From: Escherichia phage Jgk1
Strand: one strand, 5' to 3'
Length of the DNA stretch: 64,000 bases
Sequence record: PV292302.1
Shown: in pieces, positions 1-64,000 of the stretch
How the letters are laid out: every line of letters begins with the position of its first letter
Numbering within the stretch: the first letter of the stretch is position 1
Program-made: the position numbers and the translations under genes
The notes under the pieces: model-generated
Databases searched by the model: none
What the model was told of the DNA's origin: nothing
What the model saw: the letters and a program-made list of their open reading frames with translations, nothing else

Positions 1-401
1 GTGGCAGGGGCTACACCCTTACACTATGACTACCCCCCCGGTATGTCACTAGTCGGTGTACTACCCTACCCCACCTTACACGTTACACATGCTCCGCATG
101 TTATGGACATGTCGTCCTATCACTTAACATTGGAGCTATCAGCATGACTACTACTGCTAACGTACGTATGACCGTAGGAACTTTACTCGGTACAGTTAAT
201 GGAGCAGCAACTACTGTTGCAGATACATTTGATACAGCAACTAAAGCCATTGGTATGGCTAACCTGTATGTATCTACTATGGCAGACAAGCAACGTATTC
301 GTACTAAGCTTGAAATGCATACCTTCGTTAACAAATTAGCTGAAGAAACAGCTATGGTAGAAACTCTTCGTAAGAAGAATATCGAAGAATTCTGCAAAGA
401 T
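1..401 (+). repeat. Direct repeat copy 1 (identical to 501-901)
   Basis: Read directly: 1-401 matches 501-901 base for base; divergence begins at 402 vs 902. Confidence 0.9.
87..101 (+). promoter_or_regulatory. N4-type vRNAP early promoter hairpin (6-bp stem, TCC loop; GGA on template strand)
   Basis: acatgc-tcc-gcatgt inverted repeat ~40 nt upstream of ORF 144; same architecture recurs 5 more times. Confidence 0.45.
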
Positions 402-428
402 TCCTCGCCCCTAGTACCTCCTATTTAA
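144..428 (+). CDS. Hypothetical early protein, duplicated gene copy 1 (94 aa, divergent C-terminus)
   Basis: ORF with GGAGC RBS 6 nt upstream; first 86 codons identical to ORF 644-967. Confidence 0.45.
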   Translation: MTTTANVRMTVGTLLGTVNGAATTVADTFDTATKAIGMANLYVSTMADKQRIRTKLEMHTFVNKLAEETAMVETLRKKNIEEFCKDSSPLVPPI

Positions 429-500
429 CTGCTTATAAAGAGTAATCCTGCAATATTTTTGCATACGGAAATGCTGATAGCTATGTACGAGTGCAGTGGT

Positions 501-901
501 GTGGCAGGGGCTACACCCTTACACTATGACTACCCCCCCGGTATGTCACTAGTCGGTGTACTACCCTACCCCACCTTACACGTTACACATGCTCCGCATG
601 TTATGGACATGTCGTCCTATCACTTAACATTGGAGCTATCAGCATGACTACTACTGCTAACGTACGTATGACCGTAGGAACTTTACTCGGTACAGTTAAT
701 GGAGCAGCAACTACTGTTGCAGATACATTTGATACAGCAACTAAAGCCATTGGTATGGCTAACCTGTATGTATCTACTATGGCAGACAAGCAACGTATTC
801 GTACTAAGCTTGAAATGCATACCTTCGTTAACAAATTAGCTGAAGAAACAGCTATGGTAGAAACTCTTCGTAAGAAGAATATCGAAGAATTCTGCAAAGA
901 T
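501..901 (+). repeat. Direct repeat copy 2 (identical to 1-401)
   Basis: Perfect identity to 1-401. Confidence 0.9.
587..601 (+). promoter_or_regulatory. N4-type vRNAP early promoter hairpin (duplicate of 87-101)
   Basis: Same hairpin inside repeat copy 2. Confidence 0.45.
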
Positions 902-967
902 GAGCAGAACGCTACTATCTATAACGCAGAATATGACAAGATTATCAACATCCTGTCTAAAAACTAA
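644..967 (+). CDS. Hypothetical early protein, duplicated gene copy 2 (107 aa)
   Basis: ORF with RBS; followed by hairpin gaatcccc-agaaa-tggggattc at 968-995. Confidence 0.5.
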   Translation: MTTTANVRMTVGTLLGTVNGAATTVADTFDTATKAIGMANLYVSTMADKQRIRTKLEMHTFVNKLAEETAMVETLRKKNIEEFCKDEQNATIYNAEYDKIINILSKN

Positions 968-1063
968 AACAAGAATCCCCAGAAATGGGGATTCAAAAAT
1001 TCATTAGATAGATAGTCTAAAAAGTAGATAGTTATTCATAGAAGTTCTACTTCGGAGATAGTT

Positions 1064-1243
1064 ATGTCAATAACAGATTGCAAATCTGAATCACCACAGG
1101 AAGCTTTAGAAAAGTTCGCAGAAGCTACTGCAAATCGTGCATTAGGTTCTGTCGGTATGGCTTATGAAACTCCTCAAAAACTTGAAGAAGAGTATCAGAA
1201 AGCTAAGCAAGAAGTTCTAACCTGGATGTCTTACATCCCTTAA
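1064..1243 (+). CDS. Small hypothetical early protein (59 aa)
   Basis: ATG at 1064 with GGAGA RBS ~6 nt upstream, TAA at 1241; below the track length cutoff. Confidence 0.35.
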   Translation: MSITDCKSESPQEALEKFAEATANRALGSVGMAYETPQKLEEEYQKAKQEVLTWMSYIP

Positions 1244-1258
1244 AGAAGCTCCGCTTCT
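1244..1258 (+). promoter_or_regulatory. N4-type vRNAP early promoter hairpin (agaagc-tcc-gcttct)
   Basis: 6-bp stem, 3-nt TCC loop, followed by atcgg; ~33 nt upstream of ORF 1291. Confidence 0.5.
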
Positions 1259-1290
1259 ATCGGTTATCCTTTTAATTCAGGAGTTTACTC

Positions 1291-1551
1291 ATGCAATTCA
1301 ATACTGACTTATTCTATGTAGATAGTCGTACTCAATTTGGTAGCTTTGCACAATCAAGCAATTCTGAATGGCAATTATGGTTCTCGGAAAAGAACCTTAA
1401 CTACAAGAATCCTGCTGTTATTGAACACAGATTTCCTGTAAAGCCTACCAAGCGCCAGGTACGTAAGCTGCGTCGTGCATTCCGTAAAGAATATCAAAAC
1501 AGCTTAGCTGAGTTCTTTGCTAAAGAAGGCTCAGCAGCTATGTATTGGTAA
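1291..1551 (+). CDS. Hypothetical early protein (86 aa) with basic KPTKRQVRKLRR motif
   Basis: ORF with AGGAG RBS; shares motif with ORF 2474-2662. Confidence 0.55.
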   Translation: MQFNTDLFYVDSRTQFGSFAQSSNSEWQLWFSEKNLNYKNPAVIEHRFPVKPTKRQVRKLRRAFRKEYQNSLAEFFAKEGSAAMYW

Positions 1552-1560
1552 ACCAAAACC

Positions 1561-1575
1561 AGACGCTCCGCGTCT
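1561..1575 (+). promoter_or_regulatory. N4-type vRNAP early promoter hairpin (agacgc-tcc-gcgtct)
   Basis: 6-bp stem, TCC loop, followed by aaagg; ~27 nt upstream of ORF 1602. Confidence 0.5.
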
Positions 1576-1601
1576 AAAGGATTCAATAACCGGAGAGTAT
1601 T

Positions 1602-1817
1602 ATGAAAGCTTTTAGAGATGTAGCCGATGGGGAAGTTTACTTCGTTAGAGGTGGCTTTGAGCTAGTTCGTGTAAATGAAAGTAGCGACTATAACTCTGTG
1701 CTAGTAGAAGATTCATCAATTGGGGTAAAACAACCAGATGATGAACCTACCTTCAGTTCTATGGATGAACTGAAAGCTGCCTATCCCGAAGATAGTGAAG
1801 CAGTGGAAATCTTTTAA
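1602..1817 (+). CDS. Hypothetical early protein (71 aa, acidic)
   Basis: ORF with GGAGAG RBS. Confidence 0.5.
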   Translation: MKAFRDVADGEVYFVRGGFELVRVNESSDYNSVLVEDSSIGVKQPDDEPTFSSMDELKAAYPEDSEAVEIF

Positions 1818-1823
1818 CAACAG

Positions 1824-1838
1824 GGCTGCTCCGCAGCC
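1824..1838 (+). promoter_or_regulatory. N4-type vRNAP early promoter hairpin (ggctgc-tcc-gcagcc)
   Basis: 6-bp stem, TCC loop, followed by tttgg. Confidence 0.5.
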
Positions 1839-1946
1839 TTTGGATGATTTATGCATCCACTAATCATTGAACTTTTATCCTTTTGTTTGGGTTTCCTCAC
1901 CGACGAGGTTACTCGCAAATCAAATCATTTATCTGGAGAGTACAAA

Positions 1947-2330
1947 ATGTCTATCGAAAAATTCACCTTTGGTAAAACCAACGCTGCTTCTAACTCTGCT
2001 GCTAAAGCTGATAAGCCTAAAGCACAGTTCTGGCTGAACATTGGCTATGTAGCTAATGAAGGCACAGAAGATGCTAAATTCATCAGTCTGCCTACTGGTA
2101 TCCCACTGGATACTCAGGAGCCATTGCCTACTAACAGTAGCAATGAAGACTTCCGTGCTATGCGTTCAGCACAGAATGACCTTCTGGCACAACTCATTGA
2201 GTTTGCTGAAGGTCTGGAACCAGGTGCTGAAGGTATCATTCAGCTTCAGGTTCAACTACGTCGTGTCAAAGCTCCTGCTGAAGAAATCAAGCCGGACGAG
2301 AATAAATATGCACGTAAGCTGACTTTCTAA
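1947..2330 (+). CDS. Hypothetical early protein (127 aa)
   Basis: Internal ATG of track ORF 1851-2330 with GGAGAG RBS; terminator follows. Confidence 0.5.
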
Positions 2331-2339
2331 TCAGCACAT

Positions 2340-2368
2340 GGACTCCCTTCGGGGAGTCCTTTTATTTT
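2340..2368 (+). terminator. Rho-independent terminator
   Basis: ggactccc-ttcg-gggagtcc hairpin followed by T-run. Confidence 0.7.
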
Positions 2369-2473
2369 AACTCGACGATAAACTAAGTTTAACTTTTAGG
2401 TCCTTTTCGACGAAGAGGTACTAAAACTCAAACACAGTTAATTAGACATATCTTAGAAGAAGGAATAACCAAG

Positions 2474-2662
2474 ATGCGTATAGTATGTAATCGCTTTAAT
2501 GCACAAAGAACTATTGAGCTGGTTAAGCCATACGGTGCAAACATGAGTATGGAATCTCGTTGGCAGGTGTCATTAGTAGACAGACGTCAACGTCATTATG
2601 ACCACTTCTTTGTAGCTAAACCTACTCGTAAACAAATTCGTAAACTTCGTAAAGGTCACTAA
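2474..2662 (+). CDS. Hypothetical protein (62 aa) with basic KPTRKQIRKLRK motif, paralog of 1291-1551 C-terminus
   Basis: ORF with GAAGGA RBS; motif shared with ORF 1291. Confidence 0.5.
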   Translation: MRIVCNRFNAQRTIELVKPYGANMSMESRWQVSLVDRRQRHYDHFFVAKPTRKQIRKLRKGH

Positions 2663-2664
2663 TC

Positions 2665-2856
2665 ATGAACAACGAACCTATGCCTCTCATTGGTAAAGTA
2701 ATACTTACAGTATTAGCTGTAATTGTGATTGCAGCAGTGTTCCTGACACTCGGTCCATTGGGTGGCATTGGGTTCTTTGCTTTTGCTGCTATCTCTGTGT
2801 TAAACCGTAGTCCACGTAGCAATGCTCGTGGACGAGATGAACCAGGTGGATTCTGA
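2665..2856 (+). CDS. Small membrane protein (63 aa)
   Basis: ORF with one long hydrophobic segment. Confidence 0.45.
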   Translation: MNNEPMPLIGKVILTVLAVIVIAAVFLTLGPLGGIGFFAFAAISVLNRSPRSNARGRDEPGGF

Positions 2857-3023
2857 TGAATCATTATCAACGTATGTGGATTAAAGCATATCAGGATTAC
2901 CTGGGTGCTGCTAAAGCCACTGCTGAAAAACGAGGGGAAGTACTTCATACAACTGAGGTATTTATGGCCCGTAAACATGCTGATGCAGTGACTAATTCAC
3001 TGAAGGAGCTTGAAAATGCGTAA
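2856..3023 (+). CDS. Small hypothetical protein (55 aa)
   Basis: ATG overlapping upstream stop (TGATG); in-frame to TAA 3021-3023; below track cutoff. Confidence 0.3.
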   Translation: MNHYQRMWIKAYQDYLGAAKATAEKRGEVLHTTEVFMARKHADAVTNSLKELENA

Positions 3024-3177
3024 ATCATTAATCATGGGAACCAGAGAAGATGTTATTAAGCGTCGTGCTAAACAAGCTACTGCTCAATCAATGCCTGTTA
3101 CTGGTAGTAGCAGAACATATAACATTAAGCCTAAGCAGTATATCGTAACCTTCAACCATCCAATCTTAGGAAACTAA
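3016..3177 (+). CDS. Small hypothetical protein (53 aa)
   Basis: ATG at 3016 overlapping previous ORF end; stop abuts ATG of ORF 3179. Confidence 0.3.
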   Translation: MRKSLIMGTREDVIKRRAKQATAQSMPVTGSSRTYNIKPKQYIVTFNHPILGN

Positions 3178-3178
3178 T

Positions 3179-3391
3179 ATGTACTTTATTATCTTTGTAA
3201 TGAGCTGGTTTGTAGTTGTATCTGTTAACCATTTTGCATCTTCTGTTGATAAGGGGTTGGTACACAATGGCAAGCACTTTCAACGTGGTATATGGTTGAT
3301 ATTAGCTAATTGTATCAAGGGATTCAATCTGGGTTATACAGTATGGTTTATCTATTACTGTGTAGTTAACTATCTTTATCAACTACTATGA
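3179..3391 (+). CDS. Small membrane protein (70 aa)
   Basis: ORF with two hydrophobic segments. Confidence 0.4.
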   Translation: MYFIIFVMSWFVVVSVNHFASSVDKGLVHNGKHFQRGIWLILANCIKGFNLGYTVWFIYYCVVNYLYQLL

Positions 3392-3453
3392 ACTGGCCTA
3401 TTAGCATTATCATGCTAGTGCTATTGGGCATTGGTGCACTACAACAACTAGGG

Positions 3454-3480
3454 GTCCTCTAAGGAGGACTTCTATTTTTT
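3454..3480 (+). terminator. Rho-independent terminator
   Basis: gtcctc/gaggac hairpin followed by tctatttttt. Confidence 0.6.
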
Positions 3481-3525
3481 ATTCCGAATAGTTAGACATA
3501 GATAGATATTGGAGAAACTATTAAA

Positions 3526-3834
3526 TTGTTAAATGAAATCATTTGTATCCCTCAGCATAAAGCACATATTGCAGAAAGGAATATTCGTATTCATCTGCCT
3601 ATGCCTTTATGTAATCCATTTCAGCGTAATGAGAGATTGAGCCAGGAGGATGTATCAGTAGCTTATGAAGCTTATCTGAAGAACAGACTCATTAATGGTG
3701 ACAAGCTCATCACTGCTGAGATGGAGAAGATAGCTAGCCTTGTCATGGACAAGACTGGTAAACCTGTTGGCCTTATTGGTGATGAACCAGAAGTCAACGT
3801 AATCCGTAGTTTAATATTAGAGGCAATCGGATAA
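3526..3834 (+). CDS. Hypothetical protein (102 aa), probable TTG start
   Basis: Track ORF begins at a TTG codon; GGAGA ~11 nt upstream; stop overlaps next ATG. Confidence 0.4.
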   Translation: MLNEIICIPQHKAHIAERNIRIHLPMPLCNPFQRNERLSQEDVSVAYEAYLKNRLINGDKLITAEMEKIASLVMDKTGKPVGLIGDEPEVNVIRSLILEAIG

Positions 3835-4058
3835 TGTTATACAACACTGATTATGGACTATGCCCAATCTGCAACAAACGGAAAGGAGTTGCCAAACATA
3901 ATAAGTGTTCTCGTATTCTTCAGAAGCGTAGAAATAAAGAAGAGTGGGATAACACTCTTAATTCACAGCGTGAGTACGAGAATAAGAGGACTGCTCGTAA
4001 AGCATCAACTCAGCTTATTCGTCGTAAAAATCACATTGAAGGATATCAGGGGGAATAA
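3834..4058 (+). CDS. Small Cys-containing basic protein (74 aa), zinc-ribbon-like CPICNKR...KC
   Basis: ORF; CxxC...C pattern plus Arg/Lys-rich tail. Confidence 0.45.
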   Translation: MLYNTDYGLCPICNKRKGVAKHNKCSRILQKRRNKEEWDNTLNSQREYENKRTARKASTQLIRRKNHIEGYQGE

Positions 4059-4342
4059 TGAAAGTTATCACCTATCCTACTCACAAAATAGCACTCTATC
4101 TTAATCAAAAAGTAGAAGTGCCATTATGGGTTAAATATATTGCAGCCTATCCTATGACGTATGGAAGTAGTAGTTCTGCATTAATTGGCTTTAGCCATAA
4201 ACCCAAATTCACTAAGACTGGTATCTGGAAAATACCACCTCAGCATAAGAAAAGTAGGCAGGAACAAATAGGTATTATCCGTGGATTTGCACCTGCTCGT
4301 AATGAAATTGAAGCTACTCTAAGTGAGGTTCTAATACCATGA
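4058..4342 (+). CDS. Hypothetical protein (94 aa)
   Basis: ORF in operon with translationally coupled neighbours. Confidence 0.45.
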   Translation: MKVITYPTHKIALYLNQKVEVPLWVKYIAAYPMTYGSSSSALIGFSHKPKFTKTGIWKIPPQHKKSRQEQIGIIRGFAPARNEIEATLSEVLIP

Positions 4343-4653
4343 CTACTATCGTAGTTCTGCATGACACCACATTCAAAGATGTGGATAAGATGATGAATAA
4401 CATAGACTATGTTGCTCAGCATTCTAAAGCATTCAATGGAGAGTTTACTCTCTATTGTGAACCAGAGTCACCATTGGCTCCTATACTTGAGGCTTCCGGT
4501 CTTCCGTTCAGTACTACTGACTTTCCAAAGGAACCTGACTTCGTTATCTCATCCATCTACGACTTACATGATGGTTCTAAAGCCAGTGAACTGGCAATGA
4601 ACCAGTGGAAATCTCGTCGTCCTGTATGGCCTTTTCAGGTGCTGAAACCATGA
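4339..4653 (+). CDS. Hypothetical protein (104 aa)
   Basis: ORF; start overlaps upstream stop. Confidence 0.45.
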   Translation: MTTIVVLHDTTFKDVDKMMNNIDYVAQHSKAFNGEFTLYCEPESPLAPILEASGLPFSTTDFPKEPDFVISSIYDLHDGSKASELAMNQWKSRRPVWPFQVLKP

Positions 4654-4892
4654 CCTATGAAGAATATTATGTATTTAAAAAGGGAGATGATTTTATAGCT
4701 ATGCCTGATGATTACAGAGATTGGCATACAACTTCTGTATTAAGTGAAGCATTTTCCGTACCTAACCTCGAAGAGGTTAATAGAGTAATGAACGGAGTAA
4801 TGCTAACTAGAGGGCTAGCTTACAAAATAGACGCATTAGAAGGAACTTCTGTATGCAAAGTCGTTACATCCATTGAGGTACTGAAACCATGA
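4650..4892 (+). CDS. Hypothetical protein (80 aa)
   Basis: Internal ATG of track ORF 4605-4892 overlapping upstream stop (ATGA). Confidence 0.4.
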   Translation: MTYEEYYVFKKGDDFIAMPDDYRDWHTTSVLSEAFSVPNLEEVNRVMNGVMLTRGLAYKIDALEGTSVCKVVTSIEVLKP

Positions 4893-5272
4893 AGATAAGC
4901 TCATTAGGTGATAACACCAATGCCTTATACGGTGTAGCTGCATGTCCAATTATTATTGTCAATAAACATCACAGTAAATCTGGTGAGTATATTGGGCGTG
5001 GCTCACCATTAGGTAATCCATTCATCATTGGTACGCATGGCGACCGTGAACAGGTAATTGCTAAATATGCTATGTGGTTACAAGAGCAGATTGATAAAAA
5101 CAATCCTGTTGTACTAAAAGAACTTAATCGTCTGGGTAATAAAGCCATTGACGAGAAAGGGTTAGCCTTACAGTGTTTCTGTTATCCGAAACCATGTCAT
5201 GGTGAGGTTATTAAAGAGAAGCTCGTAAAGGCTATGTACAAATACTTTGAGGAGCATCCAAATGGCATTTGA
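4889..5272 (+). CDS. Hypothetical protein (127 aa) with GRGSPLGNPF motif
   Basis: ORF; motif read in translation; family recalled only tentatively (DUF4326-like). Confidence 0.45.
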   Translation: MKISSLGDNTNALYGVAACPIIIVNKHHSKSGEYIGRGSPLGNPFIIGTHGDREQVIAKYAMWLQEQIDKNNPVVLKELNRLGNKAIDEKGLALQCFCYPKPCHGEVIKEKLVKAMYKYFEEHPNGI

Positions 5273-5594
5273 AGACATTAATCACCCATCACTATGGGGC
5301 ATTCAGCATATACCATCAGGTAAGTTGCTGAGGCAGTTTAATCATGGTTATGGTCATACACAGCTAGATGTGGAAGATGACCCACTGCACCCAAGAGTAC
5401 AACGTGGGATTGTATTATCACCTCGCCTATTTACTAGTGAAGACACAGCTAAACGTGCACTCATTCAGTGGCTACAAGGAGTTCATCGTAATGAATGGGA
5501 AGATGGACTGTATGTATATAACCCAGAAGTTCCTCGTATTAAAGAGGAGTTCAAAGTAATTCCTGTTTATTTGTATACCGACCAGAAGGAGTAA
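5262..5594 (+). CDS. Hypothetical protein (110 aa)
   Basis: Internal ATG of track ORF 5247-5594. Confidence 0.4.
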   Translation: MAFEDINHPSLWGIQHIPSGKLLRQFNHGYGHTQLDVEDDPLHPRVQRGIVLSPRLFTSEDTAKRALIQWLQGVHRNEWEDGLYVYNPEVPRIKEEFKVIPVYLYTDQKE

Positions 5595-5598
5595 CTGT

Positions 5599-5784
5599 AT
5601 GTCTAAGCAATGTAAGTGTGGTAAAGGCTACGTATCACTTTGGGATAACAAATGTGGTAAATGCCGAACCAAGAAGGAACAGAAAGACCATGAATATGCT
5701 CTTGACTGTGTATCCGAATGTCAGTGTGAGTCACAAGCTGATGCTATTAACTTTTACAAAGAAGTAAGGAATCATTGCAAATGA
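5599..5784 (+). CDS. Small Cys-rich protein (61 aa), zinc-ribbon-like
   Basis: CKCGK...CGKC...C..C.C pattern. Confidence 0.45.
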   Translation: MSKQCKCGKGYVSLWDNKCGKCRTKKEQKDHEYALDCVSECQCESQADAINFYKEVRNHCK

Positions 5785-6164
5785 AAGAAATCTTCGTATT
5801 CGGTTCTAACCTGGCTGGTATACATGGTGCTGGTGCAGCTAAGACTGCATATAAGAAACATGGTGCTCGTTGGGGAATGGGTGTAGGCCATTATGGTTGC
5901 AGCTATGCAATCCCAACCAAAGACCAGAACATCAAGACAATGAAACGTAGCGATATTGAGACATTCGTTGCAGGCTTTATTCTATATGCTGCTTCTCATC
6001 CAGAGTGGGACTTTAAAGTAACACGTATTGGATGTGATTTAGCTGGCTTCACTGATGCAGAAATGGCAGTACTGTTTGTTACAGCTACTGGAAACGTACT
6101 ATTCGATGAGGCATGGAAACCATACCTGGGTGATACCTATAACTATTGGGGAACATTCTCATGA
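5775..6164 (+). CDS. Hypothetical protein (129 aa) with Gly-rich FGSNLAGIHGAGAA motif, Rossmann-like
   Basis: ORF; Gly-rich loop near N-terminus; family unresolved. Confidence 0.45.
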   Translation: MQMKEIFVFGSNLAGIHGAGAAKTAYKKHGARWGMGVGHYGCSYAIPTKDQNIKTMKRSDIETFVAGFILYAASHPEWDFKVTRIGCDLAGFTDAEMAVLFVTATGNVLFDEAWKPYLGDTYNYWGTFS

Positions 6165-6246
6165 AAGAACTAGCTTACTTAATAGTCCTATGGGCTATCG
6201 GAGGAAGCATTGTATGGACACTCTCAGATTTACTTCTTAAGTAAAT

Positions 6247-6261
6247 AGCTGCTCCGCAGCT
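6247..6261 (+). promoter_or_regulatory. N4-type vRNAP early promoter hairpin (agctgc-tcc-gcagct)
   Basis: 6-bp stem, TCC loop, followed by tttcgg; ~30 nt upstream of ORF 6292. Confidence 0.5.
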
Positions 6262-6291
6262 TTCGGTAATTAATTAACTAGGAGATATGCG

Positions 6292-7110
6292 ATGTACTCA
6301 TCTATTGAACATCAGAAGCAACTGGAAACTCTGTTTAACAAGAATCAACTAATTCCTCGTATGAGGAAAGAGTTCGAAGACTCCAAAGACGTAGACTTTA
6401 AGGCATTTGCCGAGTATCTGGACATTGATTATAAGTTGCTCATTGATGCAATGGTTCAGATGGCACTACATAAACGTGCCGACCTGCCTACCTTAGTTGG
6501 CTCTCTTATGAGCCACAGTCATGACGCTCAGTATATTGCTGATTGTCTGTTGAAAATGGCAGAAAACGACTGCTTCAACTTTGACCCAAGCATTGACAAG
6601 TTCATCGTGCTGTATGGCATCAGTGAAGATGTACAGCTTGAGTTAGAAGCATTCCAGTATCCACTGCCTATCGTCAGTAAACCTAAGCCTGTACGGGATA
6701 ACCGTGACACAGGCTATTGGAATACTAAAGGCAGCATCATCCTCAAGAAGAATCACCATGAAATGGATGTCTGTCTTGACCACATCAACCGTATGAACAG
6801 TCAGCGACTGTGCATTAACTGGAAAGTAGCTAAGTTCGTTAAGAACTCCTGGGCTAACCTGGATAAACCTAAAGAAGGTGAAACCCGTCAGGACTTCGAG
6901 AAACGTGTACGTGCATTCGAAAAGTATGACCGTACAGCTAAAGACGTAATGGAGCTAGTGACTAAAGAAGGTAATAACTTCTCACTAGCTCATAAGTATG
7001 ACAAGCGTGGGCGTACTTACTCACAGGGTTATCACATCAACTATCAGGGAACCAGTTGGAACAAGGCTGTAATAGAGTTCGCTGATAAGGAGTTAGTAAA
7101 CGATGCGTAA
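6292..7110 (+). CDS. Phage RNA polymerase II small subunit (N4 gp15-like)
   Basis: 272 aa, directly upstream of the T7-like RNAP catalytic subunit gene; N4 gene order 15-16-17. Confidence 0.5.
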   Translation: MYSSIEHQKQLETLFNKNQLIPRMRKEFEDSKDVDFKAFAEYLDIDYKLLIDAMVQMALHKRADLPTLVGSLMSHSHDAQYIADCLLKMAENDCFNFDPSIDKFIVLYGISEDVQLELEAFQYPLPIVSKPKPVRDNRDTGYWNTKGSIILKKNHHEMDVCLDHINRMNSQRLCINWKVAKFVKNSWANLDKPKEGETRQDFEKRVRAFEKYDRTAKDVMELVTKEGNNFSLAHKYDKRGRTYSQGYHINYQGTSWNKAVIEFADKELVNDA

Positions 7111-7390
7111 AAAAGACTTTAAAGCCATCGCTCAATCCAAAGGTGGAATGGGCATACTGGCATTAGGAGAAGATGGTACAGTATTGTATAAGGCTTACGA
7201 CGTAATGACTGGTAAACCAGTCACTGTATGCCTCTTCTACGATGTGGATGCCTACTGGTCAATGCAGAATGCTATAGCAAACTTCAGTAATATCATGAAA
7301 GACCGTGACCAGAAGCCGGATTTAACTCCAGCTGACAAAGACTTTCAGTCAATCCTCAATGACCTGAAGAAACCAGGCAAACTTCATTAA
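7103..7390 (+). CDS. Hypothetical protein (95 aa)
   Basis: ORF. Confidence 0.4.
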   Translation: MRKKDFKAIAQSKGGMGILALGEDGTVLYKAYDVMTGKPVTVCLFYDVDAYWSMQNAIANFSNIMKDRDQKPDLTPADKDFQSILNDLKKPGKLH

Positions 7391-7406
7391 TACAAAGGTG
7401 AAATAA

Positions 7407-7574
7407 ATGACCGATAAGTATGAGCTATGGACTAAATGGCCAGGAGAAGACTGGAAGTTTTTCAAGTCTAGTAATGACATTGAGTATCTAAGAACTACGG
7501 CTAAACGTGTAACCAAAAGCTTAGGAATAAGCTGTAAAATTCATGCAGTAAAACGCTTTGAACAACCATTGTAA
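7407..7574 (+). CDS. Small hypothetical protein (55 aa)
   Basis: ATG with AAAGGTG RBS, TAA at 7572; below track cutoff. Confidence 0.3.
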   Translation: MTDKYELWTKWPGEDWKFFKSSNDIEYLRTTAKRVTKSLGISCKIHAVKRFEQPL

Positions 7575-7619
7575 TTAACCTAATGCGAGCCAACAGGCTC
7601 AAGACGCAAGGAATATAAA

Positions 7620-8837
7620 ATGCAAACTTTTACCGCTAAACAATATCTGGCTATCGACATTGCTAACAACTATGGTCTGGACAAGAAGACCTGGGACGAA
7701 CGTTTGGCATGGTTCGAAGAGAACAAAGGTAATTTGCTCAACTTAGTTGAATCAGCAGATGAACCGGCAATGTTCTATGCAGGTGTTGTAGCCTATCACG
7801 ACATGCTGGATGGTAAGCCTATCGGTTATACCGTAGCACTGGATGCAACGTCATCTGGTCTGCAATTACTGGCATGTCTCACTGGTGACCGTAAAGCAGC
7901 AGAACTGTGCAACGTAGTTAACTATATGGGTGATAACGGTAAGCCATTACGTCGTGATGCCTATACCGTTATCTATCACACTATGCTGGACATCGTAGGT
8001 CAGTCTTCCCGTGTTAAGCGAGATGACTGTAAGCAGGCTGTAATGACTGCATTCTACGGCTCTGAGGCTAAGCCTAAAGAAGTGTTCGGTGAAGGTATCC
8101 TGTTACGTACATTTGAGAACGTAATGGATACTTCTGCACCAGGTCCGTGGGCATTAAACAAGTTCCTGCTTCAGTGTGGTAACCCGGATGCTATGTCATA
8201 CCTCTGGGTACTGCCTGATAACTTCCATTGTCAGATTAAGGTAATGGTTCCTGAAGTTCAAACCGTGAACTTCCTGAACAAACCTTATGACATCACTCGT
8301 ATGGTTCAGGGTACTGAAGAGAAGACTCGTATGCTCTCCGCTAATACTACCCACTCCATTGATGGAATGGTGGTACGTGAGATGCTGCGTCGTTGTAACT
8401 ACGATGCTGACCTGATTACTTACGTTAAGCAGTTATGCTACGGGGTGCAGGAAAGCAATGTAGCTCTGGAAGAGAACTTTGACATGGTAATGCAGTTATG
8501 GAACCACTATGAGAAGAGTGGGTTCCTGTCCATGTACATCTGTAACTTCCTGGATGCAGGTTCTATCCATCTGGTAGACCGTCAGGTAATCCTGGACATG
8601 CTGGATACGCTTCCTAAGAAGCCATTCAAAGTGATGACCGTACATGACTGCTTCCGTTGCCATCCTAACTATGGCAATGACCTGCGTCGTCAGTACAACC
8701 AGATTCTGTCTGACATTGCCAAGAGTGACCTGCTGGGCTTCATCCTGAGCCAGGTACTAGGACAAGAGTTTTCTGCTGGTAAACTGGATAATGACCTATG
8801 GAAGGACATTCTGGAGACTGACTATGCGCTCAGCTAA
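7620..8837 (+). CDS. Phage RNA polymerase II large/catalytic subunit (T7-like single-subunit RNAP fold, N4 gp16-like)
   Basis: 405 aa; C-terminal MTVHDCFRCHP resembles the T7 RNAP HDSFG catalytic motif. Confidence 0.65.
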   Translation: MQTFTAKQYLAIDIANNYGLDKKTWDERLAWFEENKGNLLNLVESADEPAMFYAGVVAYHDMLDGKPIGYTVALDATSSGLQLLACLTGDRKAAELCNVVNYMGDNGKPLRRDAYTVIYHTMLDIVGQSSRVKRDDCKQAVMTAFYGSEAKPKEVFGEGILLRTFENVMDTSAPGPWALNKFLLQCGNPDAMSYLWVLPDNFHCQIKVMVPEVQTVNFLNKPYDITRMVQGTEEKTRMLSANTTHSIDGMVVREMLRRCNYDADLITYVKQLCYGVQESNVALEENFDMVMQLWNHYEKSGFLSMYICNFLDAGSIHLVDRQVILDMLDTLPKKPFKVMTVHDCFRCHPNYGNDLRRQYNQILSDIAKSDLLGFILSQVLGQEFSAGKLDNDLWKDILETDYALS

Positions 8838-8921
8838 ACTGTGGTTTGCTATATTCGCTGTAATTTATACAGGCTGCTCCCTGGCATTCAATATCTGGGT
8901 AACCTACTTCATGTAATAAAT

Positions 8922-8956
8922 AGCCACTCCTTCGGGAGTGGCTTATTTTTTTTTTT
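8922..8956 (+). terminator. Rho-independent terminator
   Basis: 9-bp hairpin agccactcc-ttcg-ggagtggct followed by a 13-T run. Confidence 0.8.
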
Positions 8957-9003
8957 TCTTTGACTGCATACTACTAGGGTTATTAACCCTAGAGGAAATT
9001 GCT

Positions 9004-9837
9004 ATGCCTACGTTAAAAGTTGCTTTTAACAAGACTACCAAGGTAGCTACCGTACTGGATGCCAGTGGTAGTGTACCTTCAGGTTCCGTAGAAATTGGAA
9101 CCTTTGTTCACCCTGATGCTACTTACCCAGATAGTTATGTTATCTATCATGGTGTACGTGACCTGCTCTATAAACGTGATAAAGATGACCCATCGGAGCC
9201 AGGTTTCTGGCCTAATAACTACGTAGATATGCAGGCAGTAACTATTACTAACTCTGCTACTCCACGTCTGGTTATTGGTACTGCACTGCCTCGTGTAATC
9301 TCCACCATTGAAGGTGAGGATGTAGTCTGGCATGTAGATGTAGCTGGTGGTAAAGCTCCTATCACTTATGAGTGGCAGTTCAAAGCTCTAACTCCTGGTG
9401 CTGATTACGTAGTAATTGATGATTCCATCAATCCATCTGCTGCTACCGCAACCCTGGTTAACAATGCTGTAACTCTGGAGTCTGCTGGTTATTACAAAGT
9501 AATTGCTACTGATGCCAATGGAACCACGGCAGAAAGTGAATCACTACTCGCTGTGGGTGCTTACGCTGCTGGCTCGCTGGTAGCTACACCTGCTTCACTG
9601 GCTCTGTCAGTAGCTGCTGATACTACCAATGGTAAAACTACTACCATTACTGCTCTGCCTGCTGGAACCAGTACAGGTACGTTGTTCATTAAGACTGCCC
9701 CTGCTTCTGCACAAGCTACTGCTACCTTAGCTGGTAATGTACTAACAGTTAAACCTGTAGCTGCTGGTGCTGCTACTTCTGTAGTAGTTAGTAATGGTAC
9801 TGTTGATGTTACTATCGCTGTGACAGTTGCAGCTTAA
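9004..9837 (+). CDS. Ig-like (Big-type) capsid decoration protein candidate (N4 gp17-like)
   Basis: Internal ATG of track ORF 8938; Thr/Ala/Val-rich beta-rich repeats; sits after RNAP II genes as in N4. Confidence 0.45.
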   Translation: MPTLKVAFNKTTKVATVLDASGSVPSGSVEIGTFVHPDATYPDSYVIYHGVRDLLYKRDKDDPSEPGFWPNNYVDMQAVTITNSATPRLVIGTALPRVISTIEGEDVVWHVDVAGGKAPITYEWQFKALTPGADYVVIDDSINPSAATATLVNNAVTLESAGYYKVIATDANGTTAESESLLAVGAYAAGSLVATPASLALSVAADTTNGKTTTITALPAGTSTGTLFIKTAPASAQATATLAGNVLTVKPVAAGAATSVVVSNGTVDVTIAVTVAA

Positions 9838-9902
9838 TAGTATCTGTTTGTTTGGTTAAAGCCCTCCTTGTGGGGGCTTTCTTGTATCTATAGGAGAGTA
9901 AA

Positions 9903-10367
9903 ATGAAAGAAGCAATAACAATCTCTTTTGCTGGTGCTCAGTGCACAGGAAAGAGTCGATTGATGGAAGAAACTAAAAAGAAATGCTCGGATAACTTTGA
10001 TATACAAGATTCAGTGGTAGAGCATGTATTAACTGCACGCATGCGTGAAGTAAATAAACCTAAATTACGTGTATGGCATATTCCACAAGTACCCGGCAAA
10101 CCTTTCTATGTAGAAGTGGACTCTGTAGCCGAAGGTGTTAAGGTCATAAAAACCCTTGCGTTATATGACCAGTTCCAGTTAGATAATAACATTAAAGGTG
10201 ACTTTTCAAACATGAATGGACTTGATATGTATGACGAAAGTCTTACAGACCAAGACCTATCTGATATAGGATTAGAAGACCGCTGGATATCCTGGTACTA
10301 CGAAGATGACAATGAATTCTTTGATGACCCAGAAAGGTATCTTGACTGGCTTGCTACGCAATCCTGA
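9903..10367 (+). CDS. P-loop-containing protein (154 aa), acidic C-terminus
   Basis: N-terminal Walker A-like GAQCTGKS. Confidence 0.45.
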   Translation: MKEAITISFAGAQCTGKSRLMEETKKKCSDNFDIQDSVVEHVLTARMREVNKPKLRVWHIPQVPGKPFYVEVDSVAEGVKVIKTLALYDQFQLDNNIKGDFSNMNGLDMYDESLTDQDLSDIGLEDRWISWYYEDDNEFFDDPERYLDWLATQS

Positions 10368-10418
10368 TTCTTTTTGTGGGTTGAAAAACCCCTGAATAAC
10401 ATTCCTTTGCTGTCTTTA

Positions 10419-10447
10419 GCCCACCCTTGCGGTGGGCATCTTTTTTT
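10419..10447 (+). terminator. Rho-independent terminator
   Basis: gcccacc-cttgc-ggtgggc hairpin plus T7 run. Confidence 0.75.
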
Positions 10448-10515
10448 GATTATTATGGGCATCCTTAGTCCATCATTCTGTCAAATGAAATCAACCCTTA
10501 ACCAAGTTAGAAAAA

Positions 10516-10541
10516 CCCCAGCATTGTCTGGGGTTTTTTTG
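10516..10541 (+). terminator. Rho-independent terminator
   Basis: ccccag-cattgt-ctgggg hairpin plus T7 run. Confidence 0.7.
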
Positions 10542-10571
10542 TTTTGGTGTTTAATTAACTGGAGAGTAAAA

Positions 10572-10790
10572 ATGCAGATTATTGAAGAAAGTATCTATGT
10601 ACCATTCGCTGATATTGGATGCGGCGAATGCTTCCGTACTCAAAGGGACAACTCGAATATTTATATGAAAATTGCTCTTCATAATGGCGATGAAACCGCT
10701 GTTAACATTGAGAATGGTTGCGAACATGAAATCCTTAATAAGGATACCTTCGAGGTTGTGCCAGTAACAACCAAGGTACATGTTAGATGA
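10572..10790 (+). CDS. Hypothetical protein (72 aa)
   Basis: Internal ATG of track ORF 10374 with GGAGAG RBS, downstream of both terminators. Confidence 0.45.
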   Translation: MQIIEESIYVPFADIGCGECFRTQRDNSNIYMKIALHNGDETAVNIENGCEHEILNKDTFEVVPVTTKVHVR

Positions 10791-11140
10791 TGGAAAAGAA
10801 CCGCAGGAAGACACTCATCGAGCGTCTGCTTGCCCGTATCAAGATAATGGATATGGGCTATACCGTTAAGGGTCAACCTAGCCTATGCCACATCTGGACT
10901 GGTTCCCATTCAGGGAATGGTCGAGGTGGTCAATATGGCAGGATTTCCGTGAATGGAATTACCTCTGCTACACATATTGTGGCCTATACCCATTATCACG
11001 GATACATCCCCTGCAAGATGCAGGTAGACCATCTCTGTAATAACCGTTTGTGCTGTAACCCCGAACACCTCGAACTGGTAACTCATCAGGAGAACCAGAA
11101 GAGAAGGGCTGCACGCCAAGCCAAAGGTAAAAAGAAATGA
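10787..11140 (+). CDS. HNH homing endonuclease
   Basis: HYHGYIP...VDHLCNNRLCCNPEHLE...HQEN: His-Asn-His with Cys pairs. Confidence 0.75.
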   Translation: MMEKNRRKTLIERLLARIKIMDMGYTVKGQPSLCHIWTGSHSGNGRGGQYGRISVNGITSATHIVAYTHYHGYIPCKMQVDHLCNNRLCCNPEHLELVTHQENQKRRAARQAKGKKK

Positions 11141-11322
11141 AAGATGAAGCAAAATTTGCTTTCTTTATTGGTGCTGTAGCTGGAATGTTTTTCATGGGGT
11201 TAGGTATGACGCATATCGGCCCCAATTCCAAAGCTAAAATTGATAGCTTAAAGGCTGAATGTGAACTTAACATTCCTCGTAATGAATCCTGTGTAATGCA
11301 GTTCGTACCGGAGAAAAAATGA
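11137..11322 (+). CDS. Small membrane protein (61 aa)
   Basis: ORF with hydrophobic segment FAFFIGAVAGMFFMGLGM. Confidence 0.4.
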   Translation: MKDEAKFAFFIGAVAGMFFMGLGMTHIGPNSKAKIDSLKAECELNIPRNESCVMQFVPEKK

Positions 11323-11504
11323 CCCTAACTCGTACACAACAATCTACCCTGCGAATGATTGCAGGTGGTTTAACTCGTGTTGCACCTAATAACAAAACTG
11401 CCATTGCTTTGAAGAAAGCTGGGCTGGTTTACCATAAACCTGCTTTTGGTTGGCTCCTGACTGATGCAGGGAACCAGAAGCACAAAGAGCTAGTGGGTAA
11501 ATAA
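11319..11504 (+). CDS. Hypothetical protein (61 aa)
   Basis: ORF, translationally coupled. Confidence 0.4.
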   Translation: MTLTRTQQSTLRMIAGGLTRVAPNNKTAIALKKAGLVYHKPAFGWLLTDAGNQKHKELVGK

Positions 11505-11833
11505 TGAAAACTCTTTTAGCCGTTTTGTTGGTGTCAGCCTCTGTGCTGTCTTTCTCTGCCAAAGCCTCTGACTCATCAGATAATCTGATTGAGGCTGCTC
11601 AGGCATACCTCAATGAACCTATTGCCTATATCCAGCAAGGATACTTCATGGGCATGGTTCAGTTATATGGTGATAGCACAGAGAACTGCGTACCAGAAGG
11701 TCTTCGCTATCGTGAAGTAAACCAACGCGTAGCCCGTGTAATTGCTTATGACGCTAACGTCGTAACAATGCACTCGTCCTATAAAATCATGGAATACGCT
11801 TTCAACAAAGCCTATCCGTGCAAGAAACTTTAA
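11504..11833 (+). CDS. Putative secreted/periplasmic protein (109 aa)
   Basis: N-terminal signal-peptide-like MKTLLAVLLVSASVLSFSAKA. Confidence 0.45.
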   Translation: MKTLLAVLLVSASVLSFSAKASDSSDNLIEAAQAYLNEPIAYIQQGYFMGMVQLYGDSTENCVPEGLRYREVNQRVARVIAYDANVVTMHSSYKIMEYAFNKAYPCKKL

Positions 11834-11860
11834 TCATTAATTCCTAACAGGAGATGCAAA

Positions 11861-12208
11861 ATGAGCGACCGTACCCCCTCAACTGATGCCCTGGAAACTC
11901 TGGGCATGATTCACTTTAAGCCAGAACATCGTGATGCCATTCACTTAGCTGTTGAACCAGTGGTAGCTGGTTGCTCCCTGCGTATAGGACAGCGCATTGG
12001 TATTGTAAATGGTGTGGCTTACCCTGTTGGATTTAAAATCCAGTATGAAGGTAGTGCCTGTGAAGTAACTGCTCCTTACCACGGCATCGTTGACCCATTC
12101 CTGCCAACAGGACCACTCGAAGGCCAGAAGTTCTGGTTCGTAATGGCTCCACGGATGGTTACATCCTTACGTCATGTCTGGTCACACCCGGAGTTCCCTG
12201 ATGAGTGA
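11861..12208 (+). CDS. Hypothetical protein (115 aa)
   Basis: ORF with GGAGA RBS. Confidence 0.45.
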   Translation: MSDRTPSTDALETLGMIHFKPEHRDAIHLAVEPVVAGCSLRIGQRIGIVNGVAYPVGFKIQYEGSACEVTAPYHGIVDPFLPTGPLEGQKFWFVMAPRMVTSLRHVWSHPEFPDE

Positions 12209-12560
12209 ACCATTAGATATTAATGACGCTGCATTATGTGAAGCGTTGTTGTTAATGGGTGATGAAAAAGCCGTAGCCTGGGCATGGATTCAGGGTTATA
12301 CCAAGAACCTGCTACAGGAAATTCAAGAGTATCTTGGTGATGTTGACTACGAATATCAGTCCAATGTCATTCAGGATGAATACGACTTAATGGAACTCGC
12401 TGACGGTCACCAGAATGGTAACTGGGGTGATTACATGATTGTTGGTGGACTCTTTGAAGGTAACGGCGTTGACCCGCTATTCTGGGACAAGTATGCAATT
12501 GTCCGTGGTATCCCTCGTGAAGAAGTGTCTGATAGTAACTTCTTCTCTTGCTCCTGTTAA
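12201..12560 (+). CDS. Hypothetical acidic protein (119 aa)
   Basis: Internal ATG of track ORF 12174. Confidence 0.4.
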   Translation: MSEPLDINDAALCEALLLMGDEKAVAWAWIQGYTKNLLQEIQEYLGDVDYEYQSNVIQDEYDLMELADGHQNGNWGDYMIVGGLFEGNGVDPLFWDKYAIVRGIPREEVSDSNFFSCSC

Positions 12561-12571
12561 GGAATTAAATA

Positions 12572-13627
12572 ATGGCAAGTATCGACTCACTTGTTGTGTG
12601 TAACTCACGACAGGCTCGTAAGTTTGTTATCCGTACTTTGTTAGCAGGCAACGTTCCGTTCCTGACTTCATCTCCAGGTATGGGTAAATCTGCAATGATT
12701 CGTTCTATTGCAGAAGAATTTGGTATGAAGCTGATTGACCATCGTCTGTCTACTTCTGCCCCGGAAGACCTGTCAGGTCTGCCTCGTTTTACCTCAGATG
12801 GGCGTGCAGAGTTTGCACCATTCAATGACTTGTTCCCTCTGGAAGGGGATAAGATTCCTGATGGTTATAACGGCTGGCTTCTATTCCTGGATGAGTTTAA
12901 CTCAGCCAAGAAGGAAGTAGTAGCTGCTGCATATAAACTGATTCTTGACCGTATGACTGGTCAGAAGAAATTACATGAAAATGTAATGATTGTCTGTGCT
13001 GGTAACAAACAAACTGACCGTGCCATCGTTAACCCAATGGGTACTGCAATGCAGTCTCGTGTGGTTCACTTTGAGATGGAAATGAATTTCGACATCTTTC
13101 TTGAAGATGTAATGATTCCTCAGAAGTGGGATGAACGTCTGGTTGCATTCCTTCATGCTAATACATCGTATCTGCATGACTTCGACCCAGCTCATAAGAA
13201 CAAAACGTTCTGTTGTCCTCGTACATGGGACTTTGTTAACAAAGACCTTAAGAACCAGGCTCCTGGGGCTTTACCAGATGAAGATTCCCTCTATTATGCT
13301 GGTCATGTTACGGCAGGTAAGGCTACAGAATTCGTACAGTTTACTCAGGTTTATAACCAACTGGTCACTATCGAACAGGTAGTTAAAGACCCGAAAAATG
13401 CACGATTACCCCAGGACAACAACCTGTGCTGGGCTACTGTTACATATCTCGCTAACAAGACTACGGTAGACAATTTCCCAGAAATTGTGGAATACATTCA
13501 GCGTTTCAACACGATGACGCATCGTATTCTTTACTTCCGTGCAGCCAGTAAGATGTGTCCAGATGTCACTGGTTTACCAGAATGGCGTCAGGCTGCTGCT
13601 TCCCTGTCTCGTTACTTACACGGATAA
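12572..13627 (+). CDS. MoxR-like AAA+ ATPase
   Basis: Walker A SPGMGKSAM, Walker B LLFLDEF, MoxR-like IVCAGNKQTD. Confidence 0.7.
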   Translation: MASIDSLVVCNSRQARKFVIRTLLAGNVPFLTSSPGMGKSAMIRSIAEEFGMKLIDHRLSTSAPEDLSGLPRFTSDGRAEFAPFNDLFPLEGDKIPDGYNGWLLFLDEFNSAKKEVVAAAYKLILDRMTGQKKLHENVMIVCAGNKQTDRAIVNPMGTAMQSRVVHFEMEMNFDIFLEDVMIPQKWDERLVAFLHANTSYLHDFDPAHKNKTFCCPRTWDFVNKDLKNQAPGALPDEDSLYYAGHVTAGKATEFVQFTQVYNQLVTIEQVVKDPKNARLPQDNNLCWATVTYLANKTTVDNFPEIVEYIQRFNTMTHRILYFRAASKMCPDVTGLPEWRQAAASLSRYLHG

Positions 13628-13634
13628 AACAATA

Positions 13635-14807
13635 ATGAACCAGATACCTCAGCACACACTTAGCGACGACCAACTGATGCGTGAATATGACCGTATTCAA
13701 GCTCAGGCATTCTTAGGTAAGAGTGCAGCTTTCTTTGGTTCGTTGCTGTGTAGCCTTAAATTCTCATGGCAGCGTGAGAATTGTGAGACAGCTCAGACCG
13801 ATGGTATTGAGCTGCAATTTAATCCAGACTTCTTTGTCTGGATGTGCCCAGATGCCAGGGAAACCGTGCTTATGCACGAACTCTGGCACGTAGCTTATCT
13901 TCACGGCATCCGTCAGGGTAGTCGTGATGGAAGCATTTGGAACGAAGCCTGTGACCATTTCATCAACCTTCAATTAGAAGCTGATGGTTATAAGTTCACT
14001 GGCATAGAAGATTGCTGCAAAGACCCACACTATATTGGATGGGTCGAAGAAGACATCTACGATGACCTCATGAAGAACCCACAGAAAAGGCGTAAGCCGT
14101 CTGGTGGAATCTGTGATGGTCTTGCTGGCGACATGGTTACCCTCGCTTCAGGGTTGTCCCAGGGTGCTGTCGTCAACAACGTAGTACGTGCAATGCAGCA
14201 ACAAAAACTAGCTGGTGGAACATTAGCTGGACAGGGTGCAGGGCGTTTAGAGGAAGTGATTACTCAGTTCCTTAAGCCTGTAGTTCCGTGGCAGCAAGTC
14301 CTAATGGACTTCTTCACTGACATTGATGACACACGGTATACGTGGGCAAGACCTAACCGTCGGTACACTGATATCTATCTGCCATCTCTGGAAGATGATG
14401 AAGGACGTTTAAGACACCTGGTTTACTTCGAGGATGTATCCGGTTCTATTAGTAAGGCTGATTCTCTGCGTTTCAACTCAGAGGTTGCTTACGTTAAAAG
14501 TCAGTTCAATCCTAAAAAGATGTCTCTGGTCACTTTCGACGATATTATTCAGAACGAAATTAATATCACCGAGGAGGATTCCTTCGAGGAGATTAAAATT
14601 ACAGGACGTGGAGGCACTAGCCTCATTCCTGTACGTGACTGGATTATCAAACATAAACCAACGGCTGCTATCATCTTCTCTGATATGCATGTTGCTCCAA
14701 TGCAAGAACTCCCGTTTGATATTCCTATCATCTGGGTTTGTTTAGGAAACCGTAGTGCTACTGTACCTTTCGGTGAACTCTTACATATTGACCCAGGAAT
14801 GAAGTAA
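13635..14807 (+). CDS. VWA-domain protein with N-terminal HExxH metallopeptidase-like motif, partner of the MoxR ATPase
   Basis: HELWH motif; MIDAS-like DVSGS; adjacent to MoxR ATPase. Confidence 0.6.
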   Translation: MNQIPQHTLSDDQLMREYDRIQAQAFLGKSAAFFGSLLCSLKFSWQRENCETAQTDGIELQFNPDFFVWMCPDARETVLMHELWHVAYLHGIRQGSRDGSIWNEACDHFINLQLEADGYKFTGIEDCCKDPHYIGWVEEDIYDDLMKNPQKRRKPSGGICDGLAGDMVTLASGLSQGAVVNNVVRAMQQQKLAGGTLAGQGAGRLEEVITQFLKPVVPWQQVLMDFFTDIDDTRYTWARPNRRYTDIYLPSLEDDEGRLRHLVYFEDVSGSISKADSLRFNSEVAYVKSQFNPKKMSLVTFDDIIQNEINITEEDSFEEIKITGRGGTSLIPVRDWIIKHKPTAAIIFSDMHVAPMQELPFDIPIIWVCLGNRSATVPFGELLHIDPGMK

Positions 14808-15313
14808 TGGTTATCAACGGAAAAGCTCTCTTTCACTCATCCCAACTACTCGATATACCTGACCGCAAAGTCTCACACCTAGGTGTAAGCTTTGGTCTGG
14901 GTGAAGCTGGTTATGATATTCGTATCAAACAAGATATAACCTTCTATCGTTTATTTGGGTTGATTCCAATGGTGAAAACTGTCGATGGTGAGACGGTAAC
15001 TCGTCGCTTCGGTAAGTTTGCATTGGCTTCAGCAATAGAGAAGTTCAACATGTCACCGTCCTGCGTGGCTATCGTTCACGATAAGTCAACATGGGCTAGA
15101 CGTGCTTTATCTGTATTTAACACCGTAATAGAACCAGGATGGAAAGGGTACCTTACCCTCGAACTGGTCTATCACGGTCGTAAGAAGTTACATATCCCGG
15201 CAGGTTCCGGGATTGCCCAAGTGTTATTCCATTTGGTTCAAGAACCTGCCCATTATGATGGCAAGTATCAGAACCAAGAAAACCAACCTGTAGCTGCAAG
15301 AAGCAGCAAATAA
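14807..15313 (+). CDS. dCTP deaminase / dUTPase-superfamily enzyme
   Basis: GWKGYLTLEL motif typical of dCTP deaminase. Confidence 0.6.
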   Translation: MVINGKALFHSSQLLDIPDRKVSHLGVSFGLGEAGYDIRIKQDITFYRLFGLIPMVKTVDGETVTRRFGKFALASAIEKFNMSPSCVAIVHDKSTWARRALSVFNTVIEPGWKGYLTLELVYHGRKKLHIPAGSGIAQVLFHLVQEPAHYDGKYQNQENQPVAARSSK

Positions 15314-15322
15314 GGAAAAATC

Positions 15323-15526
15323 ATGTCAGTATTTACTACCAAGACTCAATCCGGTCTGAAGACAACTGTAGTAGCAGCAAACGTTGCATTTGTAACTTGC
15401 GATGAGGGTAAAGCAACTATTCACTTTGCTGGTGGTGCTGTTCTTCCTACTGATGTAGGCTATGACTCAGTACGTCGTAATGTAGCTAAAGCACTCGGCA
15501 AATCTGCCGAAGCTGATACAGAGTAA
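15323..15526 (+). CDS. Hypothetical protein (67 aa)
   Basis: ORF with AGGAAAAA RBS. Confidence 0.45.
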   Translation: MSVFTTKTQSGLKTTVVAANVAFVTCDEGKATIHFAGGAVLPTDVGYDSVRRNVAKALGKSAEADTE

Positions 15527-15634
15527 GTAATACCTGGGCTGAAATGAAGCCAAGGCATTTACCTGAATAGCCCTGCATCGTAGGGCTATTTGGGGAAGTT
15601 CCTTCCTTCCATTGCTTATCCATCTCCTATCCAA

Positions 15635-15660
15635 AGCCCACCTAACCGTGGGCTTTTTTA
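15635..15660 (+). terminator. Rho-independent terminator
   Basis: agcccac-ctaacc-gtgggct hairpin plus T5. Confidence 0.7.
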
Positions 15661-15675
15661 ATTACAGGAAACGTT

Positions 15676-16101
15676 ATGTTTACTCGTCAATACGGTAAGT
15701 CTAACCTCATTGAAATGTTACTGGGTATGGACTTCGGCAAGTTGGAACAAACTGCATTGCAGATTGGGACAGGAATACATGATTCAATTGTTGTTAGTAC
15801 CCCAACTGCCCGCAACGATAGTCAAGAAGATGCAATGGTTGTAATGCTGCAATATTTGCAACAAGGTCTTACTGGTACATTTGCAAAGCAACTACGGGCA
15901 GATGAGTTTGAATGTAAACCCACTCCTCACTGCCAGAAACTGGTATACAACATCATTGATGGCTTTTGGACTAAAAACTCATTGGGATTATTTGGTTTAT
16001 ACAAAGAACAACTTGATAGGAATCCCAAAACCAAAGACCTGTTTAAAAGTAAAAGCACCACTCACCATTACCCGTGGTACAGAAGAGGCAGCAAATACTA
16101 A
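15676..16101 (+). CDS. Hypothetical protein (141 aa)
   Basis: ORF with AGGAAA RBS. Confidence 0.45.
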   Translation: MFTRQYGKSNLIEMLLGMDFGKLEQTALQIGTGIHDSIVVSTPTARNDSQEDAMVVMLQYLQQGLTGTFAKQLRADEFECKPTPHCQKLVYNIIDGFWTKNSLGLFGLYKEQLDRNPKTKDLFKSKSTTHHYPWYRRGSKY

Positions 16102-16547
16102 TGCGTATCCCATTCTTAAACAAAAGGAAAGTAATTCCGAGTCTATTCCAGAAAGGGATTGAGGATGAATTTGCACTTAATAAAAAGGCTCAAGAATACA
16201 TTGTGACCCTGTTTGTGGGCATTCACTCAAGTGCAGAAGTACCACTCACTTTCATCTTTGAACAGGTGTTTGTTGTGTACAATCTGGCCTTGTTTTCTGG
16301 TTCCCACGAAGTGAGTGACCAAGCTCGCATAGCCCTGCAAAAGCTCCGTAGCGAGTTTGAGGAGCTAAATACTAATGTTCCATACATAATGGATGCATTT
16401 ACGTCTGTGGCCTGCTCTAAGGCTCTGCAAATGGGCATTCCAATCTTACAATCACTACCCCGTAGTGAATTTAAGCTAGCCTATGTGCAAGCCAGAAAAT
16501 TAACAGAGTCAGGCAATATTTTAACCTACCTTGAGACTCTAAGATGA
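16101..16547 (+). CDS. Hypothetical protein (148 aa)
   Basis: Internal ATG of track ORF 16074 overlapping upstream stop (TAATG). Confidence 0.4.
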   Translation: MRIPFLNKRKVIPSLFQKGIEDEFALNKKAQEYIVTLFVGIHSSAEVPLTFIFEQVFVVYNLALFSGSHEVSDQARIALQKLRSEFEELNTNVPYIMDAFTSVACSKALQMGIPILQSLPRSEFKLAYVQARKLTESGNILTYLETLR

Positions 16548-17545
16548 TTAGTGCAAAAGTGATTGCTGACAGTATCCATTCGGAGACTGGAACACGTATC
16601 ACAACGTTTGAACTGGTATACCCACGTTTCATTCATAGTGAGTTTATGACTCACCGTATCTTCAACCGTAATGCCTCTAGCAGTCGTGCAATCCCTACCG
16701 ACCGTTTCATTGAACAGGTTCGTACTAGCCCAGTATTTCCAAGCTACTGGGGTAAGAACCAGAAAGGTATGCAGGCATTTGAAGAACTGTCTGAAGACCA
16801 ACGTAGTGATGCAATCTTTATCTGGGACCAGGCTGCGTCCAGTGCTGCTACCTATGCAGAAATGCTGCGTCGTGGACAAGTCCATAAGCAGATTGTTAAT
16901 CGCATTCTGGAACCATTCACACACATTCGTGTGGTAGTAACCTCAACCAGCTGGGCTAACTTCTACGGCTTGCGTGACCATAAGGACGCACAACCGGAGA
17001 TTCGTATCCTGGCTCAGGAGATGAAAAAAGCCCATGCTGAAAGTAAACCTACGAACCTTCACTGGGGTGAATGGCATCTTCCGTATATTACTGCTGCTGA
17101 TTCTGCTAATGCTTATAATCATTGCAAATATCAACGAGTTACGAGAGATGAGCCAAATAGTGAGGAGATTTATGGTCTGCTACTGAAAGTGTCTGCTGCA
17201 CGATGTGCACGAGCTTCCTACAATAACTTTGAAGGTAAGCCATCCACTCTAGAAGAAGACCTGAGTTTGTTCTCTAAGCTAGTAGAAGACCAACCTATTC
17301 ATGCTAGTCCTACTGAGCATCAGGCAACACCTATGCGTCGTTCTATGCCATACGTAAACAACATGAACCCATCTACGTGGGAACAAGGTGTAACGTCTAT
17401 GGATAGAGAAGGCAAATTGTATTCAGGTAACATCCTGGATTTTATCCAGTTCCGTAAACTCATTCCTGGCGAAACAATCACAAAGGAATCTGACTATAAA
17501 AAACGTTGCGATGAGGTTTTACTTTCTCGTAATGGCAGAGTCTGA
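16544..17545 (+). CDS. ThyX-like flavin-dependent thymidylate synthase (variant motif)
   Basis: THRIFNRNASS fits ThyX RHR-x7-S with Arg to Thr at first position. Confidence 0.4.
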   Translation: MISAKVIADSIHSETGTRITTFELVYPRFIHSEFMTHRIFNRNASSSRAIPTDRFIEQVRTSPVFPSYWGKNQKGMQAFEELSEDQRSDAIFIWDQAASSAATYAEMLRRGQVHKQIVNRILEPFTHIRVVVTSTSWANFYGLRDHKDAQPEIRILAQEMKKAHAESKPTNLHWGEWHLPYITAADSANAYNHCKYQRVTRDEPNSEEIYGLLLKVSAARCARASYNNFEGKPSTLEEDLSLFSKLVEDQPIHASPTEHQATPMRRSMPYVNNMNPSTWEQGVTSMDREGKLYSGNILDFIQFRKLIPGETITKESDYKKRCDEVLLSRNGRV

Positions 17546-17699
17546 TTGTGTTGTTTGGTTTGAACAACTATTAAGGCAATCGCAATGTCCGAAGATGATA
17601 AAAACGTACTGTGTAACTTTGTTGGACAGTACTGGGATTTATTCCAACAACACTGTGCCGAATCGGGGGATGACCCTAATCGCATTTATGAAGAATTAG
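17532..17699 (+). CDS. Small hypothetical protein (55 aa)
   Basis: Internal ATG of track ORF 17511; overlaps upstream gene end. Confidence 0.25.
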   Translation: MAESDCVVWFEQLLRQSQCPKMIKTYCVTLLDSTGIYSNNTVPNRGMTLIAFMKN

Positions 17700-17712
17700 G
17701 TGGAGAGCCTGA

Positions 17713-17958
17713 ATGAAAAAGCTCACTATTTACGCAATGATTGCTAGCTGTATCATTTCACTGATTTATGTAATTAAGCTTCAGTGGTTCATAGAAACTG
17801 ATATTCAGTTCTGGCGAATTACTGCCATTAATGCACTAAGTGAGTTTGGTGTACTGTGCTTCTATTACTACGCTCGTGACTACGAGGCTATTAAGGCGCA
17901 GGAGGAACATACTAAACGTGTTATGGGTATGTTCTACGGTAAGGAACCAAAAGAGTAA
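17713..17958 (+). CDS. Small membrane protein (81 aa)
   Basis: Two hydrophobic segments; terminator follows. Confidence 0.45.
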   Translation: MKKLTIYAMIASCIISLIYVIKLQWFIETDIQFWRITAINALSEFGVLCFYYYARDYEAIKAQEEHTKRVMGMFYGKEPKE

Positions 17959-17964
17959 ACATAA

Positions 17965-17989
17965 GACCTCCTCCGGGAGGTCTTTTTTT
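17965..17989 (+). terminator. Rho-independent terminator
   Basis: agacctcc-tccg-ggaggtct hairpin plus T7. Confidence 0.8.
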
Positions 17990-18015
17990 GATTCTATTAA
18001 TGTCCGGGAGGACTT

Positions 18016-18342
18016 ATGTTAAACCCTAATATTGTACACAGTAAGACAGGTGAACTTGTTCCTCTGGACTCTGTAGCTACCGTTGAAGATATTCTGGCTT
18101 GCCCAGCAAATATCGCAGCACTTTGTATGTGCATCGTGGAGCTAACTAAAGAGCGTAAGCTCTGGCTGGAACCAAGCAAAGAGATGGTTCAGGCTGGTTT
18201 GGCAGAAGTTCAATCCATGCTAGATAGTTGGGAAGATGATGGCACATTGTCTTATGGAGCCGCAGATGATATCTCCGATGTAAAAGCATCTGATATGGCT
18301 GTATTTGTATTACAAGCTATGGCTGGTAAACGTAATGGCTGA
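18016..18342 (+). CDS. Hypothetical protein (108 aa)
   Basis: ORF with GGGAGGA RBS. Confidence 0.45.
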   Translation: MLNPNIVHSKTGELVPLDSVATVEDILACPANIAALCMCIVELTKERKLWLEPSKEMVQAGLAEVQSMLDSWEDDGTLSYGAADDISDVKASDMAVFVLQAMAGKRNG

Positions 18343-18453
18343 TATCTGGTTAGCCTTATTAATATTCGTAAGTAACTTCGGAGCGTTATTAGGATTTGCC
18401 GTCATATTACTAGCACTATTTTCATAAGCTGCATTCTATCTGGAGAGTTAAAA

Positions 18454-21063
18454 ATGCAAGTTGCAGATTCACGTCAGTTAACCACCTCAGCAACCCTGGG
18501 TGGGCAAGAAGCTATTTCCTTTGGTATCTCGGAAGACCCGGCATTCTTTCAAATCCTGAGTTCATCCCTATATAACAACCCAAATCTGGCAGTAGTCCGT
18601 GAGACTATCTGTAACAGTTGGGATGCTCATATTGAAGCAGGATTACAGCATGTACCTATCCTAATTCACCTGGATGAAGATGGCTTCATTCGCTTCCGTG
18701 ACTACGGTAAGGGCATCCCTACCGATAAAATCGGTGAAGTATACGGCACTTATGGTGCATCAACTAAGAAGGCCAATACTGCAACCACTGGTGGTTTCGG
18801 TTTGGGCTGTAAGTCTCCATTTGCTTATACGGATAGCTTCCAGGTTACTTCTATGAACCAGGGTAAGATGTCCATTTATAACGTTACCAAGTCTTCTATT
18901 GAGACTAATGGTAAACCGGGCATCATCCCAATCATAACTGGAGTAGATACTGACCAGACTGGTCTGGAAGTTAAATTCCAGATTCGCAATGAAGATGTTA
19001 ACGAGTTCGTTCGTTACATTGAATCCATCGTTTATAACGGCGAGATTAAGGCAGTATTACGTCGCCGTGTATTAACTACTCCTGGCGAAATGTCAGAGCA
19101 AGACCGTGAATTGCCTGTATTAGGTATGTCTTTTGAGCCTGGTTCATTTGACTTCTCAGGCACATGGCATCGTAATTACATGGGTAGTCACGCTGTATAT
19201 GTTCGTTATGGTAACGTCATGTATCCAGCTACCCAAAGCCCAGCTACTGAAGAAGCTCTGGGGTTAATCCATAACTTCATGAACATCATTGGTGCTTCTC
19301 GTATTGTTGTACAAGCTGCACCGTCTACACTGGCTATTGCCCCAAGTCGTGAAACGCTATCAAACCAGAAAATGACAGATGATGGTATTACTGATATCTG
19401 CGTTAATCTGGTAGATAAACTGGAAGCTTTGTGTAAGGAAAAAATTCCTGAAGCTATTAAATACATTGAAAAATGTATTAAAAAGGATACCAGTTATAGC
19501 TGGTATGGATATCCTAACTTCCTGTATTATCTCAACGACCACATGGTTCGTGGATACATGGCATCTAGTTTATGGTCTAAACAGTATAAGCATTACCTTA
19601 AGTACTGGGAAAACCTTTCCAATAAACGATTCTTTGAACAACCTGAGTTCCAGGGTTTTAACTGGAACCAGAACAAAGCAATGAAAGCTCTGCGTAAATC
19701 TCGTAGTGGTGGAAACACACGTCCATTGTCCAAATTCTTGCAGCGTTACGCTGTATTACCAACACTGGCTAAGTGGGCAACTGCTGGGCATGTGTTCTCT
19801 GGATACATCATTGGGCAGGGAATGTATGGTTGTGCTCTATATAAGTACAACATCAGCCACTGGCTAAAGCACGCTAGTACTAGCAATATTCTTGGGCTGT
19901 TAAAAACCAAGAACGTTGTGATTACACGTCGTATGTCTGACTGTGCTGAATCCTTTGACTTCTTCCCTGAATATCACGGTAGTCAATGGCGGGAGGCTTG
20001 CGAAGAAAACCCTGGGCATGTTTATAACAAATCTGCCTTAGTAATCCATGTGGGTCCAAAGGAAATTTATGCTACAGAAGCTGTGGCTAAATGGTCTGCT
20101 CTTGGTTATCGAGTTATCGACTTAACCCAAGATAATGACTGGGATGAACCAGCAAAAATTCGTAAAAACATTGCCAAGGTAGCGGCTGCTGAGCGTGCTC
20201 GTAAAAAACAAGCATTATTAGATGCAGGTATGAAAGGCTCAGAGCCTAACAGACTGATATCTATTAATTGCTTAATTGGTGAACGTCTTTATATCAATAA
20301 TGACCGTAAAACTGCCACTATGCCCTGGATTTCTTATGACTATGCTGCACCGGAAACATGGAAGAAAAATAACCATGTGGACGTACCGGAACCAGTGTAT
20401 TACGTAACTCAGAAGGACATTTACCAAGGTAAGCCGAAAGACAATCCTAGGATTGGCTCTATGCATACCTGGAATGACCTAACGGAAGAAGTTCGTGCTG
20501 TAACTATCATTTGTCGTAATAAGACTGAGATTAACAAAGCCGTTAAACGTGGTGCTGTTCATCTTGATGATAAACGTTACAAAGAGCTATTTGGTGTAAT
20601 TACTACCAAAAAGTTCAAAAAGTACGTAACAGAAGAACGTTTAGGCTTCCTGGGATATCTGAACATGGATAGTGGTGAATGGCATGAACTGTTAAAGATA
20701 CTGGGTATCAAACATAAAGTCCTCGACTCTATGGTTGACCGTCCAGAGTTTAACTGGGCTTACGATTTCTTGAATAGCAATCGCTATTATGACCGTGAAA
20801 AGTTAGTTCAAATGAAACTGATGGACAATACTGATGGACTTGCTCCATACGTAACGTTAACTCATCTGAAGTCATTTAAGCACTTACAAACACTGTGCGA
20901 TTTAAAAGGTATCTTCCATAGTAGTGAAGTGGGAGGACCATTGTATGGCACTTCCATAGAAACTGTATTGGATTGGGTTAAAAAACACCCGGAAGATATT
21001 CCGGCATATAAGACCCTAATTCGTAATGCAATCACCAAACGTAAAGGTATATACATCCGATGA
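18454..21063 (+). CDS. rIIA: rIIA-like protein with N-terminal GHKL-type ATPase motifs
   Basis: 869 aa; N-box-like ICNSWDAH and G1-box-like DYGKGIP; size and position as in N4-like phages. Confidence 0.55.
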   Translation: MQVADSRQLTTSATLGGQEAISFGISEDPAFFQILSSSLYNNPNLAVVRETICNSWDAHIEAGLQHVPILIHLDEDGFIRFRDYGKGIPTDKIGEVYGTYGASTKKANTATTGGFGLGCKSPFAYTDSFQVTSMNQGKMSIYNVTKSSIETNGKPGIIPIITGVDTDQTGLEVKFQIRNEDVNEFVRYIESIVYNGEIKAVLRRRVLTTPGEMSEQDRELPVLGMSFEPGSFDFSGTWHRNYMGSHAVYVRYGNVMYPATQSPATEEALGLIHNFMNIIGASRIVVQAAPSTLAIAPSRETLSNQKMTDDGITDICVNLVDKLEALCKEKIPEAIKYIEKCIKKDTSYSWYGYPNFLYYLNDHMVRGYMASSLWSKQYKHYLKYWENLSNKRFFEQPEFQGFNWNQNKAMKALRKSRSGGNTRPLSKFLQRYAVLPTLAKWATAGHVFSGYIIGQGMYGCALYKYNISHWLKHASTSNILGLLKTKNVVITRRMSDCAESFDFFPEYHGSQWREACEENPGHVYNKSALVIHVGPKEIYATEAVAKWSALGYRVIDLTQDNDWDEPAKIRKNIAKVAAAERARKKQALLDAGMKGSEPNRLISINCLIGERLYINNDRKTATMPWISYDYAAPETWKKNNHVDVPEPVYYVTQKDIYQGKPKDNPRIGSMHTWNDLTEEVRAVTIICRNKTEINKAVKRGAVHLDDKRYKELFGVITTKKFKKYVTEERLGFLGYLNMDSGEWHELLKILGIKHKVLDSMVDRPEFNWAYDFLNSNRYYDREKLVQMKLMDNTDGLAPYVTLTHLKSFKHLQTLCDLKGIFHSSEVGGPLYGTSIETVLDWVKKHPEDIPAYKTLIRNAITKRKGIYIR

Positions 21064-23165
21064 AAACTGAAATGTTAACCATCATCGCACTTGCCGTTGA
21101 TTCCCGTAATCTGACAATGTGGAAACCTGACGGCTACACTGTCATTATCCCACAGGGCGACCATCGAGTCGCCCGTATCGTAGCTGAGGCTAAAGAGAAA
21201 GGGCTACGCCCAGGTCATCCTGTAGATGTAGATGTTGCTGAAGTTGCTACTATACGTACTGAGTTCAACGATGCAGAGAAGAACACTAACGGCCTCGTTA
21301 AGTTCTTCAAAATGGCTAAGTCCAAATTCCTGGAGTTTATTCAGGATGGTACAGGCGAGGATATTGCACCCCTGGTTCCAAATATTAAGTTGGGTTCCCC
21401 AACCGAACAATTGGTAACCAAAGCAGTAGATACGTTCGTAGCTGTAAGACAAGCTGTTAAACCCGTTGAGGTAACTGAAGTAGATGGTGATTACGATGTT
21501 CGTAATAACATCATCTGGGTTACTGGTTTTGACAAAAACCATGACCGTGTTTCGCTTATCCGCTTCATCATGGACATTACTAACCGTAATACGGAAGATG
21601 CTGGACTATTAGCTAATACAGAGTGGCCTATTGCCCTGGCATCGGTAAGTGATGACGTAGCATTTGAGTACAACAAACGTGCTCAGCAAATCAATGGCGT
21701 TAAGTTTATCATTACTGATACAGACACTACACCTGAGGCGTATGTCGAACCAGTAATTAAAGCCCAACCTGGTGCAAAACCGCAGGTAACTAACAAAGAT
21801 AAGCTCAATGCTGCATCTGAAAAGCTGCAAGCACTGGGTGCAATCGGCACTGATAATGCAGACTTCCATAAAGATGTTAAGGCAGACGAGGTTGTCGTTG
21901 CTGTTACCCCTGCTGGTGTAGTTCCAGGTGTTGAAAACCTTCAACGTCACCTACGTCAGGCATCTAAGCTGAAAGATTATAAAGGCTTTAACCGCTTCCT
22001 TGAGCGTCTGGCTCCAGTGGTTAAAAACCGTCGTCACTCAGCGGAAGACCTGATGAAGTTCATGGAAACAGCAGAATTGCCTATTGCAGATGATGGCTGC
22101 ATTCTGTTCCTGAAACGCCTTAAATACAAACACACAGATGATAGTGGTCGTCGTGTATTTGTGGATTGTCACTCCGGTAACATCCGTCAGTGGGTAGGCT
22201 GTAAGGTACAGGTACGTGAAGACCTGGTAGACCCAGACCGTCGACGCGACTGTTCTAACGGCCTCCACGTAGCATCTATGAGTTACATTACTGGCTTCTC
22301 TGGTGACGTTACTATTCTCGGTAAAGTTGCACCAGAAGACGTATTTGCTGTGCCAGAATACAGCACTAATAAAATGCGTGTATCTGCATATCACATCCTG
22401 GCAGAGCTACTTGAAAAAGAACGTGTAAACGTTAATTCAGGTACGTATCTGTCCAAGACTGATGTGGGCAAAGTACTTCTGAATAACGCAATCGTTGGTA
22501 ACCATAAATCCCCTACTGACCTTGTTGTAGTAGGTGGACATAATGGTAGCAACCTGACGTATACAACGTTATCGCAAGTGACTCAGGAACAAATCCGTAC
22601 TGTTGCTTCTAAAGAAGCAATCAATATGGAAGAGAAACTGAACGACGTACTTGCTGCTGAACCAGTGACACCTGCTGATGTTAAACCTGTAACTGAAACC
22701 TCGGTTGAAATCAAACCGCCTAAGGCTCCTACTGTGAAAGAACAAATCTTGGAACTTGTAAAAGAATTCCAAAATGCAACTTCTCCAGAAGATAAGTTAG
22801 CTGCTGCTGACTTGCTGGTAGAACTGCGTGGTAAAGCTAAGAAACCGTGGGGTGCATTCGGCGTTGATAGTTCAATCGTTGAACGCATTGCTACTGTTCG
22901 TGCAATGCACCAAACCCCTGCTGAAGCAAAAGCTAAAGCTGAACCAGTGAAGGTAAGTAAGCCTAATAAGCCTGCTGCTAAACCTGGTAACGGTAAGCAC
23001 GCTGATACTATCCGTAGTTGGCTCAACGATAGTGGCATGTCTGATTATCAGAAAGCTCATTCTATCCATGACCTGAAACGTGCTGCTAAAAAGTCATACT
23101 TTGCACTTGGTCTGTCTCCAGACGAAATCAAAGCTATTGACAAGCTTAAACATCACCTGAAGTAA
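21060..23165 (+). CDS. rIIB: rIIB-like protein
   Basis: 701 aa immediately downstream of rIIA-like gene, translationally coupled; no diagnostic motif. Confidence 0.4.
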   Translation: MKTEMLTIIALAVDSRNLTMWKPDGYTVIIPQGDHRVARIVAEAKEKGLRPGHPVDVDVAEVATIRTEFNDAEKNTNGLVKFFKMAKSKFLEFIQDGTGEDIAPLVPNIKLGSPTEQLVTKAVDTFVAVRQAVKPVEVTEVDGDYDVRNNIIWVTGFDKNHDRVSLIRFIMDITNRNTEDAGLLANTEWPIALASVSDDVAFEYNKRAQQINGVKFIITDTDTTPEAYVEPVIKAQPGAKPQVTNKDKLNAASEKLQALGAIGTDNADFHKDVKADEVVVAVTPAGVVPGVENLQRHLRQASKLKDYKGFNRFLERLAPVVKNRRHSAEDLMKFMETAELPIADDGCILFLKRLKYKHTDDSGRRVFVDCHSGNIRQWVGCKVQVREDLVDPDRRRDCSNGLHVASMSYITGFSGDVTILGKVAPEDVFAVPEYSTNKMRVSAYHILAELLEKERVNVNSGTYLSKTDVGKVLLNNAIVGNHKSPTDLVVVGGHNGSNLTYTTLSQVTQEQIRTVASKEAINMEEKLNDVLAAEPVTPADVKPVTETSVEIKPPKAPTVKEQILELVKEFQNATSPEDKLAAADLLVELRGKAKKPWGAFGVDSSIVERIATVRAMHQTPAEAKAKAEPVKVSKPNKPAAKPGNGKHADTIRSWLNDSGMSDYQKAHSIHDLKRAAKKSYFALGLSPDEIKAIDKLKHHLK

Positions 23166-23227
23166 CAGCCTGTTCAAGAACCCTCAGTTGAAATATACTG
23201 AGGGTATCTTTGAAGAGGAAATGTACT

Positions 23228-23632
23228 ATGTCTAAAGTTTTTCGTTCTAATCGCAAAGCAACTGATGACGACATCATTAAAATGAATGCCGTTGGTCTAT
23301 CCCTAGCAACTATCGCAAAGACATTGGGGGTTCACCCTACAACAGTTACTTTGCGATTACGTTCTCTCAATATTGAACCTGCTGACACTCGTCGCACATT
23401 CATGGAGAACGTGTTACGACCCATGCCTACCCATGTAGCAGACTGGCTTGCAGAGCAAGTTGGTCCACAGTATGAGATTCGCTCTTACGTTCGTGATTTG
23501 CTCATGGAGGCCTACAATAACCGTGATAAATACCAAGAGAGTGCTCATGAGCGATTCCTTAAACGATACGCTGGTACAAACTCAGAACTGGTTTCTGAAG
23601 GCAGTGCCAACTCCGACCCAGAAAAACATTAG
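23228..23632 (+). CDS. HTH DNA-binding protein (track start is TTG at 23210)
   Basis: Helix-turn-helix-like LSLATIAKTLGVHPTTVTLRLRSL; ATG at 23228. Confidence 0.45.
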   Translation: MSKVFRSNRKATDDDIIKMNAVGLSLATIAKTLGVHPTTVTLRLRSLNIEPADTRRTFMENVLRPMPTHVADWLAEQVGPQYEIRSYVRDLLMEAYNNRDKYQESAHERFLKRYAGTNSELVSEGSANSDPEKH

Positions 23633-24002
23633 TACCCAGATTGGTTGCCATCTGGAAGAAGTAGAAGAAATGCTTCAGACCATTTATCCAAATGGCAATT
23701 ACGATGCAGAATTGCTGCAACGTGCACAAGATGCCATTACAAATCTGGCAAACCATATGAAACGTAATGACGATGCCTATCGCATTGACGTTAGTACGAA
23801 CCTGCTGGATGCACTGGTAGACCAAATTGTTACAGCAACTGGTGTTGGTGTTTTCCTGGGCATGAATGTCCCTGGAGCGTTGGCAGAAGTCAATCGCTCA
23901 AACTACTCTAAGTTCGAAGATGGGGAACCTATCTTCAACGAAAACAAGAAAGTTATGAAAGGTAAGGATTACACTCCACCTGACTTAACACCATTCATCT
24001 AA
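23547..24002 (+). CDS. Putative MazG-like nucleotide pyrophosphohydrolase
   Basis: LEEVEEM and DALVDQ acidic helices; start uncertain (23547 overlaps upstream gene by 86 nt; 23670 alternative). Confidence 0.3.
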   Translation: MSDSLNDTLVQTQNWFLKAVPTPTQKNISTQIGCHLEEVEEMLQTIYPNGNYDAELLQRAQDAITNLANHMKRNDDAYRIDVSTNLLDALVDQIVTATGVGVFLGMNVPGALAEVNRSNYSKFEDGEPIFNENKKVMKGKDYTPPDLTPFI

Positions 24003-24024
24003 ACCCTCTACGGAGGGTTTTTTA
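24003..24024 (+). terminator. Rho-independent terminator
   Basis: accctc-tacg-gagggt hairpin plus T6. Confidence 0.7.
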
Positions 24025-24036
24025 CTGGAGAAGTAG

Positions 24037-25347
24037 ATGTTTTCCAAATCCACCAAGCTACCCCTGAACCAGGGGCAAGAAGCTGTAGCTAAGGAATTCT
24101 TTGATTTCCTGCTAGACCCTAACGCCACCGAGTTCAACATTTCTGGGCCTGGTGGTACTGGCAAGACATTCCTGATGTCTCATCTTATTGATGACACTAT
24201 GCCAGCCTATATGGATACTTGTTCCATTATGGGGACTAAGCCGTTATACAACGAAGTTGTTATGACAGCTACTACCAATAAGGCTGCTGAGGTACTGGCT
24301 CAGGCTACTGGGCGTCCTACGTCCACATATCACTCTTATCAGGGACTGATTGTTAAGAATGACTTTAAGACTGGCGAAACTAACATCGCACCATCTAAGT
24401 CATTCGCCATCAAGAAGAACAAAATCATCTTTGTAGATGAAGCTTCTATGATTGACCGTCAGTTACTGAAATATGCCCGTGAGGGTACTCATCAGAGTAA
24501 ACTAGTATTCGTAGGTGATGCCAGTCAGTTACTTCCAGTAAAAGAAAATAAATCCCCAGTCTATGCAGGTAATATCCCAACACACTATCTGACACAGCAG
24601 ATGCGTACCGATAGCCCAGAACTGAAAGCATTGCACCAGCAATTGCGAGATACAGTTAATGGCGTAACGGGATTCCTGCCAATCAAGTGTATCCCTGGGA
24701 TTATTGACTGGGTTAATGGTGAGGAAATGGAAAAGCTTGTGCTTGAACATTTCTGTAACCATACCGATAGCCGTATCGTGGCTTACACCAATGACCAGGT
24801 TATTAACTACAATAACTACATTCGTGAAGCTAATGGCTATAAAGGTGAGTACTCCATCGGGGAAGAACTGGTATCCAACTCTGCTGTTAAGCTGGGGGTT
24901 GATGACCGTTTGTCTATTGAACAGGACGTTAAACTCATCGACCAGGACAGCAGTACTCGCATGATTCGTGTCGTAAATGACATCGAACTAGAAGTGCGAG
25001 ATAGTACTCTTGACCTGGGTTATGGTGGTATTGTCAGTGAAGTACCAGTACCAACTGACCCCGACTACTTTAACCGTCTGGTTAAGTGGTTAGGCAAGGA
25101 TAAAAACTGGGAACCATACTTCCGTATGAAGGAAACTATTCCTGACCTCCGAGCTACTCACGCCTGTACTGTTCACAAATCACAAGGTTCGTCTTACGAC
25201 ACTATTTTCATTGATGCTTCCGACCTCTCAAGTTGTCGCCAACCAGATATGGTTGCTCGTCTGCTTTACGTCGCAGTATCCCGTGCCCGTAAACGAGTTG
25301 TGTTCTACGGTGAACTGGCTCAGAAATATGGTGCTTTAACCTTCTAA
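24037..25347 (+). CDS. Dda/RecD-like SF1 DNA helicase
   Basis: Walker A GPGGTGKT; C-terminal TVHKSQGSSYD. Confidence 0.75.
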   Translation: MFSKSTKLPLNQGQEAVAKEFFDFLLDPNATEFNISGPGGTGKTFLMSHLIDDTMPAYMDTCSIMGTKPLYNEVVMTATTNKAAEVLAQATGRPTSTYHSYQGLIVKNDFKTGETNIAPSKSFAIKKNKIIFVDEASMIDRQLLKYAREGTHQSKLVFVGDASQLLPVKENKSPVYAGNIPTHYLTQQMRTDSPELKALHQQLRDTVNGVTGFLPIKCIPGIIDWVNGEEMEKLVLEHFCNHTDSRIVAYTNDQVINYNNYIREANGYKGEYSIGEELVSNSAVKLGVDDRLSIEQDVKLIDQDSSTRMIRVVNDIELEVRDSTLDLGYGGIVSEVPVPTDPDYFNRLVKWLGKDKNWEPYFRMKETIPDLRATHACTVHKSQGSSYDTIFIDASDLSSCRQPDMVARLLYVAVSRARKRVVFYGELAQKYGALTF

Positions 25348-25356
25348 GGAGGACTT

Positions 25357-25887
25357 ATGCCACAAGTAGGAACTACTACCATCAATCAAATTGCTAACAG
25401 CAGTGAGATTGTTAAGCATCTATTCTTTGCTGAACTTACCCGTCTGGATGGTGTCCTTAATGGCATCATTGACAAGAATGACCGTACTTACGGTATTGAC
25501 GTATCAGCAGGATTTATGCATCAAGGCGAATTCTATCAACGTACTAATGCCTCCAGAGCACCTACTGCTGGGGAGAGACTTGCCCTTAATCCTGCCCTAT
25601 GGTCAGCAATGGACAAGTATCTTAAAGCTGCCAGTAAGTTGATTATGGAAGTGCATTTAGTTAACCAGACAGTCTATCGTCTGGTTCGTGGATGTATGTC
25701 CTATCAGGACGTGCGTGATGCTTTACCTGAGTGTCTGGTTGTTCAAGACCAGACGGGAAATTATAAAGGGCTGCCTCGTACTCGTGAAGCTGCATGGACT
25801 CTTCAAGGCGATGCTATGGCATTAAGCCAGTATAAGAAAGTGCTGCCTGCTATCGAGTATTACGCTGCTGCTCACTTAATTTTCTAA
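25357..25887 (+). CDS. Hypothetical protein (176 aa)
   Basis: ORF with AGGAGGA RBS. Confidence 0.5.
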   Translation: MPQVGTTTINQIANSSEIVKHLFFAELTRLDGVLNGIIDKNDRTYGIDVSAGFMHQGEFYQRTNASRAPTAGERLALNPALWSAMDKYLKAASKLIMEVHLVNQTVYRLVRGCMSYQDVRDALPECLVVQDQTGNYKGLPRTREAAWTLQGDAMALSQYKKVLPAIEYYAAAHLIF

Positions 25888-25896
25888 GGGAAAGCT

Positions 25897-28476
25897 ATGC
25901 GTCACATTACCTCCCAGGATACTGGTAAGTATCCAATTGCAATTCTAAGTACCCGGCTTGACCGTAATGAGATGATTAAGACCTATCTGTCACCAGATGG
26001 GCTTAGCATGGAAGATTTTATCTTCCTTGAGTTACATTCAGCACCGGGTAAGAAGAAAACTCCTGCCAAGGAAATGAAGGAGTTTATCGAGCAAGAGTTG
26101 CAGGCTGTACTTGATACAGCAGAAACTCAATACATCATTTGTACCGATTCAGATTACTTCAAAACACTGACTAAGGAAGCAAAAGCAGAAGCTAACTTAG
26201 GTTACATCTGCGATTCGGTGTGGGGTAAACAGAAGGTTATCTATGTCCCCAACTACAGGCAGGTCTTTTATGACCCCCCAGTCGTTCGGGCTAAGATTAA
26301 ACAAGGAATGGATGCATTGCTTGACCACATTCGTGGGCAGTATGCAGAACCAGGACAAGGAATTATTGAGTTCGAGGCCTATCCTCAAACACCGCATGAA
26401 ATTAAAGCCTGGCTTGACCAGTTGCTTGAGATGGATAAGCCACTGGCTATAGACATCGAATCCTTCGGTTTAAAGCACTATAACGCAGGCATAGGGACGA
26501 TTACATTCTGCTGGAGTAAGACACAAGGCATTGCCTTTAACGTTGACTACGAGCCGATTCCTGGAGCTACAGAAGCACCATACGGTCGTAGAGTAAGGAA
26601 CGATATTGTTCGTAACTTACTAAGAGACTTCTTCGTTAAGTACATGCAACGGCAGATGTATCACAATATCAGCTATGACGTATACATATTGATTTACCAG
26701 CTATTCATGAACAACCTGATTGATACGGGTGGTTTACTGGATGGTATGGATATCATGCTGCGTAATTGGGACTGTACCAAGCTGATTACGTACCTTGCTA
26801 CAAACAGCTGTGCTGGCAATCACTTAAGCCTAAAGGAACAAGCACAAGAGTATGCTGGTAACTATGCTCAGGATGATATTAAGGATATTTGTCTCATCCC
26901 GAATGACCAACTGTTGCGTTACAACCTCATAGATGGTCTGTGTACCTGGTACACCTATGAGAAGCACTGGGATACCCTGATTGCTGATGACCAATTAGAT
27001 GTTTATACAAACATCTTTAAGCCTGCGTGTGAGGACATTATCCAGATGCAACTTACCGGAATGCCCATGAACATGGACACGGTAAATGAAGTTGCAAAGG
27101 AAATGGAAACTGACAGGAACCAGGCACTGAAGACTATCCAGAATTCCATTCTGGTTAAGAACTTTACCCTGCAACTCCGTCAGGAATGGGTAGACGATAA
27201 GAATGCTAAGCTGAAGAAGAAGAGAGTAACACTAGCTGATTGTGACCTGGAGTTTAATCCTAATTCAGGACCACAACTGCAAAAGCTGCTATTCGAATTT
27301 ATTGGTTTACCCGTATTAGGGCAGACCAAGAGTAAGCAACCTGCAACTGATGGGGATACCATCAAAGCTCTGCGTAGCCATACTAGCAATAATGCAGATA
27401 AGGAATTACTAAATGCACTTATCGACTATAAGCTCGTGGATAAGATTATCACTAGCTTTATACCAGCTTTCAGGAATGCCCAACCGGGACCGGATGGCTG
27501 GCACTATCTGTTCGGCAACCTCAATTTGGGAGGTACGGTATCTGGTAGACTTTCCGCCTCCGAACCTAACCTACAAACAATCCCATCTGGTTCTAAGTAC
27601 GCCAAAGCAATTAAACGTTGCTTTGAAGCACCACCTGGCTGGATATTCTGTGGATTAGATTTTGCTTCACTGGAAGACAGAATCTCTGCATTGACTACAA
27701 AAGACCCACAGAAACTTAAGGTATATACCGATGGTTATGATGGTCACAGTCTACGTGCATATGCTTACTTCGGTGAACAAATGCCTGACATCGTAGACAC
27801 AGTTGAGTCAATTAATTCCATTCAAGAGAAGTACAAGCACTTGCGTGGAGACTCCAAAGCCCCAACATTCTTGCTTACCTACGGTGGCACGTATATGGGC
27901 TTAATGAAAAACTGCGGCTTCCCTGAAGACAAAGCCAAGCTAACAGAGAAACGTTATCACGACCTTTATACGGTAAGTGATGCATGGGTTCAGGCTAAGC
28001 TAGATGAAGCTGCCAAAGTAGGTTATGTAACTGCTGCATTTGGGTTGAGAGTGCGTACTCCTTTACTGGCTCAGGTATTACGTGGGACATGTAAGACCCC
28101 ATATGAAGCAGAGGCCGAAGGTCGAACTGCTGGTAACGCATTAGGACAAAGCTGGTGTTTACTTAACAACCGTGCTGGTTCCGAATTTATGCGTAAAGTC
28201 AGGAAGAGTGAATTCCGTCTGGATATCAGACCAAGTATTCACATTCATGATGCCCAGTACTTCATGATTCGTGACAACATGGACACGTTGCAGTACACGA
28301 ATAAGCATCTCGTTGATGCAGTTAACTGGCAGAACCACCCGGATATTGCTCATCCAGACGTTGGTCTGGGTGGAGAATTATCCTTGTTCTACCCAACATG
28401 GAAAGATGAAATAGTCATTCCAAATTACGCTTCAGAAAAAGAAGTGTTATCTACAATTCAGAAGGCATTCGCATGA
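25897..28476 (+). CDS. Family A DNA polymerase with 3'-5' exonuclease domain
   Basis: Exo I AIDIESFG; motif A GLDFASLEDRI; motif B KAPTFLLTYGGTYMG; motif C HIHDAQ. Confidence 0.8.
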   Translation: MRHITSQDTGKYPIAILSTRLDRNEMIKTYLSPDGLSMEDFIFLELHSAPGKKKTPAKEMKEFIEQELQAVLDTAETQYIICTDSDYFKTLTKEAKAEANLGYICDSVWGKQKVIYVPNYRQVFYDPPVVRAKIKQGMDALLDHIRGQYAEPGQGIIEFEAYPQTPHEIKAWLDQLLEMDKPLAIDIESFGLKHYNAGIGTITFCWSKTQGIAFNVDYEPIPGATEAPYGRRVRNDIVRNLLRDFFVKYMQRQMYHNISYDVYILIYQLFMNNLIDTGGLLDGMDIMLRNWDCTKLITYLATNSCAGNHLSLKEQAQEYAGNYAQDDIKDICLIPNDQLLRYNLIDGLCTWYTYEKHWDTLIADDQLDVYTNIFKPACEDIIQMQLTGMPMNMDTVNEVAKEMETDRNQALKTIQNSILVKNFTLQLRQEWVDDKNAKLKKKRVTLADCDLEFNPNSGPQLQKLLFEFIGLPVLGQTKSKQPATDGDTIKALRSHTSNNADKELLNALIDYKLVDKIITSFIPAFRNAQPGPDGWHYLFGNLNLGGTVSGRLSASEPNLQTIPSGSKYAKAIKRCFEAPPGWIFCGLDFASLEDRISALTTKDPQKLKVYTDGYDGHSLRAYAYFGEQMPDIVDTVESINSIQEKYKHLRGDSKAPTFLLTYGGTYMGLMKNCGFPEDKAKLTEKRYHDLYTVSDAWVQAKLDEAAKVGYVTAAFGLRVRTPLLAQVLRGTCKTPYEAEAEGRTAGNALGQSWCLLNNRAGSEFMRKVRKSEFRLDIRPSIHIHDAQYFMIRDNMDTLQYTNKHLVDAVNWQNHPDIAHPDVGLGGELSLFYPTWKDEIVIPNYASEKEVLSTIQKAFA

Positions 28477-28769
28477 CCAAAGAAACCGTTATCAAAAAGT
28501 ATCACTGGATGGTATCAGCACAAGTAGTATTCGTTCTTCCTGACACTCAGGAAGGTAGTGTTATTACCATGAACACTATGCTACTGACAGATGAACCAGT
28601 GGTTAACTATAAGGACATGGCACGAGCACAGCATAGTCTGCGTGTAAGCCTTGACCAACGTTTCGATACTGCCGTTGACCTGAAGGACATTGTATTCCTG
28701 GCCTTCTCCAACCTGGGTCTGATGTCAGAGCCGGAGTTTGATGCAGGCATGACTGTTAAAGGTAAATAA
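28473..28769 (+). CDS. Hypothetical protein (98 aa)
   Basis: ORF overlapping polymerase stop. Confidence 0.45.
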   Translation: MTKETVIKKYHWMVSAQVVFVLPDTQEGSVITMNTMLLTDEPVVNYKDMARAQHSLRVSLDQRFDTAVDLKDIVFLAFSNLGLMSEPEFDAGMTVKGK

Positions 28770-28770
28770 C

Positions 28771-29427
28771 ATGTCAAAACTCTCCGGTGGACTCAACAAC
28801 TGGTATGTAGTACCAGTTAAAAATCCCCAGCGGAAAGAGCAAGAGCCATATCAGGCTGAATGCGAGGATATCATCCAAGCACTGGGCATGACCTTCGATG
28901 AAGGTTGCGCCTTTAAAGCTCTATGGCGAAATGCTGCTGCCCGTATGGGTAATGGAAAACCTGGTAATACTGCCGTCTATGACGCAGAGAAACTTGTGCA
29001 CTATGCCAACCGTATTCTGGCTAAAGAAAGGATTGCTACGATTGTAGCTCCATTTTTCGAATCAGAAGGAACCTGGTTCACTCCCAACCACGGACATGAC
29101 CTATTGCCCAACATCCAAATTGAAGTCGAACACTTCATTGGGGGCAAGTCCATCTTGTATATGCAAGATGCCCAGTGGGACAACGTTAAGCGATTCCGAT
29201 ACATCAACGGAGTACCTGAACGTCAACCAGAAAGTGGTGACGGAAGCCGACATGTTTCGGATAAAGCAAGAGATAGTGGCTGGGTTTACCATAACCACCA
29301 GCCACAAGTCACCCAACCATACCAGGATGTTGAAGTGGCTTACCGTAATGGTAAGCGTCGTATTTATTTCAATATTAGTGATGTGAATTGGGAAACGGTC
29401 TACAAATACAGGATTAACTACTCATGA
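28771..29427 (+). CDS. Hypothetical protein (218 aa)
   Basis: ORF. Confidence 0.5.
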   Translation: MSKLSGGLNNWYVVPVKNPQRKEQEPYQAECEDIIQALGMTFDEGCAFKALWRNAAARMGNGKPGNTAVYDAEKLVHYANRILAKERIATIVAPFFESEGTWFTPNHGHDLLPNIQIEVEHFIGGKSILYMQDAQWDNVKRFRYINGVPERQPESGDGSRHVSDKARDSGWVYHNHQPQVTQPYQDVEVAYRNGKRRIYFNISDVNWETVYKYRINYS

Positions 29428-30404
29428 AAGTAACTAATGAACATGATGTAAGCCTAGCCTTATCAGTCTGGCTCCTGTACGACGAATACGATTACGTCGA
29501 TAACCCCAAGTACCTATCAGCAACTACATTGCTTAAACCTATTAAGCAAATAGTGATGAAGCACCGAGTGGACATGAGTAATCAATCCATTGATGTCATG
29601 GACTTCACTGCTTCTTCTATGGGTACTGGTCTGCATGACTCTATTGAAAAGTCATGGCGTAAGGGTTATAAGACTGCACTCAAAAAGCTGGGATATCCTC
29701 AGCGAGTTATTGATGCAGTAGTAATCGACCCTACCCCCGAAGACTTTGCCAAGAATCCTGACCTCATTCCAGTCTATCTGGAGAGACGAGGGCAGAAGGT
29801 TCTCAATGGATGGACTATTGGGGGCAAGTTCGACATCGTAACAGAGGGTCTGTTACAGGACTTTAAGTCAACCTCAACCTATTCCTGGGTTGCTGGTTCC
29901 CGCGATGACGAACATAAGATGCAAGGTAGCATCTATCGCTGGATTCACGATGACATCATCACTGAGGATGTAATTCGTATTAACTACATCTTCACAGACT
30001 TCATGAAGTACATGGCTGCAAGTAATCCGAAATATCCTGCCCGTCGCATTATGCACAAGGATATTCCATTGATGCCGTATGAACGTACTGAAGCCTGGAT
30101 TAGTGAGAAGCTCAACCTCATCGACAAGTTTTGGGATGCACCTGAAAGTGAAATCCCTGAATGTACTGATGAGGAGTTGTGGCGAAGTGAACCACAGTTC
30201 AAATACTTCTCCGATGCTGCCAAGGTAGATGTACCTGGAGCCAGGAGTACCAAGAACTTTGATGACATGATGTCAGCTCGCCAGTATATGGCTGAGAAAG
30301 GTGGCAAAGGTGCAATCAAGGTCGTCGAGGGACAGGTAAAACGCTGCGAGTATTGTGCCGTGGCATCCATTTGTAAGCAAAGAGAGAGATATTTCCCATC
30401 ATGA
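29424..30404 (+). CDS. PD-(D/E)xK nuclease, RecB/Cas4-like with C-terminal Cys cluster
   Basis: FDIV...QDFK core-like motifs; C-terminal C-x2-C-x5-C (CEYCAVASIC). Confidence 0.55.
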   Translation: MKVTNEHDVSLALSVWLLYDEYDYVDNPKYLSATTLLKPIKQIVMKHRVDMSNQSIDVMDFTASSMGTGLHDSIEKSWRKGYKTALKKLGYPQRVIDAVVIDPTPEDFAKNPDLIPVYLERRGQKVLNGWTIGGKFDIVTEGLLQDFKSTSTYSWVAGSRDDEHKMQGSIYRWIHDDIITEDVIRINYIFTDFMKYMAASNPKYPARRIMHKDIPLMPYERTEAWISEKLNLIDKFWDAPESEIPECTDEELWRSEPQFKYFSDAAKVDVPGARSTKNFDDMMSARQYMAEKGGKGAIKVVEGQVKRCEYCAVASICKQRERYFPS

Positions 30405-32557
30405 GTATTGACCTGACCGGAGTCACTCACCACCCTGCAATTGAAGAAATTGTAGACGTGCTGTGTAACAAGACACAAAACAACGACAGAGGATTCTTCC
30501 GCGTCGAGGTAGCCTATTTCCTGGCTAAAATGGCATCCTGTATGGGTGCAACCATTGTCACTAAAGACCGTGGTGACTTACCAGTCAACATCTACGCTAT
30601 GGCATTAGCAACGTCTGGCTTCGGTAAAGGTCACTCGGTAAATATTATCGAAGATGGGTTTATGACAGGCTTCCGTAAACGTTTTATGGAAGACACTATG
30701 CCCGTCATTGCAAATGACCGCCTGTGGAAAATTGCTAACGAACGTTCTGCACGTCAAGGTACTGACCAGCAGGAAGAGTTCGATAAGGTGGAGGCTGAGT
30801 TTAAACGTGCTGGAGCATACCCGTTTACGTTTGACTCAGGTACTCCACCAGCAGTTAAACAACTACGTCATAAGCTGTTAATGGCCGGATGTGGTTCAAT
30901 CAATCTTCAGATTGATGAAATTGGTTCGAACCTGCTGGCAAACACGGATGTGTTAACCCTGTTCCTGGAGTTGTATGACCAGGGTAAGGTTAAACAGAAG
31001 CTGACCAAGAACACTGCTGAAAGTGTTCGTGGTGAGGAACTGGATGGTAAGACTCCAACCAACCTGCTTTTATTTGGTACGCCAAGTAAGTTGCTGGATG
31101 GTGGTCAAATCGAAGACCAGTACTATGGCTTCCTGGATACTGGATATGCCCGTCGCTGTTTCTTTGCGATTGGACATCTAGACAAGCGTGCACATGTGTC
31201 GCTGACCCCGGAGGAAATCTACAATAACCTGATTAAACAGGATAATACTCAGGCCATGAGTAAGTGGGCGAATCGTTTCCACGATTTAGCAGACCCTAAC
31301 CTGTTTGGCTTCAAGATGGTTGTAGAAGATGCAGTAGGTATCGCCCTGATTGCTTACAAAATTGATTGTGAGAAACAAGCAGAGGCTATGGCTGACCACG
31401 AAGAAATTCGTAAAGCTGAAATATCTCACCGTTACTTCAAAGCTCTTAAGCTGGCAGGTGCGTTGGCATTTGTAGATGGTAGCTCATTCATTGAGATGCA
31501 ACATCTGCAACAGGCCATCTTGCTCGCAGAAGAATCCGGGGCAGCGTTCCAGACGATTCTCAATCGTGAGAAAGCGTATGTGAAACTGGCTAAGTATATT
31601 GCTTCAGTAGGCAAAGAAGTTACTCATGCAGACTTGCTTGAGTCTCTGCCATTCTATAAGAGTGGTAATGCTGCACGTAATGAAATGATGACGCTGGCAA
31701 CAGCATGGGGCTATAAGCAACACATCATTATCAAAAAGTCCTACAACGAAGGTATTGAGTTCTTCCGTGGGGAAACTCTTAAGGAAACCAATACTGACGA
31801 AATGCTGGTGGCATACAGTGAAAGCTTTGCGTATGACTATATCGGTGAGCGTGTTCCATTCGACCAACTTCATGTATTGACCCAGGCTCCTAATATGCAC
31901 TGGATTAACCACCATGTTAAGAATGGTCACCGTGCCGAAGAAAACGTAATTCCAGGCTTTAACATGATTGTTATTGACTGTGATGGTGGAGTGCCTTTGG
32001 CAACTTGCCACGAGTTAATGAAGGACTATAAGTTTATGACTTATACGACGAAACGTCACACCGATGGTGAGAACCGTTTCCGGCTTATCCTTCCAATGAA
32101 CTATGAGTTACACCTCGATACTGAGGAATATAAAGAGTTCATGAATAACGTCATGACCTGGCTCCCGTTTGAGACAGATGAGTCTGCAAACCAACGTGCT
32201 AAGAAATGGATGTCCTGCGAAGCTGGTACATACCATTACAACCTCGAAGCACCATTGTTGGATGTACGTGACTTCATTCCTAGAACCAGTAAGAACGAAC
32301 AGTTCCAGAACCAGATGAAGGAAGTTCAGTCCCTGGACAACCTCGAACGTTGGTTCGCTGGTCGTATTGCTTCAGGTAACCGTAATAACCAGATGATTAA
32401 GTATGCTCTGGCACTGGTAGACAGTGGCTGGGAATTTAATCAGGTTCAACAATCTGTATATGCATTCAACAAGAAATTGTCGAATCCATTACCAGATGAT
32501 GAGCTGAACGCAACTGTAATGGTAACCGTAGCGAAGAAATACGCCGGAGCCAAATAA
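30401..32557 (+). CDS. DNA primase (AEP-like DxD motif)
   Basis: 718 aa; VIDCDGG motif; between nuclease and SSB. Confidence 0.45.
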   Translation: MSIDLTGVTHHPAIEEIVDVLCNKTQNNDRGFFRVEVAYFLAKMASCMGATIVTKDRGDLPVNIYAMALATSGFGKGHSVNIIEDGFMTGFRKRFMEDTMPVIANDRLWKIANERSARQGTDQQEEFDKVEAEFKRAGAYPFTFDSGTPPAVKQLRHKLLMAGCGSINLQIDEIGSNLLANTDVLTLFLELYDQGKVKQKLTKNTAESVRGEELDGKTPTNLLLFGTPSKLLDGGQIEDQYYGFLDTGYARRCFFAIGHLDKRAHVSLTPEEIYNNLIKQDNTQAMSKWANRFHDLADPNLFGFKMVVEDAVGIALIAYKIDCEKQAEAMADHEEIRKAEISHRYFKALKLAGALAFVDGSSFIEMQHLQQAILLAEESGAAFQTILNREKAYVKLAKYIASVGKEVTHADLLESLPFYKSGNAARNEMMTLATAWGYKQHIIIKKSYNEGIEFFRGETLKETNTDEMLVAYSESFAYDYIGERVPFDQLHVLTQAPNMHWINHHVKNGHRAEENVIPGFNMIVIDCDGGVPLATCHELMKDYKFMTYTTKRHTDGENRFRLILPMNYELHLDTEEYKEFMNNVMTWLPFETDESANQRAKKWMSCEAGTYHYNLEAPLLDVRDFIPRTSKNEQFQNQMKEVQSLDNLERWFAGRIASGNRNNQMIKYALALVDSGWEFNQVQQSVYAFNKKLSNPLPDDELNATVMVTVAKKYAGAK

Positions 32558-32613
32558 GTAAACTGGAGTCTTTCTTTGGTCGGAGAGACTCCTAATCAAA
32601 CGAGGAAGTAATA

Positions 32614-33369
32614 ATGTCCGAAGAGTTAATTGCCAATGACATGAACACTCAGCTAATCCTGATTGCAGGATTCTCAGCCAGTGGTAAGTCGGCATCACTT
32701 CGTAACCTCAGGAACCAGGAACGCTGGTTATATCTGAATACCGAGGCAGGTAAGCGTCTGCCATTCCGTAATAAGTTTCAGTCTTACAACATCGAAGACC
32801 CTTATCAAATTTGGGAAGCATTCGATGCTGCATCACCTGGTGGTGATATGGTTGATGACATTGATGGAATCATCATTGACTCAGCCACATTCATGATGGA
32901 TATGCTGGAATCCCAGTATGTACTCCCATCTGCAAATACCCAGAAAGCCTGGGGTGACTTTGCTCAATTCTTCAAAATCCTGCTGCAACAAAAAGTTGTT
33001 AAGTTCGGCAAGCCAGTAATTATTACTGCCCATGCCAAAGACGAACTGGATGAAGCTGCTGGTGTAATGAAGACATTCATCCCAGTCAAGGGCTCATTGA
33101 AAAATAATGGCCTGGAAGCTTACTTCTCAACTGTGGTGTATGCAGAACGAGTAGACATCAAGGAACTGGAGAAGTACGGCAATAAGATGCTGGAAATTAC
33201 AGAGGAAGAGCGTGACTTAGGTTATAAGCACGTATTCCAAACCAGACCAACTAAGAAATCAGTTGGCAAACGTCTTCGTTCACCAATGGGTATGTTTGAG
33301 AAATCAGAAACCTACATTGATAACGATGCTCAGAAACTTCTCGACCACCTGGCTGAATACTACGCCTAA
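32614..33369 (+). CDS. P-loop NTPase (recombination/replication accessory ATPase candidate)
   Basis: Walker A GFSASGKSA; hhhhD IIIDSA. Confidence 0.5.
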   Translation: MSEELIANDMNTQLILIAGFSASGKSASLRNLRNQERWLYLNTEAGKRLPFRNKFQSYNIEDPYQIWEAFDAASPGGDMVDDIDGIIIDSATFMMDMLESQYVLPSANTQKAWGDFAQFFKILLQQKVVKFGKPVIITAHAKDELDEAAGVMKTFIPVKGSLKNNGLEAYFSTVVYAERVDIKELEKYGNKMLEITEEERDLGYKHVFQTRPTKKSVGKRLRSPMGMFEKSETYIDNDAQKLLDHLAEYYA

Positions 33370-33407
33370 GCGTTTGCCTGGTTGTTAAAAAATTAATAGG
33401 AAATCAC

Positions 33408-34205
33408 ATGTCAAATCTGTTCGGTAATCTGAAAGAAAAAACCAAAAACGCTGAAGCTGCTAAAGACTCCCTGGGTGGAAGTGGCTTCGCTGCTAAAGAA
33501 TCTGATATCTACACCGGTGACGTTAAAGTCGCTTACGTAGGTAAAGCTGACTCTGGTGCAGACTGGATGCAACTCATCGTCGAAAATATGAAGACCTCCG
33601 ATGGTCTTGATGCTGGCGAATTCCGTGCACAAGTGTACTTCACTTCTGGTAAGGATAAAGGCAATAAGCCTACTTACGAGAAGAATGGTAAAGAGTATTA
33701 CCTGCCTGGTTATACCGTAATCAATGACATGATGCTCATGGCTACTGGCAAAGAACTCTTTGAGGCAGACTTCGAAGAGAAGATTGTTAAAGTCTATGAC
33801 TTTGACCAGAAAGCAGAAGTTAACAAGTCAGTCATGGTTCCAGTTGACCTGATTGGTCAGAACATTATGTTCGCTCTGGAGAAAGTCATCGAATCCAAGC
33901 AGACCAAGGGCGATGATGGTAAGTATTACGATAACGGGGAAACTCGTGAAGTAAACGAAATCCAGAAACTGTTCCACCCGGAACTGCTGGTAACTGTCGT
34001 TGAAGCTCAGGAAGCTGAGAAGGCAGAGAAAGAACTGACTCCAGAACTGGCAGTATTCCATGCTGCATGGTTGGATAAGAACAAAGGTAAAACCCGTGAT
34101 AAGGCTAGCAAGTCTGCGGGTAAAGCAGGTACTCCACCTAAACCTGGTGCTGGTGGTTCAAGCTCTGCTCCAGCAGGTGGCAAGTCTCTGTTCGGTAAGA
34201 AATAA
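33408..34205 (+). CDS. Single-stranded DNA-binding protein candidate (N4 gp45-like)
   Basis: 265 aa, position after primase/ATPase; Gly/Pro-rich tail; inferred from length and synteny. Confidence 0.45.
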   Translation: MSNLFGNLKEKTKNAEAAKDSLGGSGFAAKESDIYTGDVKVAYVGKADSGADWMQLIVENMKTSDGLDAGEFRAQVYFTSGKDKGNKPTYEKNGKEYYLPGYTVINDMMLMATGKELFEADFEEKIVKVYDFDQKAEVNKSVMVPVDLIGQNIMFALEKVIESKQTKGDDGKYYDNGETREVNEIQKLFHPELLVTVVEAQEAEKAEKELTPELAVFHAAWLDKNKGKTRDKASKSAGKAGTPPKPGAGGSSSAPAGGKSLFGKK

Positions 34206-34765
34206 TGCAAATCCCAATTCTCGGAGCAGATATTTCACTTCGGAATTGGGGATTAGCAAGGGGTATGCTGGACATTGAATCCGGTGTGTTTGAGAAGGTA
34301 GAACTCAAACTGGTTCAGACTGAAGTTGACCACAACAAGCAAGTCCGAACCAACTCCAAAGACATTCAAGCTGCTCATGATATCTTCATTGGCGTAAGAG
34401 ACTGGCTCATTGACGATAAGCCTAAAGCTATCTTCATTGAAGTGCCTGTAGGTTCTCAGTCTGCTAATGGCATGAAATCCTACGGCTTGTGTGTCGGACT
34501 CGTTGGGGCATTCCGTGCATTGGGATGCCCTGTATTCGAGGTATCCCCTACCGAAAATAAAATTGCACTGGCTGGCAGTAAGACAGCTTCCAAAGACGTA
34601 ATGATACGTACTGCCCATGAAATCTATCCTGAAGCTAACTGGCTCAAGGATGGTAAGGGCAAGTTGCTCAATAAGAATGAGCACTTAGCTGATGCTATCG
34701 GTGCAATCCATGCTGGAGTTAATCTTCCAGCGTTTCAAAACTTACTGAATATGTTAAAGGCTTAA
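34205..34765 (+). CDS. RuvC-like Holliday junction resolvase
   Basis: N-terminal ILGADIS, IFIEVP and C-terminal HLADAIGAIHAG resemble RuvC catalytic motifs. Confidence 0.45.
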   Translation: MQIPILGADISLRNWGLARGMLDIESGVFEKVELKLVQTEVDHNKQVRTNSKDIQAAHDIFIGVRDWLIDDKPKAIFIEVPVGSQSANGMKSYGLCVGLVGAFRALGCPVFEVSPTENKIALAGSKTASKDVMIRTAHEIYPEANWLKDGKGKLLNKNEHLADAIGAIHAGVNLPAFQNLLNMLKA

Positions 34766-34766
34766 C

Positions 34767-35273
34767 ATGCAAATCACATTAAATCATGCCGAAGTAGAAG
34801 GTATTCTGGCTGCCCATATCGTAACTGCAATGCCTTCTGTTGAACCAGAAGAAGTAATTGCGGTTATCATCAACGAAGATGGTTCTGCAACCATTGGTAT
34901 TGGTGAGGGGGTAGGCTCAGATAATGATACTCCACCCGTGGTAGAAAAACAGAAACGTACCCGTGGACCAAATAAACGTAATCCACAGGAAGCAAAGCAT
35001 CGTCCTGTGAACCAGGAACCAGAAGCTGGGGAACAAACCCCGACTACAGTTGGTGGTCAGAACGGGAGTTCTACGCCGGAACCTGAAGCTCAGGGCGAAC
35101 AAGTTGTAACTCCTGAAGAACAGCTGAAGGAAGAAGCAACTGAACAGGCTGAAGAAGCTGCATCAGAAGAAGCTTCTCAGGAAGCAGGGGTACAACAGGA
35201 AGTTCAGGAGGAGAAGGTTGCCGAAGCACCTGCTACTGCTAAACCATCTCTGTTCGCTGGCCTGAAACGTTAA
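34767..35273 (+). CDS. Hypothetical protein with acidic low-complexity tail (168 aa)
   Basis: N-terminal compact region, then Glu/Gln/Pro/Thr-rich tail. Confidence 0.5.
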   Translation: MQITLNHAEVEGILAAHIVTAMPSVEPEEVIAVIINEDGSATIGIGEGVGSDNDTPPVVEKQKRTRGPNKRNPQEAKHRPVNQEPEAGEQTPTTVGGQNGSSTPEPEAQGEQVVTPEEQLKEEATEQAEEAASEEASQEAGVQQEVQEEKVAEAPATAKPSLFAGLKR

Positions 35274-35514
35274 TCTGGTAGGTGGCTCAGAAGCTACTGC
35301 TATTTGTGGTAGTGTTCATAATTCTGATGCTATTGCTTATCAGGATTCTGGACGTGTCGGCTCCATACATAGCCTTTATCATCACTGTCCTTATCCTATG
35401 GAAATGGAAATGCAGTGAAAAGTCCGGTGGTGACAAGCCGCCAGATTAATAACAAACCGAACCAGTGTGCAGGAATACTCTCCCCTGTGCACTGGTTCCA
35501 ATAGGACGTTAACT

Positions 35515-35919
35515 ATGAACTATGTAAAAGAAATTGATGAGGATGAACCAGTCCTGGTCAGTAACAAGTATTACTATGCTCCTAGTGAACGCCTTATGTG
35601 TAACTCATGCGGAACAGTAAGTAGTAATCATCACATAGGTACTGTATTTCTATGGAAGCACGCCAGTTGGCCTAAAGACTGGAATCCCCAATGGGTTACT
35701 CTTCATACTTGTAAACGGTGTGGAAGAAATGTTGAGAAAGACTTTAGTCATTCATTCACTGACCAAGGTAATTACGAGTGTGACGAAACAGCTGATATTA
35801 ACAAATGGGAAAAAGAACTCTCAGATTTAGAAGCTGAAGTAGAAGACCTTAAGTTTAAAATCAAAAGGGGCAGAGCTCGTTGGGCTGAACTCTGGGAAAC
35901 AGATGAAGATGCAAACTGA
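35515..35919 (+). CDS. Cys-containing hypothetical protein (134 aa)
   Basis: Internal ATG of track ORF 35467; CNSC...CKRC pairs. Confidence 0.4.
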   Translation: MNYVKEIDEDEPVLVSNKYYYAPSERLMCNSCGTVSSNHHIGTVFLWKHASWPKDWNPQWVTLHTCKRCGRNVEKDFSHSFTDQGNYECDETADINKWEKELSDLEAEVEDLKFKIKRGRARWAELWETDEDAN

Positions 35920-36160
35920 TATCCATCCTATGGAAGAGTACATAGATGCTCTTGTCACTTGTGAATTAGCCATGATGATGGCTATTAAAGATAAGAAGCA
36001 ACCTAACTTTTCAGTACGAATGTGTGCTGCCAGGATGTCTCTTAAATGCTCTAACCCAATGAACAAGAAGTTGTTTCTTGGAGTGAGCAAAGCTGAATCA
36101 CCTGCTGCAATGATTTACCATTTCAGAACTATGCTGGATGAGGAAATCTCTCGTGTTTAA
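35903..36160 (+). CDS. Hypothetical protein (85 aa)
   Basis: ORF. Confidence 0.35.
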   Translation: MKMQTDIHPMEEYIDALVTCELAMMMAIKDKKQPNFSVRMCAARMSLKCSNPMNKKLFLGVSKAESPAAMIYHFRTMLDEEISRV

Positions 36161-36338
36161 ATATTTCATTCGATACCAGAATGGAGGTGCTAATTCTTTT
36201 GTGGGTGGTAAAGCCCATGAAGGTAAAAAAGCATTTCACATTAAAACAGGTAAATGCACTGTACTTGTACCATACGCTTGGTACAAAGATGGTGAAGTTC
36301 AAGAATTAGTTGATAAAGCAGATAAGTTTGTAGTATAA
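36138..36338 (+). CDS. Hypothetical protein (66 aa)
   Basis: ORF ending 10 nt before first tRNA. Confidence 0.35.
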   Translation: MRKSLVFKYFIRYQNGGANSFVGGKAHEGKKAFHIKTGKCTVLVPYAWYKDGEVQELVDKADKFVV

Positions 36339-36348
36339 AGATTTCCAC

Positions 36349-36430
36349 GGGGGAGTAGTCAAGCGGTCGAAGACGGCAGACTGTAAATCTGTTATCCCAC
36401 ACGGTAGTTCGAATCTACCCTCCCCCACCA
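36349..36430 (+). tRNA. tRNA-Tyr (anticodon GTA), CCA encoded
   Basis: Hand-folded: acceptor gggggag/ctccccc, loop ctGTAaa, T-arm ggtag-ttcgaat-ctacc. Confidence 0.75.
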
Positions 36431-36431
36431 C

Positions 36432-36506
36432 GGTAAGTTAGCTAAATGGTGAAGCGGCTGACTGTTAATCAGTGATAGAGTGGTTCGAGTCCACTACTTA
36501 CCGCCA
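36432..36506 (+). tRNA. tRNA-Asn (anticodon GTT), CCA encoded
   Basis: Hand-folded: acceptor ggtaagt/acttacc, loop ctGTTaa, T-arm agtgg-ttcgagt-ccact. Confidence 0.75.
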
Positions 36507-36511
36507 TATTA

Positions 36512-45800: not shown

Positions 45801-48800
45801 AGGCAGATTACCTGACTTATCAAATTCAACCATCATATCTACAGCAGGTTTCAGTTTACCTTCCAGAGCAGTAGTAAGTTTCTCAGACATGGCTTCACGA
45901 GACATGTTGTGAACTTTAATACCGAGTGCCTGAGCCAGGCCAACCTGGAAATCAGAGAAGGTCTGTGAGTTCTGGTTAGAAACATCAATGGTAGAGAATG
46001 TAGGTAAGATAGCCTCACGAACCAGTTTACTAGACTGTGGGTTGTTCTTACCAAGCATCTGCATACGACCAACACGGGTCATGTTGTAAGCATAATGGAT
46101 AGGGGTTTCCAACCCTGCTTCTTGTTCCTGAACTTGTGACACAACACCAAACAGAGAATCATATGCCATAGCTACCGAGAGGTTTTTACCTTCCAGTGAC
46201 TTAGCAGTATTCACATTCAGTAATTCAGGGTTCAGAGTACCAGCACCCATTAATTCCAGAATGTTGTCACGTCCCATAGCTTCATAGAACTTAACCATTG
46301 GTTCATGAACACGGAACTCAGTAGCCTGTTCTGCTTTCAGGGCAGCTTTCTGTTCAGGGGTATTCTTAACAGCAGGGTTACGTAGCTGAGTTTGAGCCAC
46401 GGAAGGTACATCATCACCGAAGTACATTTTCTCTTCTGGTTCCACAAGCACTGCTTCTTCAATGGCAGTTGGGAACTTGTTGATAGCATCGTTATCGTCA
46501 AGCTTCTCAATGGTATACAGACCAATAGTCTTGTTAGAGTCTGGGTCAATCTCAGACACATCAAGCATGGACTCAGTAACTTCACCTATTTCTACCAGAG
46601 AGGACAGAATCTCAGTAGCCATAGCCATTGGGATACCTTTGGTATAACCCAGTGGTGCATCAGGATTACGATTAAGTCCCCAGTAAGACTCAATCTTTTG
46701 AGCCAGGGAGTTAGTAGCTTCGACCAGGGTCTGTGCATTATCAAAACTAGCCAAAATACCTTCAGGCAGCAGAGATGCATCAATGCCAGTAATAGCAGCA
46801 ATGTCTTTGATGTCTTTGGTAGCAGCATTCTGATTAGCAGTTAAACGCCATTGCAGTCCAGCAAGTACAGCAGTTTCAAGCAACTGGTCATTGAACTTGA
46901 AGGTATCCCCATCAGCTTCAACAATGTTCAGTAACTTACCACCAACCCAACGGTTAGCCTCAGTACCTTCAGCAAAGCGTTTGCCAACATTTTTATTAGC
47001 AAGGAACTTAGCCAGACGGTCTGACATGGTATTTTTCAGCTTGTCACCAAAGTCCATCAGAGTCTTATAACGGGCAATGACATCTGGAGTAAGTGCAGCA
47101 TTCTCACTCTGAGTGAACGTTTCAAAACGTGCAGCAGAAGACAGTGCCTGACCTACATCTTTCAGAGGAGACTCAGTACCAACGATACGAGACTTAGGCT
47201 CAATTGGAAGACTGAAAGCTTTAAGGAATTGGTTAGGTGTCTTCTCTGTATTATGCAGAGGATACACATTTTCCATTTCTGTTTTAGCTTCAACAGGTTC
47301 CTCAATAGCAATTGCCTTTTCAGACTCTGGATTAGTTACTTCTTCTGATTTTGGTTTAGTCTCATTAACAGGAGCAGTATTTTCTACCACTGGTTCTGCC
47401 TTAGGAGTTACAGTAGGTTTAGCCTCCTGAGTTTTTGCAGGAGTTTCATCAACCTGATTCACTGGTTCAGTAGTCTGTTGGGATTGAGCAACATCAAGAT
47501 TGCCTTGACGGAACTCTTTAACCACCTGGGCAGCAGGCTTGTCCAGACGTGAATCCAATGAGGTAACTTTAACATGAGAGACATTAAGCTCCGGGTAAGC
47601 CGTAGCAAGTGCATTAGCAATATCAGCTACGGTTTTGGCTTCCAGTCCTACTTGCTGGGCAAACTTAACAGACTTGGTATCGTAAGGATTAACACCGAGT
47701 CCAGTACGGCTGCGTACCCATTCACGGGATGGAGAAAGAGCCTCATAATGGACAGACTTATTCTTATCCGCATTCCCAGAAACCAAATGCTCATTCAACG
47801 CTCCGACCTTATTCTGCATGTGCTGGGCGAACTTCATAAAGTCGTCAAGGTAAGCGGAGGCCAAATCGAAGTTACCAGAGTTGTACGCAGAGCGAATGCG
47901 TTTAGCATGTTGCAACGCAGAGTACTGGCCTTCGTTAGAACGAGACTCATCGGTCTTAATTTGTTTACTAACGATGTCCTGAGGTCGTAAACCCAACTCC
48001 TCTGCCTTGGTATCGAACTCTCGTGCTCCCTGTAATACAGCAGCAGCAGATTGCAGGGCAGCACGTTGACGGTTACCCAGAGTAATTTTCCCTTCACTAG
48101 CATGTTTCAGAACCATGTTAACTGAATCGGCATCCAGTACTTCTGGAGAGATATCAGCAGCCATAGCAATATTATCTGCTTGTTGTTGAGTAGTATTCTC
48201 AGTAGCCTTCAACTGACCAGCTTCAGCTTGTTCCTGAATCATAGAGTGAATAGCACGGAAAGCACGAAGTACCTTAGGGGTATTCTGCACGTTAGCCATT
48301 AAGCCAGAGAACTGGTCAACAATAGCAGCAGCAGGGCTGTCCTTAGGCAGGTTATTAAGAGCACCTGGGTCACGATTAATGAAGCTATCCAGTGACATGA
48401 TGTTGTCATACATGTTCACAGCAGCTTCCATCTGCACGTTAGGGTCTTCGGCAGTATTAACCAAATCTGCCATCTTCTGAATAGCATCAACACGGTTAGT
48501 AGACTGAGCTACTGCCTCACGAACAACAGGGTGAGCTTGTTCCATTTCCACAGGGTCAAAGTTAACAGCCTGTGTCAGGTCATTTGCATACTGGTGTGCA
48601 GCAGCTTTCTCTTCTGGAGAAATATTCATAGCATCAACAGCATCAGCAACAGTGGTCTGTGCTTGTTCTGCTTGTTGAGCAGCTTCTTGTGCAGCAGCAT
48701 TAACCGTAGCATCAGCAACAGGGGAAGCCTGTTCATTCTGCTTAGCAAGGTTTTCACCACGTTGAACCAGGATGTTAGTAATTGGGGATGCAGCTTTAGC

Positions 48801-50219
48801 TACCACATTACCAGCAGCATTAAGACCAGCCAGGGTAGTACGGATAGCAGGACCAGCAGCAATACTTGCTGAACCAGCAGCAGCACCAGGAGCTTGAGCA
48901 ACCCCAGCAGAGCCAAAGCCATAAAGAGCACCCAGACCAGCTTGCTCACCAACACCTTTAAGAATGTCACGTTTTTCATCGACATTGCTCTTAATTGCAC
49001 GGTTCTGTGCATACTGACCAGCACCCGATTGAATACCTTCTTCAACCGTCTCACGAAGCATGTTGGAGCCAGCACCAGCCAGTGAACCTACCTTCAGTGG
49101 ATTAAGTTCAAACTTGGATACCAGTGGACCAGTTGCAGCAGCTACAGGAGCAGTGATTGCAGCAGCATCAATACCAGTTTCAGATGCAGTCTGACGACGT
49201 GCCTCATCTGGGGTCATACCATCAGCAATATGCTGTTTGTATAACGGAGACTTAGCCAGTAGTTCAGAGTGAGGCATCTTCATAATTTCAGATGCAGTTT
49301 GTTGATAAGCACCACCAGCTTCCATTGCACCAATAGCAATGGCAGGGGCAGCAATAGTACCAGCTTTAATAGCAGCAGTTGCTGGCTTATAGCCAAGCTC
49401 AGAAGCGAGAGTAATACCCTTAACGGCTTTCTCACCGAGCATAACTTTACCCAGTGCAGATACACCACGAATCAGTGGACCACCTGTAAACAGGGAACCA
49501 ACACCTTCCGCTAGCCCATCAGTTGCTGCCATCCCATTATCGAGAGTATTGGCAACAGAGTCGAAAGCGTCACGACCAATGCGAGACAAAGAAGCAACAA
49601 GAGGACTTTCACCATCTTTAATTTCCTGGTCATATTTGAATTGGTTAGCTTGTGCAGAAATCTGGTTCTGATTAGCTACAACTTTACGGGTTGCATTAAG
49701 TGCATCAGACTGTAGACCATGCATCCCTTCATTCAGCCAATCCATTCCAGAAGCAATGGTTGCCCCAGCATTATCATTGAGTAAACCTGCACCAAGAGCA
49801 GCAATGCCCCCAAAGGTATTAGCAACACCAAGACCAACACCAGAAGCAGTATCACCCAGTGCTTGTGCATTAGAACGTTCCATTGAAAGGTCTTGACGTA
49901 CTGCATCAGCAGCATTGGCACGACTGTTAAGAATCTGGAATCCTTGCTCAGTACCGTACTTAGTAATGATTTCCATAGGGGAGGCTTGCGTAAAATCAGC
50001 CTGAAGGGAACCTGGAGTGAAGGCATCAATACCTAAATTACCGACACGACCTGTCTGGAGATTATAGGCATTCTCTGGGGTTAATTGGAAAGGGCTTTGC
50101 CCTTGTTCAGCTTGCTTCTGAGAGGTTGCAGTAGAGACATCGACTTGCTTAGCATTAGTGATGCTGTCTGCGAAACCTGCCAGACGGTCAAATGTTGACA
50201 TGGCTTGTTTCCTGTTCAA
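39876..50219 (-). CDS. Virion-encapsidated RNA polymerase (vRNAP, N4 gp50-like giant protein)
   Basis: Single 3447-aa ORF; size and position typical of N4-like phages. Confidence 0.85.
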   Translation of the reverse strand: MNRKQAMSTFDRLAGFADSITNAKQVDVSTATSQKQAEQGQSPFQLTPENAYNLQTGRVGNLGIDAFTPGSLQADFTQASPMEIITKYGTEQGFQILNSRANAADAVRQDLSMERSNAQALGDTASGVGLGVANTFGGIAALGAGLLNDNAGATIASGMDWLNEGMHGLQSDALNATRKVVANQNQISAQANQFKYDQEIKDGESPLVASLSRIGRDAFDSVANTLDNGMAATDGLAEGVGSLFTGGPLIRGVSALGKVMLGEKAVKGITLASELGYKPATAAIKAGTIAAPAIAIGAMEAGGAYQQTASEIMKMPHSELLAKSPLYKQHIADGMTPDEARRQTASETGIDAAAITAPVAAATGPLVSKFELNPLKVGSLAGAGSNMLRETVEEGIQSGAGQYAQNRAIKSNVDEKRDILKGVGEQAGLGALYGFGSAGVAQAPGAAAGSASIAAGPAIRTTLAGLNAAGNVVAKAASPITNILVQRGENLAKQNEQASPVADATVNAAAQEAAQQAEQAQTTVADAVDAMNISPEEKAAAHQYANDLTQAVNFDPVEMEQAHPVVREAVAQSTNRVDAIQKMADLVNTAEDPNVQMEAAVNMYDNIMSLDSFINRDPGALNNLPKDSPAAAIVDQFSGLMANVQNTPKVLRAFRAIHSMIQEQAEAGQLKATENTTQQQADNIAMAADISPEVLDADSVNMVLKHASEGKITLGNRQRAALQSAAAVLQGAREFDTKAEELGLRPQDIVSKQIKTDESRSNEGQYSALQHAKRIRSAYNSGNFDLASAYLDDFMKFAQHMQNKVGALNEHLVSGNADKNKSVHYEALSPSREWVRSRTGLGVNPYDTKSVKFAQQVGLEAKTVADIANALATAYPELNVSHVKVTSLDSRLDKPAAQVVKEFRQGNLDVAQSQQTTEPVNQVDETPAKTQEAKPTVTPKAEPVVENTAPVNETKPKSEEVTNPESEKAIAIEEPVEAKTEMENVYPLHNTEKTPNQFLKAFSLPIEPKSRIVGTESPLKDVGQALSSAARFETFTQSENAALTPDVIARYKTLMDFGDKLKNTMSDRLAKFLANKNVGKRFAEGTEANRWVGGKLLNIVEADGDTFKFNDQLLETAVLAGLQWRLTANQNAATKDIKDIAAITGIDASLLPEGILASFDNAQTLVEATNSLAQKIESYWGLNRNPDAPLGYTKGIPMAMATEILSSLVEIGEVTESMLDVSEIDPDSNKTIGLYTIEKLDDNDAINKFPTAIEEAVLVEPEEKMYFGDDVPSVAQTQLRNPAVKNTPEQKAALKAEQATEFRVHEPMVKFYEAMGRDNILELMGAGTLNPELLNVNTAKSLEGKNLSVAMAYDSLFGVVSQVQEQEAGLETPIHYAYNMTRVGRMQMLGKNNPQSSKLVREAILPTFSTIDVSNQNSQTFSDFQVGLAQALGIKVHNMSREAMSEKLTTALEGKLKPAVDMMVEFDKSGNLPTDAVSILDTALGGDKSFVALMALMEYARYLNAEDKTKFTTPLYVEADGVTNGPINAMVLMTGGKFTPDWIRNTAKGGLFFGKRGKTMNEHRSQDDSVDLYEASTNSLQQALNELRNAYSNNVPVMNQMNHLQNLMDLFIKDFNLNEDGSLDLKRGIAKNPLTITIYGSGARGIAGKMVSAITDTIYERFSDVLQARAKNPDISPAMAMFGKEAASEADAEAMLKTFLDSMEALTGNVTVMRKGQLSVQPADGAITGKLDPQKFTVKGDALKNLQENMLHLFVEPMRTGIQNTVGEGLMYSTEQLQKATQIQSLVLQDMFQQAVQDKLAEKEKDPTWKKGDFLTQKELNDIQASLAPLAPMIETGSQTFYIAGSENTDVANQVLATNFDDRMRVPMSIYAPSQAGVAGIPFMTIGTGDGMMMQTLSTMKGAPKNTLKIFDGMNIGINDITDASQKANEAVYTSWQGNPIKDVYNSYAKFMKNVDFSKLSDETKKAIGKSALEFELREGATDQDLMMAATQIERNLRNIALGVDIRHTVMNQVQTTVDQMAAVGSPYVNNGQVILEGLTVDQQVAKLNELFDAELNKRRDAVRADKAEPVKEVPAMEQVGRVLKSGVRLLSNTAITKLLKEMTPEQQAVLNEIQKSQAAKDYKVVYGTLAQLDAYAVEKNITRPAPEDMEAAEAGNAYGWTNFEDKTIYLVTHSLETLVHELVHASTFESVLAHYEGTPNEAVQNIEDLMNQFRTLDVSKESPAMREAYADALNTINGHLSNGFIEPALAKSAALNEYMAWGLTNRELAAKQKKTSALKAMIQSVYDAIKRLVFGRKKAPANSDDMFSNLLFNSAVVMRSQAPTAAVSKDTTLFHSTAYGNNDRLAELGQTFDNLIVNYLGNEPVQQYIRKGKFSDALVNATKVTRDVQGHGFTMNMQEQRLFTNIVAALATEAAISPAALSRAQEYYAHVTKNLTVESFMADPNSTNPADRYYAQQKFDTITGANNIEFDAQGRSSLLPTFVGLAMVSEELRNVLAEMPVMKADKVTGNTVDAMLTNIGTSAMASLNARIAGDSKATNVQEGMDALAQTIMESSLNAQSFYDSVATPTGNAIDRANQYVIDGITQLADATLDKARTVAQTAKNPLVKATAHAAQLVAAVATEENGQIVAEGVMKAMNQGKVWQPFHDLINDLTGRTKSNASVYDLIKAVRSQIQADRQQFREHLPTTIASKFSRKLTKEEWKAMHTGMGKTDLAVLRDTMSLAEIRDLLSDQKIVDREVNKLEADLQNQAGRNWPLINRKSKQLAQFMINGTVGNNLLRNATAISRLLGERTAVKSTVDVAKLDKLITLYALEAMSKADRESLSSLAQSETDGIDFATSYLVGQRKDEMTKASADDRAALNHYKGYIPVENKQGVNLIVADDSQYSELLEKSYTRLGAYQGSSADRGRARSYYFSPVQAQAPFSQGILQNVRDTANGVDMGTGFTMGAMVAGRITDKPSVERISKALARGERGNEPLMPIYDNNGRVVAYEQSIDPNMLQHIAGDDHLAKAIGVWRGRQVEEAKAQQFNDVLIENLHAMYEKDISDSASNKSQYVNLLGSKLDPVTADALRLMNAETRRKAESLFGEGELWVRRDMLNDALGYRAASVGDVWSGNSRWSPETLSTFKKALLGAMGNNAYKYTMGGENLIQNLIKDAKTLIVVKSVVVPAVNFIANLYQMVARGVPLKNIAQGIPQKTSEINQYLKSRLRQVDAEAELRAATNPNQIRKLKAEIQSITDSHKRMSIWPLLEAGEFSSIADAGIGRDDILITEGKIYEYMDALANKLPKAVRTAGRYALITKDTALFQGIQKTVEYSDFIAKAIIYDELTKRKGKTREEALGRVTEEFVNYDRLPGRFRGYMESMGLMWFYNFKIRSAKVAVSMVRNNPVHAAMAMLAPTPTMFGNVGLPIQDNIFSIAAQGKLDYSWGFGQGLRAHNLNPWMNIVN

Positions 50220-50264
50220 ACTTATATCGTATGAGAGAACTCACTGTACAGTAAGTGAGTGTAA

Positions 50265-50286
50265 GAAAAAAGCCCCTAGTGGGGCT
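50265..50286 (-). terminator. Rho-independent terminator (- strand) upstream of vRNAP gene
   Basis: agcccc-tagt-ggggct hairpin with T-run on - strand. Confidence 0.6.
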
Positions 50287-50304
50287 TTATTAGTATGAAG
50301 TAAT

Positions 50305-52257
50305 TTAGCGAGGTTGCATATAGGCCGGAGTACCTTCTGCAAGTTGACGATAACGTCTAGCCCTTGCCTCATCTTCATTGGCTCGTGCACGGTCTACAGA
50401 CGACTGTGACTGGAAGCCCCTTGGAGCCAGGTTAGCTGGGTCAGCTTGTACTTGACCTTGTGCAGCCTGGAGCATAGCAGCAGCTTTCTTAACGGCCTCT
50501 TGTCGTGACGGCAGTAAAGCAACCAATCCAGTCTGACCAGTAGCAATCTTGTTCTGAGTGTTACTAAGAGCAGCCACAGCATTATCATAGGCCGTTTGTG
50601 CACCTTGGATATTTTGAGCAGCTTGAGCACGTCCAAGGTTACGTACACTACCTTCCAGAGGTTCACCACGGTTAACACCCTCAATAAGCTGGTCTACCTG
50701 ACGGTCATTCAAACGTAAGCCATTACCAGCCTCGTTAGTAATGAATGGATTAAGTGCATCCACAGCACGACTAATATATCCCTCTGGAACGTTAGTAGCA
50801 GCACGACGCATAACAGCAGCAGCAAGTGCTGGAGACATATTACCACGCTGAGAAATGTCATTCAGACGGGCAACAACCCAACGCTTATCAGCACCCTTGA
50901 AGTCACCCTCAAGTAACTTATCTGCTACATCAGTAACAGGAGAGTTATCATTCAGGGAACCAAGGAAGTCTGTATTAAGGCTACCTCGGTTATCCTGCAT
51001 GGAACGGGAACCAATCATGCCAGATGCCAGGGTAGATACAGCCTGATTACCCTGTGCACTTTGAATAAGTGCCAGAGGGTCAGCACCTACCTCAGCTTGG
51101 GCAATAATAGGCTTAACCTGTTCCCAGGTCATATCCTTGTAAGCACCCGGTGCAGCATTAGGCAGAGCAGCCCAAGTATCCTTCAGGTTGCCATTCTTAC
51201 GAGCTTCGAAGATAGCCTTACCTAGCTTCTCCTGGTTCTCAGCAGACATTGGCTGATTCTGCCAATCTGAACCAAGTACTTTAGGAGCAAAGTCTTTAAG
51301 GGTAGCCTGGTTAATCTGATATGCACCGACAGGGGATGCACCCAGATTAGTTTTCATACCATCCTGGTGTTGAACTACTTCACCAACACTCATCTGAGTA
51401 ATTGGGGTAGCAGTAGGGGTAAAGCCATAGGTAGTATCGTAAGGTGAACCTTGCTTAGTACCAGCAGTACCTGGAGCAGATGCACCCACACCATTACCAT
51501 AAACACCCGGATAAGACTGAGCCAGCATAGACTGCAAACGAGCCTGTGCAGTTGGGGACAGTTGCTTACTGTAGGCTTCTGCCAACAGACGAGCATCGTT
51601 GGGGTTCTCAGCACCACGGGTAATCTGTGACATCACACCAATAGCAGCCTGAGTGTCAGCATCATTACGCATAGCAACACCCGTATCAAAACGAGTACGT
51701 TGCTGGTTAAGTGCCTGACCGCCCTGTCCTTGCAGACGACCTAACATTTCCAGTTGCTGGTCAGCAGGTAATGCAGACAGTGCATCACGGGTGGATGATA
51801 AAGCAGCATTAATACGGGTAGGGTCACCTGTCTGGTATGCTTCACTCAATTGGCGAATAGCAGGAGAAGCAGCATCCATTGCAGAATCAGTATTCTGCAA
51901 ACGACCAAAGCGATAAGCATTGTAGTTGTTAGTCCCGGCCTGAGCTTCCTGGTTCAGCAAAGTACCTGCACGATTATCCAGATTCTCCAGAGTACGCTGG
52001 TTAACTAGTGTAGGGTCAACACCATTAAACAGTGCACCAGACGCTAAAGCATTGCGATACTCAGTAGGGTCTTGGTACTGCATAGCATTCATCATGACAG
52101 CATTGCCAGCATCCTGACGAGCAGCAGTCTGGAAGTTACCCAGAGCATCACTCAATCCACCAGTGGCATTACCAATCATGTTTCCAAATGTGCGAATGCT
52201 GTCACCAACTCCAGAGAAGTTGGGTGCATCAACATTTCGCCAAGTAATTTGAGCCAT
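50305..52257 (-). CDS. Virion structural protein (650 aa)
   Basis: Late-operon position; AGGAAA RBS; Gln/Asn/Ala-rich; segment GASPVGAYQINQATLKDF faintly lytic-transglycosylase-like. Confidence 0.5.
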   Translation of the reverse strand: MAQITWRNVDAPNFSGVGDSIRTFGNMIGNATGGLSDALGNFQTAARQDAGNAVMMNAMQYQDPTEYRNALASGALFNGVDPTLVNQRTLENLDNRAGTLLNQEAQAGTNNYNAYRFGRLQNTDSAMDAASPAIRQLSEAYQTGDPTRINAALSSTRDALSALPADQQLEMLGRLQGQGGQALNQQRTRFDTGVAMRNDADTQAAIGVMSQITRGAENPNDARLLAEAYSKQLSPTAQARLQSMLAQSYPGVYGNGVGASAPGTAGTKQGSPYDTTYGFTPTATPITQMSVGEVVQHQDGMKTNLGASPVGAYQINQATLKDFAPKVLGSDWQNQPMSAENQEKLGKAIFEARKNGNLKDTWAALPNAAPGAYKDMTWEQVKPIIAQAEVGADPLALIQSAQGNQAVSTLASGMIGSRSMQDNRGSLNTDFLGSLNDNSPVTDVADKLLEGDFKGADKRWVVARLNDISQRGNMSPALAAAVMRRAATNVPEGYISRAVDALNPFITNEAGNGLRLNDRQVDQLIEGVNRGEPLEGSVRNLGRAQAAQNIQGAQTAYDNAVAALSNTQNKIATGQTGLVALLPSRQEAVKKAAAMLQAAQGQVQADPANLAPRGFQSQSSVDRARANEDEARARRYRQLAEGTPAYMQPR

Positions 52258-52269
52258 GATGGTTTCCTA

Positions 52270-52731
52270 TTAGCGTGACAGTTTATTAGCTTCGATGTAA
52301 GCATCAGCAGAAGCCTGGTCACGGTTCTCAGCTACTGCACGGCTACGAGCACGGTCTTCTAGTGCTGTATTATAAGACTTAATCTGATTGTTCAGGTTAG
52401 TGTTAGTAACACTCTTAGTAAAGCTAAGTTGGTCTTTAGCCAGCTTATTAGCCTGGAAACCACCATAAATATTGGCTAAGGAGCCAAGTGCACCAAGTCC
52501 TAACTGGAAGGTTGGGATATTCATACCAAACTGTCCAAATGCACCTGCTCCACTACCAGTAGCATTGAATGCTGGGGTATTGGATGCATTACTAGTGAAG
52601 TCCATGCCAATAGTCTGACCTGGGTTATAGGCCATAGCTGGACTGGTAAAGTTCTGGTTGTTCTGCCCAGAGAGCCATGACATGGAGCCAGGATTCTGAG
52701 TAGGGTTCCCAGTAAGGAAGTTCAAATCCAT
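52270..52731 (-). CDS. Virion structural protein (153 aa)
   Basis: ORF in late operon. Confidence 0.45.
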   Translation of the reverse strand: MDLNFLTGNPTQNPGSMSWLSGQNNQNFTSPAMAYNPGQTIGMDFTSNASNTPAFNATGSGAGAFGQFGMNIPTFQLGLGALGSLANIYGGFQANKLAKDQLSFTKSVTNTNLNNQIKSYNTALEDRARSRAVAENRDQASADAYIEANKLSR

Positions 52732-52744
52732 AGGGATTCTCCTG

Positions 52745-55399
52745 TTACGTATTCAGTGATAAATCTAAGGTCATTTCAGAGAAGTTGGTAATCATATCCA
52801 GAGACATACCACCAATATCTGAACCAGTCATAGTAGTTCTGGATAAGAAACTATCGAGTGACTCTATAGATACAAACTGCATGGGGTCAATTACACCTAC
52901 ACCACCAGTACCAAACATCTCTTCATAACGATTGTTAACAGCCATCATATCAGAATTATACTGCTGCATAGTCTTCTCTGCCTGACGGATGATATCAGCA
53001 GTAGACGAATTAATGTACTGACTAATGCCGTTACCAACAGCAGAAGTAAGCTGCATGATGTTTTGAGCATTCATCATATTGGCTGCCATAGTAGACATGG
53101 TTGCACCAGTAGATAAAGCAGTACCTACGTTCATTGCAACTACAGAGGCAATGGCTGCAACAATAAAACCAATCTTATCACCAAAGAGCTTTGTAGAAAC
53201 TTTCTGGATAATTGAGATTAGAACTATAGCAGCAATGGCATTAGCTATAGCCCCGACAATAACAGCAGCTAAACCAACAAACCCAAGTGAAGCACCTACT
53301 GCACCATACGCACCGAGAATACCCACACCACCTGCACCAAAGGTAAAGATGGAAACAATTACTGCCACTACGATAACAGCAATCTTAAAGGCACTTGTCT
53401 GATACCACTTCTCTTTTACTTTCTTATACGAGTTCATAATCAAGTAAGTACAAGCAGTGGACAACTGAGTACTATGAGTCAAAGACATAGAACGGAAGAT
53501 GGAAGTATTCAACGGGATAATAAATCCAGATTCTTCAGCATCACCCATTGCCTCAGCTACATCAGTATCTACAGACTTATTCTTATAAACACGATTCTTA
53601 TGAGCCAGGCCAAGAATACGTAACTTGGTGTAGGTATTAGGTCCGGTCTGCCAGAGCATCTCGAACTCTTGCATAGTGTTACTAGTTGTTGAAACGCTAA
53701 TCTGCTTAGTAGTTGGGTCAGTACGAATGTTCTTGCGGGTAAGTGTTACATTACCTGCATAACGGGTCTTAAGCTGACCCTGTTTGGCTCCAGCCCAACC
53801 TTGTCCAGAATGGGAAGTTTCAAATACATAATTCCATGAAATGGACATATCGTACTTGTACTTCTTACTACTGCTTACCCTAAACGTCCGTGAAGGAATG
53901 GTAGGGAATTCTGGAAGAGGTGGTGGCAAGTCAGTTACTGAACCTCCCCCACTATGGGCATTCCACCAGGCAACATAAGCATCAGCAGCAGCATTACCTG
54001 CATCAAATCCAGCAATAACTGCTTCCAGTGTTGGATACATTGGGTCAGGTGGGAAAGCAGCAGTAGCCTTATTAAAGAATCTGTAAATATATTCTTTAGC
54101 CGTATCTTCTGGTGTATTCAGAGAACAGCCAAATGAGGTGTAGATATACTGTATATCACCAATCTTACTGTTCTTCTTAAGTTCAGTTACTACTTTAGAG
54201 AGCTTGCCACCAGTGGCTTTCTTTAAAGCACGGTTACATAAAGGCCAGACATCTGGGTCTGTTTCTACCCAGGTCTTATTATCACGAATAGGAATGAACG
54301 GATAGAATCGTTCATCAGCATCATCTGTATCAAACAAAGCATCCAGTACAGGGTTACCACTACCCTGCTTATAGATGAGCATGTTAGGTTGCCCGGCAGC
54401 AGACATAATAGTGTCATTGGTTACTGACTGAGAAGTGTACTGAATCTTAACACTTTCGGTTGTAGTAGTAGTGACGGTAGTCTTAGTGACCCCACCACCA
54501 ATATCTACAACGGTAGTATTGGACGTAGTGTTATTTACCTTGGTTCCAATTTTTTTATGAGTCATTACCCTGTTATCTACAACAATAGTTGTTGGGTCGA
54601 TGTTAGTAGTAAAGCCTCGCTTGTATACCTTGATGTAAGAAGACCACGTATAAGTACTTGGCGTGTCTGTAGTAACAGTCTCAGAAGGACGTCCATCTGA
54701 GTAAGTGGATACAGCAACGACATGCTTATTAAGAGCAGTACTCTCAGGAGTAGTATCATCTGATATCTTAGTCCACAAGAAAGTAGATGGCAGTTCAGCC
54801 TCAGTATCATATGTGTACAGGGGACCGACTACAGGTGGTTGGGAAGATGGCTCCTTATAGAATGTATAATCAGCATAGAGATACAAAGCACCCTGAACAA
54901 AGTTAGTAGGGGTGAATGTAATAGTGGAACCTCCCTGAGTGGATGTCATTGTGATGAGATTAGTATCCTCATCAATATCAATGTCGAATGTCTCATTAAC
55001 TCGTGTTGGGTAGTTCTGATAAATGTACTGGTCACACCATTCCTGAAAATCAGCAAAGTCAATTCTAGCTGCCTGCACATAGGTAGTCTCCCCGCTAGGG
55101 GGAGTAATCTGTGAAGCTACAACAGTAGGGTCAATGGCTGCCACTACCCCAAGGGAGCCAGCAGCAAGACCAATTACGCCATCGAAGTGGTTCTTACTCC
55201 AGGATGAGAACAGTCTCATACGGATACCAGGTCCACCCATGTAGCTACTGTTAATCAGGTCAGCCATATCAAACTGCCCCTGTAACATGGAACCAATAAC
55301 AGTGGTCTTCATGTAGTTAGGGCGCTGGTTGATATCCCCTGCCAGATTATAGGCAGAGGATGCTACGTAAATTTTAGTCTTACCACTGAACAATCCCAT
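52745..55399 (-). CDS. Large virion protein (884 aa) with C-terminal Gly/Ala-rich transmembrane cluster
   Basis: AAGGAA RBS; ~100-residue hydrophobic Gly/Ala/Val/Ile-rich region near C-terminus. Confidence 0.5.
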   Translation of the reverse strand: MGLFSGKTKIYVASSAYNLAGDINQRPNYMKTTVIGSMLQGQFDMADLINSSYMGGPGIRMRLFSSWSKNHFDGVIGLAAGSLGVVAAIDPTVVASQITPPSGETTYVQAARIDFADFQEWCDQYIYQNYPTRVNETFDIDIDEDTNLITMTSTQGGSTITFTPTNFVQGALYLYADYTFYKEPSSQPPVVGPLYTYDTEAELPSTFLWTKISDDTTPESTALNKHVVAVSTYSDGRPSETVTTDTPSTYTWSSYIKVYKRGFTTNIDPTTIVVDNRVMTHKKIGTKVNNTTSNTTVVDIGGGVTKTTVTTTTTESVKIQYTSQSVTNDTIMSAAGQPNMLIYKQGSGNPVLDALFDTDDADERFYPFIPIRDNKTWVETDPDVWPLCNRALKKATGGKLSKVVTELKKNSKIGDIQYIYTSFGCSLNTPEDTAKEYIYRFFNKATAAFPPDPMYPTLEAVIAGFDAGNAAADAYVAWWNAHSGGGSVTDLPPPLPEFPTIPSRTFRVSSSKKYKYDMSISWNYVFETSHSGQGWAGAKQGQLKTRYAGNVTLTRKNIRTDPTTKQISVSTTSNTMQEFEMLWQTGPNTYTKLRILGLAHKNRVYKNKSVDTDVAEAMGDAEESGFIIPLNTSIFRSMSLTHSTQLSTACTYLIMNSYKKVKEKWYQTSAFKIAVIVVAVIVSIFTFGAGGVGILGAYGAVGASLGFVGLAAVIVGAIANAIAAIVLISIIQKVSTKLFGDKIGFIVAAIASVVAMNVGTALSTGATMSTMAANMMNAQNIMQLTSAVGNGISQYINSSTADIIRQAEKTMQQYNSDMMAVNNRYEEMFGTGGVGVIDPMQFVSIESLDSFLSRTTMTGSDIGGMSLDMITNFSEMTLDLSLNT

Positions 55400-55408
55400 A
55401 CTGGTTCC

Positions 55409-64000: not shown

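Follow-up and report, generated by a model that had tools for sequence, protein, structure and literature searches.

Early promoters of phage N4 are read by its virion RNA polymerase (vRNAP) and combine a 3-nt loop on a stem of 5–7 bp with a GC-rich heptamer whose centre is at −11; on the template strand the determinants are a purine (A or G) at −11, G at −10, G at −8 and C at +1 (PMC4496689). It has been speculated that the injected vRNAP molecules, about 4 in number, are each assigned to one of the N4 promoters P1–P3 (PMC13434306). More than three early hairpin promoters are already known in relatives and represent ordinary variation. Specifically, four early promoters are annotated in Klebsiella phage KP8, where they were predicted by similarity to N4 and not mapped (PMC6950046), and nine early start sites have been mapped in Pseudomonas phage LUZ7 by ONT-cappable-seq, most of which begin with G and have a 3-nt loop on a stem of ≥4 bp (PMC9163698). 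Our literature search found no publication on early promoters or mapped start sites of G7C and other Gamaleyavirus, and no mapped transcript 5′ ends or biochemistry for Jgk1 or its close relatives.

The 64-kb stretch of DNA analysed here (the window) comes from Escherichia phage Jgk1, an N4-like coliphage (Schitoviridae, Enquatrovirinae), and its best DNA matches show about 82% identity to Moo19 and to Gamaleyavirus. The closest gp1 (97%) is found on IMG/VR contig UViG_3300024308_000028, which bears three promoters only. Look-ups of the exact proteins of ORF 144–428 and ORF 1602–1817 gave no match. The initial annotation had listed six hairpins upstream of early genes, and all six are present, each pairing perfectly over 6 bp around a TCC loop (Table 1). 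They are located on the + strand in intergenic DNA within the first 6.3 kb, in the left-end early region and in the same orientation as gp1, gp2 and the RNAP II genes, and all share the non-template core GCTCCGC and have G at +1 and +2. In each of the six, GG occupies loop centre +11/+12 after 3 spacer bases. The T-rich/GG element originally described is thereby narrowed to GG, which is the conserved feature, whereas T-richness is not: the spacers are TAT, ATC, AAA, TTT and TTC, that is, A/T-rich with one C in two sites. A downstream ORF at 25–45 nt, as first proposed, is found at four sites (42, 32, 26 and 30 nt) but not at the 1824 hairpin, which is separated by 12 nt from the first ATG (1851) and by 108 nt from another candidate ATG (1947) that has a ribosome-binding site. 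Because positions 1–401 are identical to 501–901, hairpins 87 and 587 are one and the same site, leaving five independent sites, in agreement with the earlier count of one duplicated site and at least five distinct ones. The 99 nt between the two repeat copies are homologous to the unique tail at the right end of relatives, and the repeat itself corresponds to what is annotated as terminal repeats in G7C and Mimir124. Hairpin 87–101 is the P1 copy within this equivalent of the terminal repeat.

Table 1. Hairpins and associated features in the window, with predicted transcription starts
Feature	Position	Strand	Stem-loop-stem	Predicted start	Gene behind the hairpin	Remark
Exact 401-nt direct repeat (1–401 = 501–901)	1..901	+				Carries P1 and the 5′ part of gp1
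P1-type hairpin, first repeat copy	87..101	+	ACATGC-TCC-GCATGT	G105	Truncated gp1 copy (ORF 144–428)	Orthologue of N4 P1
P1-type hairpin, second copy	587..601	+	ACATGC-TCC-GCATGT	G605	gp1 homologue, 644–967 (PHROG 5020, E=1.5e-44)	
Extra hairpin, predicted promoter	1244..1258	+	AGAAGC-TCC-GCTTCT	G1262	ORF 1291–1551 (86 aa, DUF7279)	
Extra hairpin, predicted promoter	1561..1575	+	AGACGC-TCC-GCGTCT	G1579	ORF 1602–1817 (71 aa, PHROG 2183)	
P2-type hairpin	1824..1838	+	GGCTGC-TCC-GCAGCC	G1842	gp2 homologue (RNAP II cofactor), 1851–2330 or from ATG 1947 (PHROG 4099, E=2.4e-47)	
Terminator-like hairpin with T-run	2340..2359	+				After the gp2 homologue
Similar terminator-like hairpins	3449..3474 and 8922..8943	+				
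P3-type hairpin	6247..6261	+	AGCTGC-TCC-GCAGCT	G6265	RNAP II subunit genes, 6292–7110 (PHROG 2166, E=2e-116) and 7620–8837 (PHROG 2051, E=2e-172)	
Virion RNA polymerase (vRNAP), 3447 aa	39876..50219	−				Predicted reader of the hairpins

The heptamer GCTCCGC occurs 6 times in 64 kb, at these sites only, a number that is not significant by itself (2.64 expected). The full rule, which combines the 6-bp stem, GC closing pairs, the TCC loop and GG at loop centre +11/+12, has 6 matches, against 0.003 per window predicted from 300 dinucleotide shuffles. Relaxed scans of both strands of the whole window (loops N[TC]C, or 3–5 nt of any sequence between GC/GC closing pairs, minimum stem length 4 bp) reveal no further family member with the core and a G start. 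When the template strand is folded as single-stranded DNA, the result is precisely the predicted hairpin, with energies of −4.5 to −6.4 kcal/mol, in the same range as N4 P1–P3 (−3.7 to −7.3 kcal/mol). Segments of 33 nt, taken singly, have modest folding z-scores (−1.2 to −2.8), as expected from stems of only 6 bp.

The same scan recovers N4 P1, P2 and P3, with centres at 96, 565 and 4554, before gp1, gp2 and gp15. In the window, the centres 94/594, 1831 and 6254 match these three promoters in both flanks and downstream genes. The P1 flanks (cgttacAC...tatGGACATGTCGTCC) are kept in N4, G7C, KP8 and others, the leader GGATGatttatGCATCC... downstream of the 1824 hairpin is common to N4 P2 and KP8 P3, and the P3 hairpin with its leader is also seen in N4 P3 (L001:4554), Moo19, IME11 and others. 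A promoter immediately ahead of the RNAP II genes, which the initial annotation had singled out, is thus present but not new, N4 P3 (centre 4554) standing likewise before gp15 (from 4603). Similarly, the contrast of five sites with three in N4 is correct as a count and does not amount to a novelty, more than three being documented in KP8 and LUZ7.

In a sequence test, all six sites carry the published template bases and conform to the stem/loop rule, with +1 lying 8 nt from −8. The vRNAP of the window shares 66% identity with N4 gp50, and 70% in the mini-vRNAP domain. Residues K114, R119, W129, D901, R904, K849, K850 and K268 are conserved relative to N4, and K267 is replaced by N; the N4 residues that contact promoter bases are all conserved. 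From these comparisons, it is very likely that the hairpins are early promoters for a virion-encapsidated T7-like vRNAP and work as in N4. The proposal that they follow the N4 principle is therefore supported by the published determinants, the P1–P3 positions, the intact contact residues and conservation in relatives.

By analogy with N4, we infer initiation at the hairpins together with a dependence on gyrase and SSB; extrusion driven by supercoiling and activation through SSB are biochemical properties known for N4 alone (PMC4496689). Negative supercoiling after injection would extrude the inverted repeat as a small cruciform, and host SSB would melt the non-template arm, while the template-strand hairpin (5′-NNNNGC-GGA-GCNNNN-3′) would stay intact. 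The vRNAP would then bind the template hairpin, with W129 stacking on −11G, K114 and R119 reading −10G and −11G, and D901 and R904 reading −9C, −10G and −8G via the major groove of the stem. The first nucleotide is predicted to be GTP, placed opposite the template C that lies 11 nt downstream from the loop centre. The precise position of +1 could be different, given that the mapped LUZ7 start lies 13–14 nt from the hairpin centre.

A motif search in related genomes, suggested at the outset as a check, finds the hairpins conserved, with compensatory stem changes. Among 22 relatives, 12 carry three promoters and 10 carry four; five are found only in Jgk1. In an alignment of 53 instances from 18 genomes, G14, C15, T16, C18, G19, C20 and the second G of GG are invariant, and GG lies at centre +11/+12 in 52 of the 53. 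Across the stem, 97% of cells are paired and 47 double-sided changes occur, which 0 of 500 shuffles reach, and slid registers are 13–46% paired; this covariation statistic is partly circular because the instances were gathered by a rule demanding a stem of at least 4 bp, which left room for failure in the two outer pairs alone (100% and 82% paired). Natural variants off the N4 rule do occur, namely a TCT loop in P2 of NAN33P5 and K57alpha1.2, and CG at +1/+2 in the second G7C site.

The two extra sites also have counterparts in relatives. The 1244 hairpin begins directly after the stop codon of ORF 1064–1243, and 1244-type units of promoter plus ORF are found in NAN33P5 (L003:3355), K57alpha1.2 (L005:9017), SP5M (L010:900), U1G and one further genome (L015). 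The 1561 site is orthologous to the KP8 "early promoter" P2 (962–983), which lies ahead of KP8 ORF4. One might still suppose that the vRNAP does not actually use 1244 and 1561, which would be either inactive copies carried with imported units or sites served by the middle polymerase, RNAP II with its cofactor. Both sites are missing from N4 and from 12 of the 22 relatives, rule-breaking variants exist in NAN33P5, K57alpha1.2 and G7C, and the middle promoters of LUZ7 are GC-rich hairpins too, with loops of 3–4 nt on stems of ≥6 bp (PMC9163698). However, 1244 and 1561 resemble P1–P3 in their 6-bp stems, keep the exact spacing and have all the vRNAP-specific bases (−11, −10, −8 and +1), and each is kept together with its own ORF in several relatives. 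Moreover, N4-type RNAP II is directed by sequence motifs rather than hairpins and initiates at T (PMC9163698), and the RNAP II and gp2 of the window are of the N4 type. We thus regard this alternative as quite improbable.

A role in RNA, in which the hairpins would end the transcripts of upstream genes or protect them as stabilising 3′ stem-loops, is suggested by the placement of hairpins 1244, 1561, 1824 and 6247 at 0, 9, 6 and 6 nt after stop codons and by the TTT and TTC that follow 1824 and 6247. Yet the six lack a T-run and so receive no terminator-like call on the + strand, unlike the hairpins at 2340, 3449 and 8922, and it is these three that bound the early transcription units. Termination makes no use of an asymmetric invariant TCC loop, of GC/GC closing pairs or of a GG at fixed distance, no gene lies upstream of the P1 copies (87 and 587), and the N4 orthologues of the hairpins are mapped promoters (PMC4496689), all of which makes a terminator function extremely unlikely. 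Double-stranded operators for a dimeric DNA-binding regulator are hardly credible either: 15-bp near-palindromes do stand ahead of genes, but the outer stem positions vary while staying complementary (4 of 6 pairs with double-sided changes), a signature of structure rather than base-specific duplex recognition, and the central triplet is asymmetric with constant orientation relative to the genes. A reading as sigma-70 promoters is likewise rejected: no consensus match (−35/−10, 16–18 nt spacing) overlaps any hairpin region; such promoter-like sequences are depleted in 1–9000 (9 found versus 23.8 ± 5.8 expected).

Reading the hairpins as vRNAP promoters, we propose five early units. P1 would drive gp1 with read-through into ORF 1064, the 1244 site ORF 1291 (DUF7279), the 1561 site ORF 1602, P2 gp2 and the genes downstream of it, and P3 both RNAP II subunits. 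The extra promoters would be part of single-gene units inserted between gp1 and gp2, each bringing or keeping its own promoter. For the ORFs behind them, Pfam and PHROGs give no function beyond the matches to DUF7279 and to PHROGs 2375 and 2183. The extra promoters mark ORF 1291/DUF7279 and ORF 1602 as predicted immediate-early genes, and hence as candidates for host take-over functions. The result is a testable early transcription map, with five predicted starts and five units, for an undescribed N4-like coliphage. It adds to the evidence that the "three early promoters" of N4 are not a family constant, and it leaves the understanding of the N4-type early system unchanged. The five-promoter count bears lightly on the speculation of one vRNAP per promoter.

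Reports on T4-type PeSL cassettes describe conserved promoter/stem-loop motifs that flank variable early genes, at points of module swapping (PMC2839356, PMC4122927). An N4-world analogue of these cassettes may be envisaged, in which vRNAP promoter number evolves fast (3, 4 or 5 per genome), promoter-plus-ORF units are swapped between gp1 and gp2, and the ~25-nt core serves as the recombination joint; we consider this rather doubtful. If it were true, five distinct promoters plus the repeat copy of P1 would exceed the roughly 4 vRNAP molecules per virion, arguing against the recent suggestion that one injected polymerase is engaged per promoter. Homology breaks against 16 relatives do cluster at 1820–1859 (13 of 16) and 6240–6279 (14 of 16). 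Promoter-mediated module shuffling nevertheless stays improbable, since breaks are equally clustered at many promoter-free boundaries (2640, 4640, 5260, 5600 and 8820).

Compared with N4, Jgk1 has the same stem with a 3-nt loop, the non-template GCT(C/T)CGC and GG at +1/+2 located 11 nt from the centre, as well as promoters before gp1, gp2 and gp15, homologous leaders and a homologous polymerase with its contact residues. Distinct from N4, it has five distinct sites rather than three, its loops are all TCC (N4 P1 has TTC), its stems are all 6 bp (those of N4 are 5, 7 and 7), and two of its sites would drive single small ORFs absent from N4. In KP8 (Kaypoctavirus), the series P2, ORF4, P3 and gp2 is collinear with window 1555–2499, which aligns to KP8 956–1918 at 80% identity, and the KP8 P3 hairpin GGCTGC-TCC-GCAGCC is the same as that at 1824–1838; unlike Jgk1, KP8 is without the unit formed by the 1244-type promoter and ORF 1291, and one additional ORF follows its last promoter. 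The Gamaleyavirus genomes with four promoters (SP5M, St11Ph5, U1G, G7C, NAN33P5 and K57alpha1.2) do have a 1244-type promoter, AGAAGC/AGATGC-TCC followed by attGGATATC, before a small ORF between gp1 and gp2, but none adds the KP8-type unit, so that Jgk1 combines both; the promoters are unannotated in their records. LUZ7 is likewise an N4-like phage with many early hairpin start sites, yet it belongs to a distant genus, starts 13–14 nt from the centre and shows no sequence homology to the window sites. The T4-type PeSL cassettes differ further in polymerase and motif, and a causal promoter role in shuffling is not shown by the breaks in the window.

Direct reading of the sequence recovers all six perfect hairpins of the initial annotation (Table). 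The hairpins at 1244, 1561, 1824 and 6247 start 0-9 nt after the upstream ORF's stop codon. All six copies of the core GCTCCGC in the 64-kb window fall within the hairpins, one in each. As a heptamer alone it is unremarkable (6 seen vs 2.64 expected); the complete pattern (6-bp stem closed by GC pairs, TCC loop, GG at a distance of 11-12 nt from the centre of the loop) is observed six times against 0.003 expected per window in 300 dinucleotide-preserving shuffles. Relaxed scans found no further hairpin of this family on either strand of the window. Because positions 1-401 and 501-901 form an exact 401-nt direct repeat, its copies offset by exactly 500 nt, the hairpins at 87 and 587 are a single site seen twice, leaving five independent sites. 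When folded as single-stranded DNA, the template strand of every site adopts precisely the predicted hairpin, with energies of -4.5 to -6.4 kcal/mol, within the range of the template hairpins of the coliphage N4 early promoters P1-P3 (-3.7 to -7.3 kcal/mol).

Table. Hairpins and selected genes in the window
Feature	Position	Strand	Remark
Hairpin ACATGC-TCC-GCATGT	87-101	+	perfect stem, intergenic
Hairpin ACATGC-TCC-GCATGT, second copy	587-601	+	perfect stem, intergenic
gp1	644-967		
Hairpin AGAAGC-TCC-GCTTCT	1244-1258	+	perfect stem, intergenic
Hairpin AGACGC-TCC-GCGTCT	1561-1575	+	perfect stem, intergenic
Hairpin GGCTGC-TCC-GCAGCC	1824-1838	+	perfect stem, intergenic
gp2	1851-2330		
Hairpin AGCTGC-TCC-GCAGCT	6247-6261	+	perfect stem, intergenic
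RNAP II subunits	6292-7110 and 7620-8837		
Five tRNA genes (Tyr, Asn, Pro, Gln, Ile), clustered	36349-36844	+	
Virion RNA polymerase (vRNAP), 3447 aa	39876-50219	-	end-to-end match to solved N4 vRNAP structures

N4 early promoters carry a GC-rich heptamer centred at -11 with inverted repeats on both flanks, and N4 vRNAP specifically recognises template -11A/G, -10G, -8G and +1C. Specifically, W129 stacks on -11G, K114 and R119 read -10G and -11G, D901 and R904 read -9C, -10G and -8G, and the spacer works as a ruler that fixes the start 8 nt past -8 (Lenneman and Rothman-Denes review, PMC4496689). Translated to the non-template strand, the rule is GC-T(C/T)C-GC with a G at loop centre +11. Every one of the six sites conforms to it, each with GG at +1/+2, giving predicted starts at 105, 605, 1262, 1579, 1842 and 6265. 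Applied to N4 itself, the scan returns P1 (centre 96, loop TTC), P2 (565) and P3 (4554), which precede gp1, gp2 and gp15, respectively. The window derives from an N4-like podophage of the subfamily Enquatrovirinae; among the records, Shigella virus Moo19 and several Gamaleyavirus phages come closest to it, at only ~82% identity over 40-84% of the query. Its vRNAP is 66% identical to N4 gp50 and keeps K114, R119, W129, D901, R904, K849, K850 and K268, the sole difference among the compared contact residues being K267, replaced by N. Taken together, the N4 hairpin principle invoked in the initial annotation fits these sites in all its sequence-level determinants, and the sequence supports their assignment as putative N4-type vRNAP promoters.

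The set is made up of three orthologues of N4 P1-P3, two extra sites and one duplicate in a terminal-repeat-like copy. The flanks of 87/587 are common to N4 P1 (cgttacAC...tatGGACATGTCGTCC), the 1824 site shares with P2 the leader GGATG...GCATCC and the gene for gp2, the RNAP II cofactor, and the 6247 site has its hairpin, GGTAATTAA leader and RNAP II gene in common with P3. A hairpin directly before the genes of RNAP II, the two-subunit middle polymerase, is thus present as annotated, but it is N4's P3 and not new.

The 5' ends of the predicted transcripts show features of their own. Those of P1 (105-117, 605-617) and P2 (1842-1858) can form small hairpins, GGAC-atgtc-GTCC and GGATG-atttatg-CATCC, both kept in N4 and all relatives examined. 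The ATG that opens the long gp2 frame falls within the P2 hairpin, at a distance of just 9 nt from the predicted transcription start. The 32-codon N-terminal extension that this ATG would give (1851-1946; ...SGEYKM) has a protein sequence conserved in N4, Klebsiella phage KP8 and G7C; the PHROG 4099 profile, however, does not begin until 1947, an internal ATG with a GGAG ribosome-binding site. At P3, several relatives (L003, which is NAN33P5; L010, which is SP5M; the IMG/VR contig L012; and L009, L011 and L015) have an extra small ORF right after +1/+2, with a leader of only ~10 nt and the conserved gp15 leader resuming after the ORF; this ORF is absent from the window (6265-6292), N4, Moo19 and IME11.

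The 1244 and 1561 sites are extra relative to N4. The former, with ORF 1291-1551 (DUF7279), has counterparts in NAN33P5, K57alpha1.2, SP5M, U1G and one IMG/VR contig. The latter, together with ORF 1602-1817 and the next GGCTGC hairpin, aligns collinearly to KP8 956-1918 (80% identity), and the KP8 record labels these sites "early promoter". The closest relative by gp1 (97%), the IMG/VR contig UViG_3300024308_000028 (L012), has a single promoter at this place, with an upstream flank like that of the 1244 site, a hairpin like that of the 1561 site and downstream sequence like the region past the 1824 site. Relative to this contig, therefore, two promoter-bearing single-gene units are inserted in the window. 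Among the rival readings, only one carries some weight: the two extra sites could be weak or inactive, or could come into use later, in the manner of the hairpin-type middle promoters of LUZ7, a distant N4-like Pseudomonas phage (PMC9163698); however, both sites carry every vRNAP-specific base, and the middle-transcription machinery of the window is of the N4 type. Additionally, ORF 1291-1551 and ORF 2474-2662 both match PHROG 8921 and share the basic motif KPT(K/R)(R/K)Q(V/I)RKLR, internal in the former and C-terminal in the latter; they look like paralogous small basic early proteins.

Conservation of the hairpins in related genomes, named as a check in the initial annotation, is borne out by a gap-free alignment that combines the window with 17 relatives (53 instances). 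In all of them, the GC-T.C-GC core and the second G of GG stay unchanged, 97% of stem cells are paired and 47 cells are changed on both sides, a level of pairing and covariation reached by none of 500 shuffles, with shifted registers only 13-46% paired. As the instances were gathered by a rule demanding a stem of at least 4 bp, the unbiased test is confined to the two outer pairs (100% and 82% paired). That the hairpins serve as a double-stranded operator is unlikely, because the stems vary freely but with compensation and the loop is asymmetric and consistently oriented. Terminators and sigma-70 promoters were rejected: none of the six hairpins, which lack a T-run, is called as a plus-strand terminator by a scan that finds terminator-like sites at 2340, 3449 and 8922, and the region contains fewer sigma-70-like matches than expected (9 vs 23.8).

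We also considered the promoters as recombination joints for gene units, like the promoter/stem-loop (PeSL) cassettes of T4-type phages, and found no specific support. Homology breaks against 16 relatives, which on this reading should concentrate at promoters, fall at 1820-1859 in 13 and at 6240-6279 in 14, but are equally frequent at many promoter-free gene boundaries, which indicates ordinary gene-boundary mosaicism.

At the left end, the first repeat copy yields a truncated gp1 (ORF 144-428) with a different C-terminus, DSSPLVPPI, and the 99 nt between the copies (402-500) are homologous to the right-end unique tail of relatives, just upstream of their terminal repeat. The duplication may be genuine, or it may have arisen as an artefact from a ~401-nt direct terminal repeat during assembly or circularisation; the right end of the genome lies outside the window. 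Unlike N4, which has a T-run terminator after gp1, the window has there a hairpin (GAATCCCCAGAAATGGGGATTC, 973-994) that scores as a terminator on the minus strand only, the plus-strand sequence after it being rich in A and not in T. ORF 1064-1243 lacks its own promoter and is probably reached by read-through. Just upstream of this ORF lies an imperfect 28-nt direct repeat (1008-1065; ATAGATAGTCTAAAAAGTAGATAGTTAT and ATAGAAGTTCTACTTCGGAGATAGTTAT), whose GATAGTT motif is also found upstream of N4 P2.

Several promoter variants occur among the relatives. The P2 orthologues of NAN33P5 (L003:3637) and K57alpha1.2 (L005:9299) have a TCT loop, which places A at template -10 and breaks the reported -10G requirement of N4 with all else kept; they may be natural down-mutants or tolerated variation. 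The deposited annotation of K57alpha1.2 (OY979416.1) is out of register with its sequence, with, for example, 'DNA primase' and 'Sak4-like' features placed over the gp1/gp2 early region. In G7C, the fourth hairpin, AACGC-TCC-GCGTT (L007:509; right terminal repeat, L006:2594), has CG instead of GG at +1/+2 and lies within the 1160-nt terminal repeat, hence two copies per genome.

With TCT loops allowed, scanning the early regions of 22 relatives gives three hairpin promoters in 12 (N4, Moo19, IME11, PhAPEC7, Mimir124, PD38, 24-32N, ECBP1, pSb-1, two IMG/VR contigs and PhAPEC5, whose record appears to begin after P1), four in 10 (G7C, SP5M, St11Ph5, U1G, KP8, VLCpiP4b, NAN33P5, K57alpha1.2 and two IMG/VR contigs) and five in the window only. 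More than three early hairpin promoters are already in the literature: four putative early promoters, P1-P4, are predicted in KP8 (PMC6950046), and nine early start sites, mostly with N4-like hairpins, were mapped in LUZ7 by ONT-cappable-seq (PMC9163698). The sole new element of the window is that both extra units, known singly in relatives, occur together, hence five distinct predicted promoters.

Follow-up and report, generated by a model that had tools for sequence, protein, structure and literature searches.

Two small early-region genes of Escherichia phage Jgk1 very probably encode diverged paralogs of the TifA family

Results

Organization of the ORF1-ORF2 locus

We analysed a 64-kb stretch of DNA from Escherichia phage Jgk1 (PV292302.1), referred to in its whole length as the window. 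The region from 1000 to 3500 has ~80% nucleotide identity to N4-like podophages (Schitoviridae, subfamily Enquatrovirinae), and the relatives found there include Klebsiella phage KP8, the G7C-like Gamaleyavirus and Shigella phage Moo19. From the KP8 and G7C annotations, the N4 gp1 homologue was placed at 644-967 and the N4 gp2 homologue at 1947-2330. Two genes, ORF1 and ORF2, are located in this left-end early region and flank the gp2 homologue; their neighbours are the gp1 and gp2 homologues and small ORFs without a PHROG function. Both reading frames had been proposed in a first-pass annotation, and we found them at their positions, stop codons included, with the peptides quoted there. The features of the locus are the following.

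1244..1258, plus strand: hairpin promoter of the N4 early type (virion RNA polymerase), AGAAGC-TCC-GCTTCT; ORF1 begins 33 nt downstream
1291..1551, plus strand: ORF1, 86 aa, very probable TifA-family (Pfam DUF7279) paralog 1
1441..1488, plus strand: ORF1 residues K51-K66 (KPTKRQVRKLRRAFRK), Pro-Thr helix cap and basic amphipathic helix, putative RNA-binding surface
2340..2369, plus strand: intrinsic terminator GGACTCCC-TTCG-GGGAGTCC with a run of T behind it, located between the gp2 homologue and ORF2, kept in KP8
2474..2662, plus strand: ORF2, 62 aa, very probable TifA-family (Pfam DUF7279) paralog 2, a minimal form with a short helix
2618..2653, plus strand: ORF2 residues K49-K60 (KPTRKQIRKLRK), Pro-Thr cap and basic helix

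The hairpins have the form stem-TCC-stem. Their GCTCCGC core was found six times in the window (91, 591, 1248, 1565, 1828 and 6251), always on the plus strand and within the left 6.3 kb, and KP8 hairpins of the same GC-TCC-GC form are annotated as 'early promoter'. We take the hairpins of the window to resemble the N4 virion-RNA-polymerase promoter hairpin GAAGC-GGA-GCTTC (template strand). ORF1, with a ribosome-binding site (AGGAG) ~8 nt upstream, stands alone as a unit of one gene, with an early hairpin promoter on either side (1244-1258 and ~1560-1576). ORF2 is located 3' of the terminator at 2340-2369, yet between the early promoters at 1828 and 6251. Its start codon is backed by a ribosome-binding site (AAGGA, kept in KP8) and by the conserved N-terminus MRxxCNR(F/Y)N. 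Both products had been called early proteins in the first-pass annotation. This is well supported for ORF1, which begins 33 nt after a hairpin promoter, and less firm for ORF2, which follows a terminator, though inside the early region. We also searched for pseudo-toxI-like tandem repeats and found none, and positions 1-7000 gave no Rfam match.

ORF1 and ORF2 share more than a basic motif

Both proteins are very basic (pI 9.9 for ORF1 and 11.5 for ORF2), and a near-identical basic motif had been noticed in them before. We confirmed the motif in the form KPT[KR][KR]Q[VIL]RKLR, which has exactly two matches in the 64-kb window. In the six-frame translation, this pattern and looser versions of it were found only at 1441-1473 and 2618-2650. 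The cap and basic cluster consist of P52, T53, K54, R55, R58, K59, R61 and R62 in ORF1, and of P50, T51, R52, K53, R56, K57, R59 and K60 in ORF2.

The two proteins had been described as otherwise different, which we did not find to be the case. They are homologous over ~42 residues, have a Trp strand in common (W27 in ORF1, W30 in ORF2) and are predicted to adopt the same fold. The BLASTP alignment (E=1e-6, 33% identity over 42 residues) spans the Trp-containing strand upstream of the motif, EWQLWF in ORF1 and RWQVSLV in ORF2; in alignment A2 the identity is 31%. At the DNA level, only 20 of the 36 nucleotides under the motif are identical, and third codon positions are the same in 3 of 12 codons. 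This indicates that the similarity is old and kept at the protein level, and does not stem from a repeated DNA element.

To look for further copies, an HMM of 99 homologues was run against the 996 stop-to-stop segments of the window. ORF1 (1.4e-33) and ORF2 (5.1e-20) were recovered, and no third paralog was found among these segments (next-best 0.031). Since the HMM includes both ORFs, it serves mainly to exclude a third copy, and the independent evidence is the Pfam model. ORF1 scored 55.3 bits and ORF2 38.0 bits against PF23945, whose gathering score is 24.5. In PHROGs, ORF1 belongs to phrog_2375 and ORF2 to phrog_7840 (2.9e-28), both of unknown function.

A motif rich in Lys and Arg can raise similarity scores, so we considered whether low-complexity basic sequence had matched by chance, or whether a DNA repeat such as a promoter or recombination site happens to be translated. 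This explanation was refuted. Both ORFs exceed curated Pfam thresholds, and P, T and Q of the motif are invariant in the 99 homologues, which come from several phage families. Furthermore, the Trp strand ahead of the motif and the predicted fold are common to both proteins, and the low nucleotide identity given above, above all at third positions, argues against a DNA repeat.

Assignment to Pfam DUF7279 and the link to TifA

The PF23945 model is also matched by T4 gp61.4 (72.7 bits), JS98 gp61.4, Moogle gp4 and G7C gp2.2. The last of these is, with KP8 AVJ48918, an orthologue of ORF2. Translation of T4 gene 61.4 gave ...WELVL...FKFAVRPTKRQIRQCKRYFRK..., and the annotation of JS98 gp61.4 notes its similarity to T4 gp61.4. 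The presence of the JS98 and T4 gp61.4 proteins in DUF7279 links this Pfam family to TifA. ORF1 has 38% identity to the JS98 protein and 26% to T4 TifA. A shared module in paralogous proteins had been suggested earlier, and it is borne out insofar as both ORFs fall in one family, DUF7279, with T4 TifA inside it; the family itself had not been identified in the first-pass annotation. We therefore hold with high confidence that ORF1 and ORF2 are two diverged TifA-family paralogs whose prototype is T4 gp61.4.

Other searches added little to this assignment. When thin subfamily profiles were compared by hhalign, the ORF2 type matched T-even TifA weakly and in a wrong alignment (probability 37%, E 3.5e-4). 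A PDB sequence search with the 99-sequence family profile found no match (best E 9.7), and neither PADLOC nor NCBIfam gave a meaningful one. The family is small, as an exhaustive HMMER scan of 1.84 billion cluster representatives returned no more than 44 clusters at E<=1e-3. Some DUF7279 homologues carry zinc-ribbon or ~90-aa C-terminal fusions.

The motif corresponds to the RNA-binding helix of TifA

The gene 61.4 of T4 was given the new name tifA, short for ToxN inhibitory factor A, and amplification of this gene lets T4 escape toxIN, an abortive-infection system of the type III toxin-antitoxin kind (Srikant, Guegler, Laub, eLife 2022, PMC9391042). T4 tifA is an early gene, and TifA is described as being made up of a three-stranded sheet and a basic C-terminal helix, with a conserved Pro-Thr cap followed by a basic cluster (Guegler et al., NAR 2023, PMC10853763). 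Synthetic RB69 TifA binds RNA with a Kd of 0.36-2.3 uM and, in vitro, DNA as well, and the affinity of TifA for ssDNA and dsDNA is similar to that for RNA (PMC10853763). The RB69 substitutions P53A/T54A and K55A/R56A/R59A each abolish RNA binding, ToxN co-precipitation and ToxN neutralisation (PMC10853763).

In alignment A3, the five mutated RB69 residues (P53, T54, K55, R56, R59) correspond to P52, T53, K54, R55 and R58 of ORF1 and to P50, T51, R52, K53 and R56 of ORF2. AlphaFold2 models built on the family alignment placed the strands of ORF1 at 3-10, 26-33 and 43-48 and its helix at 54-84 (pLDDT 77.5). For ORF2, strands were placed at 2-8, 29-35 and 41-46 and the C-terminal helix at 52-61 (pLDDT 80.1), and an additional helix (11-20) is inserted in the first loop. 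Both models have the TifA topology, a three-stranded sheet and a C-terminal helix, in a comparison of prediction with prediction. The top viral structure-model match to ORF1 was an 80-aa protein of EcS1 (probability 1.00, TM 0.60/0.64), which is in all likelihood the TifA homologue of EcS1 that was tested previously (PMC10853763). For ORF2, the structural matches were its orthologues, together with small proteins from further enterobacterial phages.

An alignment of the motif with its homologues had been proposed as a check, and it showed strong conservation. In ORF1 numbering, W27, P52, T53 and Q56 are invariant in the 99 homologues, and K51, R58, K59 and L60 are conserved in at least 93% of them. 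K49, P50, T51, R52, K53 and Q54 are invariant among 22 ORF2-type sequences. The cap and helix form the most conserved segment (column entropy 0.87 bits) and the two loops the most variable (~2.9 bits). Conserved hydrophobic residues occupy positions 57, 60 and 64 (V57, L60 and F64 in ORF1) and conserved basic residues positions 51, 54, 55, 58, 59, 62, 65 and 66; from this pattern the helix is predicted to be amphipathic, with its basic face exposed. The published TifA homologues follow the same pattern as our 99, with a conserved helix and variable loops (PMC10853763).

Because the tested residues align, the fold is predicted alike, and the cap and helix are the most conserved segment, the shared motif is the RNA-binding helix of TifA. 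The idea of a shared binding module thus stands in that the same Pro-Thr-capped helix binds RNA in T4 and RB69 TifA; it was too narrow in that the similarity goes beyond the motif. Judging from the conserved residues whose mutation abolished binding, ORF1 and ORF2 probably bind RNA as well.

Comparison with TifA and the homologues tested against ToxN

ORF1 and ORF2 resemble the TifA proteins of T4, RB69, T2 and T6 in Pfam family, size (62-86 vs 68-85 aa), predicted fold, basic pI and early genomic position, and the Pro-Thr cap and (K/R)(K/R)Q(I/V)R core are identical. However, overall identity to T4 and RB69 TifA is only 24-27%, and the loop with the specificity residue 41 has no sequence relationship to theirs; in ORF2 this loop is shorter by 6 residues. 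The genomic context differs from the T-even anti-toxin-antitoxin island (dmd-tifA-sp-adfA), as the two Jgk1 genes have no dmd neighbour, lie in an early region of N4-like type and make up two copies in one genome. The dmd-tifA-sp-adfA synteny is T-even-specific and does not define the protein family.

ORF2 also resembles a homologue from Pectobacterium phage vB_PatP_CB4, which is presumably N4-like. The two proteins have an FVAKPT(S/R)KQ(V/I)R core and a Trp strand in common (BLASTP E=3e-6), whereas the CB4 homologue, at 93 aa, has longer loops and ends in a C-terminal tail. One CB4 homologue was included in the tree and the screen of the TifA authors, and it was well expressed, yet neutralised none of seven toxins (PMC10853763). 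It therefore gives no positive functional precedent for ORF2. In the same screen, ToxN was neutralised only by the T2, T4, T6 and RB69 proteins, and the homologues from JS98, VR7, EcoM_005, EcS1, PM2 and Pectobacterium CB4 were inactive on six ToxN homologues and TenpN (PMC10853763). Of the proteins in that screen, those of JS98 and CB4 come closest to ORF1 and ORF2, and the inactivity of both makes it perhaps unlikely that ORF1 and ORF2 inhibit E. coli ToxN.

Distribution of the two types among phages

The ORF1 type was found by tblastn in 108 records with a patchy distribution, and ORF1 itself has a best database identity of 78%. Phages that carry it include Mooglevirus (59% identity), ~52-kb E. 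coli/Yersinia phages (ST32, PYps) and the T4-like Dhakavirus, in which the gene is annotated as 61.4. Among the matches listed (of 108), the type was also present in about a dozen N4-like-sized phages. ORF1 has 59% identity to the Mooglevirus proteins and, among the matches listed, 38-54% to most ORF1-type proteins in N4-like-sized records. ORF1 is thus nearer to Mooglevirus than to most of these or to ORF2, which suggests that it was exchanged horizontally and did not arise by tandem duplication of recent date. In G7C and KP8, no ORF1-type gene was found in the corresponding slot.

The ORF2 type gave 57 tblastn records of ~70-76 kb, which is N4-like size, with 48-67% identity, and was restricted to such records in this search; the best database identity of ORF2 is 84%. 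It is a minimal version of 61-63 aa, and some homologues have a zinc-ribbon fusion. Both types occur together in at least nine further phages of N4-like size, namely K57alpha1.2, VLCpiP4b, KKP 3715, PE007, As2, IME11, SP5M, K60PH164C1 and JZBo1. Unrelated ~76-kb metagenomic phage contigs also have two DUF7279 genes each, the second of which is a third subtype.

This distribution bears on whether the proteins are accessory nucleic-acid binders of N4-type transcription, acting beside the gp2 homologue on DNA that is single-stranded or forms a hairpin. In that scheme, the gp2 homologue is the protein that recruits N4 RNA polymerase II. The position of the genes on either side of it and the restriction of the ORF2 type to N4-like-sized records are in line with such a role, as is the binding of ssDNA and dsDNA by TifA in vitro, about as good as that of RNA (PMC10853763). 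However, the ORF1 type is also present in T4-like phages, Mooglevirus and ~52-kb phages, which do not have N4-type polymerases, and is missing from G7C and KP8. At E<=0.01, N4 itself appeared neither among the ORF2-type matches, all of which were listed, nor among the listed part of the 108 ORF1-type matches. A core transcription factor would not be so dispensable, and we regard a role in N4 transcription as very unlikely.

Discussion

In this study, we found that the basic motif common to two small early-region proteins of phage Jgk1 has a precedent in TifA. Our overall explanation, which we favour with some reserve, is that ORF1 and ORF2 are TifA-family RNA-binding counter-defence proteins with differing partner specificities. 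The parts of this explanation differ in strength. RNA binding, as stated above, is probable; for a counter-defence role against an RNase-type toxin, which would follow by analogy with TifA, the case is evenly balanced; and ToxN in particular is a doubtful candidate for the target.

In the proposed mechanism, the Pro-Thr pair would act as the helix N-cap, with V/I57, L60 and F64 facing the sheet. The Lys and Arg residues would then form a solvent-exposed positive stripe, which by homology with T4 and RB69 TifA may bind RNA without strong sequence preference. The variable surface of sheet and loops would contact a host defence protein, and this protein would be held inactive on abundant RNA. The prototype is TifA itself, which keeps the endoribonuclease ToxN, part of a type III toxin-antitoxin system, inactive on abundant RNA such as 16S rRNA. 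ToxN is trapped by TifA in a ribonucleoprotein complex of large size, in which 16S rRNA is enriched (PMC10853763). Phage transcripts thereby escape destruction by the abortive-infection response. With its own virion-RNA-polymerase hairpin promoter, ORF1 would be made in the first minutes of infection.

The family is present in enterobacterial phages with unrelated transcription and replication systems (N4-like, T4-like, Mooglevirus and ~52-kb phages). This spread over unrelated machineries, always on enterobacteria, points to a partner from the host and not from the phage. ORF1 and ORF2 keep the helix, and their loops are almost wholly different; the two proteins therefore most likely have different partners or partner variants. 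Read from their sequences, two paralogs most likely mean two specificities. A variable TifA loop with residue 41 was previously shown to tune the ToxN interaction (PMC10853763).

A different possibility is that ORF1 and ORF2 are TifA-fold RNA binders that inhibit no toxin and act directly on host RNA or ribosomes (16S rRNA, translation), or shield phage transcripts from RNases. TifA alone co-purifies with cellular RNA, 16S rRNA is the sole RNA strongly enriched with TifA-ToxN, and most non-T-even homologues neutralised no tested toxin (PMC10853763). The very basic character of both Jgk1 proteins is also compatible with this. However, one substitution in ToxN can be enough to escape TifA, and the interaction is tuned by TifA residue 41, which argues against non-specific coating of RNA (PMC10853763). 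Loops that evolve fast beside an invariant helix are also better explained by an arms race against a variable protein partner than by binding to rRNA, which does not vary. We therefore consider direct action on RNA unlikely, though less so than a role in N4 transcription, and prefer counter-defence by RNA-binding proteins with differing partners.

Two known antagonists are useful for comparison. Dmd (T4 gp61.5) is likewise a small early phage protein directed against an RNase toxin of an abortive-infection toxin-antitoxin system; it inhibits RnlA/LsoA as a protein antitoxin mimic and is co-operonic with tifA in T4. Unlike ORF1 and ORF2, to which it has no sequence relationship, Dmd binds its toxin directly, protein to protein, without RNA. 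The HIV-1 Vif-APOBEC3 pair, which the TifA authors used as an analogy for an RNA 'molecular glue', resembles the proposed system in that a viral antagonist needs RNA against a host antiviral enzyme. Fold, host and enzyme class are unrelated, so that the analogy is mechanistic only.

The function of the motif is already published, and ORF1 and ORF2 are new divergent members of a described family. As the role of the motif was experimentally established in TifA, our finding mainly closes an annotation gap: the Pfam label is DUF7279, PHROGs list the function as unknown, and the genes are called 'hypothetical protein' in the related phage records that were inspected. A literature search for 'DUF7279' or 'PF23945' found no papers, and searches on TifA found nothing on Schitoviridae and no work on its mechanism after 2023. 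In the papers that can be searched, three points thus appear to be undescribed. These are the equation of DUF7279 with TifA, the recurrent arrangement of two paralogs in N4-like phages, and the minimal ORF2-type form together with the zinc-ribbon fusion in some homologues.

For the family, our results mean that N4-like phages often carry two diverged TifA paralogs. Since the nearest published homologues inhibit no tested ToxN, ORF1 and ORF2 are good starting points in the search for what else the TifA scaffold targets. We tentatively suggest that the TifA fold may be a modular 'RNA-glue' counter-defence scaffold, in which an invariant RNA-binding helix would be combined with a fast-evolving recognition surface, and N4-like and further enterobacterial phages would retain at least two paralogs since each would disable a different host RNase or defence effector, not necessarily ToxN. 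If this is true, the ORF1 and ORF2 types would each represent a new specificity of inhibition, and the fusions to a zinc ribbon or to a ~90-aa C-terminal part would widen the repertoire. The finding is also relevant to predicting which abortive-infection systems are evaded by therapeutic N4-like phages of Klebsiella and E. coli.

Early hairpin promoters and the cassettes they precede

We found six hairpins with a TCC loop in the window, and every one of them lies on the + strand; on the template strand the loop reads GGA. The hairpins are as follows:

86-100, +, hairpin with a 6-bp stem and TCC loop
586-600, +, hairpin with a 6-bp stem and TCC loop
1244-1258, +, hairpin with a 6-bp stem and TCC loop
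1559-1576, +, hairpin with a 6-bp stem and TCC loop
1824-1838, +, hairpin with a 6-bp stem and TCC loop
6249-6261, +, hairpin with a 6-bp stem and TCC loop

Directly downstream of each hairpin is a small ORF, and together the six units make up a series of early promoter cassettes with one gene each. Four hairpins are located within 586-1840, whereas three are annotated in the corresponding part of the genome of the N4-like Klebsiella phage KP8. One of the cassettes carries a small acidic ORF (1602-1817, 71 aa), which belongs to phrog_2183, a PHROG without a function label. A separate early hairpin promoter precedes this ORF, which is conserved in KP8 (1004-1219). Its product is another predicted immediate-early protein.

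At the left end, positions 1-401 and 501-901 are 100% identical, with an offset of exactly 500. An early hairpin promoter is present in both copies, together with the 5' portion of the gp1-like ORF; in the first copy this ORF (144-428) is truncated and its C-terminus differs. The 99-nt spacer (402-500) matches sequence about 100-500 nt from one end of the record in related N4-like phages. The 1-901 repeat has the appearance of terminal redundancy or of a concatemer junction (a tandem pair of terminal repeats of about 500 nt, with the first one truncated at the window start); alternatively, it may be an artefact of assembly.

Intergenic region upstream of ORF2

The region between the terminator and ORF2 (2369-2473) has about 88% identity to KP8, compared with about 80% for the surrounding 1000-3500. 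Its near-invariant core of about 46 nt (CGACGATAAACTAAGTTTAACTTTTAGGTCCTTTTCGACGAAGAGG) has one mismatch to KP8. The region had no match in Rfam, its predicted RNA fold was unremarkable (z -1.6), and it carries no annotation in the KP8 record. It may serve ORF2 and the genes downstream as a promoter or regulatory site.

Extended homologues and paralog pairs

In some metagenomic ORF2-type proteins (P0077, P0084, P0085), a CxxC...HxxC zinc ribbon (KCYECGKRIKLGDEFSWDDLNYAHxxC) extends the C-terminus; in the metagenomic homologue P0070 this module is found at the N-terminus. Some ORF1-type proteins (P0016, P0017, P0024, P0029) have an additional C-terminal domain of about 90 aa (...GRTPHELWEAIQHGAIVCTSIDKHIASLRPADG...). 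The added segments in these DUF7279 homologues represent genuine fusions or else read-through into adjacent genes.

Paralog pairs were also found in another phage lineage. Locus L006 (5001-5856 of a 76-kb contig, JGI 2228664008) contains two DUF7279 genes, encoding 72 aa and 86 aa, and two such genes are likewise present at L007 and L008. In the L006 lineage, one 105-aa gene lies between them, and the second copy represents a third subtype (…VWQVYFS…EFVTKPTRKQIRKARRDF…). Multiple TifA-family paralogs per genome are thus a recurring arrangement.

Follow-up and report, generated by a model that had tools for sequence, protein, structure and literature searches.

A predicted minimal macrodomain and a DUF4326 protein as putative ADP-ribose-processing early genes of the N4-like Escherichia phage Jgk1

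The early region of Escherichia phage Jgk1 carries two small genes, ORF A and ORF B (Table 1), which probably serve to undo host defences based on ADP-ribose. According to its structural model, ORF B is a macrodomain of minimal size that falls in the TARG1/DarG class, and ORF A belongs to the DUF4326 family. The reading that we favour, at somewhat better than even chances, is that they are separate early genes, of which ORF B would erase ADP-ribose adducts made by the host and ORF A would act in the same network. Their substrates and their role in counter-defence are proposals that build on sequence homology, predicted fold, preserved catalytic residues, gene order shared with N4 and domain fusions. 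Both are of a known kind of gene, with a well-supported annotation and a putative mechanism, and do not constitute a new kind of system.

Among the major defences of bacteria are the attachment of ADP-ribose to the DNA, RNA and proteins of a phage and the production of NAD-derived alarm signals, and to our knowledge the only phage erasers demonstrated experimentally are AdfN, a NADAR protein, and AdfM, a macrodomain. If ORF B erases ADP-ribose marks, this activity would account for a conserved early function in a phage family that is used in therapy, and it would provide a function for N4 gp14 as well as a biochemical handle on DUF4326.

Results and discussion

Gene order and identity of the early genes

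The window, by which we mean the whole stretch of 64,000 nt, derives from an N4-like phage (Schitoviridae) of the G7C/Moo19 type. The order gp12-gp13-gp14 is common to N4 and Jgk1 and is found directly upstream of the RNAPII genes gp15/gp16, the identities with the N4 proteins being 86% for ORF A, 57% for the 61-aa gp13 orthologue located between ORF A and ORF B, and 75% for ORF B. Jgk1 differs from N4 in the presence of an ORF matching phrog_23096 between the gp12 and gp13 orthologues, in a second, degenerate copy of DUF4326 and in a glycine-to-aspartate substitution, G86D, in ORF B. The start of ORF A overlaps the stop codon of the upstream ORF in an ATGA sequence (4889-4892), and the gp13 orthologue and ORF B, which also share an ATGA overlap, are translationally coupled. 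From the behaviour of N4 we infer that ORF A and ORF B are expressed early. The ORF B family is represented in most of the N4-like phages sampled, including N4 itself, and N4-like phages that infect a wide variety of hosts keep the macrodomain beside their RNAPII genes. The gp13 orthologue matches phrog_13804 (E 2.1e-31); its CKCxKGYxSxWDNxCxxCR module constitutes the N-terminus of a DUF4326 protein in Erwinia phage Fifi450, the Cys/His protein of this family being sometimes fused to a zinc ribbon.

Table 1 Features of the Jgk1 early region considered in this work (positions in the window)
Feature	Position	Strand	Description
Degenerate DUF4326 paralogue	3526..3834	+	102 aa; P-L-x-N-P-F loop kept
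ORF A	4889..5272	+	127 aa, ATG start; DUF4326 (T4 NrdA.1 family), N4 gp12 orthologue
Extra ORF	about 5262-5594		phrog_23096; between the gp12 and gp13 orthologues
gp13 orthologue	5599..5784	+	61 aa, zinc-ribbon-like, C-K-C-x11-C-x2-C
ORF B	5781..6164	+	127 aa from ATG; compact macrodomain by its model, TARG1/DarG class, N4 gp14 orthologue
Codon GAT (Asp86 of ORF B)	6036..6038	+	replaces a near-invariant Gly in the second predicted ADP-ribose-binding loop

An initial annotation, made from the nucleotide sequence of the window, had pointed to short motifs in both proteins. In the frame as it was delimited there (5775..6164, + strand, 129 aa, TTG start), the two quoted stretches are found at residues 9-22 (FGSNLAGIHGAGAA; nt 5799-5840) and 34-47 (GMGVGHYGCSYAIP; nt 5874-5915). 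Since the homologues of ORF B all start with MKEIFVFGSN, its true start is the ATG at 5781 and not the TTG at 5775, and the numbering used below is that from the ATG. The two stretches coincide with the family-invariant residues F7, S9, N10, G13, H15, G18, A19, A20, G36, G39, P45, T46 and K47. In ORF A, the motif GRGSPLGNPF lies at residues 36-45 (nt 4994-5023) and covers the invariant DUF4326 columns R37, N43, P44 and F45. Against NCBIfam NF049995 (A1S_2505_Nterm; cut-off 45 bits) ORF B reaches 148.8 bits, with an E value of 5.9e-44 over profile positions 1-109 of 109, and it also matches phrog_2072 (E 8.6e-58). The DUF4326 assignment that had been put forward tentatively for ORF A is borne out by a score of 78.4 bits against Pfam PF14216 (gathering threshold 25 bits; E 6.7e-22; profile positions 5-82 of 82) and is accompanied by a match to phrog_464 (E 1.4e-36). 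The coincidence of both sets of motifs with invariant family columns, together with the strong family scores, shows the motifs to be well above what chance would give and indicates that both are real, conserved genes.

Predicted structure of ORF B

A Foldseek search with the AF2 model of ORF B (pLDDT 96) rendered macrodomains in all of the top 29 PDB matches except two SARS-unique-domain chains. The leading matches were DarTG (7omu), which was the best and relates ORF B to DarG2, BT1257 (2fg1) and TARG1 (4j5q/2l8r), with a probability of 1.0 and TMq of 0.55-0.64, at E values of only ~3e-3; SCO6735 and viral nsP3 macrodomains were also among the structural neighbours. The same three-layer macrodomain fold is thereby predicted for ORF B as for TARG1/OARD1 (C6orf130) and BT1257 (4j5q, 2l8r, 2fg1; Poa1p/TARG1-like class), although ORF B is ~20% shorter than these proteins and shares only 14-17% sequence identity with them. 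The Rossmann-like nucleotide-binding pattern read into this protein by the initial annotation survives in part: the glycine-rich loops are appropriate for a nucleotide-sugar, whereas the fold is that of macrodomains, the only Rossmann-like Foldseek entries being pyridoxal kinases (probability 0.28-0.41, TMq 0.40-0.44). A SLOG/LOG-type domain, an idea taken from the anti-Avs ORF83, was ruled out as well, given that the structural neighbours are macrodomains.

Like AdfM (PhiKZ gp104), ORF B is a stand-alone phage macrodomain, and it differs from DarG in being a single domain that lacks the DarT-binding domain. Membership of the DarG/AdfM family was nevertheless ruled out by comparison with the DarG profile, since the PADLOC DarG model scores AdfM at 4.4e-39 and gives no match for ORF B. 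The Pfam Macro profile (PF01661) did not match ORF B even at E values of up to 10, while it matches PhiKZ AdfM at 4.9e-7. Nothing in Pfam matches ORF B, PADLOC recognises none of the five proteins of this region, and the ORF B family thus escapes standard annotation. It comprises 5072 clusters at 50% identity, and its members are labelled in GenBank with names that range from 'hypothetical' to 'ADP-ribosyltransferase'. Single-sequence searches of the PDB with ORF A and ORF B rendered chance matches only, and no entry identical to either protein came up when their exact sequences were looked up.

Two glycine-rich stretches of ORF B align with the two ADP-ribose-binding loops of macrodomains, the predicted loops being FGSN10LAGIHGAGAA and RIGC-D86-LAG. 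In an hhalign comparison with TARG1 (probability 81%, E 1.2e-5), Lys47 falls on Lys84 and RIGCxLA on RIGCGLD, so that the diphosphate loop (RIGCGLAG in the ORF B family) is common to both, and the context of the catalytic lysine at the end of its strand is also similar (IPTK47 in ORF B, LITK84 in TARG1). The comparison with PhiKZ AdfM, for which E was 5.5e-4 but the probability only 30%, places Asn10 on Asn23 and PTK47D on PTK78D; residues N23 and K78 of AdfM are equivalent to N22 and K80 of DarG2 (PMC13309987). Asn10 is present in 149, and Lys47 in 132, of 150 diverse representatives of the ORF B family, and these two are the predicted catalytic residues of ORF B. The second catalytic residue of TARG1, Asp125, has as its counterpart Ala88, which is invariant in the close family of ORF B.

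Proposed activity of ORF B and nature of its substrates

According to the proposed mechanism, the two glycine-rich loops would hold the diphosphate and the distal ribose of ADP-ribose, and Asn10 and Lys47 would cleave off the group attached to C1'' of that ribose. In this way ORF B would, most likely, strip phage nucleic acid of the ADP-ribose added by host defences, for instance the DarT2-type marks on ssDNA. TARG1 is reported, in the title of a paper dealing with it, to protect against toxic DNA ADP-ribosylation (PMC8501950). The role envisaged for ORF B is modelled on those of the macrodomain AdfM and the NADAR protein AdfN, which remove DarT marks from DNA (PMC13309987 and PMC11825919, respectively). 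The fold of AdfN, an eraser of DarT1 marks, is unrelated to that of ORF B, for which an analogous role as an orphan phage ADP-ribosyl hydrolase is proposed.

Domain fusions in the ORF B family bear on the nature of the substrates. Among 60 long representatives, ORF B-type macrodomains are fused to SLOG YAcAr (6), NADAR (4) and DprA-like (4) domains, and in one case each to an Acb2/Tad1 hairpin, to DUF488 and to a DenV-type Pyr_excise domain (a DNA glycosylase). It is conceivable, though in our estimation rather unlikely, that ORF B, acting with ORF A, breaks down soluble molecules derived from NAD instead of macromolecular adducts, blunting signalling immunity or toxic metabolites early on; candidate substrates would then be the Thoeris signals gcADPR and His-ADPR, ADP-ribose-1''-phosphate and O-acetyl-ADP-ribose. 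The SLOG, NADAR and Acb2/Tad1 partners are in line with soluble targets, and so are the placement of ORF B homologues in the Poa1p-like macro family by other annotators and a survey by the Aravind group, in which phage Macro, NADAR and SLOG proteins mainly hit low-molecular-weight ADP-ribose derivatives (PMC9503650). Anti-signalling genes are, moreover, numerous in N4-like phages, but their hotspot is a different locus, between the primase and the virion RNAP (bioRxiv 10.64898/2026.06.04.730250). In addition, DarG and TARG1, the closest structural and catalytic matches of ORF B, act on macromolecular adducts, and the DNA glycosylase among the fusion partners also argues for the erasure of such adducts.

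The neighbourhoods of ORF B homologues were inspected for possible partners. No ADP-ribosyltransferase that could be a phage-encoded source of the marks is present in the annotation of the related phage Moo19, and neither the Jgk1 early region nor the Moo19 annotation shows a NADAR gene. At nine loci of cellular homologues no ART or DarT partner was found nearby, the neighbours being housekeeping genes (TrkA, RsmB, a Mur-ligase-family gene and an alanine-racemase-like gene). These neighbourhoods tell against the favoured reading, as do the missing Pfam Macro and PADLOC DarG matches, the modest Foldseek E values, the low hhalign probability for AdfM, Ala88 in the place of Asp125, and G86D. As regards the initial suggestion that these early genes might modify host signalling nucleotides or nucleic acids, an activity towards ADP-ribose, towards molecules derived from NAD or towards nucleic acid that carries modifications would agree with the synteny with N4, with the domain fusions and with published predictions (PMC9503650, PMC7824862). 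Likeness to nucleotide-binding or hydrolase folds, on which that suggestion had been made to depend, was found for ORF B in the form of the macrodomains, and among solved structures it did not appear for ORF A, for which the best Foldseek E value was 1.3.

The G86D substitution

In the alignment of ORF B to G121-C122-G123-L124-D125 of TARG1, Asp86 corresponds to Gly123, and the consensus of the ORF B family at this loop is RIGCGLAG. Glycine occupies this position in 77 of 79 aligned relatives and in 144 of the 150 diverse representatives, in none of which aspartate was found. The G123E mutant of TARG1 has lost both ADP-ribose binding and catalysis (PMC5928194), and by analogy G86D may weaken or alter the binding of ADP-ribose by the Jgk1 protein.

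A further step, which we judge unlikely, would be to consider Jgk1 ORF B as a disabled or repurposed allele, in which Asp86 blocks the ADP-ribose pocket and the protein persists as a decaying remnant or in a non-hydrolytic role. The conservation of the glycine and the behaviour of the TARG1 mutant would fit such an allele, as would the replacement of Lys47 by Leu in the G7C-like representatives P0020, P0024, P0027 and P0029, in three of which Gly16 is also replaced (by Leu, Val or Ile), P0029 keeping Gly16; these other active-site losses indicate that loss of catalysis recurs in the G7C-like group. The ORF B frame is, however, intact, with all of the other invariant residues present, and aspartate is smaller than glutamate. 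The same change from Gly to Asp is found in the distant P0048 (64% identity) and P0119 (58%), which suggests that it is tolerated or selected. It can also be the case that the single base change involved, GGT to GAT, is an artefact of sequencing or passage.

ORF A and the DUF4326 family

The match of ORF A to DUF4326, the family of T4 NrdA.1, is full-length, and all of the invariant family residues are kept (N25, R37, N43, L82, C96, C98, P100, C103 and H104; the invariant columns N25, R37, N43, C96, C98, P100, C103 and H104 were taken from a 74-sequence alignment). The N4-type proteins add to the family an N-terminal helix and an insertion, GNKAIDE. The AF2 model of ORF A (pLDDT 92.8) matches viral DUF4326 proteins and, more weakly, DUF488. 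Its Cys/His motif is C96-x-C98-x-P100-x-x-C103-H104, and in the model the segment C98-H104 sits between a strand (92-96) and a helix (105-122), an arrangement that fits the active-site geometry of rhodaneses and Cys-phosphatases. DUF4326 has reportedly been assigned to the rhodanese-phosphatase superfamily. This assignment was not confirmed here, because the ORF A model found no credible neighbour in the PDB by Foldseek (TM 0.15-0.3 for the best matches) and, in particular, no phosphatase or rhodanese; a search of PDB sequences with the DUF4326 profile likewise rendered nothing relevant, only ribosomal-protein noise. As the family is without a neighbour of solved structure, its chemistry is conjecture. 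With its invariant Arg/Asn loop and its Cys-x-Cys-x-Pro-x-x-Cys-His loop, ORF A might plausibly trim a phosphate carried on ribose, or some related degradation product, DUF4326 having been predicted to process or trim the ribose-linked phosphates of ADP-ribose derivatives (PMC9503650).

Several observations relate DUF4326 to ADP-ribose. Independent fusions of DUF4326 to SLOG, NADAR and Macro domains have been reported (PMC9503650, PMC7824862); in our analysis, a DUF4326-SLOG fusion was found in the N4-like Pseudomonas phage Ebordelon, and fusions to SLOG/NADAR were found in BFVD matches. In P0502, with the architecture NADAR-macro-DUF488-N3a, the last domain aligns with the DUF4326 profile (probability 93%, E 3e-7), the CxCxP..CH motif included, and this joining of a DUF4326-like domain to NADAR and an ORF B-type macrodomain places both families in one ADP-ribose network.

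These fusions, together with the order gp12-gp13-gp14 kept between N4 and Jgk1, make it doubtful that ORF A is unrelated to ADP-ribose, that is, that it acts in nucleotide or DNA metabolism, or that its Cys3-His constitutes a structural zinc site in a nucleic-acid binder, its proximity to the macrodomain being incidental. Such an independence of ORF A, which we take to be improbable, would be consistent with the location of the gene in T4-like phages between td and nrdA, among nucleotide-metabolism genes, with the fusions of DUF4326 to replication and restriction-modification components that are also on record (PMC7824862), and with the Foldseek result on phosphatases and rhodaneses. It would also be consistent with the distribution of the two families, since DUF4326 is found in 1287 phage records and the ORF B family in 458, and of 80 viral loci with an ORF B homologue just 12 have DUF4326 no more than 10 kb away. 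This last figure rules out ORF A and ORF B as an obligate pair. A more ambitious proposal, to which we give little credence, is that gp12-gp13-gp14 would be a dedicated early ADP-ribose-eraser module of N4-like phages, in which the macrodomain would shield their unusually exposed ssDNA templates from ssDNA-specific ADP-ribosylation, DUF4326 would add a new second chemical step, and natural variants such as G86D and K47L would switch the protein adaptively between hydrolysis and binding.

The second DUF4326 copy of Jgk1 is probably not catalytic, because in the alignment it lacks Arg37 and the whole C-x-C-x-P-x-x-C-H motif. Its Pfam DUF4326 match is below the cut-off (E 0.002), and its alignment to the DUF4326 profile by hhalign covers only 42 columns (E 4.8e-4), while it matches phrog_464 with an E value of 6e-12.

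ORF B is a compact macrodomain

Fold matches, residue alignments and conservation together identify ORF B as a compact macrodomain (127 aa) whose predicted catalytic residues are an Asn and a Lys, as in the DarG/TARG1 class. The protein matched NCBIfam NF049995 ([quoted passage not shown]; E 5.9e-44) and phrog_2072, and no Pfam model, that of Macro included. Its AlphaFold2 model, based on 79 sequences (pLDDT 96, pTM 0.91), retrieved macrodomains almost exclusively when compared by Foldseek with the PDB (probability about 1.0 and TMq 0.55-0.64, with E values of only about 3e-3). These were DarTG (7omu), BT1257 (2fg1, 2afc), human TARG1 (4j5q, 4j5s, 2l8r), SCO6735 (5e3b) and the antitoxin macrodomain DarG (5m3i, 5m3e), with macrodomains of alphaviruses and coronaviruses ranking below them, so that the Rossmann-like pattern proposed in the initial annotation is replaced by a macrodomain.

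A search of PDB sequences with the ORF B family profile, non-significant but consistent, placed AIPTKD on LITKK of TARG1, and RIGCGLAG on RIGCGLD of TARG1 and RIGCGLAG of BT1257. With hhalign, the family aligned to TARG1 (probability 81%, E 1.2e-5; the TARG1 sequence used is consistent with the PDB alignment over its C-terminal two-thirds). Lys47 falls on the catalytic residue Lys84, and G84-C85-D86-L87-A88 is paired with G121-C122-G123-L124-D125, Asp125 of TARG1 being replaced by Ala in ORF B. The alignment to PhiKZ gp104 (E 5.5e-4, probability only 30%) placed Asn10 on Asn23 and PTK47D on PTK78D. This protein, AdfM, is a DarG2-like phage macrodomain that strips DNA of DarT2 marks; N23 and K78 in its active site are the counterparts of N22 and K80 in DarG2 (PMC13309987). 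Asn10 is conserved in 149 and Lys47 in 132 of 150 representatives of 50%-identity clusters.

Membership of ORF B in the DarG/AdfM family proper was rejected, given that the PADLOC DarG model matched AdfM (4.4e-39) and gave no match to ORF B. Homologues had already been annotated as "macro domain Poa1p family" or "ADP-ribosylglycohydrolase"; the mapping of the putative catalytic residues and the separation from DarG are new here.

Features of the early region of the window
Feature	Coordinates	Strand	Remarks
Degenerate second DUF4326-like gene	3526-3834	+	Pfam E 0.002; phrog_464 E 6e-12
ORF A	4889-5272	+	127 aa; N4 gp12 (86% identity)
Extra gene	5247-5594 (probable start 5262)	+	phrog_23096; between gp12 and gp13 homologues
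Cys-rich ORF	5599-5784	+	61 aa; N4 gp13 (57% identity)
ORF B	5775-6164 (TTG)		N4 gp14 (75% identity)
N4-type RNA polymerase II (RNAPII) subunit gene	6292-7110		Downstream of ORF A and ORF B
Small ORF	7103-7390	+	95 aa; between RNAPII subunit genes
Small ORF	7407-7574	+	55 aa; between RNAPII subunit genes
Second N4-type RNAPII subunit gene	7620-8837		Downstream of ORF A and ORF B

ORF A belongs to the DUF4326 family

The tentative initial assignment of ORF A to DUF4326 was correct, the match extending over the full length (Pfam E 6.7e-22; also phrog_464). T4 NrdA.1 belongs to this family, which accounts for misleading names in PHROGs and GenBank such as "ribonucleotide reductase NrdA-like", derived from the T4 gene name nrdA.1, or "DNA repair protein"; DUF4326 proteins also appear in public records as "antirepressor". 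All residues invariant in a 74-sequence alignment (N25, R37, N43, L82, C96, C98, P100, C103 and H104) are present in ORF A. The protein was modelled (pLDDT 92.8) as a small alpha/beta unit in which the GRGSPLGNPF loop comes after the first strand and the C98-Y-P-K-P-C103-H104 loop connects strand 92-96 with helix 105-122. The modelled geometry of the latter loop is typical of cysteine-based active sites, and equally compatible with a zinc site.

[quoted passage not shown] The fold assignment was not reproduced by Foldseek of the ORF A model against the PDB, which found no solved-structure neighbour (best E 1.3). Among predicted viral structures the model matched DUF4326 proteins and proteins in which DUF4326 is fused to SLOG (DUF2493; Pseudomonas phage Zuri) or to "NADAR with protein tyrosine phosphatase"; matches to DUF488 proteins were weaker. 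Ebordelon, an N4-like Pseudomonas phage, carries a DUF4326-SLOG (DprA-like) fusion (L003 2432-3379) in the corresponding early region, besides a separate ORF B homologue. That fusion is annotated as "DprA-like DNA recombination-mediator protein", and the same 315-aa architecture in Zuri as "Transposase".

The degenerate DUF4326-like gene, homologous to Moo19 gp17, keeps the PLxNPF loop and lacks Arg37 and the whole C-x-C-x-P-x-x-C-H motif, and is therefore likely to encode a non-catalytic paralogue.

Gene order in the early region

The window is that of a phage of the N4 type, and its left part has about 80% DNA identity to Shigella virus Moo19 (Schitoviridae, Enquatrovirinae) and likewise to G7C-like Escherichia and Klebsiella phages. 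Both ORFs, with the motifs initially quoted, were found in the ORF listing. ATGA overlaps join ORF A to the stop of the upstream ORF 4605-4892 (4889-4892) and ORF B to that of the gp13 homologue (5781-5784), which indicates translational coupling along the early operon. The latter overlap, together with the N-terminus MKEIFVFGSN common to all homologues, places the true start of ORF B at ATG 5781. In N4, gp12, gp13 and gp14 lie directly upstream of the gp15/gp16 RNAPII genes, and form a trio conserved in the window, a link to N4 that is new here. RNAPII of N4 and the genes to its left are early and transcribed by the injected virion polymerase; from this synteny we infer that ORF A and ORF B would also be early. 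Unlike N4, the window has the phrog_23096 gene inserted, as in some relatives only, for which no Pfam, NCBIfam or PADLOC match was found, and two small ORFs between the RNAPII subunit genes, whereas gp15 and gp16 of N4 are direct neighbours, a short gap apart.

A 401-bp exact direct repeat (1-401 and 501-901; 500-bp spacing, followed by divergence) duplicates the beginning of an ORF (144-428 versus 644-967). N4-like genomes carry repeats of about 400 bp, and this one is therefore probably the terminal direct repeat of the phage, present in two captured copies, or an artefact of an assembly junction.

Distribution of the ORF B family and linkage to ORF A

The ORF B family comprises 5072 cluster representatives (E up to 0.001) and occurs in 458 phage genome records, including N4-like phages of Escherichia, Klebsiella, Pseudomonas, Erwinia, Achromobacter, Rhizobium, Ruegeria and other hosts, jumbo phages, and records that bear the names "uncultured phage cr116_1" and Bacteroides phage DAC16. 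Labels given to ORF B homologues in various public records include "ADP-ribosyltransferase", "ADP-ribosylglycohydrolase", "tail spike protein" and "major head protein". The exact protein sequences of ORF A and ORF B were absent from a large gene collection. The homologue lies just upstream of an RNA polymerase subunit gene in the N4-like loci inspected in detail, and RNAPII genes are also present in about half of 80 viral loci.

Among 60 longer family members, the fusion partners were SLOG (YAcAr) in six, NADAR in four, DprA-like SLOG in four, WYL_2 in two, and an Acb2/Tad1 hairpin, DUF488-N3a, a DenV-type pyrimidine-dimer glycosylase and CsrA in one each. Metagenomic representatives show the architectures macro-NADAR (P0444), macro-SLOG (YAcAr) (P0418), DenV-type glycosylase-macro (P0499) and NADAR-macro-DUF488-N3a (P0502), the last being new here.

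ORF A and ORF B are partly linked. The gp12-gp13-gp14 order common to the window and N4 favours linkage, whereas just 12 viral loci of the 80, all 12 of them N4-like, have DUF4326 within 10 kb of the ORF B homologue; it is missing even in close relatives such as L010. The gp13-like protein has a four-Cys zinc-ribbon motif (CKCGKGYVSLWDNKCGKCR), and in Erwinia phage Fifi450 (L004 2381-2815) the DUF4326 protein carries a zinc ribbon of this type as an N-terminal fusion, which ties gp13 to gp12 in function. The C-terminal domain of P0502 matches the DUF4326 profile (probability 93%, E 3e-7), including the C-x-C-x-P...C-H motif, so that a macrodomain of the ORF B type shares one polypeptide with a domain resembling ORF A; this is the strongest evidence here for a common pathway of both families.

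Possible role in counter-defence

The two Gly-rich loops of ORF B would bind ADP-ribose, and Asn10 and Lys47 would break the linkage to C1'' of the distal ribose; for ORF A, the published conjecture is a phosphatase-like reaction at a phosphate carried on ribose. We regard an ADP-ribose counter-defence function overall as slightly better than an even chance. Within it, the single most likely role, held tentatively and at rather less than even probability, is the erasure of host-made DarT2-type adducts from phage nucleic acid. This role is favoured because ADP-ribosylated macromolecules are the substrates of DarG2, AdfM and TARG1, the nearest relatives in structure and catalysis; one paper bears the title "TARG1 protects against toxic DNA ADP-ribosylation" (PMC8501950). 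Phage NADAR proteins erase DarT1 marks (PMC11825919), and the recurrence of NADAR as a fusion partner, together with one partner being a DNA glycosylase, also favours it. The main rival is that ORF B degrades soluble NAD-derived signals or toxins, for which the SLOG and Tad1/Acb2 fusions and a published argument on phage macrodomains (PMC9503650) speak. In nine cellular loci no ADP-ribosyltransferase was found beside the ORF B homologue, the neighbours being unrelated housekeeping genes; by these loci, the family is not part of a toxin-antitoxin system. The initial interpretation thus holds for DUF4326 and for the ADP-ribose/NAD theme, which fold, residues and fusions support, and fails for the Rossmann fold.

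The Asp86 allele of Jgk1

Residue 86 of ORF B is Asp (GAT, 6036-6038), an allele (G86D) new here; the position, a near-invariant Gly in the RIGCGLAG loop, equals Gly123 of TARG1. Gly is found in 77 of 79 close relatives, including the nearest (P0001, 98% identity), and in 144 of 150 diverse representatives, none of which has Asp; two distant homologues (P0048 and P0119) show the same change. In TARG1, G123E abolishes ADP-ribose binding and catalysis (PMC5928194). Four G7C-like relatives (P0020, P0024, P0027 and P0029; 70-79% identical to ORF B) have Leu for Lys47 (IPTLD) and GCGI for GCGL, and Gly16 of the first loop is Leu, Val or Ile in all of them but P0029, a pattern suggesting that in this sub-lineage hydrolase activity was lost more than once, or given up in favour of binding alone. 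Judging from the TARG1 position and these active-site losses, the ORF B copy of the window may be impaired or altered, a matter that bears on the Jgk1 genome and leaves the inference for the family unaffected.

Follow-up and report, generated by a model that had tools for sequence, protein, structure and literature searches.

An HNH endonuclease gene beside two terminators in an N4-like phage is probably a resident gp22 orthologue next to an emptied cargo slot

Introduction

When an HNH endonuclease gene lies just behind strong transcription terminators, is it a mobile cassette at its insertion point, or an old resident whose surroundings have changed? This question is raised by a locus of Escherichia phage Jgk1, which we analysed as one stretch of 64,000 nucleotides (record PV292302.1, hereafter the window). 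The window derives from an N4-like podovirus (Schitoviridae, Enquatrovirinae) whose nearest relative is Shigella virus Moo19. An original prediction placed an HNH gene at 10787-11140 together with a 72-aa open reading frame and two terminators, and read the ensemble as the insertion point of a mobile cassette. All four elements are present at these positions, and the mobile-cassette reading of the locus is only partly supported. We find it likely that the HNH gene is a resident, vertically inherited orthologue of N4 gp22, a conserved gene that earlier work on N4-like phages labels a ‘putative homing/HNH endonuclease’ (PMC2784036, PMC4837373), and that the two terminators, T1 and T2, belong to a neighbouring cargo slot that has been emptied in this phage.

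Results

The HNH product is a compact His-Me finger protein

We first consider the protein itself; all features described below lie on the plus strand. The gene at 10787..11140 encodes a 117-aa product that bears out the prediction of an HNH nuclease: it scores 67.8 bits with Pfam HNH_3 (PF13392, E = 6e-19, cut-off 24.8), a type to which many homing endonucleases belong, and also matches zf-His_Me_endon (PF05551, 28.0 bits, cut-off 27) and the PHROG 1872 ‘endonuclease’ family (E = 1.5e-45). Its sole PADLOC match was the generic ‘HEase’ model (E = 9e-10), the small ORFs adjoining it returned no PADLOC match, and NCBIfam contained no model for the HNH product, the 72-aa ORF or the upstream superinfection-exclusion (sie) protein.

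The AlphaFold2 model of the protein (pLDDT 91.6) contains strands at residues 78-82 and 95-99 followed by a helix at 100-115. An alignment of 69 homologues shows no variation at D81, H82, N103, C34, C84 and H94, and at least 90% of them retain N91 and H100. Predicted model and alignment together place a conserved general-base histidine and metal-ligand Asp/Asn residues in a beta-beta-alpha-metal fold. Searching PDB chains with the sequence, singly or as a 69-sequence profile, gave chance matches only; a Foldseek search with the model returned I-PpoI as the best PDB match (E = 3e-3, TM 0.52, prob 1.0, ~120 columns) and I-HmuI as the second (E = 0.03). The protein has a zinc-stabilised His-Me finger core with no accessory DNA-binding domain. 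It is a putative active enzyme that would nick or cut DNA in a Mg/Zn-dependent manner and may form a dimer, as I-PpoI does. Literature on N4 gp22 and its orthologues yielded annotation-level statements and no experiment, so both activity and role are what we infer here; the main text of the CRISPRi-ART phage fitness paper mentions neither N4-like phages, HNH nor Schitoviridae. We considered and rejected a Holliday-junction resolvase, an unlikely role since the window, N4 and Moo19 all carry a separate RuvC-like gene.

The HNH gene holds one position in at least eight genera of N4-like phages

We next asked where the gene occurs. Its product shares 96% amino acid identity with Moo19 gp32, 86% with N4 gp22 (115/117 aa; 90% over residues 3-103 in another alignment) and 84.5% with the KP8 protein. 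The gene lies between RNAP2 (gp16)/Hoc and the gp24 ATPase in N4, Moo19, KP8, JZBo1, phiAxp-3, Pokken, Kuerle, Kc283 and EK8, and it is single-copy and syntenic in at least eight genera. Each of 218 phage records contains it in exactly one place (218 places), and no paralogue was found within the window. The family spans phages of alpha-, beta- and gamma-proteobacteria; in Litunavirus the gene is located between DNA polymerase and rIIA. Only 17 Escherichia records contain it, compared with 65 Escherichia records that match the left 25 kb of the window. Unrelated Vibrio phages of 38 kb also carry homologues with 52% amino acid identity, which means at least one transfer of the gene between phage families.

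Presence/absence polymorphism, whose lack was to have counted against the mobile-cassette reading, does exist: Gamaleyavirus carries no HNH gene. Comparison with these HNH-less relatives, proposed as the check, yields a precise boundary. In Gamaleyavirus T1 is followed directly by a homologue of the gene downstream of HNH, and the indel therefore spans window positions 10448-11136. The absence is clade-wide and restricted to this genus. Neither N4 nor KP8 is as near to the window as Gamaleyavirus, which is thus nested inside the HNH-positive clade, and a loss is the best reading of the absence; a whole genus living without the gene also indicates that it is inessential to the N4-like life cycle. 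Sporadic presence and absence among the closest relatives, as expected of a mobile homing gene, was sought and not found. The gene is kept in the window, Moo19, five related contigs or phages (L012, L013, L014, L015 and DSF2) despite swapped neighbours. In a comparison of L012 with Moo19, which share 92-97% of nucleotides, sie, the T1 allele, the slot cargo, gp21 and the gene after HNH all differ, whereas HNH itself is 94.6% identical. DSF2 has the same pattern, with HNH kept while its neighbours are swapped (PMC13153029).

Substitution patterns agree with this picture. Pairwise HNH identity tracks that of core genes (Spearman 0.76 for gp16 and 0.74 for gp24), and HNH is more conserved than gp16 in 95% and than gp24 in 98% of genome pairs, with dN/dS of 0.02-0.08. 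Synonymous divergence (pS) is on a par with that of the flanking genes, at 0.58 against N4 and a saturated 0.75 against KP8. The comparison with Moo19 is different: HNH pS is 0.24 +/- 0.05, among the lowest in the genome (typical values are 0.45-0.70), and its immediate neighbours are not low, which points to a gene-sized exchange between the two lineages.

HNH is part of a probably coupled chain of small genes

The 72-aa ORF is present, as had been noted, at 10572..10790: it has its own Shine-Dalgarno sequence (GGAGAG, five bases 5' of the ATG), and the same gene is called in related metagenomic contigs. Alignment and PHROG 7431 (E = 3.8e-7) identify it as a homologue of N4 gp21 with a CxxC motif. 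Its identity falls from 71% in L012 to 46% in L014 and L015 and 30% in N4 gp21; Moo19 lacks it, and in KP8 another small ORF takes its place. Downstream of HNH lies orf61a (11137..11322), a 61-aa small membrane protein gene (PHROG 7508, E = 3e-27) that forms the right boundary of the HNH indel and is the first gene after T1 in Gamaleyavirus. By tblastn its product is 67% identical in KP8, 70% in JZBo1, 48% in St11Ph5 gp17.1 and 38% in Moo19 gp33; a homologue directly follows HNH in L012/L013, L014, Moo19 and KP8/JZBo1, and none was detected in N4. ATGA stop/start overlaps join the 72-aa ORF to HNH, HNH to orf61a, and orf61a to a second 61-aa ORF, orf61b. HNH would thereby be the second cistron of a translationally coupled middle-region chain (gp21-like, HNH, two 61-aa ORFs and a 109-aa ORF) that appears to begin just after T2.

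No promoter was identified for this operon downstream of T2, and a sigma-70 scan found none upstream of it. N4 RNAPII promoters are described as short AT-rich sites, ‘-7 to +2’, with no usable consensus (PMC4496689), a description too weak to support a scan downstream of T2.

Within orf61a, an alignment of eight phages reveals an abrupt change in conservation: the 5' two-thirds are highly divergent, and the last 33 nt (11290..11322, TGTGTAATGCAGTTCGTACCGGAGAAAAAATGA) are nearly invariant and followed by different downstream genes. This 33-nt joint carries the Shine-Dalgarno sequence and start codon of the following gene, and it appears in genome comparisons as short 94-95% matches amid diverged or non-aligning sequence.

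T1 and T2 bracket a separate cargo slot

Two strong terminators had been predicted, and both sites consist of a GC-rich hairpin and a T tract, with predicted structures more stable than shuffled sequence. T1 (10419..10447) has a 7-bp stem with six GC pairs (GCCCACC/GGTGGGC, 10419-10437) followed by seven T in a run that reaches 10447 (dG -14.5 kcal/mol, z -3.3). T2 (10508..10541) has the core CCCCAG/CTGGGG at 10516-10533 within an extended A/U stem at 10508-10541, for a total of 14 pairs plus seven T (dG -18, z -4.4). Conservation by compensation supports both structures across seven genomes, in which the orthologous T1 hairpin has compensatory changes in 4/8 pairs and T2 in 3/12, counts drawn from a small sample of related sequences. 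Between the window and KP8, T1 is 91% identical over 45 nt with flanks at 70% or less. Upstream of T1 lies a smaller conserved hairpin, H0 (GGGTT GAAA AACCC, 10378..10391; dG -6.6, z -2.1), which aligns in the window, Moo19, N4, St11Ph5, L012, L014 and KP8 and lies behind the stop codon of the gene before the T1 cassette, whichever gene that is.

The spacing of T1 and T2, ~90 nt, is not what the background would give, because within the first 40 kb a strict perfect-stem scan detected only ~10 terminators on the plus strand; a scan of the region counted 13 terminator-like sites, where shuffles gave 4.1 +/- 2.2. An Rfam search of 8800-11400 returned nothing near gathering scores, and hence no catalogued sRNA or leader in the T1-T2 interval.

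The description of HNH as terminator-flanked does not hold, as T1 and T2 are both upstream of HNH and bracket another slot. T1 is predicted to end the transcription unit of sie (9903..10367), a P22 gp17-like superinfection-exclusion homologue and N4 gp18 orthologue (PF17420 GP17, E = 4e-42, residues 54-150), and forms the left edge of the slot; T2 forms its right edge, directly 5' of the gp21-like/HNH operon. The sie product has a 53-aa N-terminal extension not present in relatives: tblastn alignments to Moo19, N4 and St11Ph5 begin at residue 50-54, and the extension had no match in a tblastn search of the phage collection.

The T1-cargo-T2 arrangement is found in KP8, JZBo1, L012, L014, N4 and Moo19, with unrelated genes at one position between conserved bounding sequences. 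In the metagenomic L012 and L014 and the Klebsiella phages KP8 and JZBo1 the cargo is an 87-89-aa membrane protein with two transmembrane segments, homologous among the four; in N4 and Moo19 it is gp19 plus the SPFH lipoprotein gp20. T2 lies 3' of the cargo gene in the former four and 3' of gp20/gp31 in N4 and Moo19.

In the window, the slot is empty apart from an orphan leader (10448..10507) homologous to the 5' leader of the L012/KP8 membrane-protein gene. By blastn, window positions 10366-10507 match L012 4669-4804 at 79%. The leader in L012 and KP8 continues through CCAAGTAGG(N5)ATG into the cargo ORF; in the window the Shine-Dalgarno sequence has decayed to AAGTTAG and abuts T2 directly, with TAG microhomology at the leader/T2 junction. 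Descent of the spacer from the 3' end of gp20 was also considered and dropped, since the 5' leader of the L012/KP8 cargo aligns much better.

Discussion

Together, these data suggest the following history. The HNH gene would have passed down vertically together with the phage backbone, with very strong purifying selection on it, and would act as a fixed anchor around which neighbouring small genes are exchanged between phages, with the conserved hairpins and the joint at 11290-11322 as likely junctions of exchange. T1 would end the sie unit and T2 the unit of the cargo lying between them. The T1 allele and leader of the window appear to be those that precede the 87-89-aa membrane-protein gene in relatives; the cargo ORF seems to have been cleanly deleted, apparently across the TAG microhomology, which would have left the leader orphaned and reduced the T1-T2 distance to ~60 nt. 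The direction of this event, deletion here rather than insertion elsewhere, is suggested by a single piece of sequence, the ~60-nt orphan leader. The T1/T2 pair would then be unconnected with HNH insertion. Of the proposed insertion point, what stands is a hot spot of gene flux; what falls is the recent arrival of HNH, which is single-copy and syntenic in at least eight genera.

That the gene has been retained for so long suggests that the phage profits from it, rather than that selfish homing is still under way; the benefit might lie in cutting competitor or host DNA or in processing phage DNA. An extended form of this reading, which we put forward tentatively and would not yet expect to hold in full, is that the N4 gp22 family comprises domesticated, phage-beneficial nucleases not engaged in homing, and that H0-T1-leader, T2 and the 33-nt joint are recombination joints; candidate jobs for a domesticated gp22 would then be nicking host or competitor DNA and processing replication intermediates.

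The principal competing explanation is a free-standing homing cassette of ~690 bp (leader-T2-gp21-like-HNH) that inserted after T1 and is still able to spread, its enzyme cutting HNH-less DNA of the Gamaleyavirus type near the T1/orf61a junction and the cassette being copied in by repair. HNH_3 is typical of phage homing endonucleases, the PADLOC match has the same flavour, and the nearest solved folds, I-PpoI and I-HmuI, are homing enzymes. The indel relative to Gamaleyavirus is clean, running from the end of T1 on the left to the start codon of the orf61a homologue on the right, and the 33-nt patch 150 bp downstream could serve as homology arm or target; the gene-sized patch of low pS against Moo19 and the Vibrio-phage homologues both hint at mobility. 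We nevertheless consider this explanation unlikely. The gene is single-copy and syntenic in at least eight genera, with identity tracking core genes, pS against N4 and KP8 as high as its flanks and low dN/dS, and the closest relatives show no presence/absence difference even where neighbours have been swapped. One loss in Gamaleyavirus explains the distribution better than several gains at one site, and HNH is translationally coupled to both neighbours. Real sporadic endonuclease insertions in these genomes look different: the window lacks Moo19 gp58, which lies between the exonuclease and primase genes, and the endo VII gene of PGN829.1 lies just upstream of RNAP2, in an RNAP1-RNAP2 interval that contains no endonuclease gene in the window, N4 or Moo19.

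Two further explanations are much less probable. The HNH protein could be a packaging accessory nuclease like HK97 gp74, helping terminase to make N4-type ends; small stand-alone HNH proteins reportedly assist terminases in many phages, as Kala et al. are said to have described in 2014, and no mechanism for cutting the ends of N4-type genomes is known to have been worked out. This is highly improbable for a gene located in the early/middle part of the genome, where RNAP2, sie and replication-associated genes lie, and far from the packaging genes: its neighbours are RNAP2, the Hoc-like gene, sie, small ORFs, the gp24 ATPase and a vWA protein, not terminase or portal, the Litunavirus copy lies between DNA polymerase and rIIA, and complete records from isolated Gamaleyavirus phages do without it. 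We regard it as equally remote that T1 and T2 are hairpin promoters for phage RNA polymerases, making the slot a tandem promoter region that drives the HNH operon. Hairpins are reported as early and middle promoters in the N4-like phage LUZ7, where middle promoters are GC-rich hairpins with stems of at least 6 bp, 3-4-nt loops and a position ~15 bp 5' of the start site (bioRxiv 10.1101/2022.03.18.484859); the lack of a sigma-70-like promoter before the operon would also fit. T1 and T2, however, have loops of 5-6 nt followed at once by seven T, the canonical form of an intrinsic terminator, each lies 3' of a stop codon in every relative, and the published description of N4 RNAPII promoters is one of AT-rich sites, not hairpins (PMC4496689).

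Our preferred reading, a resident gp22 orthologue beside an emptied slot, is mainly a correction: an HNH gene beside terminators resembles a mobile cassette, yet no other gene in its very fluid neighbourhood is as stable. The finding is largely ordinary, a known and highly conserved gp22 gene next to a slot that has lost its cargo, and the name ‘homing endonuclease’ probably misleads when given to the N4 gp22 family. A nuclease under stronger constraint than the middle RNA polymerase of its phage is a modest lead for phage biology. The T1, leader and T2 elements and the 33-nt joint are a second one, as concrete candidates, on sequence grounds, for sites of accessory-gene exchange in Schitoviridae.

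N4 gp22, Moo19 gp32, KP8 gp029, phiAxp-3 ORF21 and roseophage DSS3phi2 ORF43 are the annotated HNH orthologues; the enterobacterial ones share 86-96% of amino acids, length, HNH_3 and zinc-loop domains and position with the window gene, and only the surroundings differ. Upstream of HNH, the window has neither gp19-gp20 nor the 88-aa membrane-protein cargo; it keeps the gp21-like ORF lost in Moo19, and the small genes downstream of HNH differ. I-HmuI, the HNH_3 nicking homing endonuclease of Bacillus phage SPO1 (PDB 1U3E), has a catalytic core of the same Pfam family and a conserved D-H...N...N catalytic pattern. It is a 174-aa, intron-encoded and sporadic enzyme with extra C-terminal DNA-binding modules, unlike the window protein, a bare 117-aa core that is free-standing and family-wide. 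I-PpoI, the His-Cys box enzyme (PDB 1A74/1EVW), matches nearly the full length of the window protein and resembles it in its zinc-stabilised His-Me finger and N-terminal beta-sheet, a likeness that makes dimeric DNA binding conceivable for such a small protein; the two share only 17-18% identity, and I-PpoI is eukaryotic and intron-encoded. The slot has its closest parallels in the terminator-bounded morons of lambdoid phages and in the ‘PeSL’ promoter/stem-loop cassettes that Arbiol and colleagues are said to have proposed in 2010 as mediators of modular shuffling in T4-type phages. As in those systems, non-homologous cargo occupies one position bounded by conserved regulatory hairpins, and T1 allele A with its leader travels with the 88-aa membrane-protein cargo; the T1-T2 slot differs in belonging to another phage family and in using terminators and a leader in place of early promoters.

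An orthologue of N4 gp22 among the N4 gene set

The first 25 kb of the window matched N4-like podoviruses, with Shigella virus Moo19 as the top match (82% nucleotide identity over 66% of the query) and the Gamaleyavirus (G7C-like) coliphages as the next best (~79% over 40-48%). The genes surrounding the HNH locus are the N4 set, comprising in order the RNAP2 large subunit (7620-8837, PF00940), a Hoc-like Ig protein, a P22-gp17-like superinfection-exclusion protein (sie; 9903-10367, PF17420), a run of small ORFs and the gp24-type ATPase (12572-13627). As originally predicted, the 117-aa ORF at 10787-11140 is an HNH gene (profile searches: HNH_3, E 6e-19; PHROG 1872, E 1.5e-45), and it is orthologous to N4 gp22. 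Amino acid identity to the window HNH was 96% for Moo19 gp32, 86% for N4 gp22, 84.5% for the Klebsiella phages KP8 and JZBo1, and 61-65% for Achromobacter, Stenotrophomonas, Erwinia and Kosakonia phages.

We recovered the gene by tblastn (E <= 1e-22) in 218 phage records, one copy each, nearly all of them 70-76-kb Schitoviridae. It lies between RNAP2 and the gp24 ATPase in N4, Moo19, KP8, JZBo1, phiAxp-3, Pokken, Kuerle, Kc283 and EK8, and, likewise as a single copy, after the DNA polymerase in Litunavirus and after rIIA/rIIB in roseophages. The gene is already on record as a conserved 'putative homing/HNH endonuclease homologous to N4 gp22' (PMC2784036, PMC4837373), and our literature search found no functional work on N4 gp22 or its orthologues. 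In Pseudomonas phage PA26 (L010 4990-5339), the homologue aligns in a single frame over residues 4-103, while in the record only the C-terminal 63 aa are labelled 'HNH endonuclease' and an overlapping ORF of 132 aa is annotated in a different frame, probably an error repeated across many Litunavirus records.

With 69 homologues as its basis, AlphaFold gave a confident model (pLDDT 91.6) in which an N-terminal helix and a beta-sheet accompany a beta-beta-alpha-metal motif made up of strands 78-82 and 95-99 and helix 100-115. Foldseek searches of the PDB matched the model to I-PpoI (E 3e-3, TM 0.52 over ~120 columns), I-HmuI (E 0.03) and SMAD MH1 domains. Across the 69 homologues, D81, H82, N103, C34, C84 and H94 are invariant and C89, C90 and H35 are kept in at least 90%, a pattern in keeping with a catalytic His-Me finger that a zinc site stabilises. 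The protein has no accessory DNA-binding domain and, by analogy with I-PpoI, may act as a dimer. Roles as a resolvase or a terminase helper are unlikely, since the window encodes a separate RuvC-like resolvase and HNH lies a long way from the packaging genes.

The terminators bracket an emptied cargo slot

Both strong terminators named in the original prediction proved sound, T1 (10419-10447; -14.5 kcal/mol, z -3.3) and T2 (10508-10541; -18 kcal/mol, z -4.4) each consisting of a stable hairpin followed by seven T's. In the first 40 kb, a strict scan returned only ~10 comparable terminators on the plus strand, and in seven genomes the orthologous sites carry both hairpins, with compensatory changes in the stems. 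T1 follows sie, or a substitute gene there, in N4, Moo19, St11Ph5, KP8 and the metagenomic relatives L012 and L014; T2 follows the cargo unit and stands directly 5' of the gp21/HNH operon. Between them, N4 and Moo19 carry gp19 (membrane) and gp20 (SPFH lipoprotein), and L012, L014, KP8 and JZBo1 carry a homologous 87-89-aa two-TM protein (42-62% identity). The window has 60 nt and nothing else.

In L012 (79%) and also in KP8, the sequence that aligns with this stretch is the 5' leader of the 87-89-aa gene, and the alignment stops at the Shine-Dalgarno sequence (AAGTAGG in the relatives, AAGTTAG in the window), with T2 following directly. The window's T1 allele (GCCCACC...) is the one paired with leader and cargo in KP8 and L012, the alternative (GACCTCCC...) occurring in Moo19, L014 and St11Ph5; between the window and KP8, T1 is 91% identical and the flanking genes at most 70%. 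From the slot contents, the leader alignment and the T1 allele, we therefore conclude that the tight terminator pair delimits a cargo slot that has been emptied. The TAG at the window junction is common to both sides of the L012 cargo gene, consistent with cargo loss by microhomology deletion. Because both terminators lie upstream of HNH and bracket this empty slot adjoining it, the proposal of a mobile HNH cassette in a terminator-flanked slot misassigned the slot; the variable, possibly exchangeable, unit is T1-leader-cargo-T2, excluding HNH.

In this region, as in N4, Moo19, St11Ph5 and KP8, genes are arranged as successive single-gene units, because RNAP2, the Hoc-like gene and sie each end in a strong terminator of their own (8922-8943, 9858-9880 and 10419-10447), with T2 beyond. 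Between the sie stop codon and T1 lies a small, AT-rich hairpin (10378-10391, GGGTT GAAA AACCC) with a conserved ATTCCTT motif after it, kept in N4, Moo19, St11Ph5, KP8, L012 and L014 independently of the upstream gene (sie, Hoc or Ig protein). The sie homologue itself has 154 aa in the window versus ~104 aa in N4, Moo19 and St11Ph5. Its 53 additional N-terminal residues (9903-10061) include a Walker-A-like GAQCTGKS motif, have their own strong RBS and gave no tblastn match among 50,697 phage records; the extension could be a fusion with a P-loop gene fragment.

A translationally linked operon and a conserved 33-nt patch

The predicted 72-aa ORF was found at 10572-10790 as a gp21-like gene (orf72) with a GGAGAG ribosome-binding site and a stop codon overlapping the HNH start. 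ATGA overlaps link orf72, HNH, orf61a (11137-11322), which encodes a 61-aa membrane protein, and a second 61-aa ORF, orf61b; orf109 starts at the final nucleotide of the stop codon of orf61b. T2, orf72, HNH and orf61a are colinear with L012 and L013 (87%). The last 33 nt of orf61a (11290-11322; TGTGTAATGCAGTTCGTACCGGAGAAAAAATGA) are nearly invariant in eight phages of several genera and include the Shine-Dalgarno sequence and ATG of the following cistron; outside this patch orf61a is highly divergent and barely alignable in these phages, and the next gene differs. Judged from these alignments, the patch looks like a mosaic joint.

Farther downstream, orf109 (11504-11833) begins with a sequence resembling a signal peptide and matches Rap1a immunity proteins only weakly, below threshold (PF18602; E 0.002, 19 bits versus a cut-off of 27.7). 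Its counterpart is Gamaleyavirus gp17.3 (35% aa identity), and no homologue was detected in Moo19, N4 or KP8. Two overlapping ORFs in different frames, 11861-12208 (115 aa) and 12174-12560 (128 aa), match the N- and C-terminal halves of one 226-residue profile, phrog_11912, as well as separate profiles; they apparently form a single protein in some phages and may be related by split, fusion or frameshift.

Inheritance of the HNH gene

Tests of HNH mobility were mostly negative. In pairwise comparisons of 12 genomes, HNH identity tracked that of RNAP2 (Spearman 0.76, 66 pairs) and the ATPase (0.74, 55 pairs), and HNH was the more conserved in 95% and 98% of pairs, respectively. Its dN/dS was 0.02-0.08, and its synonymous divergence was 0.58 versus N4 (flanking genes 0.61-0.67) and a saturated 0.75 versus KP8; being as high as in the flanks, it indicates that protein identity reflects constraint, not recent transfer. 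L012 and Moo19, 92-97% identical, are unlike each other at sie, the T1 allele, the slot cargo, gp21 and the gene that follows HNH, yet share HNH at 94.6% despite these swapped neighbours, and DSF2, a published Moo19 relative, likewise keeps HNH amid differing neighbours (PMC13153029).

That the gene is a homing endonuclease has a low probability, even with two observations in its favour. Unrelated 38-kb Vibrio phages carry homologues with 52% identity, and HNH synonymous divergence between the window and Moo19 (0.24 +/- 0.05) is among the genome's lowest (typically 0.45-0.70), which is not so in its neighbours. Values about half the genome norm were also seen versus Moo19 for the RuvC-like resolvase (0.22; 34265-34762) and the homologues of Moo19 gp16 and gp19 (0.26; 3016-3168 and 4058-4339), and these genes, HNH included, look like patches that were exchanged more recently.

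Comparison with HNH-less relatives did reveal an absence: 17 Escherichia phage records carry HNH versus 65 matching the left 25 kb of the window, and in the Gamaleyavirus phages St11Ph5, G17 and PGN829.1 T1 leads directly to an orf61a homologue. Because RNAP2 (78% versus 67-70%) and ATPase (81% versus 60-62%) identities place Gamaleyavirus nearer to the window than N4 or KP8, a single loss is the simplest history. HNH is a known, vertically inherited and strongly constrained family gene, and the remaining interest lies in the strength of selection acting on this gp22-type nuclease and in the conserved hairpin and joint sequences where neighbouring genes have been exchanged.

Real sporadic endonuclease insertions do occur in the same genomes. 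In PGN829.1 (L019 1-526), an 'endonuclease VII' gene ends 2 nt before the RNAP2 start, within an RNAP1-RNAP2 interval that holds no endonuclease gene in the window, N4 or Moo19. Moo19 gp58, a 171-aa HNH gene absent from the window, sits between the gp42-like exonuclease and primase genes (L011 31599-32114), which abut at ~30401 in the window; unlike the gp22 orthologue, it is a textbook sporadic endonuclease insertion.

What the first reader, a model, noticed from the sequence alone, without database searches (positions are those of the whole stretch)
12572..14807. MoxR-like AAA+ ATPase paired with a VWA protein carrying an HExxH motif
The adjacent genes form the classic MoxR-VWA chaperone-like pair; the VWA partner also has HELWH ahead of the MIDAS DVSGS motif. 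I recall an ATPase/vWFA pair at this position in N4-like phages, but its role is not known to me.
Basis: partly seen in the sequence, partly recalled or inferred. Interest (0 to 1): 0.45.

Follow-up and report, generated by a model that had tools for sequence, protein, structure and literature searches.

The report
Phage MoxR ATPase with peptidase-VWA partner
These two adjacent genes are the counterparts of phage N4 genes 24 and 25, a ring-type ATPase and a partner protein that joins a zinc-protease domain to a metal-dependent binding domain; every N4-like phage keeps the pair, it has been annotated before, and its target is still unknown.

The parts
12572..13627 (+). Gene A: AAA+ ATPase of the MoxR/AAA_5 class, orthologue of N4 gp24 (351 aa). 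AAA+ core is about residues 1-170, lid about 173-230, and a family-specific C-terminal helical domain about 238-350.
12668..12691 (+). Walker A / P-loop, SSPGMGKS (G38, K39, S40)
   Evidence: Invariant in 46 N4-like sequences and in distant phage and bacterial homologues; coordinates.
12779..12817 (+). Beta-hairpin (residues 70-82) inserted after helix 2, the hallmark insert of the MoxR/dynein/midasin clade
   Evidence: Strands E70-73 and E79-82 in the AF2 model, between beta2 and the Walker B strand. This is model-based.
12878..12898 (+). Walker B, LLFLDEF (D107, E108)
   Evidence: Invariant.
12998..13009 (+). Sensor 1, AGNK (N145)
   Evidence: Invariant.
13046..13066 (+). Arginine-finger segment, AMQSRVV (R163)
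   Evidence: Invariant R.
13211..13228 (+). Sensor 2 in the lid, CCPRTW (R217); [ST/C]PRxW in all homologues
   Evidence: Invariant R.
13635..14807 (+). Gene B: zincin-like metallopeptidase domain fused to a VWA domain, orthologue of N4 gp25 (390 aa). N-domain about nt 13635-14099, conserved but low-confidence middle region about 14100-14399, VWA about 14400-14804.
13875..13904 (+). HELWHVAYLH: HExxH zinc-binding and catalytic motif plus conserved H90, on helix 72-87 and the following turn
   Evidence: H81, E82, H85 and H90 invariant in 44 sequences. Counts in 180 sequences are 174, 163, 174 and 167. Helix.
13941..13955 (+). NEACD motif (N103, C106, D107). D107 is a candidate third metal ligand or catalytic residue. 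Inteins are inserted between A105 and C106 in two homologues.
   Evidence: D107 kept in 176 of 180. Inteins in P0244 and P0253, both inserted after residue 105.
14349..14366 (+). RPNRRY: conserved basic motif in the low-confidence region between the two domains; candidate contact with the ATPase or the substrate (inference only)
   Evidence: R242 kept in 155 of 185 (plus 22 K) and R243 in 160 of 185. pLDDT below 50 at residues 234-241.
14433..14447 (+). MIDAS motif DxSxS (DVSGS)
   Evidence: Invariant in every sequence that covers it.
14610..14621 (+). MIDAS threonine (GGTS, T328)
   Evidence: Invariant.
14676..14684 (+). MIDAS aspartate (FSD, D350)
   Evidence: Invariant.
14807..15313 (+). 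dCTP deaminase-like gene; its ATG overlaps B's TAA by one base (TAATG), so it is probably translationally coupled to B
   Evidence: Sequence. Pfam DCD 2.7e-16. Same arrangement in N4 (gp26) and Moo19.
10508..10541 (+). Strong terminator-like hairpin upstream; probable 5' boundary of the transcription unit that holds A and B
   Evidence: 14-bp stem plus T-run.
15633..15656 (+). Strong terminator-like hairpin downstream; probable 3' boundary of the unit
   Evidence: 9-bp stem plus T-run. Only weak 3-GC-pair candidates lie between the two.

Best explanation
Genes A and B are the orthologues of N4 gp24 and gp25, and they form a two-protein machine of the MoxR-VWA type. A is a ring-forming AAA+ ATPase of the AAA_5/MoxR class. 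B is its dedicated adaptor. B's C-terminal VWA domain uses a complete MIDAS metal site to hold an acidic residue of a target protein. B's N-terminal zincin-type domain (HExxH plus H90 and D107) cleaves that target or a neighbouring chain. ATP hydrolysis in the ring supplies the pulling or remodelling force. This is how CbbQ-CbbO, NorQ-NorD and Midasin work, with a peptidase added to the adaptor. The pair is transcribed in the early/middle block, on the same strand as the phage RNAP II genes, in one unit with a dCTP deaminase and close to ThyX and rIIA/B. I therefore think it acts in the cytoplasm during the replication phase, on a phage or host protein complex, and not as a component of the virion. 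Shown here: the domain identities, the conservation of the catalytic residues, the gene linkage and the orthology. Inferred: formation of the complex, proteolysis, the timing in this phage and the identity of the target.
For: Domain families and motifs.
Linkage: the ATPase is immediately next to B or within 2 kb in 27 of 28 genome loci, down to 23% identity. It is also nearby in phiFa, WPEC5 and Callisto.
Constraint: the family has 21,330 representatives at the 50% clustering level. Two inteins are inserted at the NxA|CD motif of B, and homing endonucleases split gp24 homologues. Such elements typically sit in conserved sites of indispensable genes.
Core-gene status in N4-like phages and middle-gene timing in N4: PMC4193335.
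Context: the pair lies in the + strand block with RNAP II, dCTP deaminase, ThyX and rIIA, bounded by terminators; the virion RNA polymerase and structural genes are on the - strand. In WPEC5 the pair sits next to thymidylate synthase genes and in I29 the ATPase is near rIIA.
Weak hits of the N-domain to the zincin families M48, SprT-like, DUF5700 and M91, all around the HExxH helix.
Against: Nothing here shows that the two proteins bind each other; only linkage supports it.
The window ATPase does not reach Pfam's AAA_5 or AAA_3 cut-offs.
No solved zincin structure was matched to the N-domain, because VWA hits filled both fold-search lists.
No PDB relative was found by sequence.
In chromosomal Campylobacterota homologues the catalytic Glu is replaced (H[ITV]xxH) while the MIDAS is intact. 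The module can therefore persist without peptidase chemistry.
The relative placement of B's two domains is uncertain (pTM 0.53), and residues 156-255 are low confidence.
The timing is taken from N4 and from gene order, not measured for this phage.
Iyer et al. 2021 (PMC7824862) favour a virion-assembly role for the jumbo-phage version.
Confidence: 0.6

Rival explanations
1. The pair is a virion-assembly chaperone plus maturation protease. The MoxR-VWA pair folds or assembles structural proteins, such as the giant virion RNA polymerase, ejection proteins or tail parts, and trims them. This is what was proposed for jumbo phages, by analogy with the MoxR/VWA proteins p618/p892 of Acidianus two-tailed virus.
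For: The proposal for the same architecture in group 2.2 jumbo phages is in PMC7824862. The pair is a core gene set alongside capsid, portal and vRNAP genes (PMC4193335). In WPEC5 the genes upstream of the pair are annotated as virion structural proteins. I saw no canonical prohead protease near the pair, but I did not search the window for one.
Against: The pair lies in the early/middle + strand block with nucleotide-metabolism genes. All structural genes and the vRNAP are on the - strand. N4 gp24 and gp25 are described as middle transcripts, and their homologues are not among the virion proteins found by mass spectrometry in RPP1/RLP1 (PMC4193335). The pair also occurs in rV5-like and Rak2-like phages, which from my own knowledge have T4-type prohead proteases, and in bacterial chromosomes with no virion to build.
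Confidence: 0.2
2. The pair is a host-directed or counter-defence protease. It captures and cleaves a host protein, either an immunity factor or a housekeeping complex, as part of takeover.
For: The closest bacterial subfamily (26-28% identity) is wired to a retron-type reverse transcriptase. It sits beside BREX genes, a type I RM methylase and toxin-antitoxin genes, that is, in conflict-system neighbourhoods. Middle-phase expression fits takeover.
Against: Counter-defence genes are normally variable accessory genes. This pair is one of only 14 genes shared by all N4-like phages, across hosts from Escherichia to Roseobacter, Thermus and Vibrio (PMC4193335). A host-specific target is therefore unlikely unless it is universally conserved. 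Neither protein matches a PADLOC model.
Confidence: 0.12
3. The pair is a cofactor or metal insertase and does no proteolysis. Like NorQ-NorD, CoxD-CoxE, CbbQ-CbbO or the chelatases, it remodels a phage enzyme to load or release a metal or ligand, and the HExxH site serves only to bind metal.
For: The nearest solved ATPases include CbbQ and NorQ, and the VWA match list includes NorD and BchD. The pair is co-transcribed with metabolic enzymes (dCTP deaminase, ThyX). The catalytic Glu is dispensable in one bacterial subfamily.
Against: The Glu of HExxH is invariant in all phage homologues examined and kept in 163 of 180 sequences. That is expected for catalysis, not for metal storage. The partner enzymes differ between phage groups that share the pair.
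Confidence: 0.06
4. Gene B is an HNH endonuclease, as many GenBank and RefSeq records and PHROG 1314 label it.
For: PHROG 1314 carries that label. So do RefSeq records, including N4 gp25 and Moo19 gp38.
Against: B has no HNH or His-Me finger Pfam hit, and both of its domains are accounted for by DUF2201_N and DUF2201. A genuine HNH_3 protein lies elsewhere in the window, at 10787-11140. The label probably spread from members that carry inteins or neighbouring homing endonucleases; that origin is my inference.
Confidence: 0.01

Closest known systems
Phage N4 gp24 (AAA ATPase) and gp25 (vWFA protein), core genes of N4-like phages (Schitoviridae)
   Same: The proteins are orthologous at 62% and 60% identity over full length. 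The gene order is the same, between the gp22-like HNH endonuclease and the gp26 dCTP deaminase. They are listed among the 14 core genes (PMC4193335) and annotated as AAA / vWFA since 2009 (PMC2784036).
   Different: Nothing of substance differs. This phage is a different species (82% nt identity to its nearest relative, Moo19). The literature entries give 'Unknown' as the function and do not mention the metallopeptidase domain.
MoxR AAA+ ATPase plus metallopeptidase-vWA cochaperone pair of group 2.2 jumbo phages (Iyer, Anantharaman, Krishnan, Burroughs, Aravind 2021, PMC7824862)
   Same: The two-gene architecture is the same. Homologues of both window proteins are found in jumbo phages WPEC5, GAP32 and RaK2, with all motifs kept where checked (WPEC5).
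   Different: The jumbo versions are longer (442 and 469 aa in WPEC5) and only 23-30% identical. That paper did not link them to N4 gp24/25, and it proposed a virion-assembly role that gene order in N4-likes does not favour.
CbbQ-CbbO (Rubisco activase) and NorQ-NorD (nitric-oxide reductase maturation), the CGN subgroup of MoxR systems
   Different: CbbO and NorD have no peptidase domain. The ATPase here has an extra C-terminal helical domain of about 110 residues. The clients are different and are unknown here.
Midasin / Rea1 (eukaryotic ribosome-assembly AAA+ protein)
   Different: Midasin is a single polypeptide of about 4,700-4,900 residues with six fused AAA modules. It has no peptidase domain.
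Acidianus two-tailed virus p618 (MoxR-type ATPase) and p892 (VWA), Scheele et al. 2011, as cited in PMC7824862 and PMC7159879
   Same: It is a virus-encoded MoxR-VWA pair.
   Different: It has no peptidase domain, it is an archaeal virus, and the proteins act in extracellular tail development. I did not compare the sequences here.
FtsH and CLCA proteins (analogies from my own knowledge)
   Same: FtsH couples an AAA+ ring to an HExxH zincin. CLCA1 joins a self-cleaving HExxH metalloprotease to a VWA domain, and the CLCA1 VWA is the top Foldseek match for B.
   Different: FtsH has both activities in one membrane-anchored chain and no VWA. CLCA is a secreted eukaryotic protein with no ATPase partner. 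Neither is a homologous system.

Membership tests
MoxR-class AAA+ ATPase (AAA_5/AAA_3; helix-2-insert, pre-sensor-1 hairpin clade) | Complete AAA+ catalytic set: Walker A, Walker B, sensor 1, Arg finger, sensor 2 | tested here: met
   K39, D107/E108, N145, R163 and R217 are invariant in 46 N4-like sequences and 12 distant homologues.
MoxR-class AAA+ ATPase (AAA_5/AAA_3; helix-2-insert, pre-sensor-1 hairpin clade) | Beta-hairpin insert after helix 2 and a pre-sensor-1 beta-hairpin | tested here: met
   The AF2 model (pLDDT 89) has strands 70-73/79-82 before the Walker B strand and 132-134/138-145 before sensor 1. This rests on a model, not on experiment.
MoxR-class AAA+ ATPase (AAA_5/AAA_3; helix-2-insert, pre-sensor-1 hairpin clade) | Closest solved structures belong to the class | tested here: met
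MoxR-class AAA+ ATPase (AAA_5/AAA_3; helix-2-insert, pre-sensor-1 hairpin clade) | Sequence score above the curated Pfam cut-off for AAA_5 or AAA_3 | tested here: inconclusive
   The window protein scores 18.5 bits on AAA_5 against a cut-off of 22, does not hit AAA_3, and hits bpMoxR at E 0.08. Bacterial homologues that match the A2 profile at about 1e-51 pass AAA_5 (43.1 bits) and reach AAA_3 (27.1 against 27). Membership by sequence is therefore only transitive.
MoxR-class AAA+ ATPase (AAA_5/AAA_3; helix-2-insert, pre-sensor-1 hairpin clade) | Encoded next to a VWA-domain partner | tested here: met
   There is a 7-nt gap in the window. The ATPase is next to B or within 2 kb in 27 of 28 genome loci.
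MoxR-class AAA+ ATPase (AAA_5/AAA_3; helix-2-insert, pre-sensor-1 hairpin clade) | Hexameric ring with ATPase activity that binds the VWA partner | not testable with these tools
   This needs biochemistry or a multimer prediction; none was available.
VWA domain with MIDAS | VWA alpha/beta fold | tested here: met
VWA domain with MIDAS | Complete MIDAS: DxSxS, then T, then D | tested here: met
   D267, S269, S271, T328 and D350 are invariant.
VWA domain with MIDAS | Metal-dependent binding of an acidic ligand residue | not testable with these tools
   This needs binding assays.
Zincin-like metallopeptidase (Pfam PF13203, DUF2201_N) | Family HMM score above the curated cut-off | tested here: met
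   193.6 bits against a cut-off of 23.2.
Zincin-like metallopeptidase (Pfam PF13203, DUF2201_N) | HExxH on a helix that follows a small beta-sheet | tested here: met
   Strands 42-45, 53-55 and 59-62 are followed by helix 72-87, which carries H81, E82 and H85. The motif is invariant.
Zincin-like metallopeptidase (Pfam PF13203, DUF2201_N) | Identified third metal ligand | tested here: inconclusive
   H90 (167 of 180, plus 7 D) and D107 (176 of 180) are both conserved candidates. No model coordinates were available to choose between them.
Zincin-like metallopeptidase (Pfam PF13203, DUF2201_N) | Fold match to a solved zincin | tested here: inconclusive
   Both fold searches returned only VWA matches for the two-domain model. 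The only other support is sub-threshold Pfam hits to M48, SprT-like, DUF5700, M91 and PhageMetallopep around the HExxH helix.
Zincin-like metallopeptidase (Pfam PF13203, DUF2201_N) | Peptidase activity | not testable with these tools
   I found no biochemical report for any family member.
N4 gp24/gp25 orthologous group (Schitoviridae core genes) | Full-length similarity to N4 gp24 and gp25 with conserved gene order | tested here: met
   62% and 60% identity, E 5e-176 and 3e-175. The HNH - ATPase - VWA - dCTP deaminase - ThyX - rIIA order is shared.
HNH endonuclease (label in PHROG 1314 and RefSeq) | HNH / His-Me finger domain | tested here: not met
   B has no HNH Pfam hit at E up to 0.1. The true HNH_3 gene is at 10787-11140.
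Virion morphogenesis factor (prohead protease or assembly chaperone) | Encoded and expressed with the late structural module | tested here: not met
   The pair is on the + strand in the early/middle block, while the structural genes and vRNAP are on the - strand from 39.9 kb onward. N4 gp24/25 are described as middle transcripts (PMC4193335).

The most novel reading that the evidence does not exclude
The phage pair would be a free-standing copy of an effector module that bacteria couple to retron-type reverse transcriptases in defence islands. It would work as a new kind of two-component AAA+ protease, in which a MoxR ring powers a VWA-tethered zincin. In N4-like phages it would carry out an essential, site-specific cleavage of a conserved host or phage factor during the middle phase. 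Finding that substrate would explain why only 14 genes, these two among them, are shared by all Schitoviridae.
Probability: 0.15. Interest if true: 0.65.

Novelty: already known. Interest (0 to 1): 0.3.

Why it matters
N4 gp24 and gp25 are two of the very few genes kept by every N4-like phage, and nobody has shown what they do. This analysis fixes the molecular identity more tightly than the database labels do. The ATPase is a MoxR/AAA_5-class ring, and its partner has an intact zincin site and an intact MIDAS. The analysis also removes a misleading "HNH endonuclease" label that now sits on many RefSeq entries. It gives concrete residues for genetic tests: K39, E108 and R163 in A, and E82, D107 and D267 in B. 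If the pair does prove to be an ATP-driven, adaptor-tethered protease, that would be a mode of regulated proteolysis not yet documented for MoxR systems. For the genome scan, the finding is an ordinary, correctly recognised core gene pair.

Tried and rejected
- GTG start at 13539 for gene B: rejected. It overlaps gene A by 89 nt, and all homologues align from the ATG at 13635.
- Sequence search of the PDB with B, and with profiles of B and A: nothing useful beyond Midasin for A.
- NCBIfam: no family for either protein.
- PADLOC: no model for either protein, only a weak AAA-level hit to DolB.
- Literature searches for essentiality or function of N4 gp24/25 (CRISPRi-ART paper, phage transposon mutagenesis preprint, N4 and DEV structure papers, Schitoviridae plus metallopeptidase, DUF2201): no functional data.
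- ORFs on the opposite strand inside the region (53-95 aa): all lie within the conserved + strand genes and have no support.
- Rfam: no RNA family in the region.
Full report
**What is at the coordinates**

The window is an N4-like podophage genome (Schitoviridae, Enquatrovirinae). Its nearest database relative, Shigella virus Moo19, is 82% identical in nucleotides over the finding, and Gamaleyavirus phages are about 80% identical. Two co-oriented ORFs fill the finding. Gene A runs 12572-13627 (351 aa). Gene B is listed from a GTG at 13539, but homologues are about 390 aa and align from the ATG at 13635. I therefore take 13635-14807 (390 aa) as the gene. A and B are 7 nt apart. B's TAA overlaps the ATG of the next gene by one base. 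That next gene is a dCTP deaminase-like protein (Pfam DCD 2.7e-16).

**Checking the observation**

HELWH is residues 81-85 of B and DVSGS is residues 267-271. HExxH occurs only twice in 15,636 residues of the window's long ORFs, against 0.28 expected; the second copy is in the virion RNA polymerase.

B matches Pfam DUF2201_N ("putative metallopeptidase domain", 6.6e-57) and DUF2201 ("VWA-like domain", 1.6e-35). In 44 N4-like homologues at 49-92% identity, the following are invariant:
- H81, E82, H85, H90, N103 and D107
- the full MIDAS set D267, S269, S271, T328 and D350

I then aligned 180 sequences: 150 cluster representatives at the 50% level plus the ORFs from genome loci. H81 and H85 are each kept in 174, E82 in 163, D107 in 176, the DxSxS residues in all 176 that cover them, and T328 and D350 in 173. 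The same residues are present in N4, Pseudomonas phage Callisto, Thermus phage phiFa, jumbo phage WPEC5 and the rV5-like phage I29.

**Gene A**

By sequence A reaches only the generic AAA family (4.5e-6). AAA_5 is below its threshold (18.5 against 22 bits) and bpMoxR is marginal. The only PDB relative by sequence is Midasin (7e-5). Walker A K39, Walker B D107/E108, sensor 1 N145, Arg finger R163 and sensor 2 R217 are invariant in 46 N4-like sequences and in 12 distant phage and bacterial homologues.

- dynein AAA modules (13.2-14.1)
- CbbQ (13.7)
- NorQ (13.1)

RFC, HslU and Clp ATPases follow at 12.2 or less. Bacterial homologues that the A profile finds at about 1e-51 pass Pfam AAA_5 (43.1 bits) and just reach AAA_3, the MoxR-proper family (27.1 against 27). 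"MoxR-like" is thus supported by fold, motifs, gene context and transitive sequence similarity, but not by a direct above-threshold family hit.

**Gene B**

The model (pLDDT 78.5, pTM 0.53) has three parts:
- a confident N-terminal domain (residues about 1-155), in which a three-stranded sheet precedes helix 72-87 carrying HExxH
- a conserved but poorly predicted middle region (156-255) containing an RPNRRY motif
- a confident C-terminal alpha/beta domain (256-390)

Because VWA matches filled both lists, I have no fold-level match for the N-domain. Its zincin assignment rests on three things: the Pfam family, the invariant motif, and repeated sub-threshold hits of seven diverse N-domains to Peptidase_M48, SprT-like, DUF5700, M91 and PhageMetallopep, all centred on the HExxH helix. 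Two homologues carry inteins (152 and 305 residues) inserted at exactly the same place, between A105 and C106 of the invariant NxACD motif. This marks that motif as a functionally constrained site. D107 or H90 is the likely third metal ligand.

**Linkage and distribution**

A profile of B finds 21,330 cluster representatives (E 0.001 or better) among 1.84 billion. B-like genes occur in 548 phage records and A-like genes in 805. These are essentially all N4-like phages, plus Rak2-like jumbo phages, Callisto, phiFa, rV5-like phages and others.

In 28 loci fetched from bacterial and archaeal genome assemblies, an A-family ATPase lies immediately beside B or within 2 kb in 27, down to 23% identity. 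The order is A then B in all but two loci. This strict linkage is the main computational evidence that the two proteins work together. I could not test physical interaction.

**Identity with known genes**

The proteins are 62% and 60% identical over full length to N4 gp24 and gp25. The gene order HNH endonuclease - ATPase - VWA - dCTP deaminase - ThyX - rIIA is shared. gp24 ("Unknown") and gp25 ("vWFA domain") are two of the 14 core genes of N4-like phages, and they are referred to as middle transcripts (PMC4193335). They were annotated as an AAA ATPase and a vWFA protein by 2009 (PMC2784036).

Iyer et al. [quoted passage not shown] They proposed a role in virion assembly with proteolytic processing (PMC7824862). 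The architecture and its presence in N4-likes are therefore already in the literature. I found no functional data.

**How it most likely works**

What is known of CbbQ-CbbO, NorQ-NorD and Midasin comes from my own knowledge and from PMC7159879. In those systems an AAA_5/MoxR ring binds one VWA adaptor. The adaptor's MIDAS metal grips an acidic residue of the client, and ATP hydrolysis remodels the client.

Here the adaptor also carries an apparently active zincin site. The most economical model is an ATP-driven remodeller that also cleaves what it holds, a two-polypeptide analogue of FtsH in which targeting goes through the MIDAS. The domain identities, residue conservation and linkage are shown. 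Complex formation, proteolysis and the client are inferred.

On where and when it acts:
- The pair lies in the + strand early/middle block, with the phage RNAP II genes, dCTP deaminase, ThyX and rIIA/B.
- It sits between strong terminator-like hairpins at 10508-10541 and 15633-15656.
- The virion RNA polymerase and structural genes occupy the - strand from 39.9 kb onward.
- In WPEC5 the pair is next to thymidylate synthase genes. In I29 the ATPase is near rIIA. In phiFa an RNase H lies between the two genes.

I therefore favour a cytoplasmic, replication-phase role over morphogenesis, with moderate confidence. The assembly-chaperone idea remains the main rival.

A caution against over-reading the peptidase: chromosomal Campylobacterota homologues have lost the catalytic Glu (H[ITV]xxH) yet keep the MIDAS. 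Remodelling may be the ancestral core activity.

**Annotation error**

PHROG 1314, which B matches at 1.5e-129, is labelled "HNH endonuclease". That label now sits on many GenBank and RefSeq entries, including N4 gp25. B has no HNH domain, and the real HNH_3 gene is at 10787-11140. Inteins in some members and homing endonucleases inserted in or beside gp24 homologues are a plausible source of the label. That origin is my inference.

**Side observation that bears on function**

A beta/gamma-proteobacterial subfamily is 26-28% identical to the phage protein. In it the pair is the 3' half of a conserved same-strand cassette with four parts:
- a 980-1069 aa protein whose C-terminal part (about 265 aa) is a retron-type reverse transcriptase (PADLOC RT_XIII 1e-71 to 5e-75; Pfam RVT_1)
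- an unknown protein of 323-352 aa
- the AAA_5 ATPase
- the DUF2201_N-DUF2201 protein

This cassette appears. Its neighbours include BrxL and PglZ, an HsdM methylase, and PIN/ParD toxin-antitoxin genes.

The retron classification paper and a 2026 retron survey do not mention vWA, MoxR or AAA partners, and PADLOC has no model for the non-RT parts. This looks like an undescribed candidate defence cassette. It shows that cells use the MoxR-(zincin-VWA) module in conflict settings. It does not show what the phage copy does.

**Verdict**

The feature is real and was correctly read. It is an orthologue of a known, conserved, functionally uncharacterised phage gene pair. Novelty: already known. Interest is modest, at 0.3. 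The open question of the substrate is real, but this window adds no special handle on it.

Noticed in passing
L009 824-7167; L013 654-7215; L035/L036 2890-9215; L039/L040; L041 3124-9206; L042 2892-9411; L043 2847-9326: Bacterial homologues of the pair form the 3' half of a conserved four-gene, same-strand cassette. It consists of a 980-1069 aa protein ending in a retron-type reverse transcriptase (PADLOC RT_XIII about 1e-71), an unknown protein of 323-352 aa, the AAA_5 ATPase, and the DUF2201_N-DUF2201 protein. It lies next to BREX (BrxL, PglZ), HsdM and PIN/ParD genes. I did not find it in the retron classification papers I could read. It is a candidate undescribed defence system.
   Followed up: partly
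L037 4264-9260; L038 2724-7720: A variant of the cassette has unknown proteins of 611 aa and 291 aa in place of the RT protein and protein X. It lies next to SbcCD-like genes.
   Followed up: no
L017, L024, L026, L027, L028, L029 (Campylobacterota chromosomal loci): In these two-gene operons the catalytic Glu of HExxH is replaced (H[ITV]xxH) while the His ligands and the MIDAS are intact. A conserved ORF of about 235 aa with no Pfam hit follows. The neighbours are housekeeping genes.
   Followed up: partly
P0244 and P0253 (homologues of gene B); equivalent to window 13947-13952: Two inteins (152 and 305 residues; Pfam Vint and Intein_splicing) are inserted at the same site, between A105 and C106 of the invariant NxACD motif.
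   Followed up: yes
Phage records ZC08 (H101), Pollock (H114), pYD6-A (H99), Gamaleyavirus NAN33P5 (H90): gp24 homologues are split into two or three pieces. I-HmuI or HNH homing endonucleases are annotated in the gaps in ZC08 and Pollock.
   Followed up: no
window 13635-14807 and its homologues in RefSeq (N4 gp25, Moo19 gp38 and others): PHROG 1314 is labelled 'HNH endonuclease', and the label has spread to many gp25 homologues. The protein has no HNH domain.
   Followed up: yes
L003 (Roseococcus MAG, 296 kb contig) and L004 (Mesorhizobium yinganensis CN2-181, 727 kb contig, 434974-448110): An N4-like early/middle gene order lies inside very large bacterial contigs. L003 has RNAP II subunits, gp24, gp25, dCTP deaminase, ThyX and a helicase fragment; L004 has gp24, gp25, dCTP deaminase and ThyX. 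This could be an integrated or carried N4-like element, or an assembly chimera.
   Followed up: partly
window 43665-43679 (- strand), residue 2181 of the 3447-aa ORF 39876-50219: The only other HExxH in the window's long ORFs (HELVH) lies in the virion RNA polymerase. Its position fits the HExxH reported for the C1 domain (residues 2124-2375) of N4 vRNAP (PMC13434306).
   Followed up: no
window 9000-19000: Sigma-70-like promoter matches are depleted (7 found against 20.0 +/- 5.3 in shuffles) and terminator-like hairpins are enriched (16 against 7.2 +/- 3.1). This fits transcription of the block by phage RNA polymerases.
   Followed up: no
window 36349-36841 (+): A cluster of five tRNA genes.
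   Followed up: no
L032 (WPEC5) 2270-7607; L034 (I29) 1-7395; L033 (phiFa) 1954-5122: In unrelated large phages the pair again sits among DNA and nucleotide-metabolism or rII genes: thymidylate synthase and DprA-like genes in WPEC5, rIIA near the ATPase in I29, and RNase H between the two genes in phiFa.
   Followed up: partly
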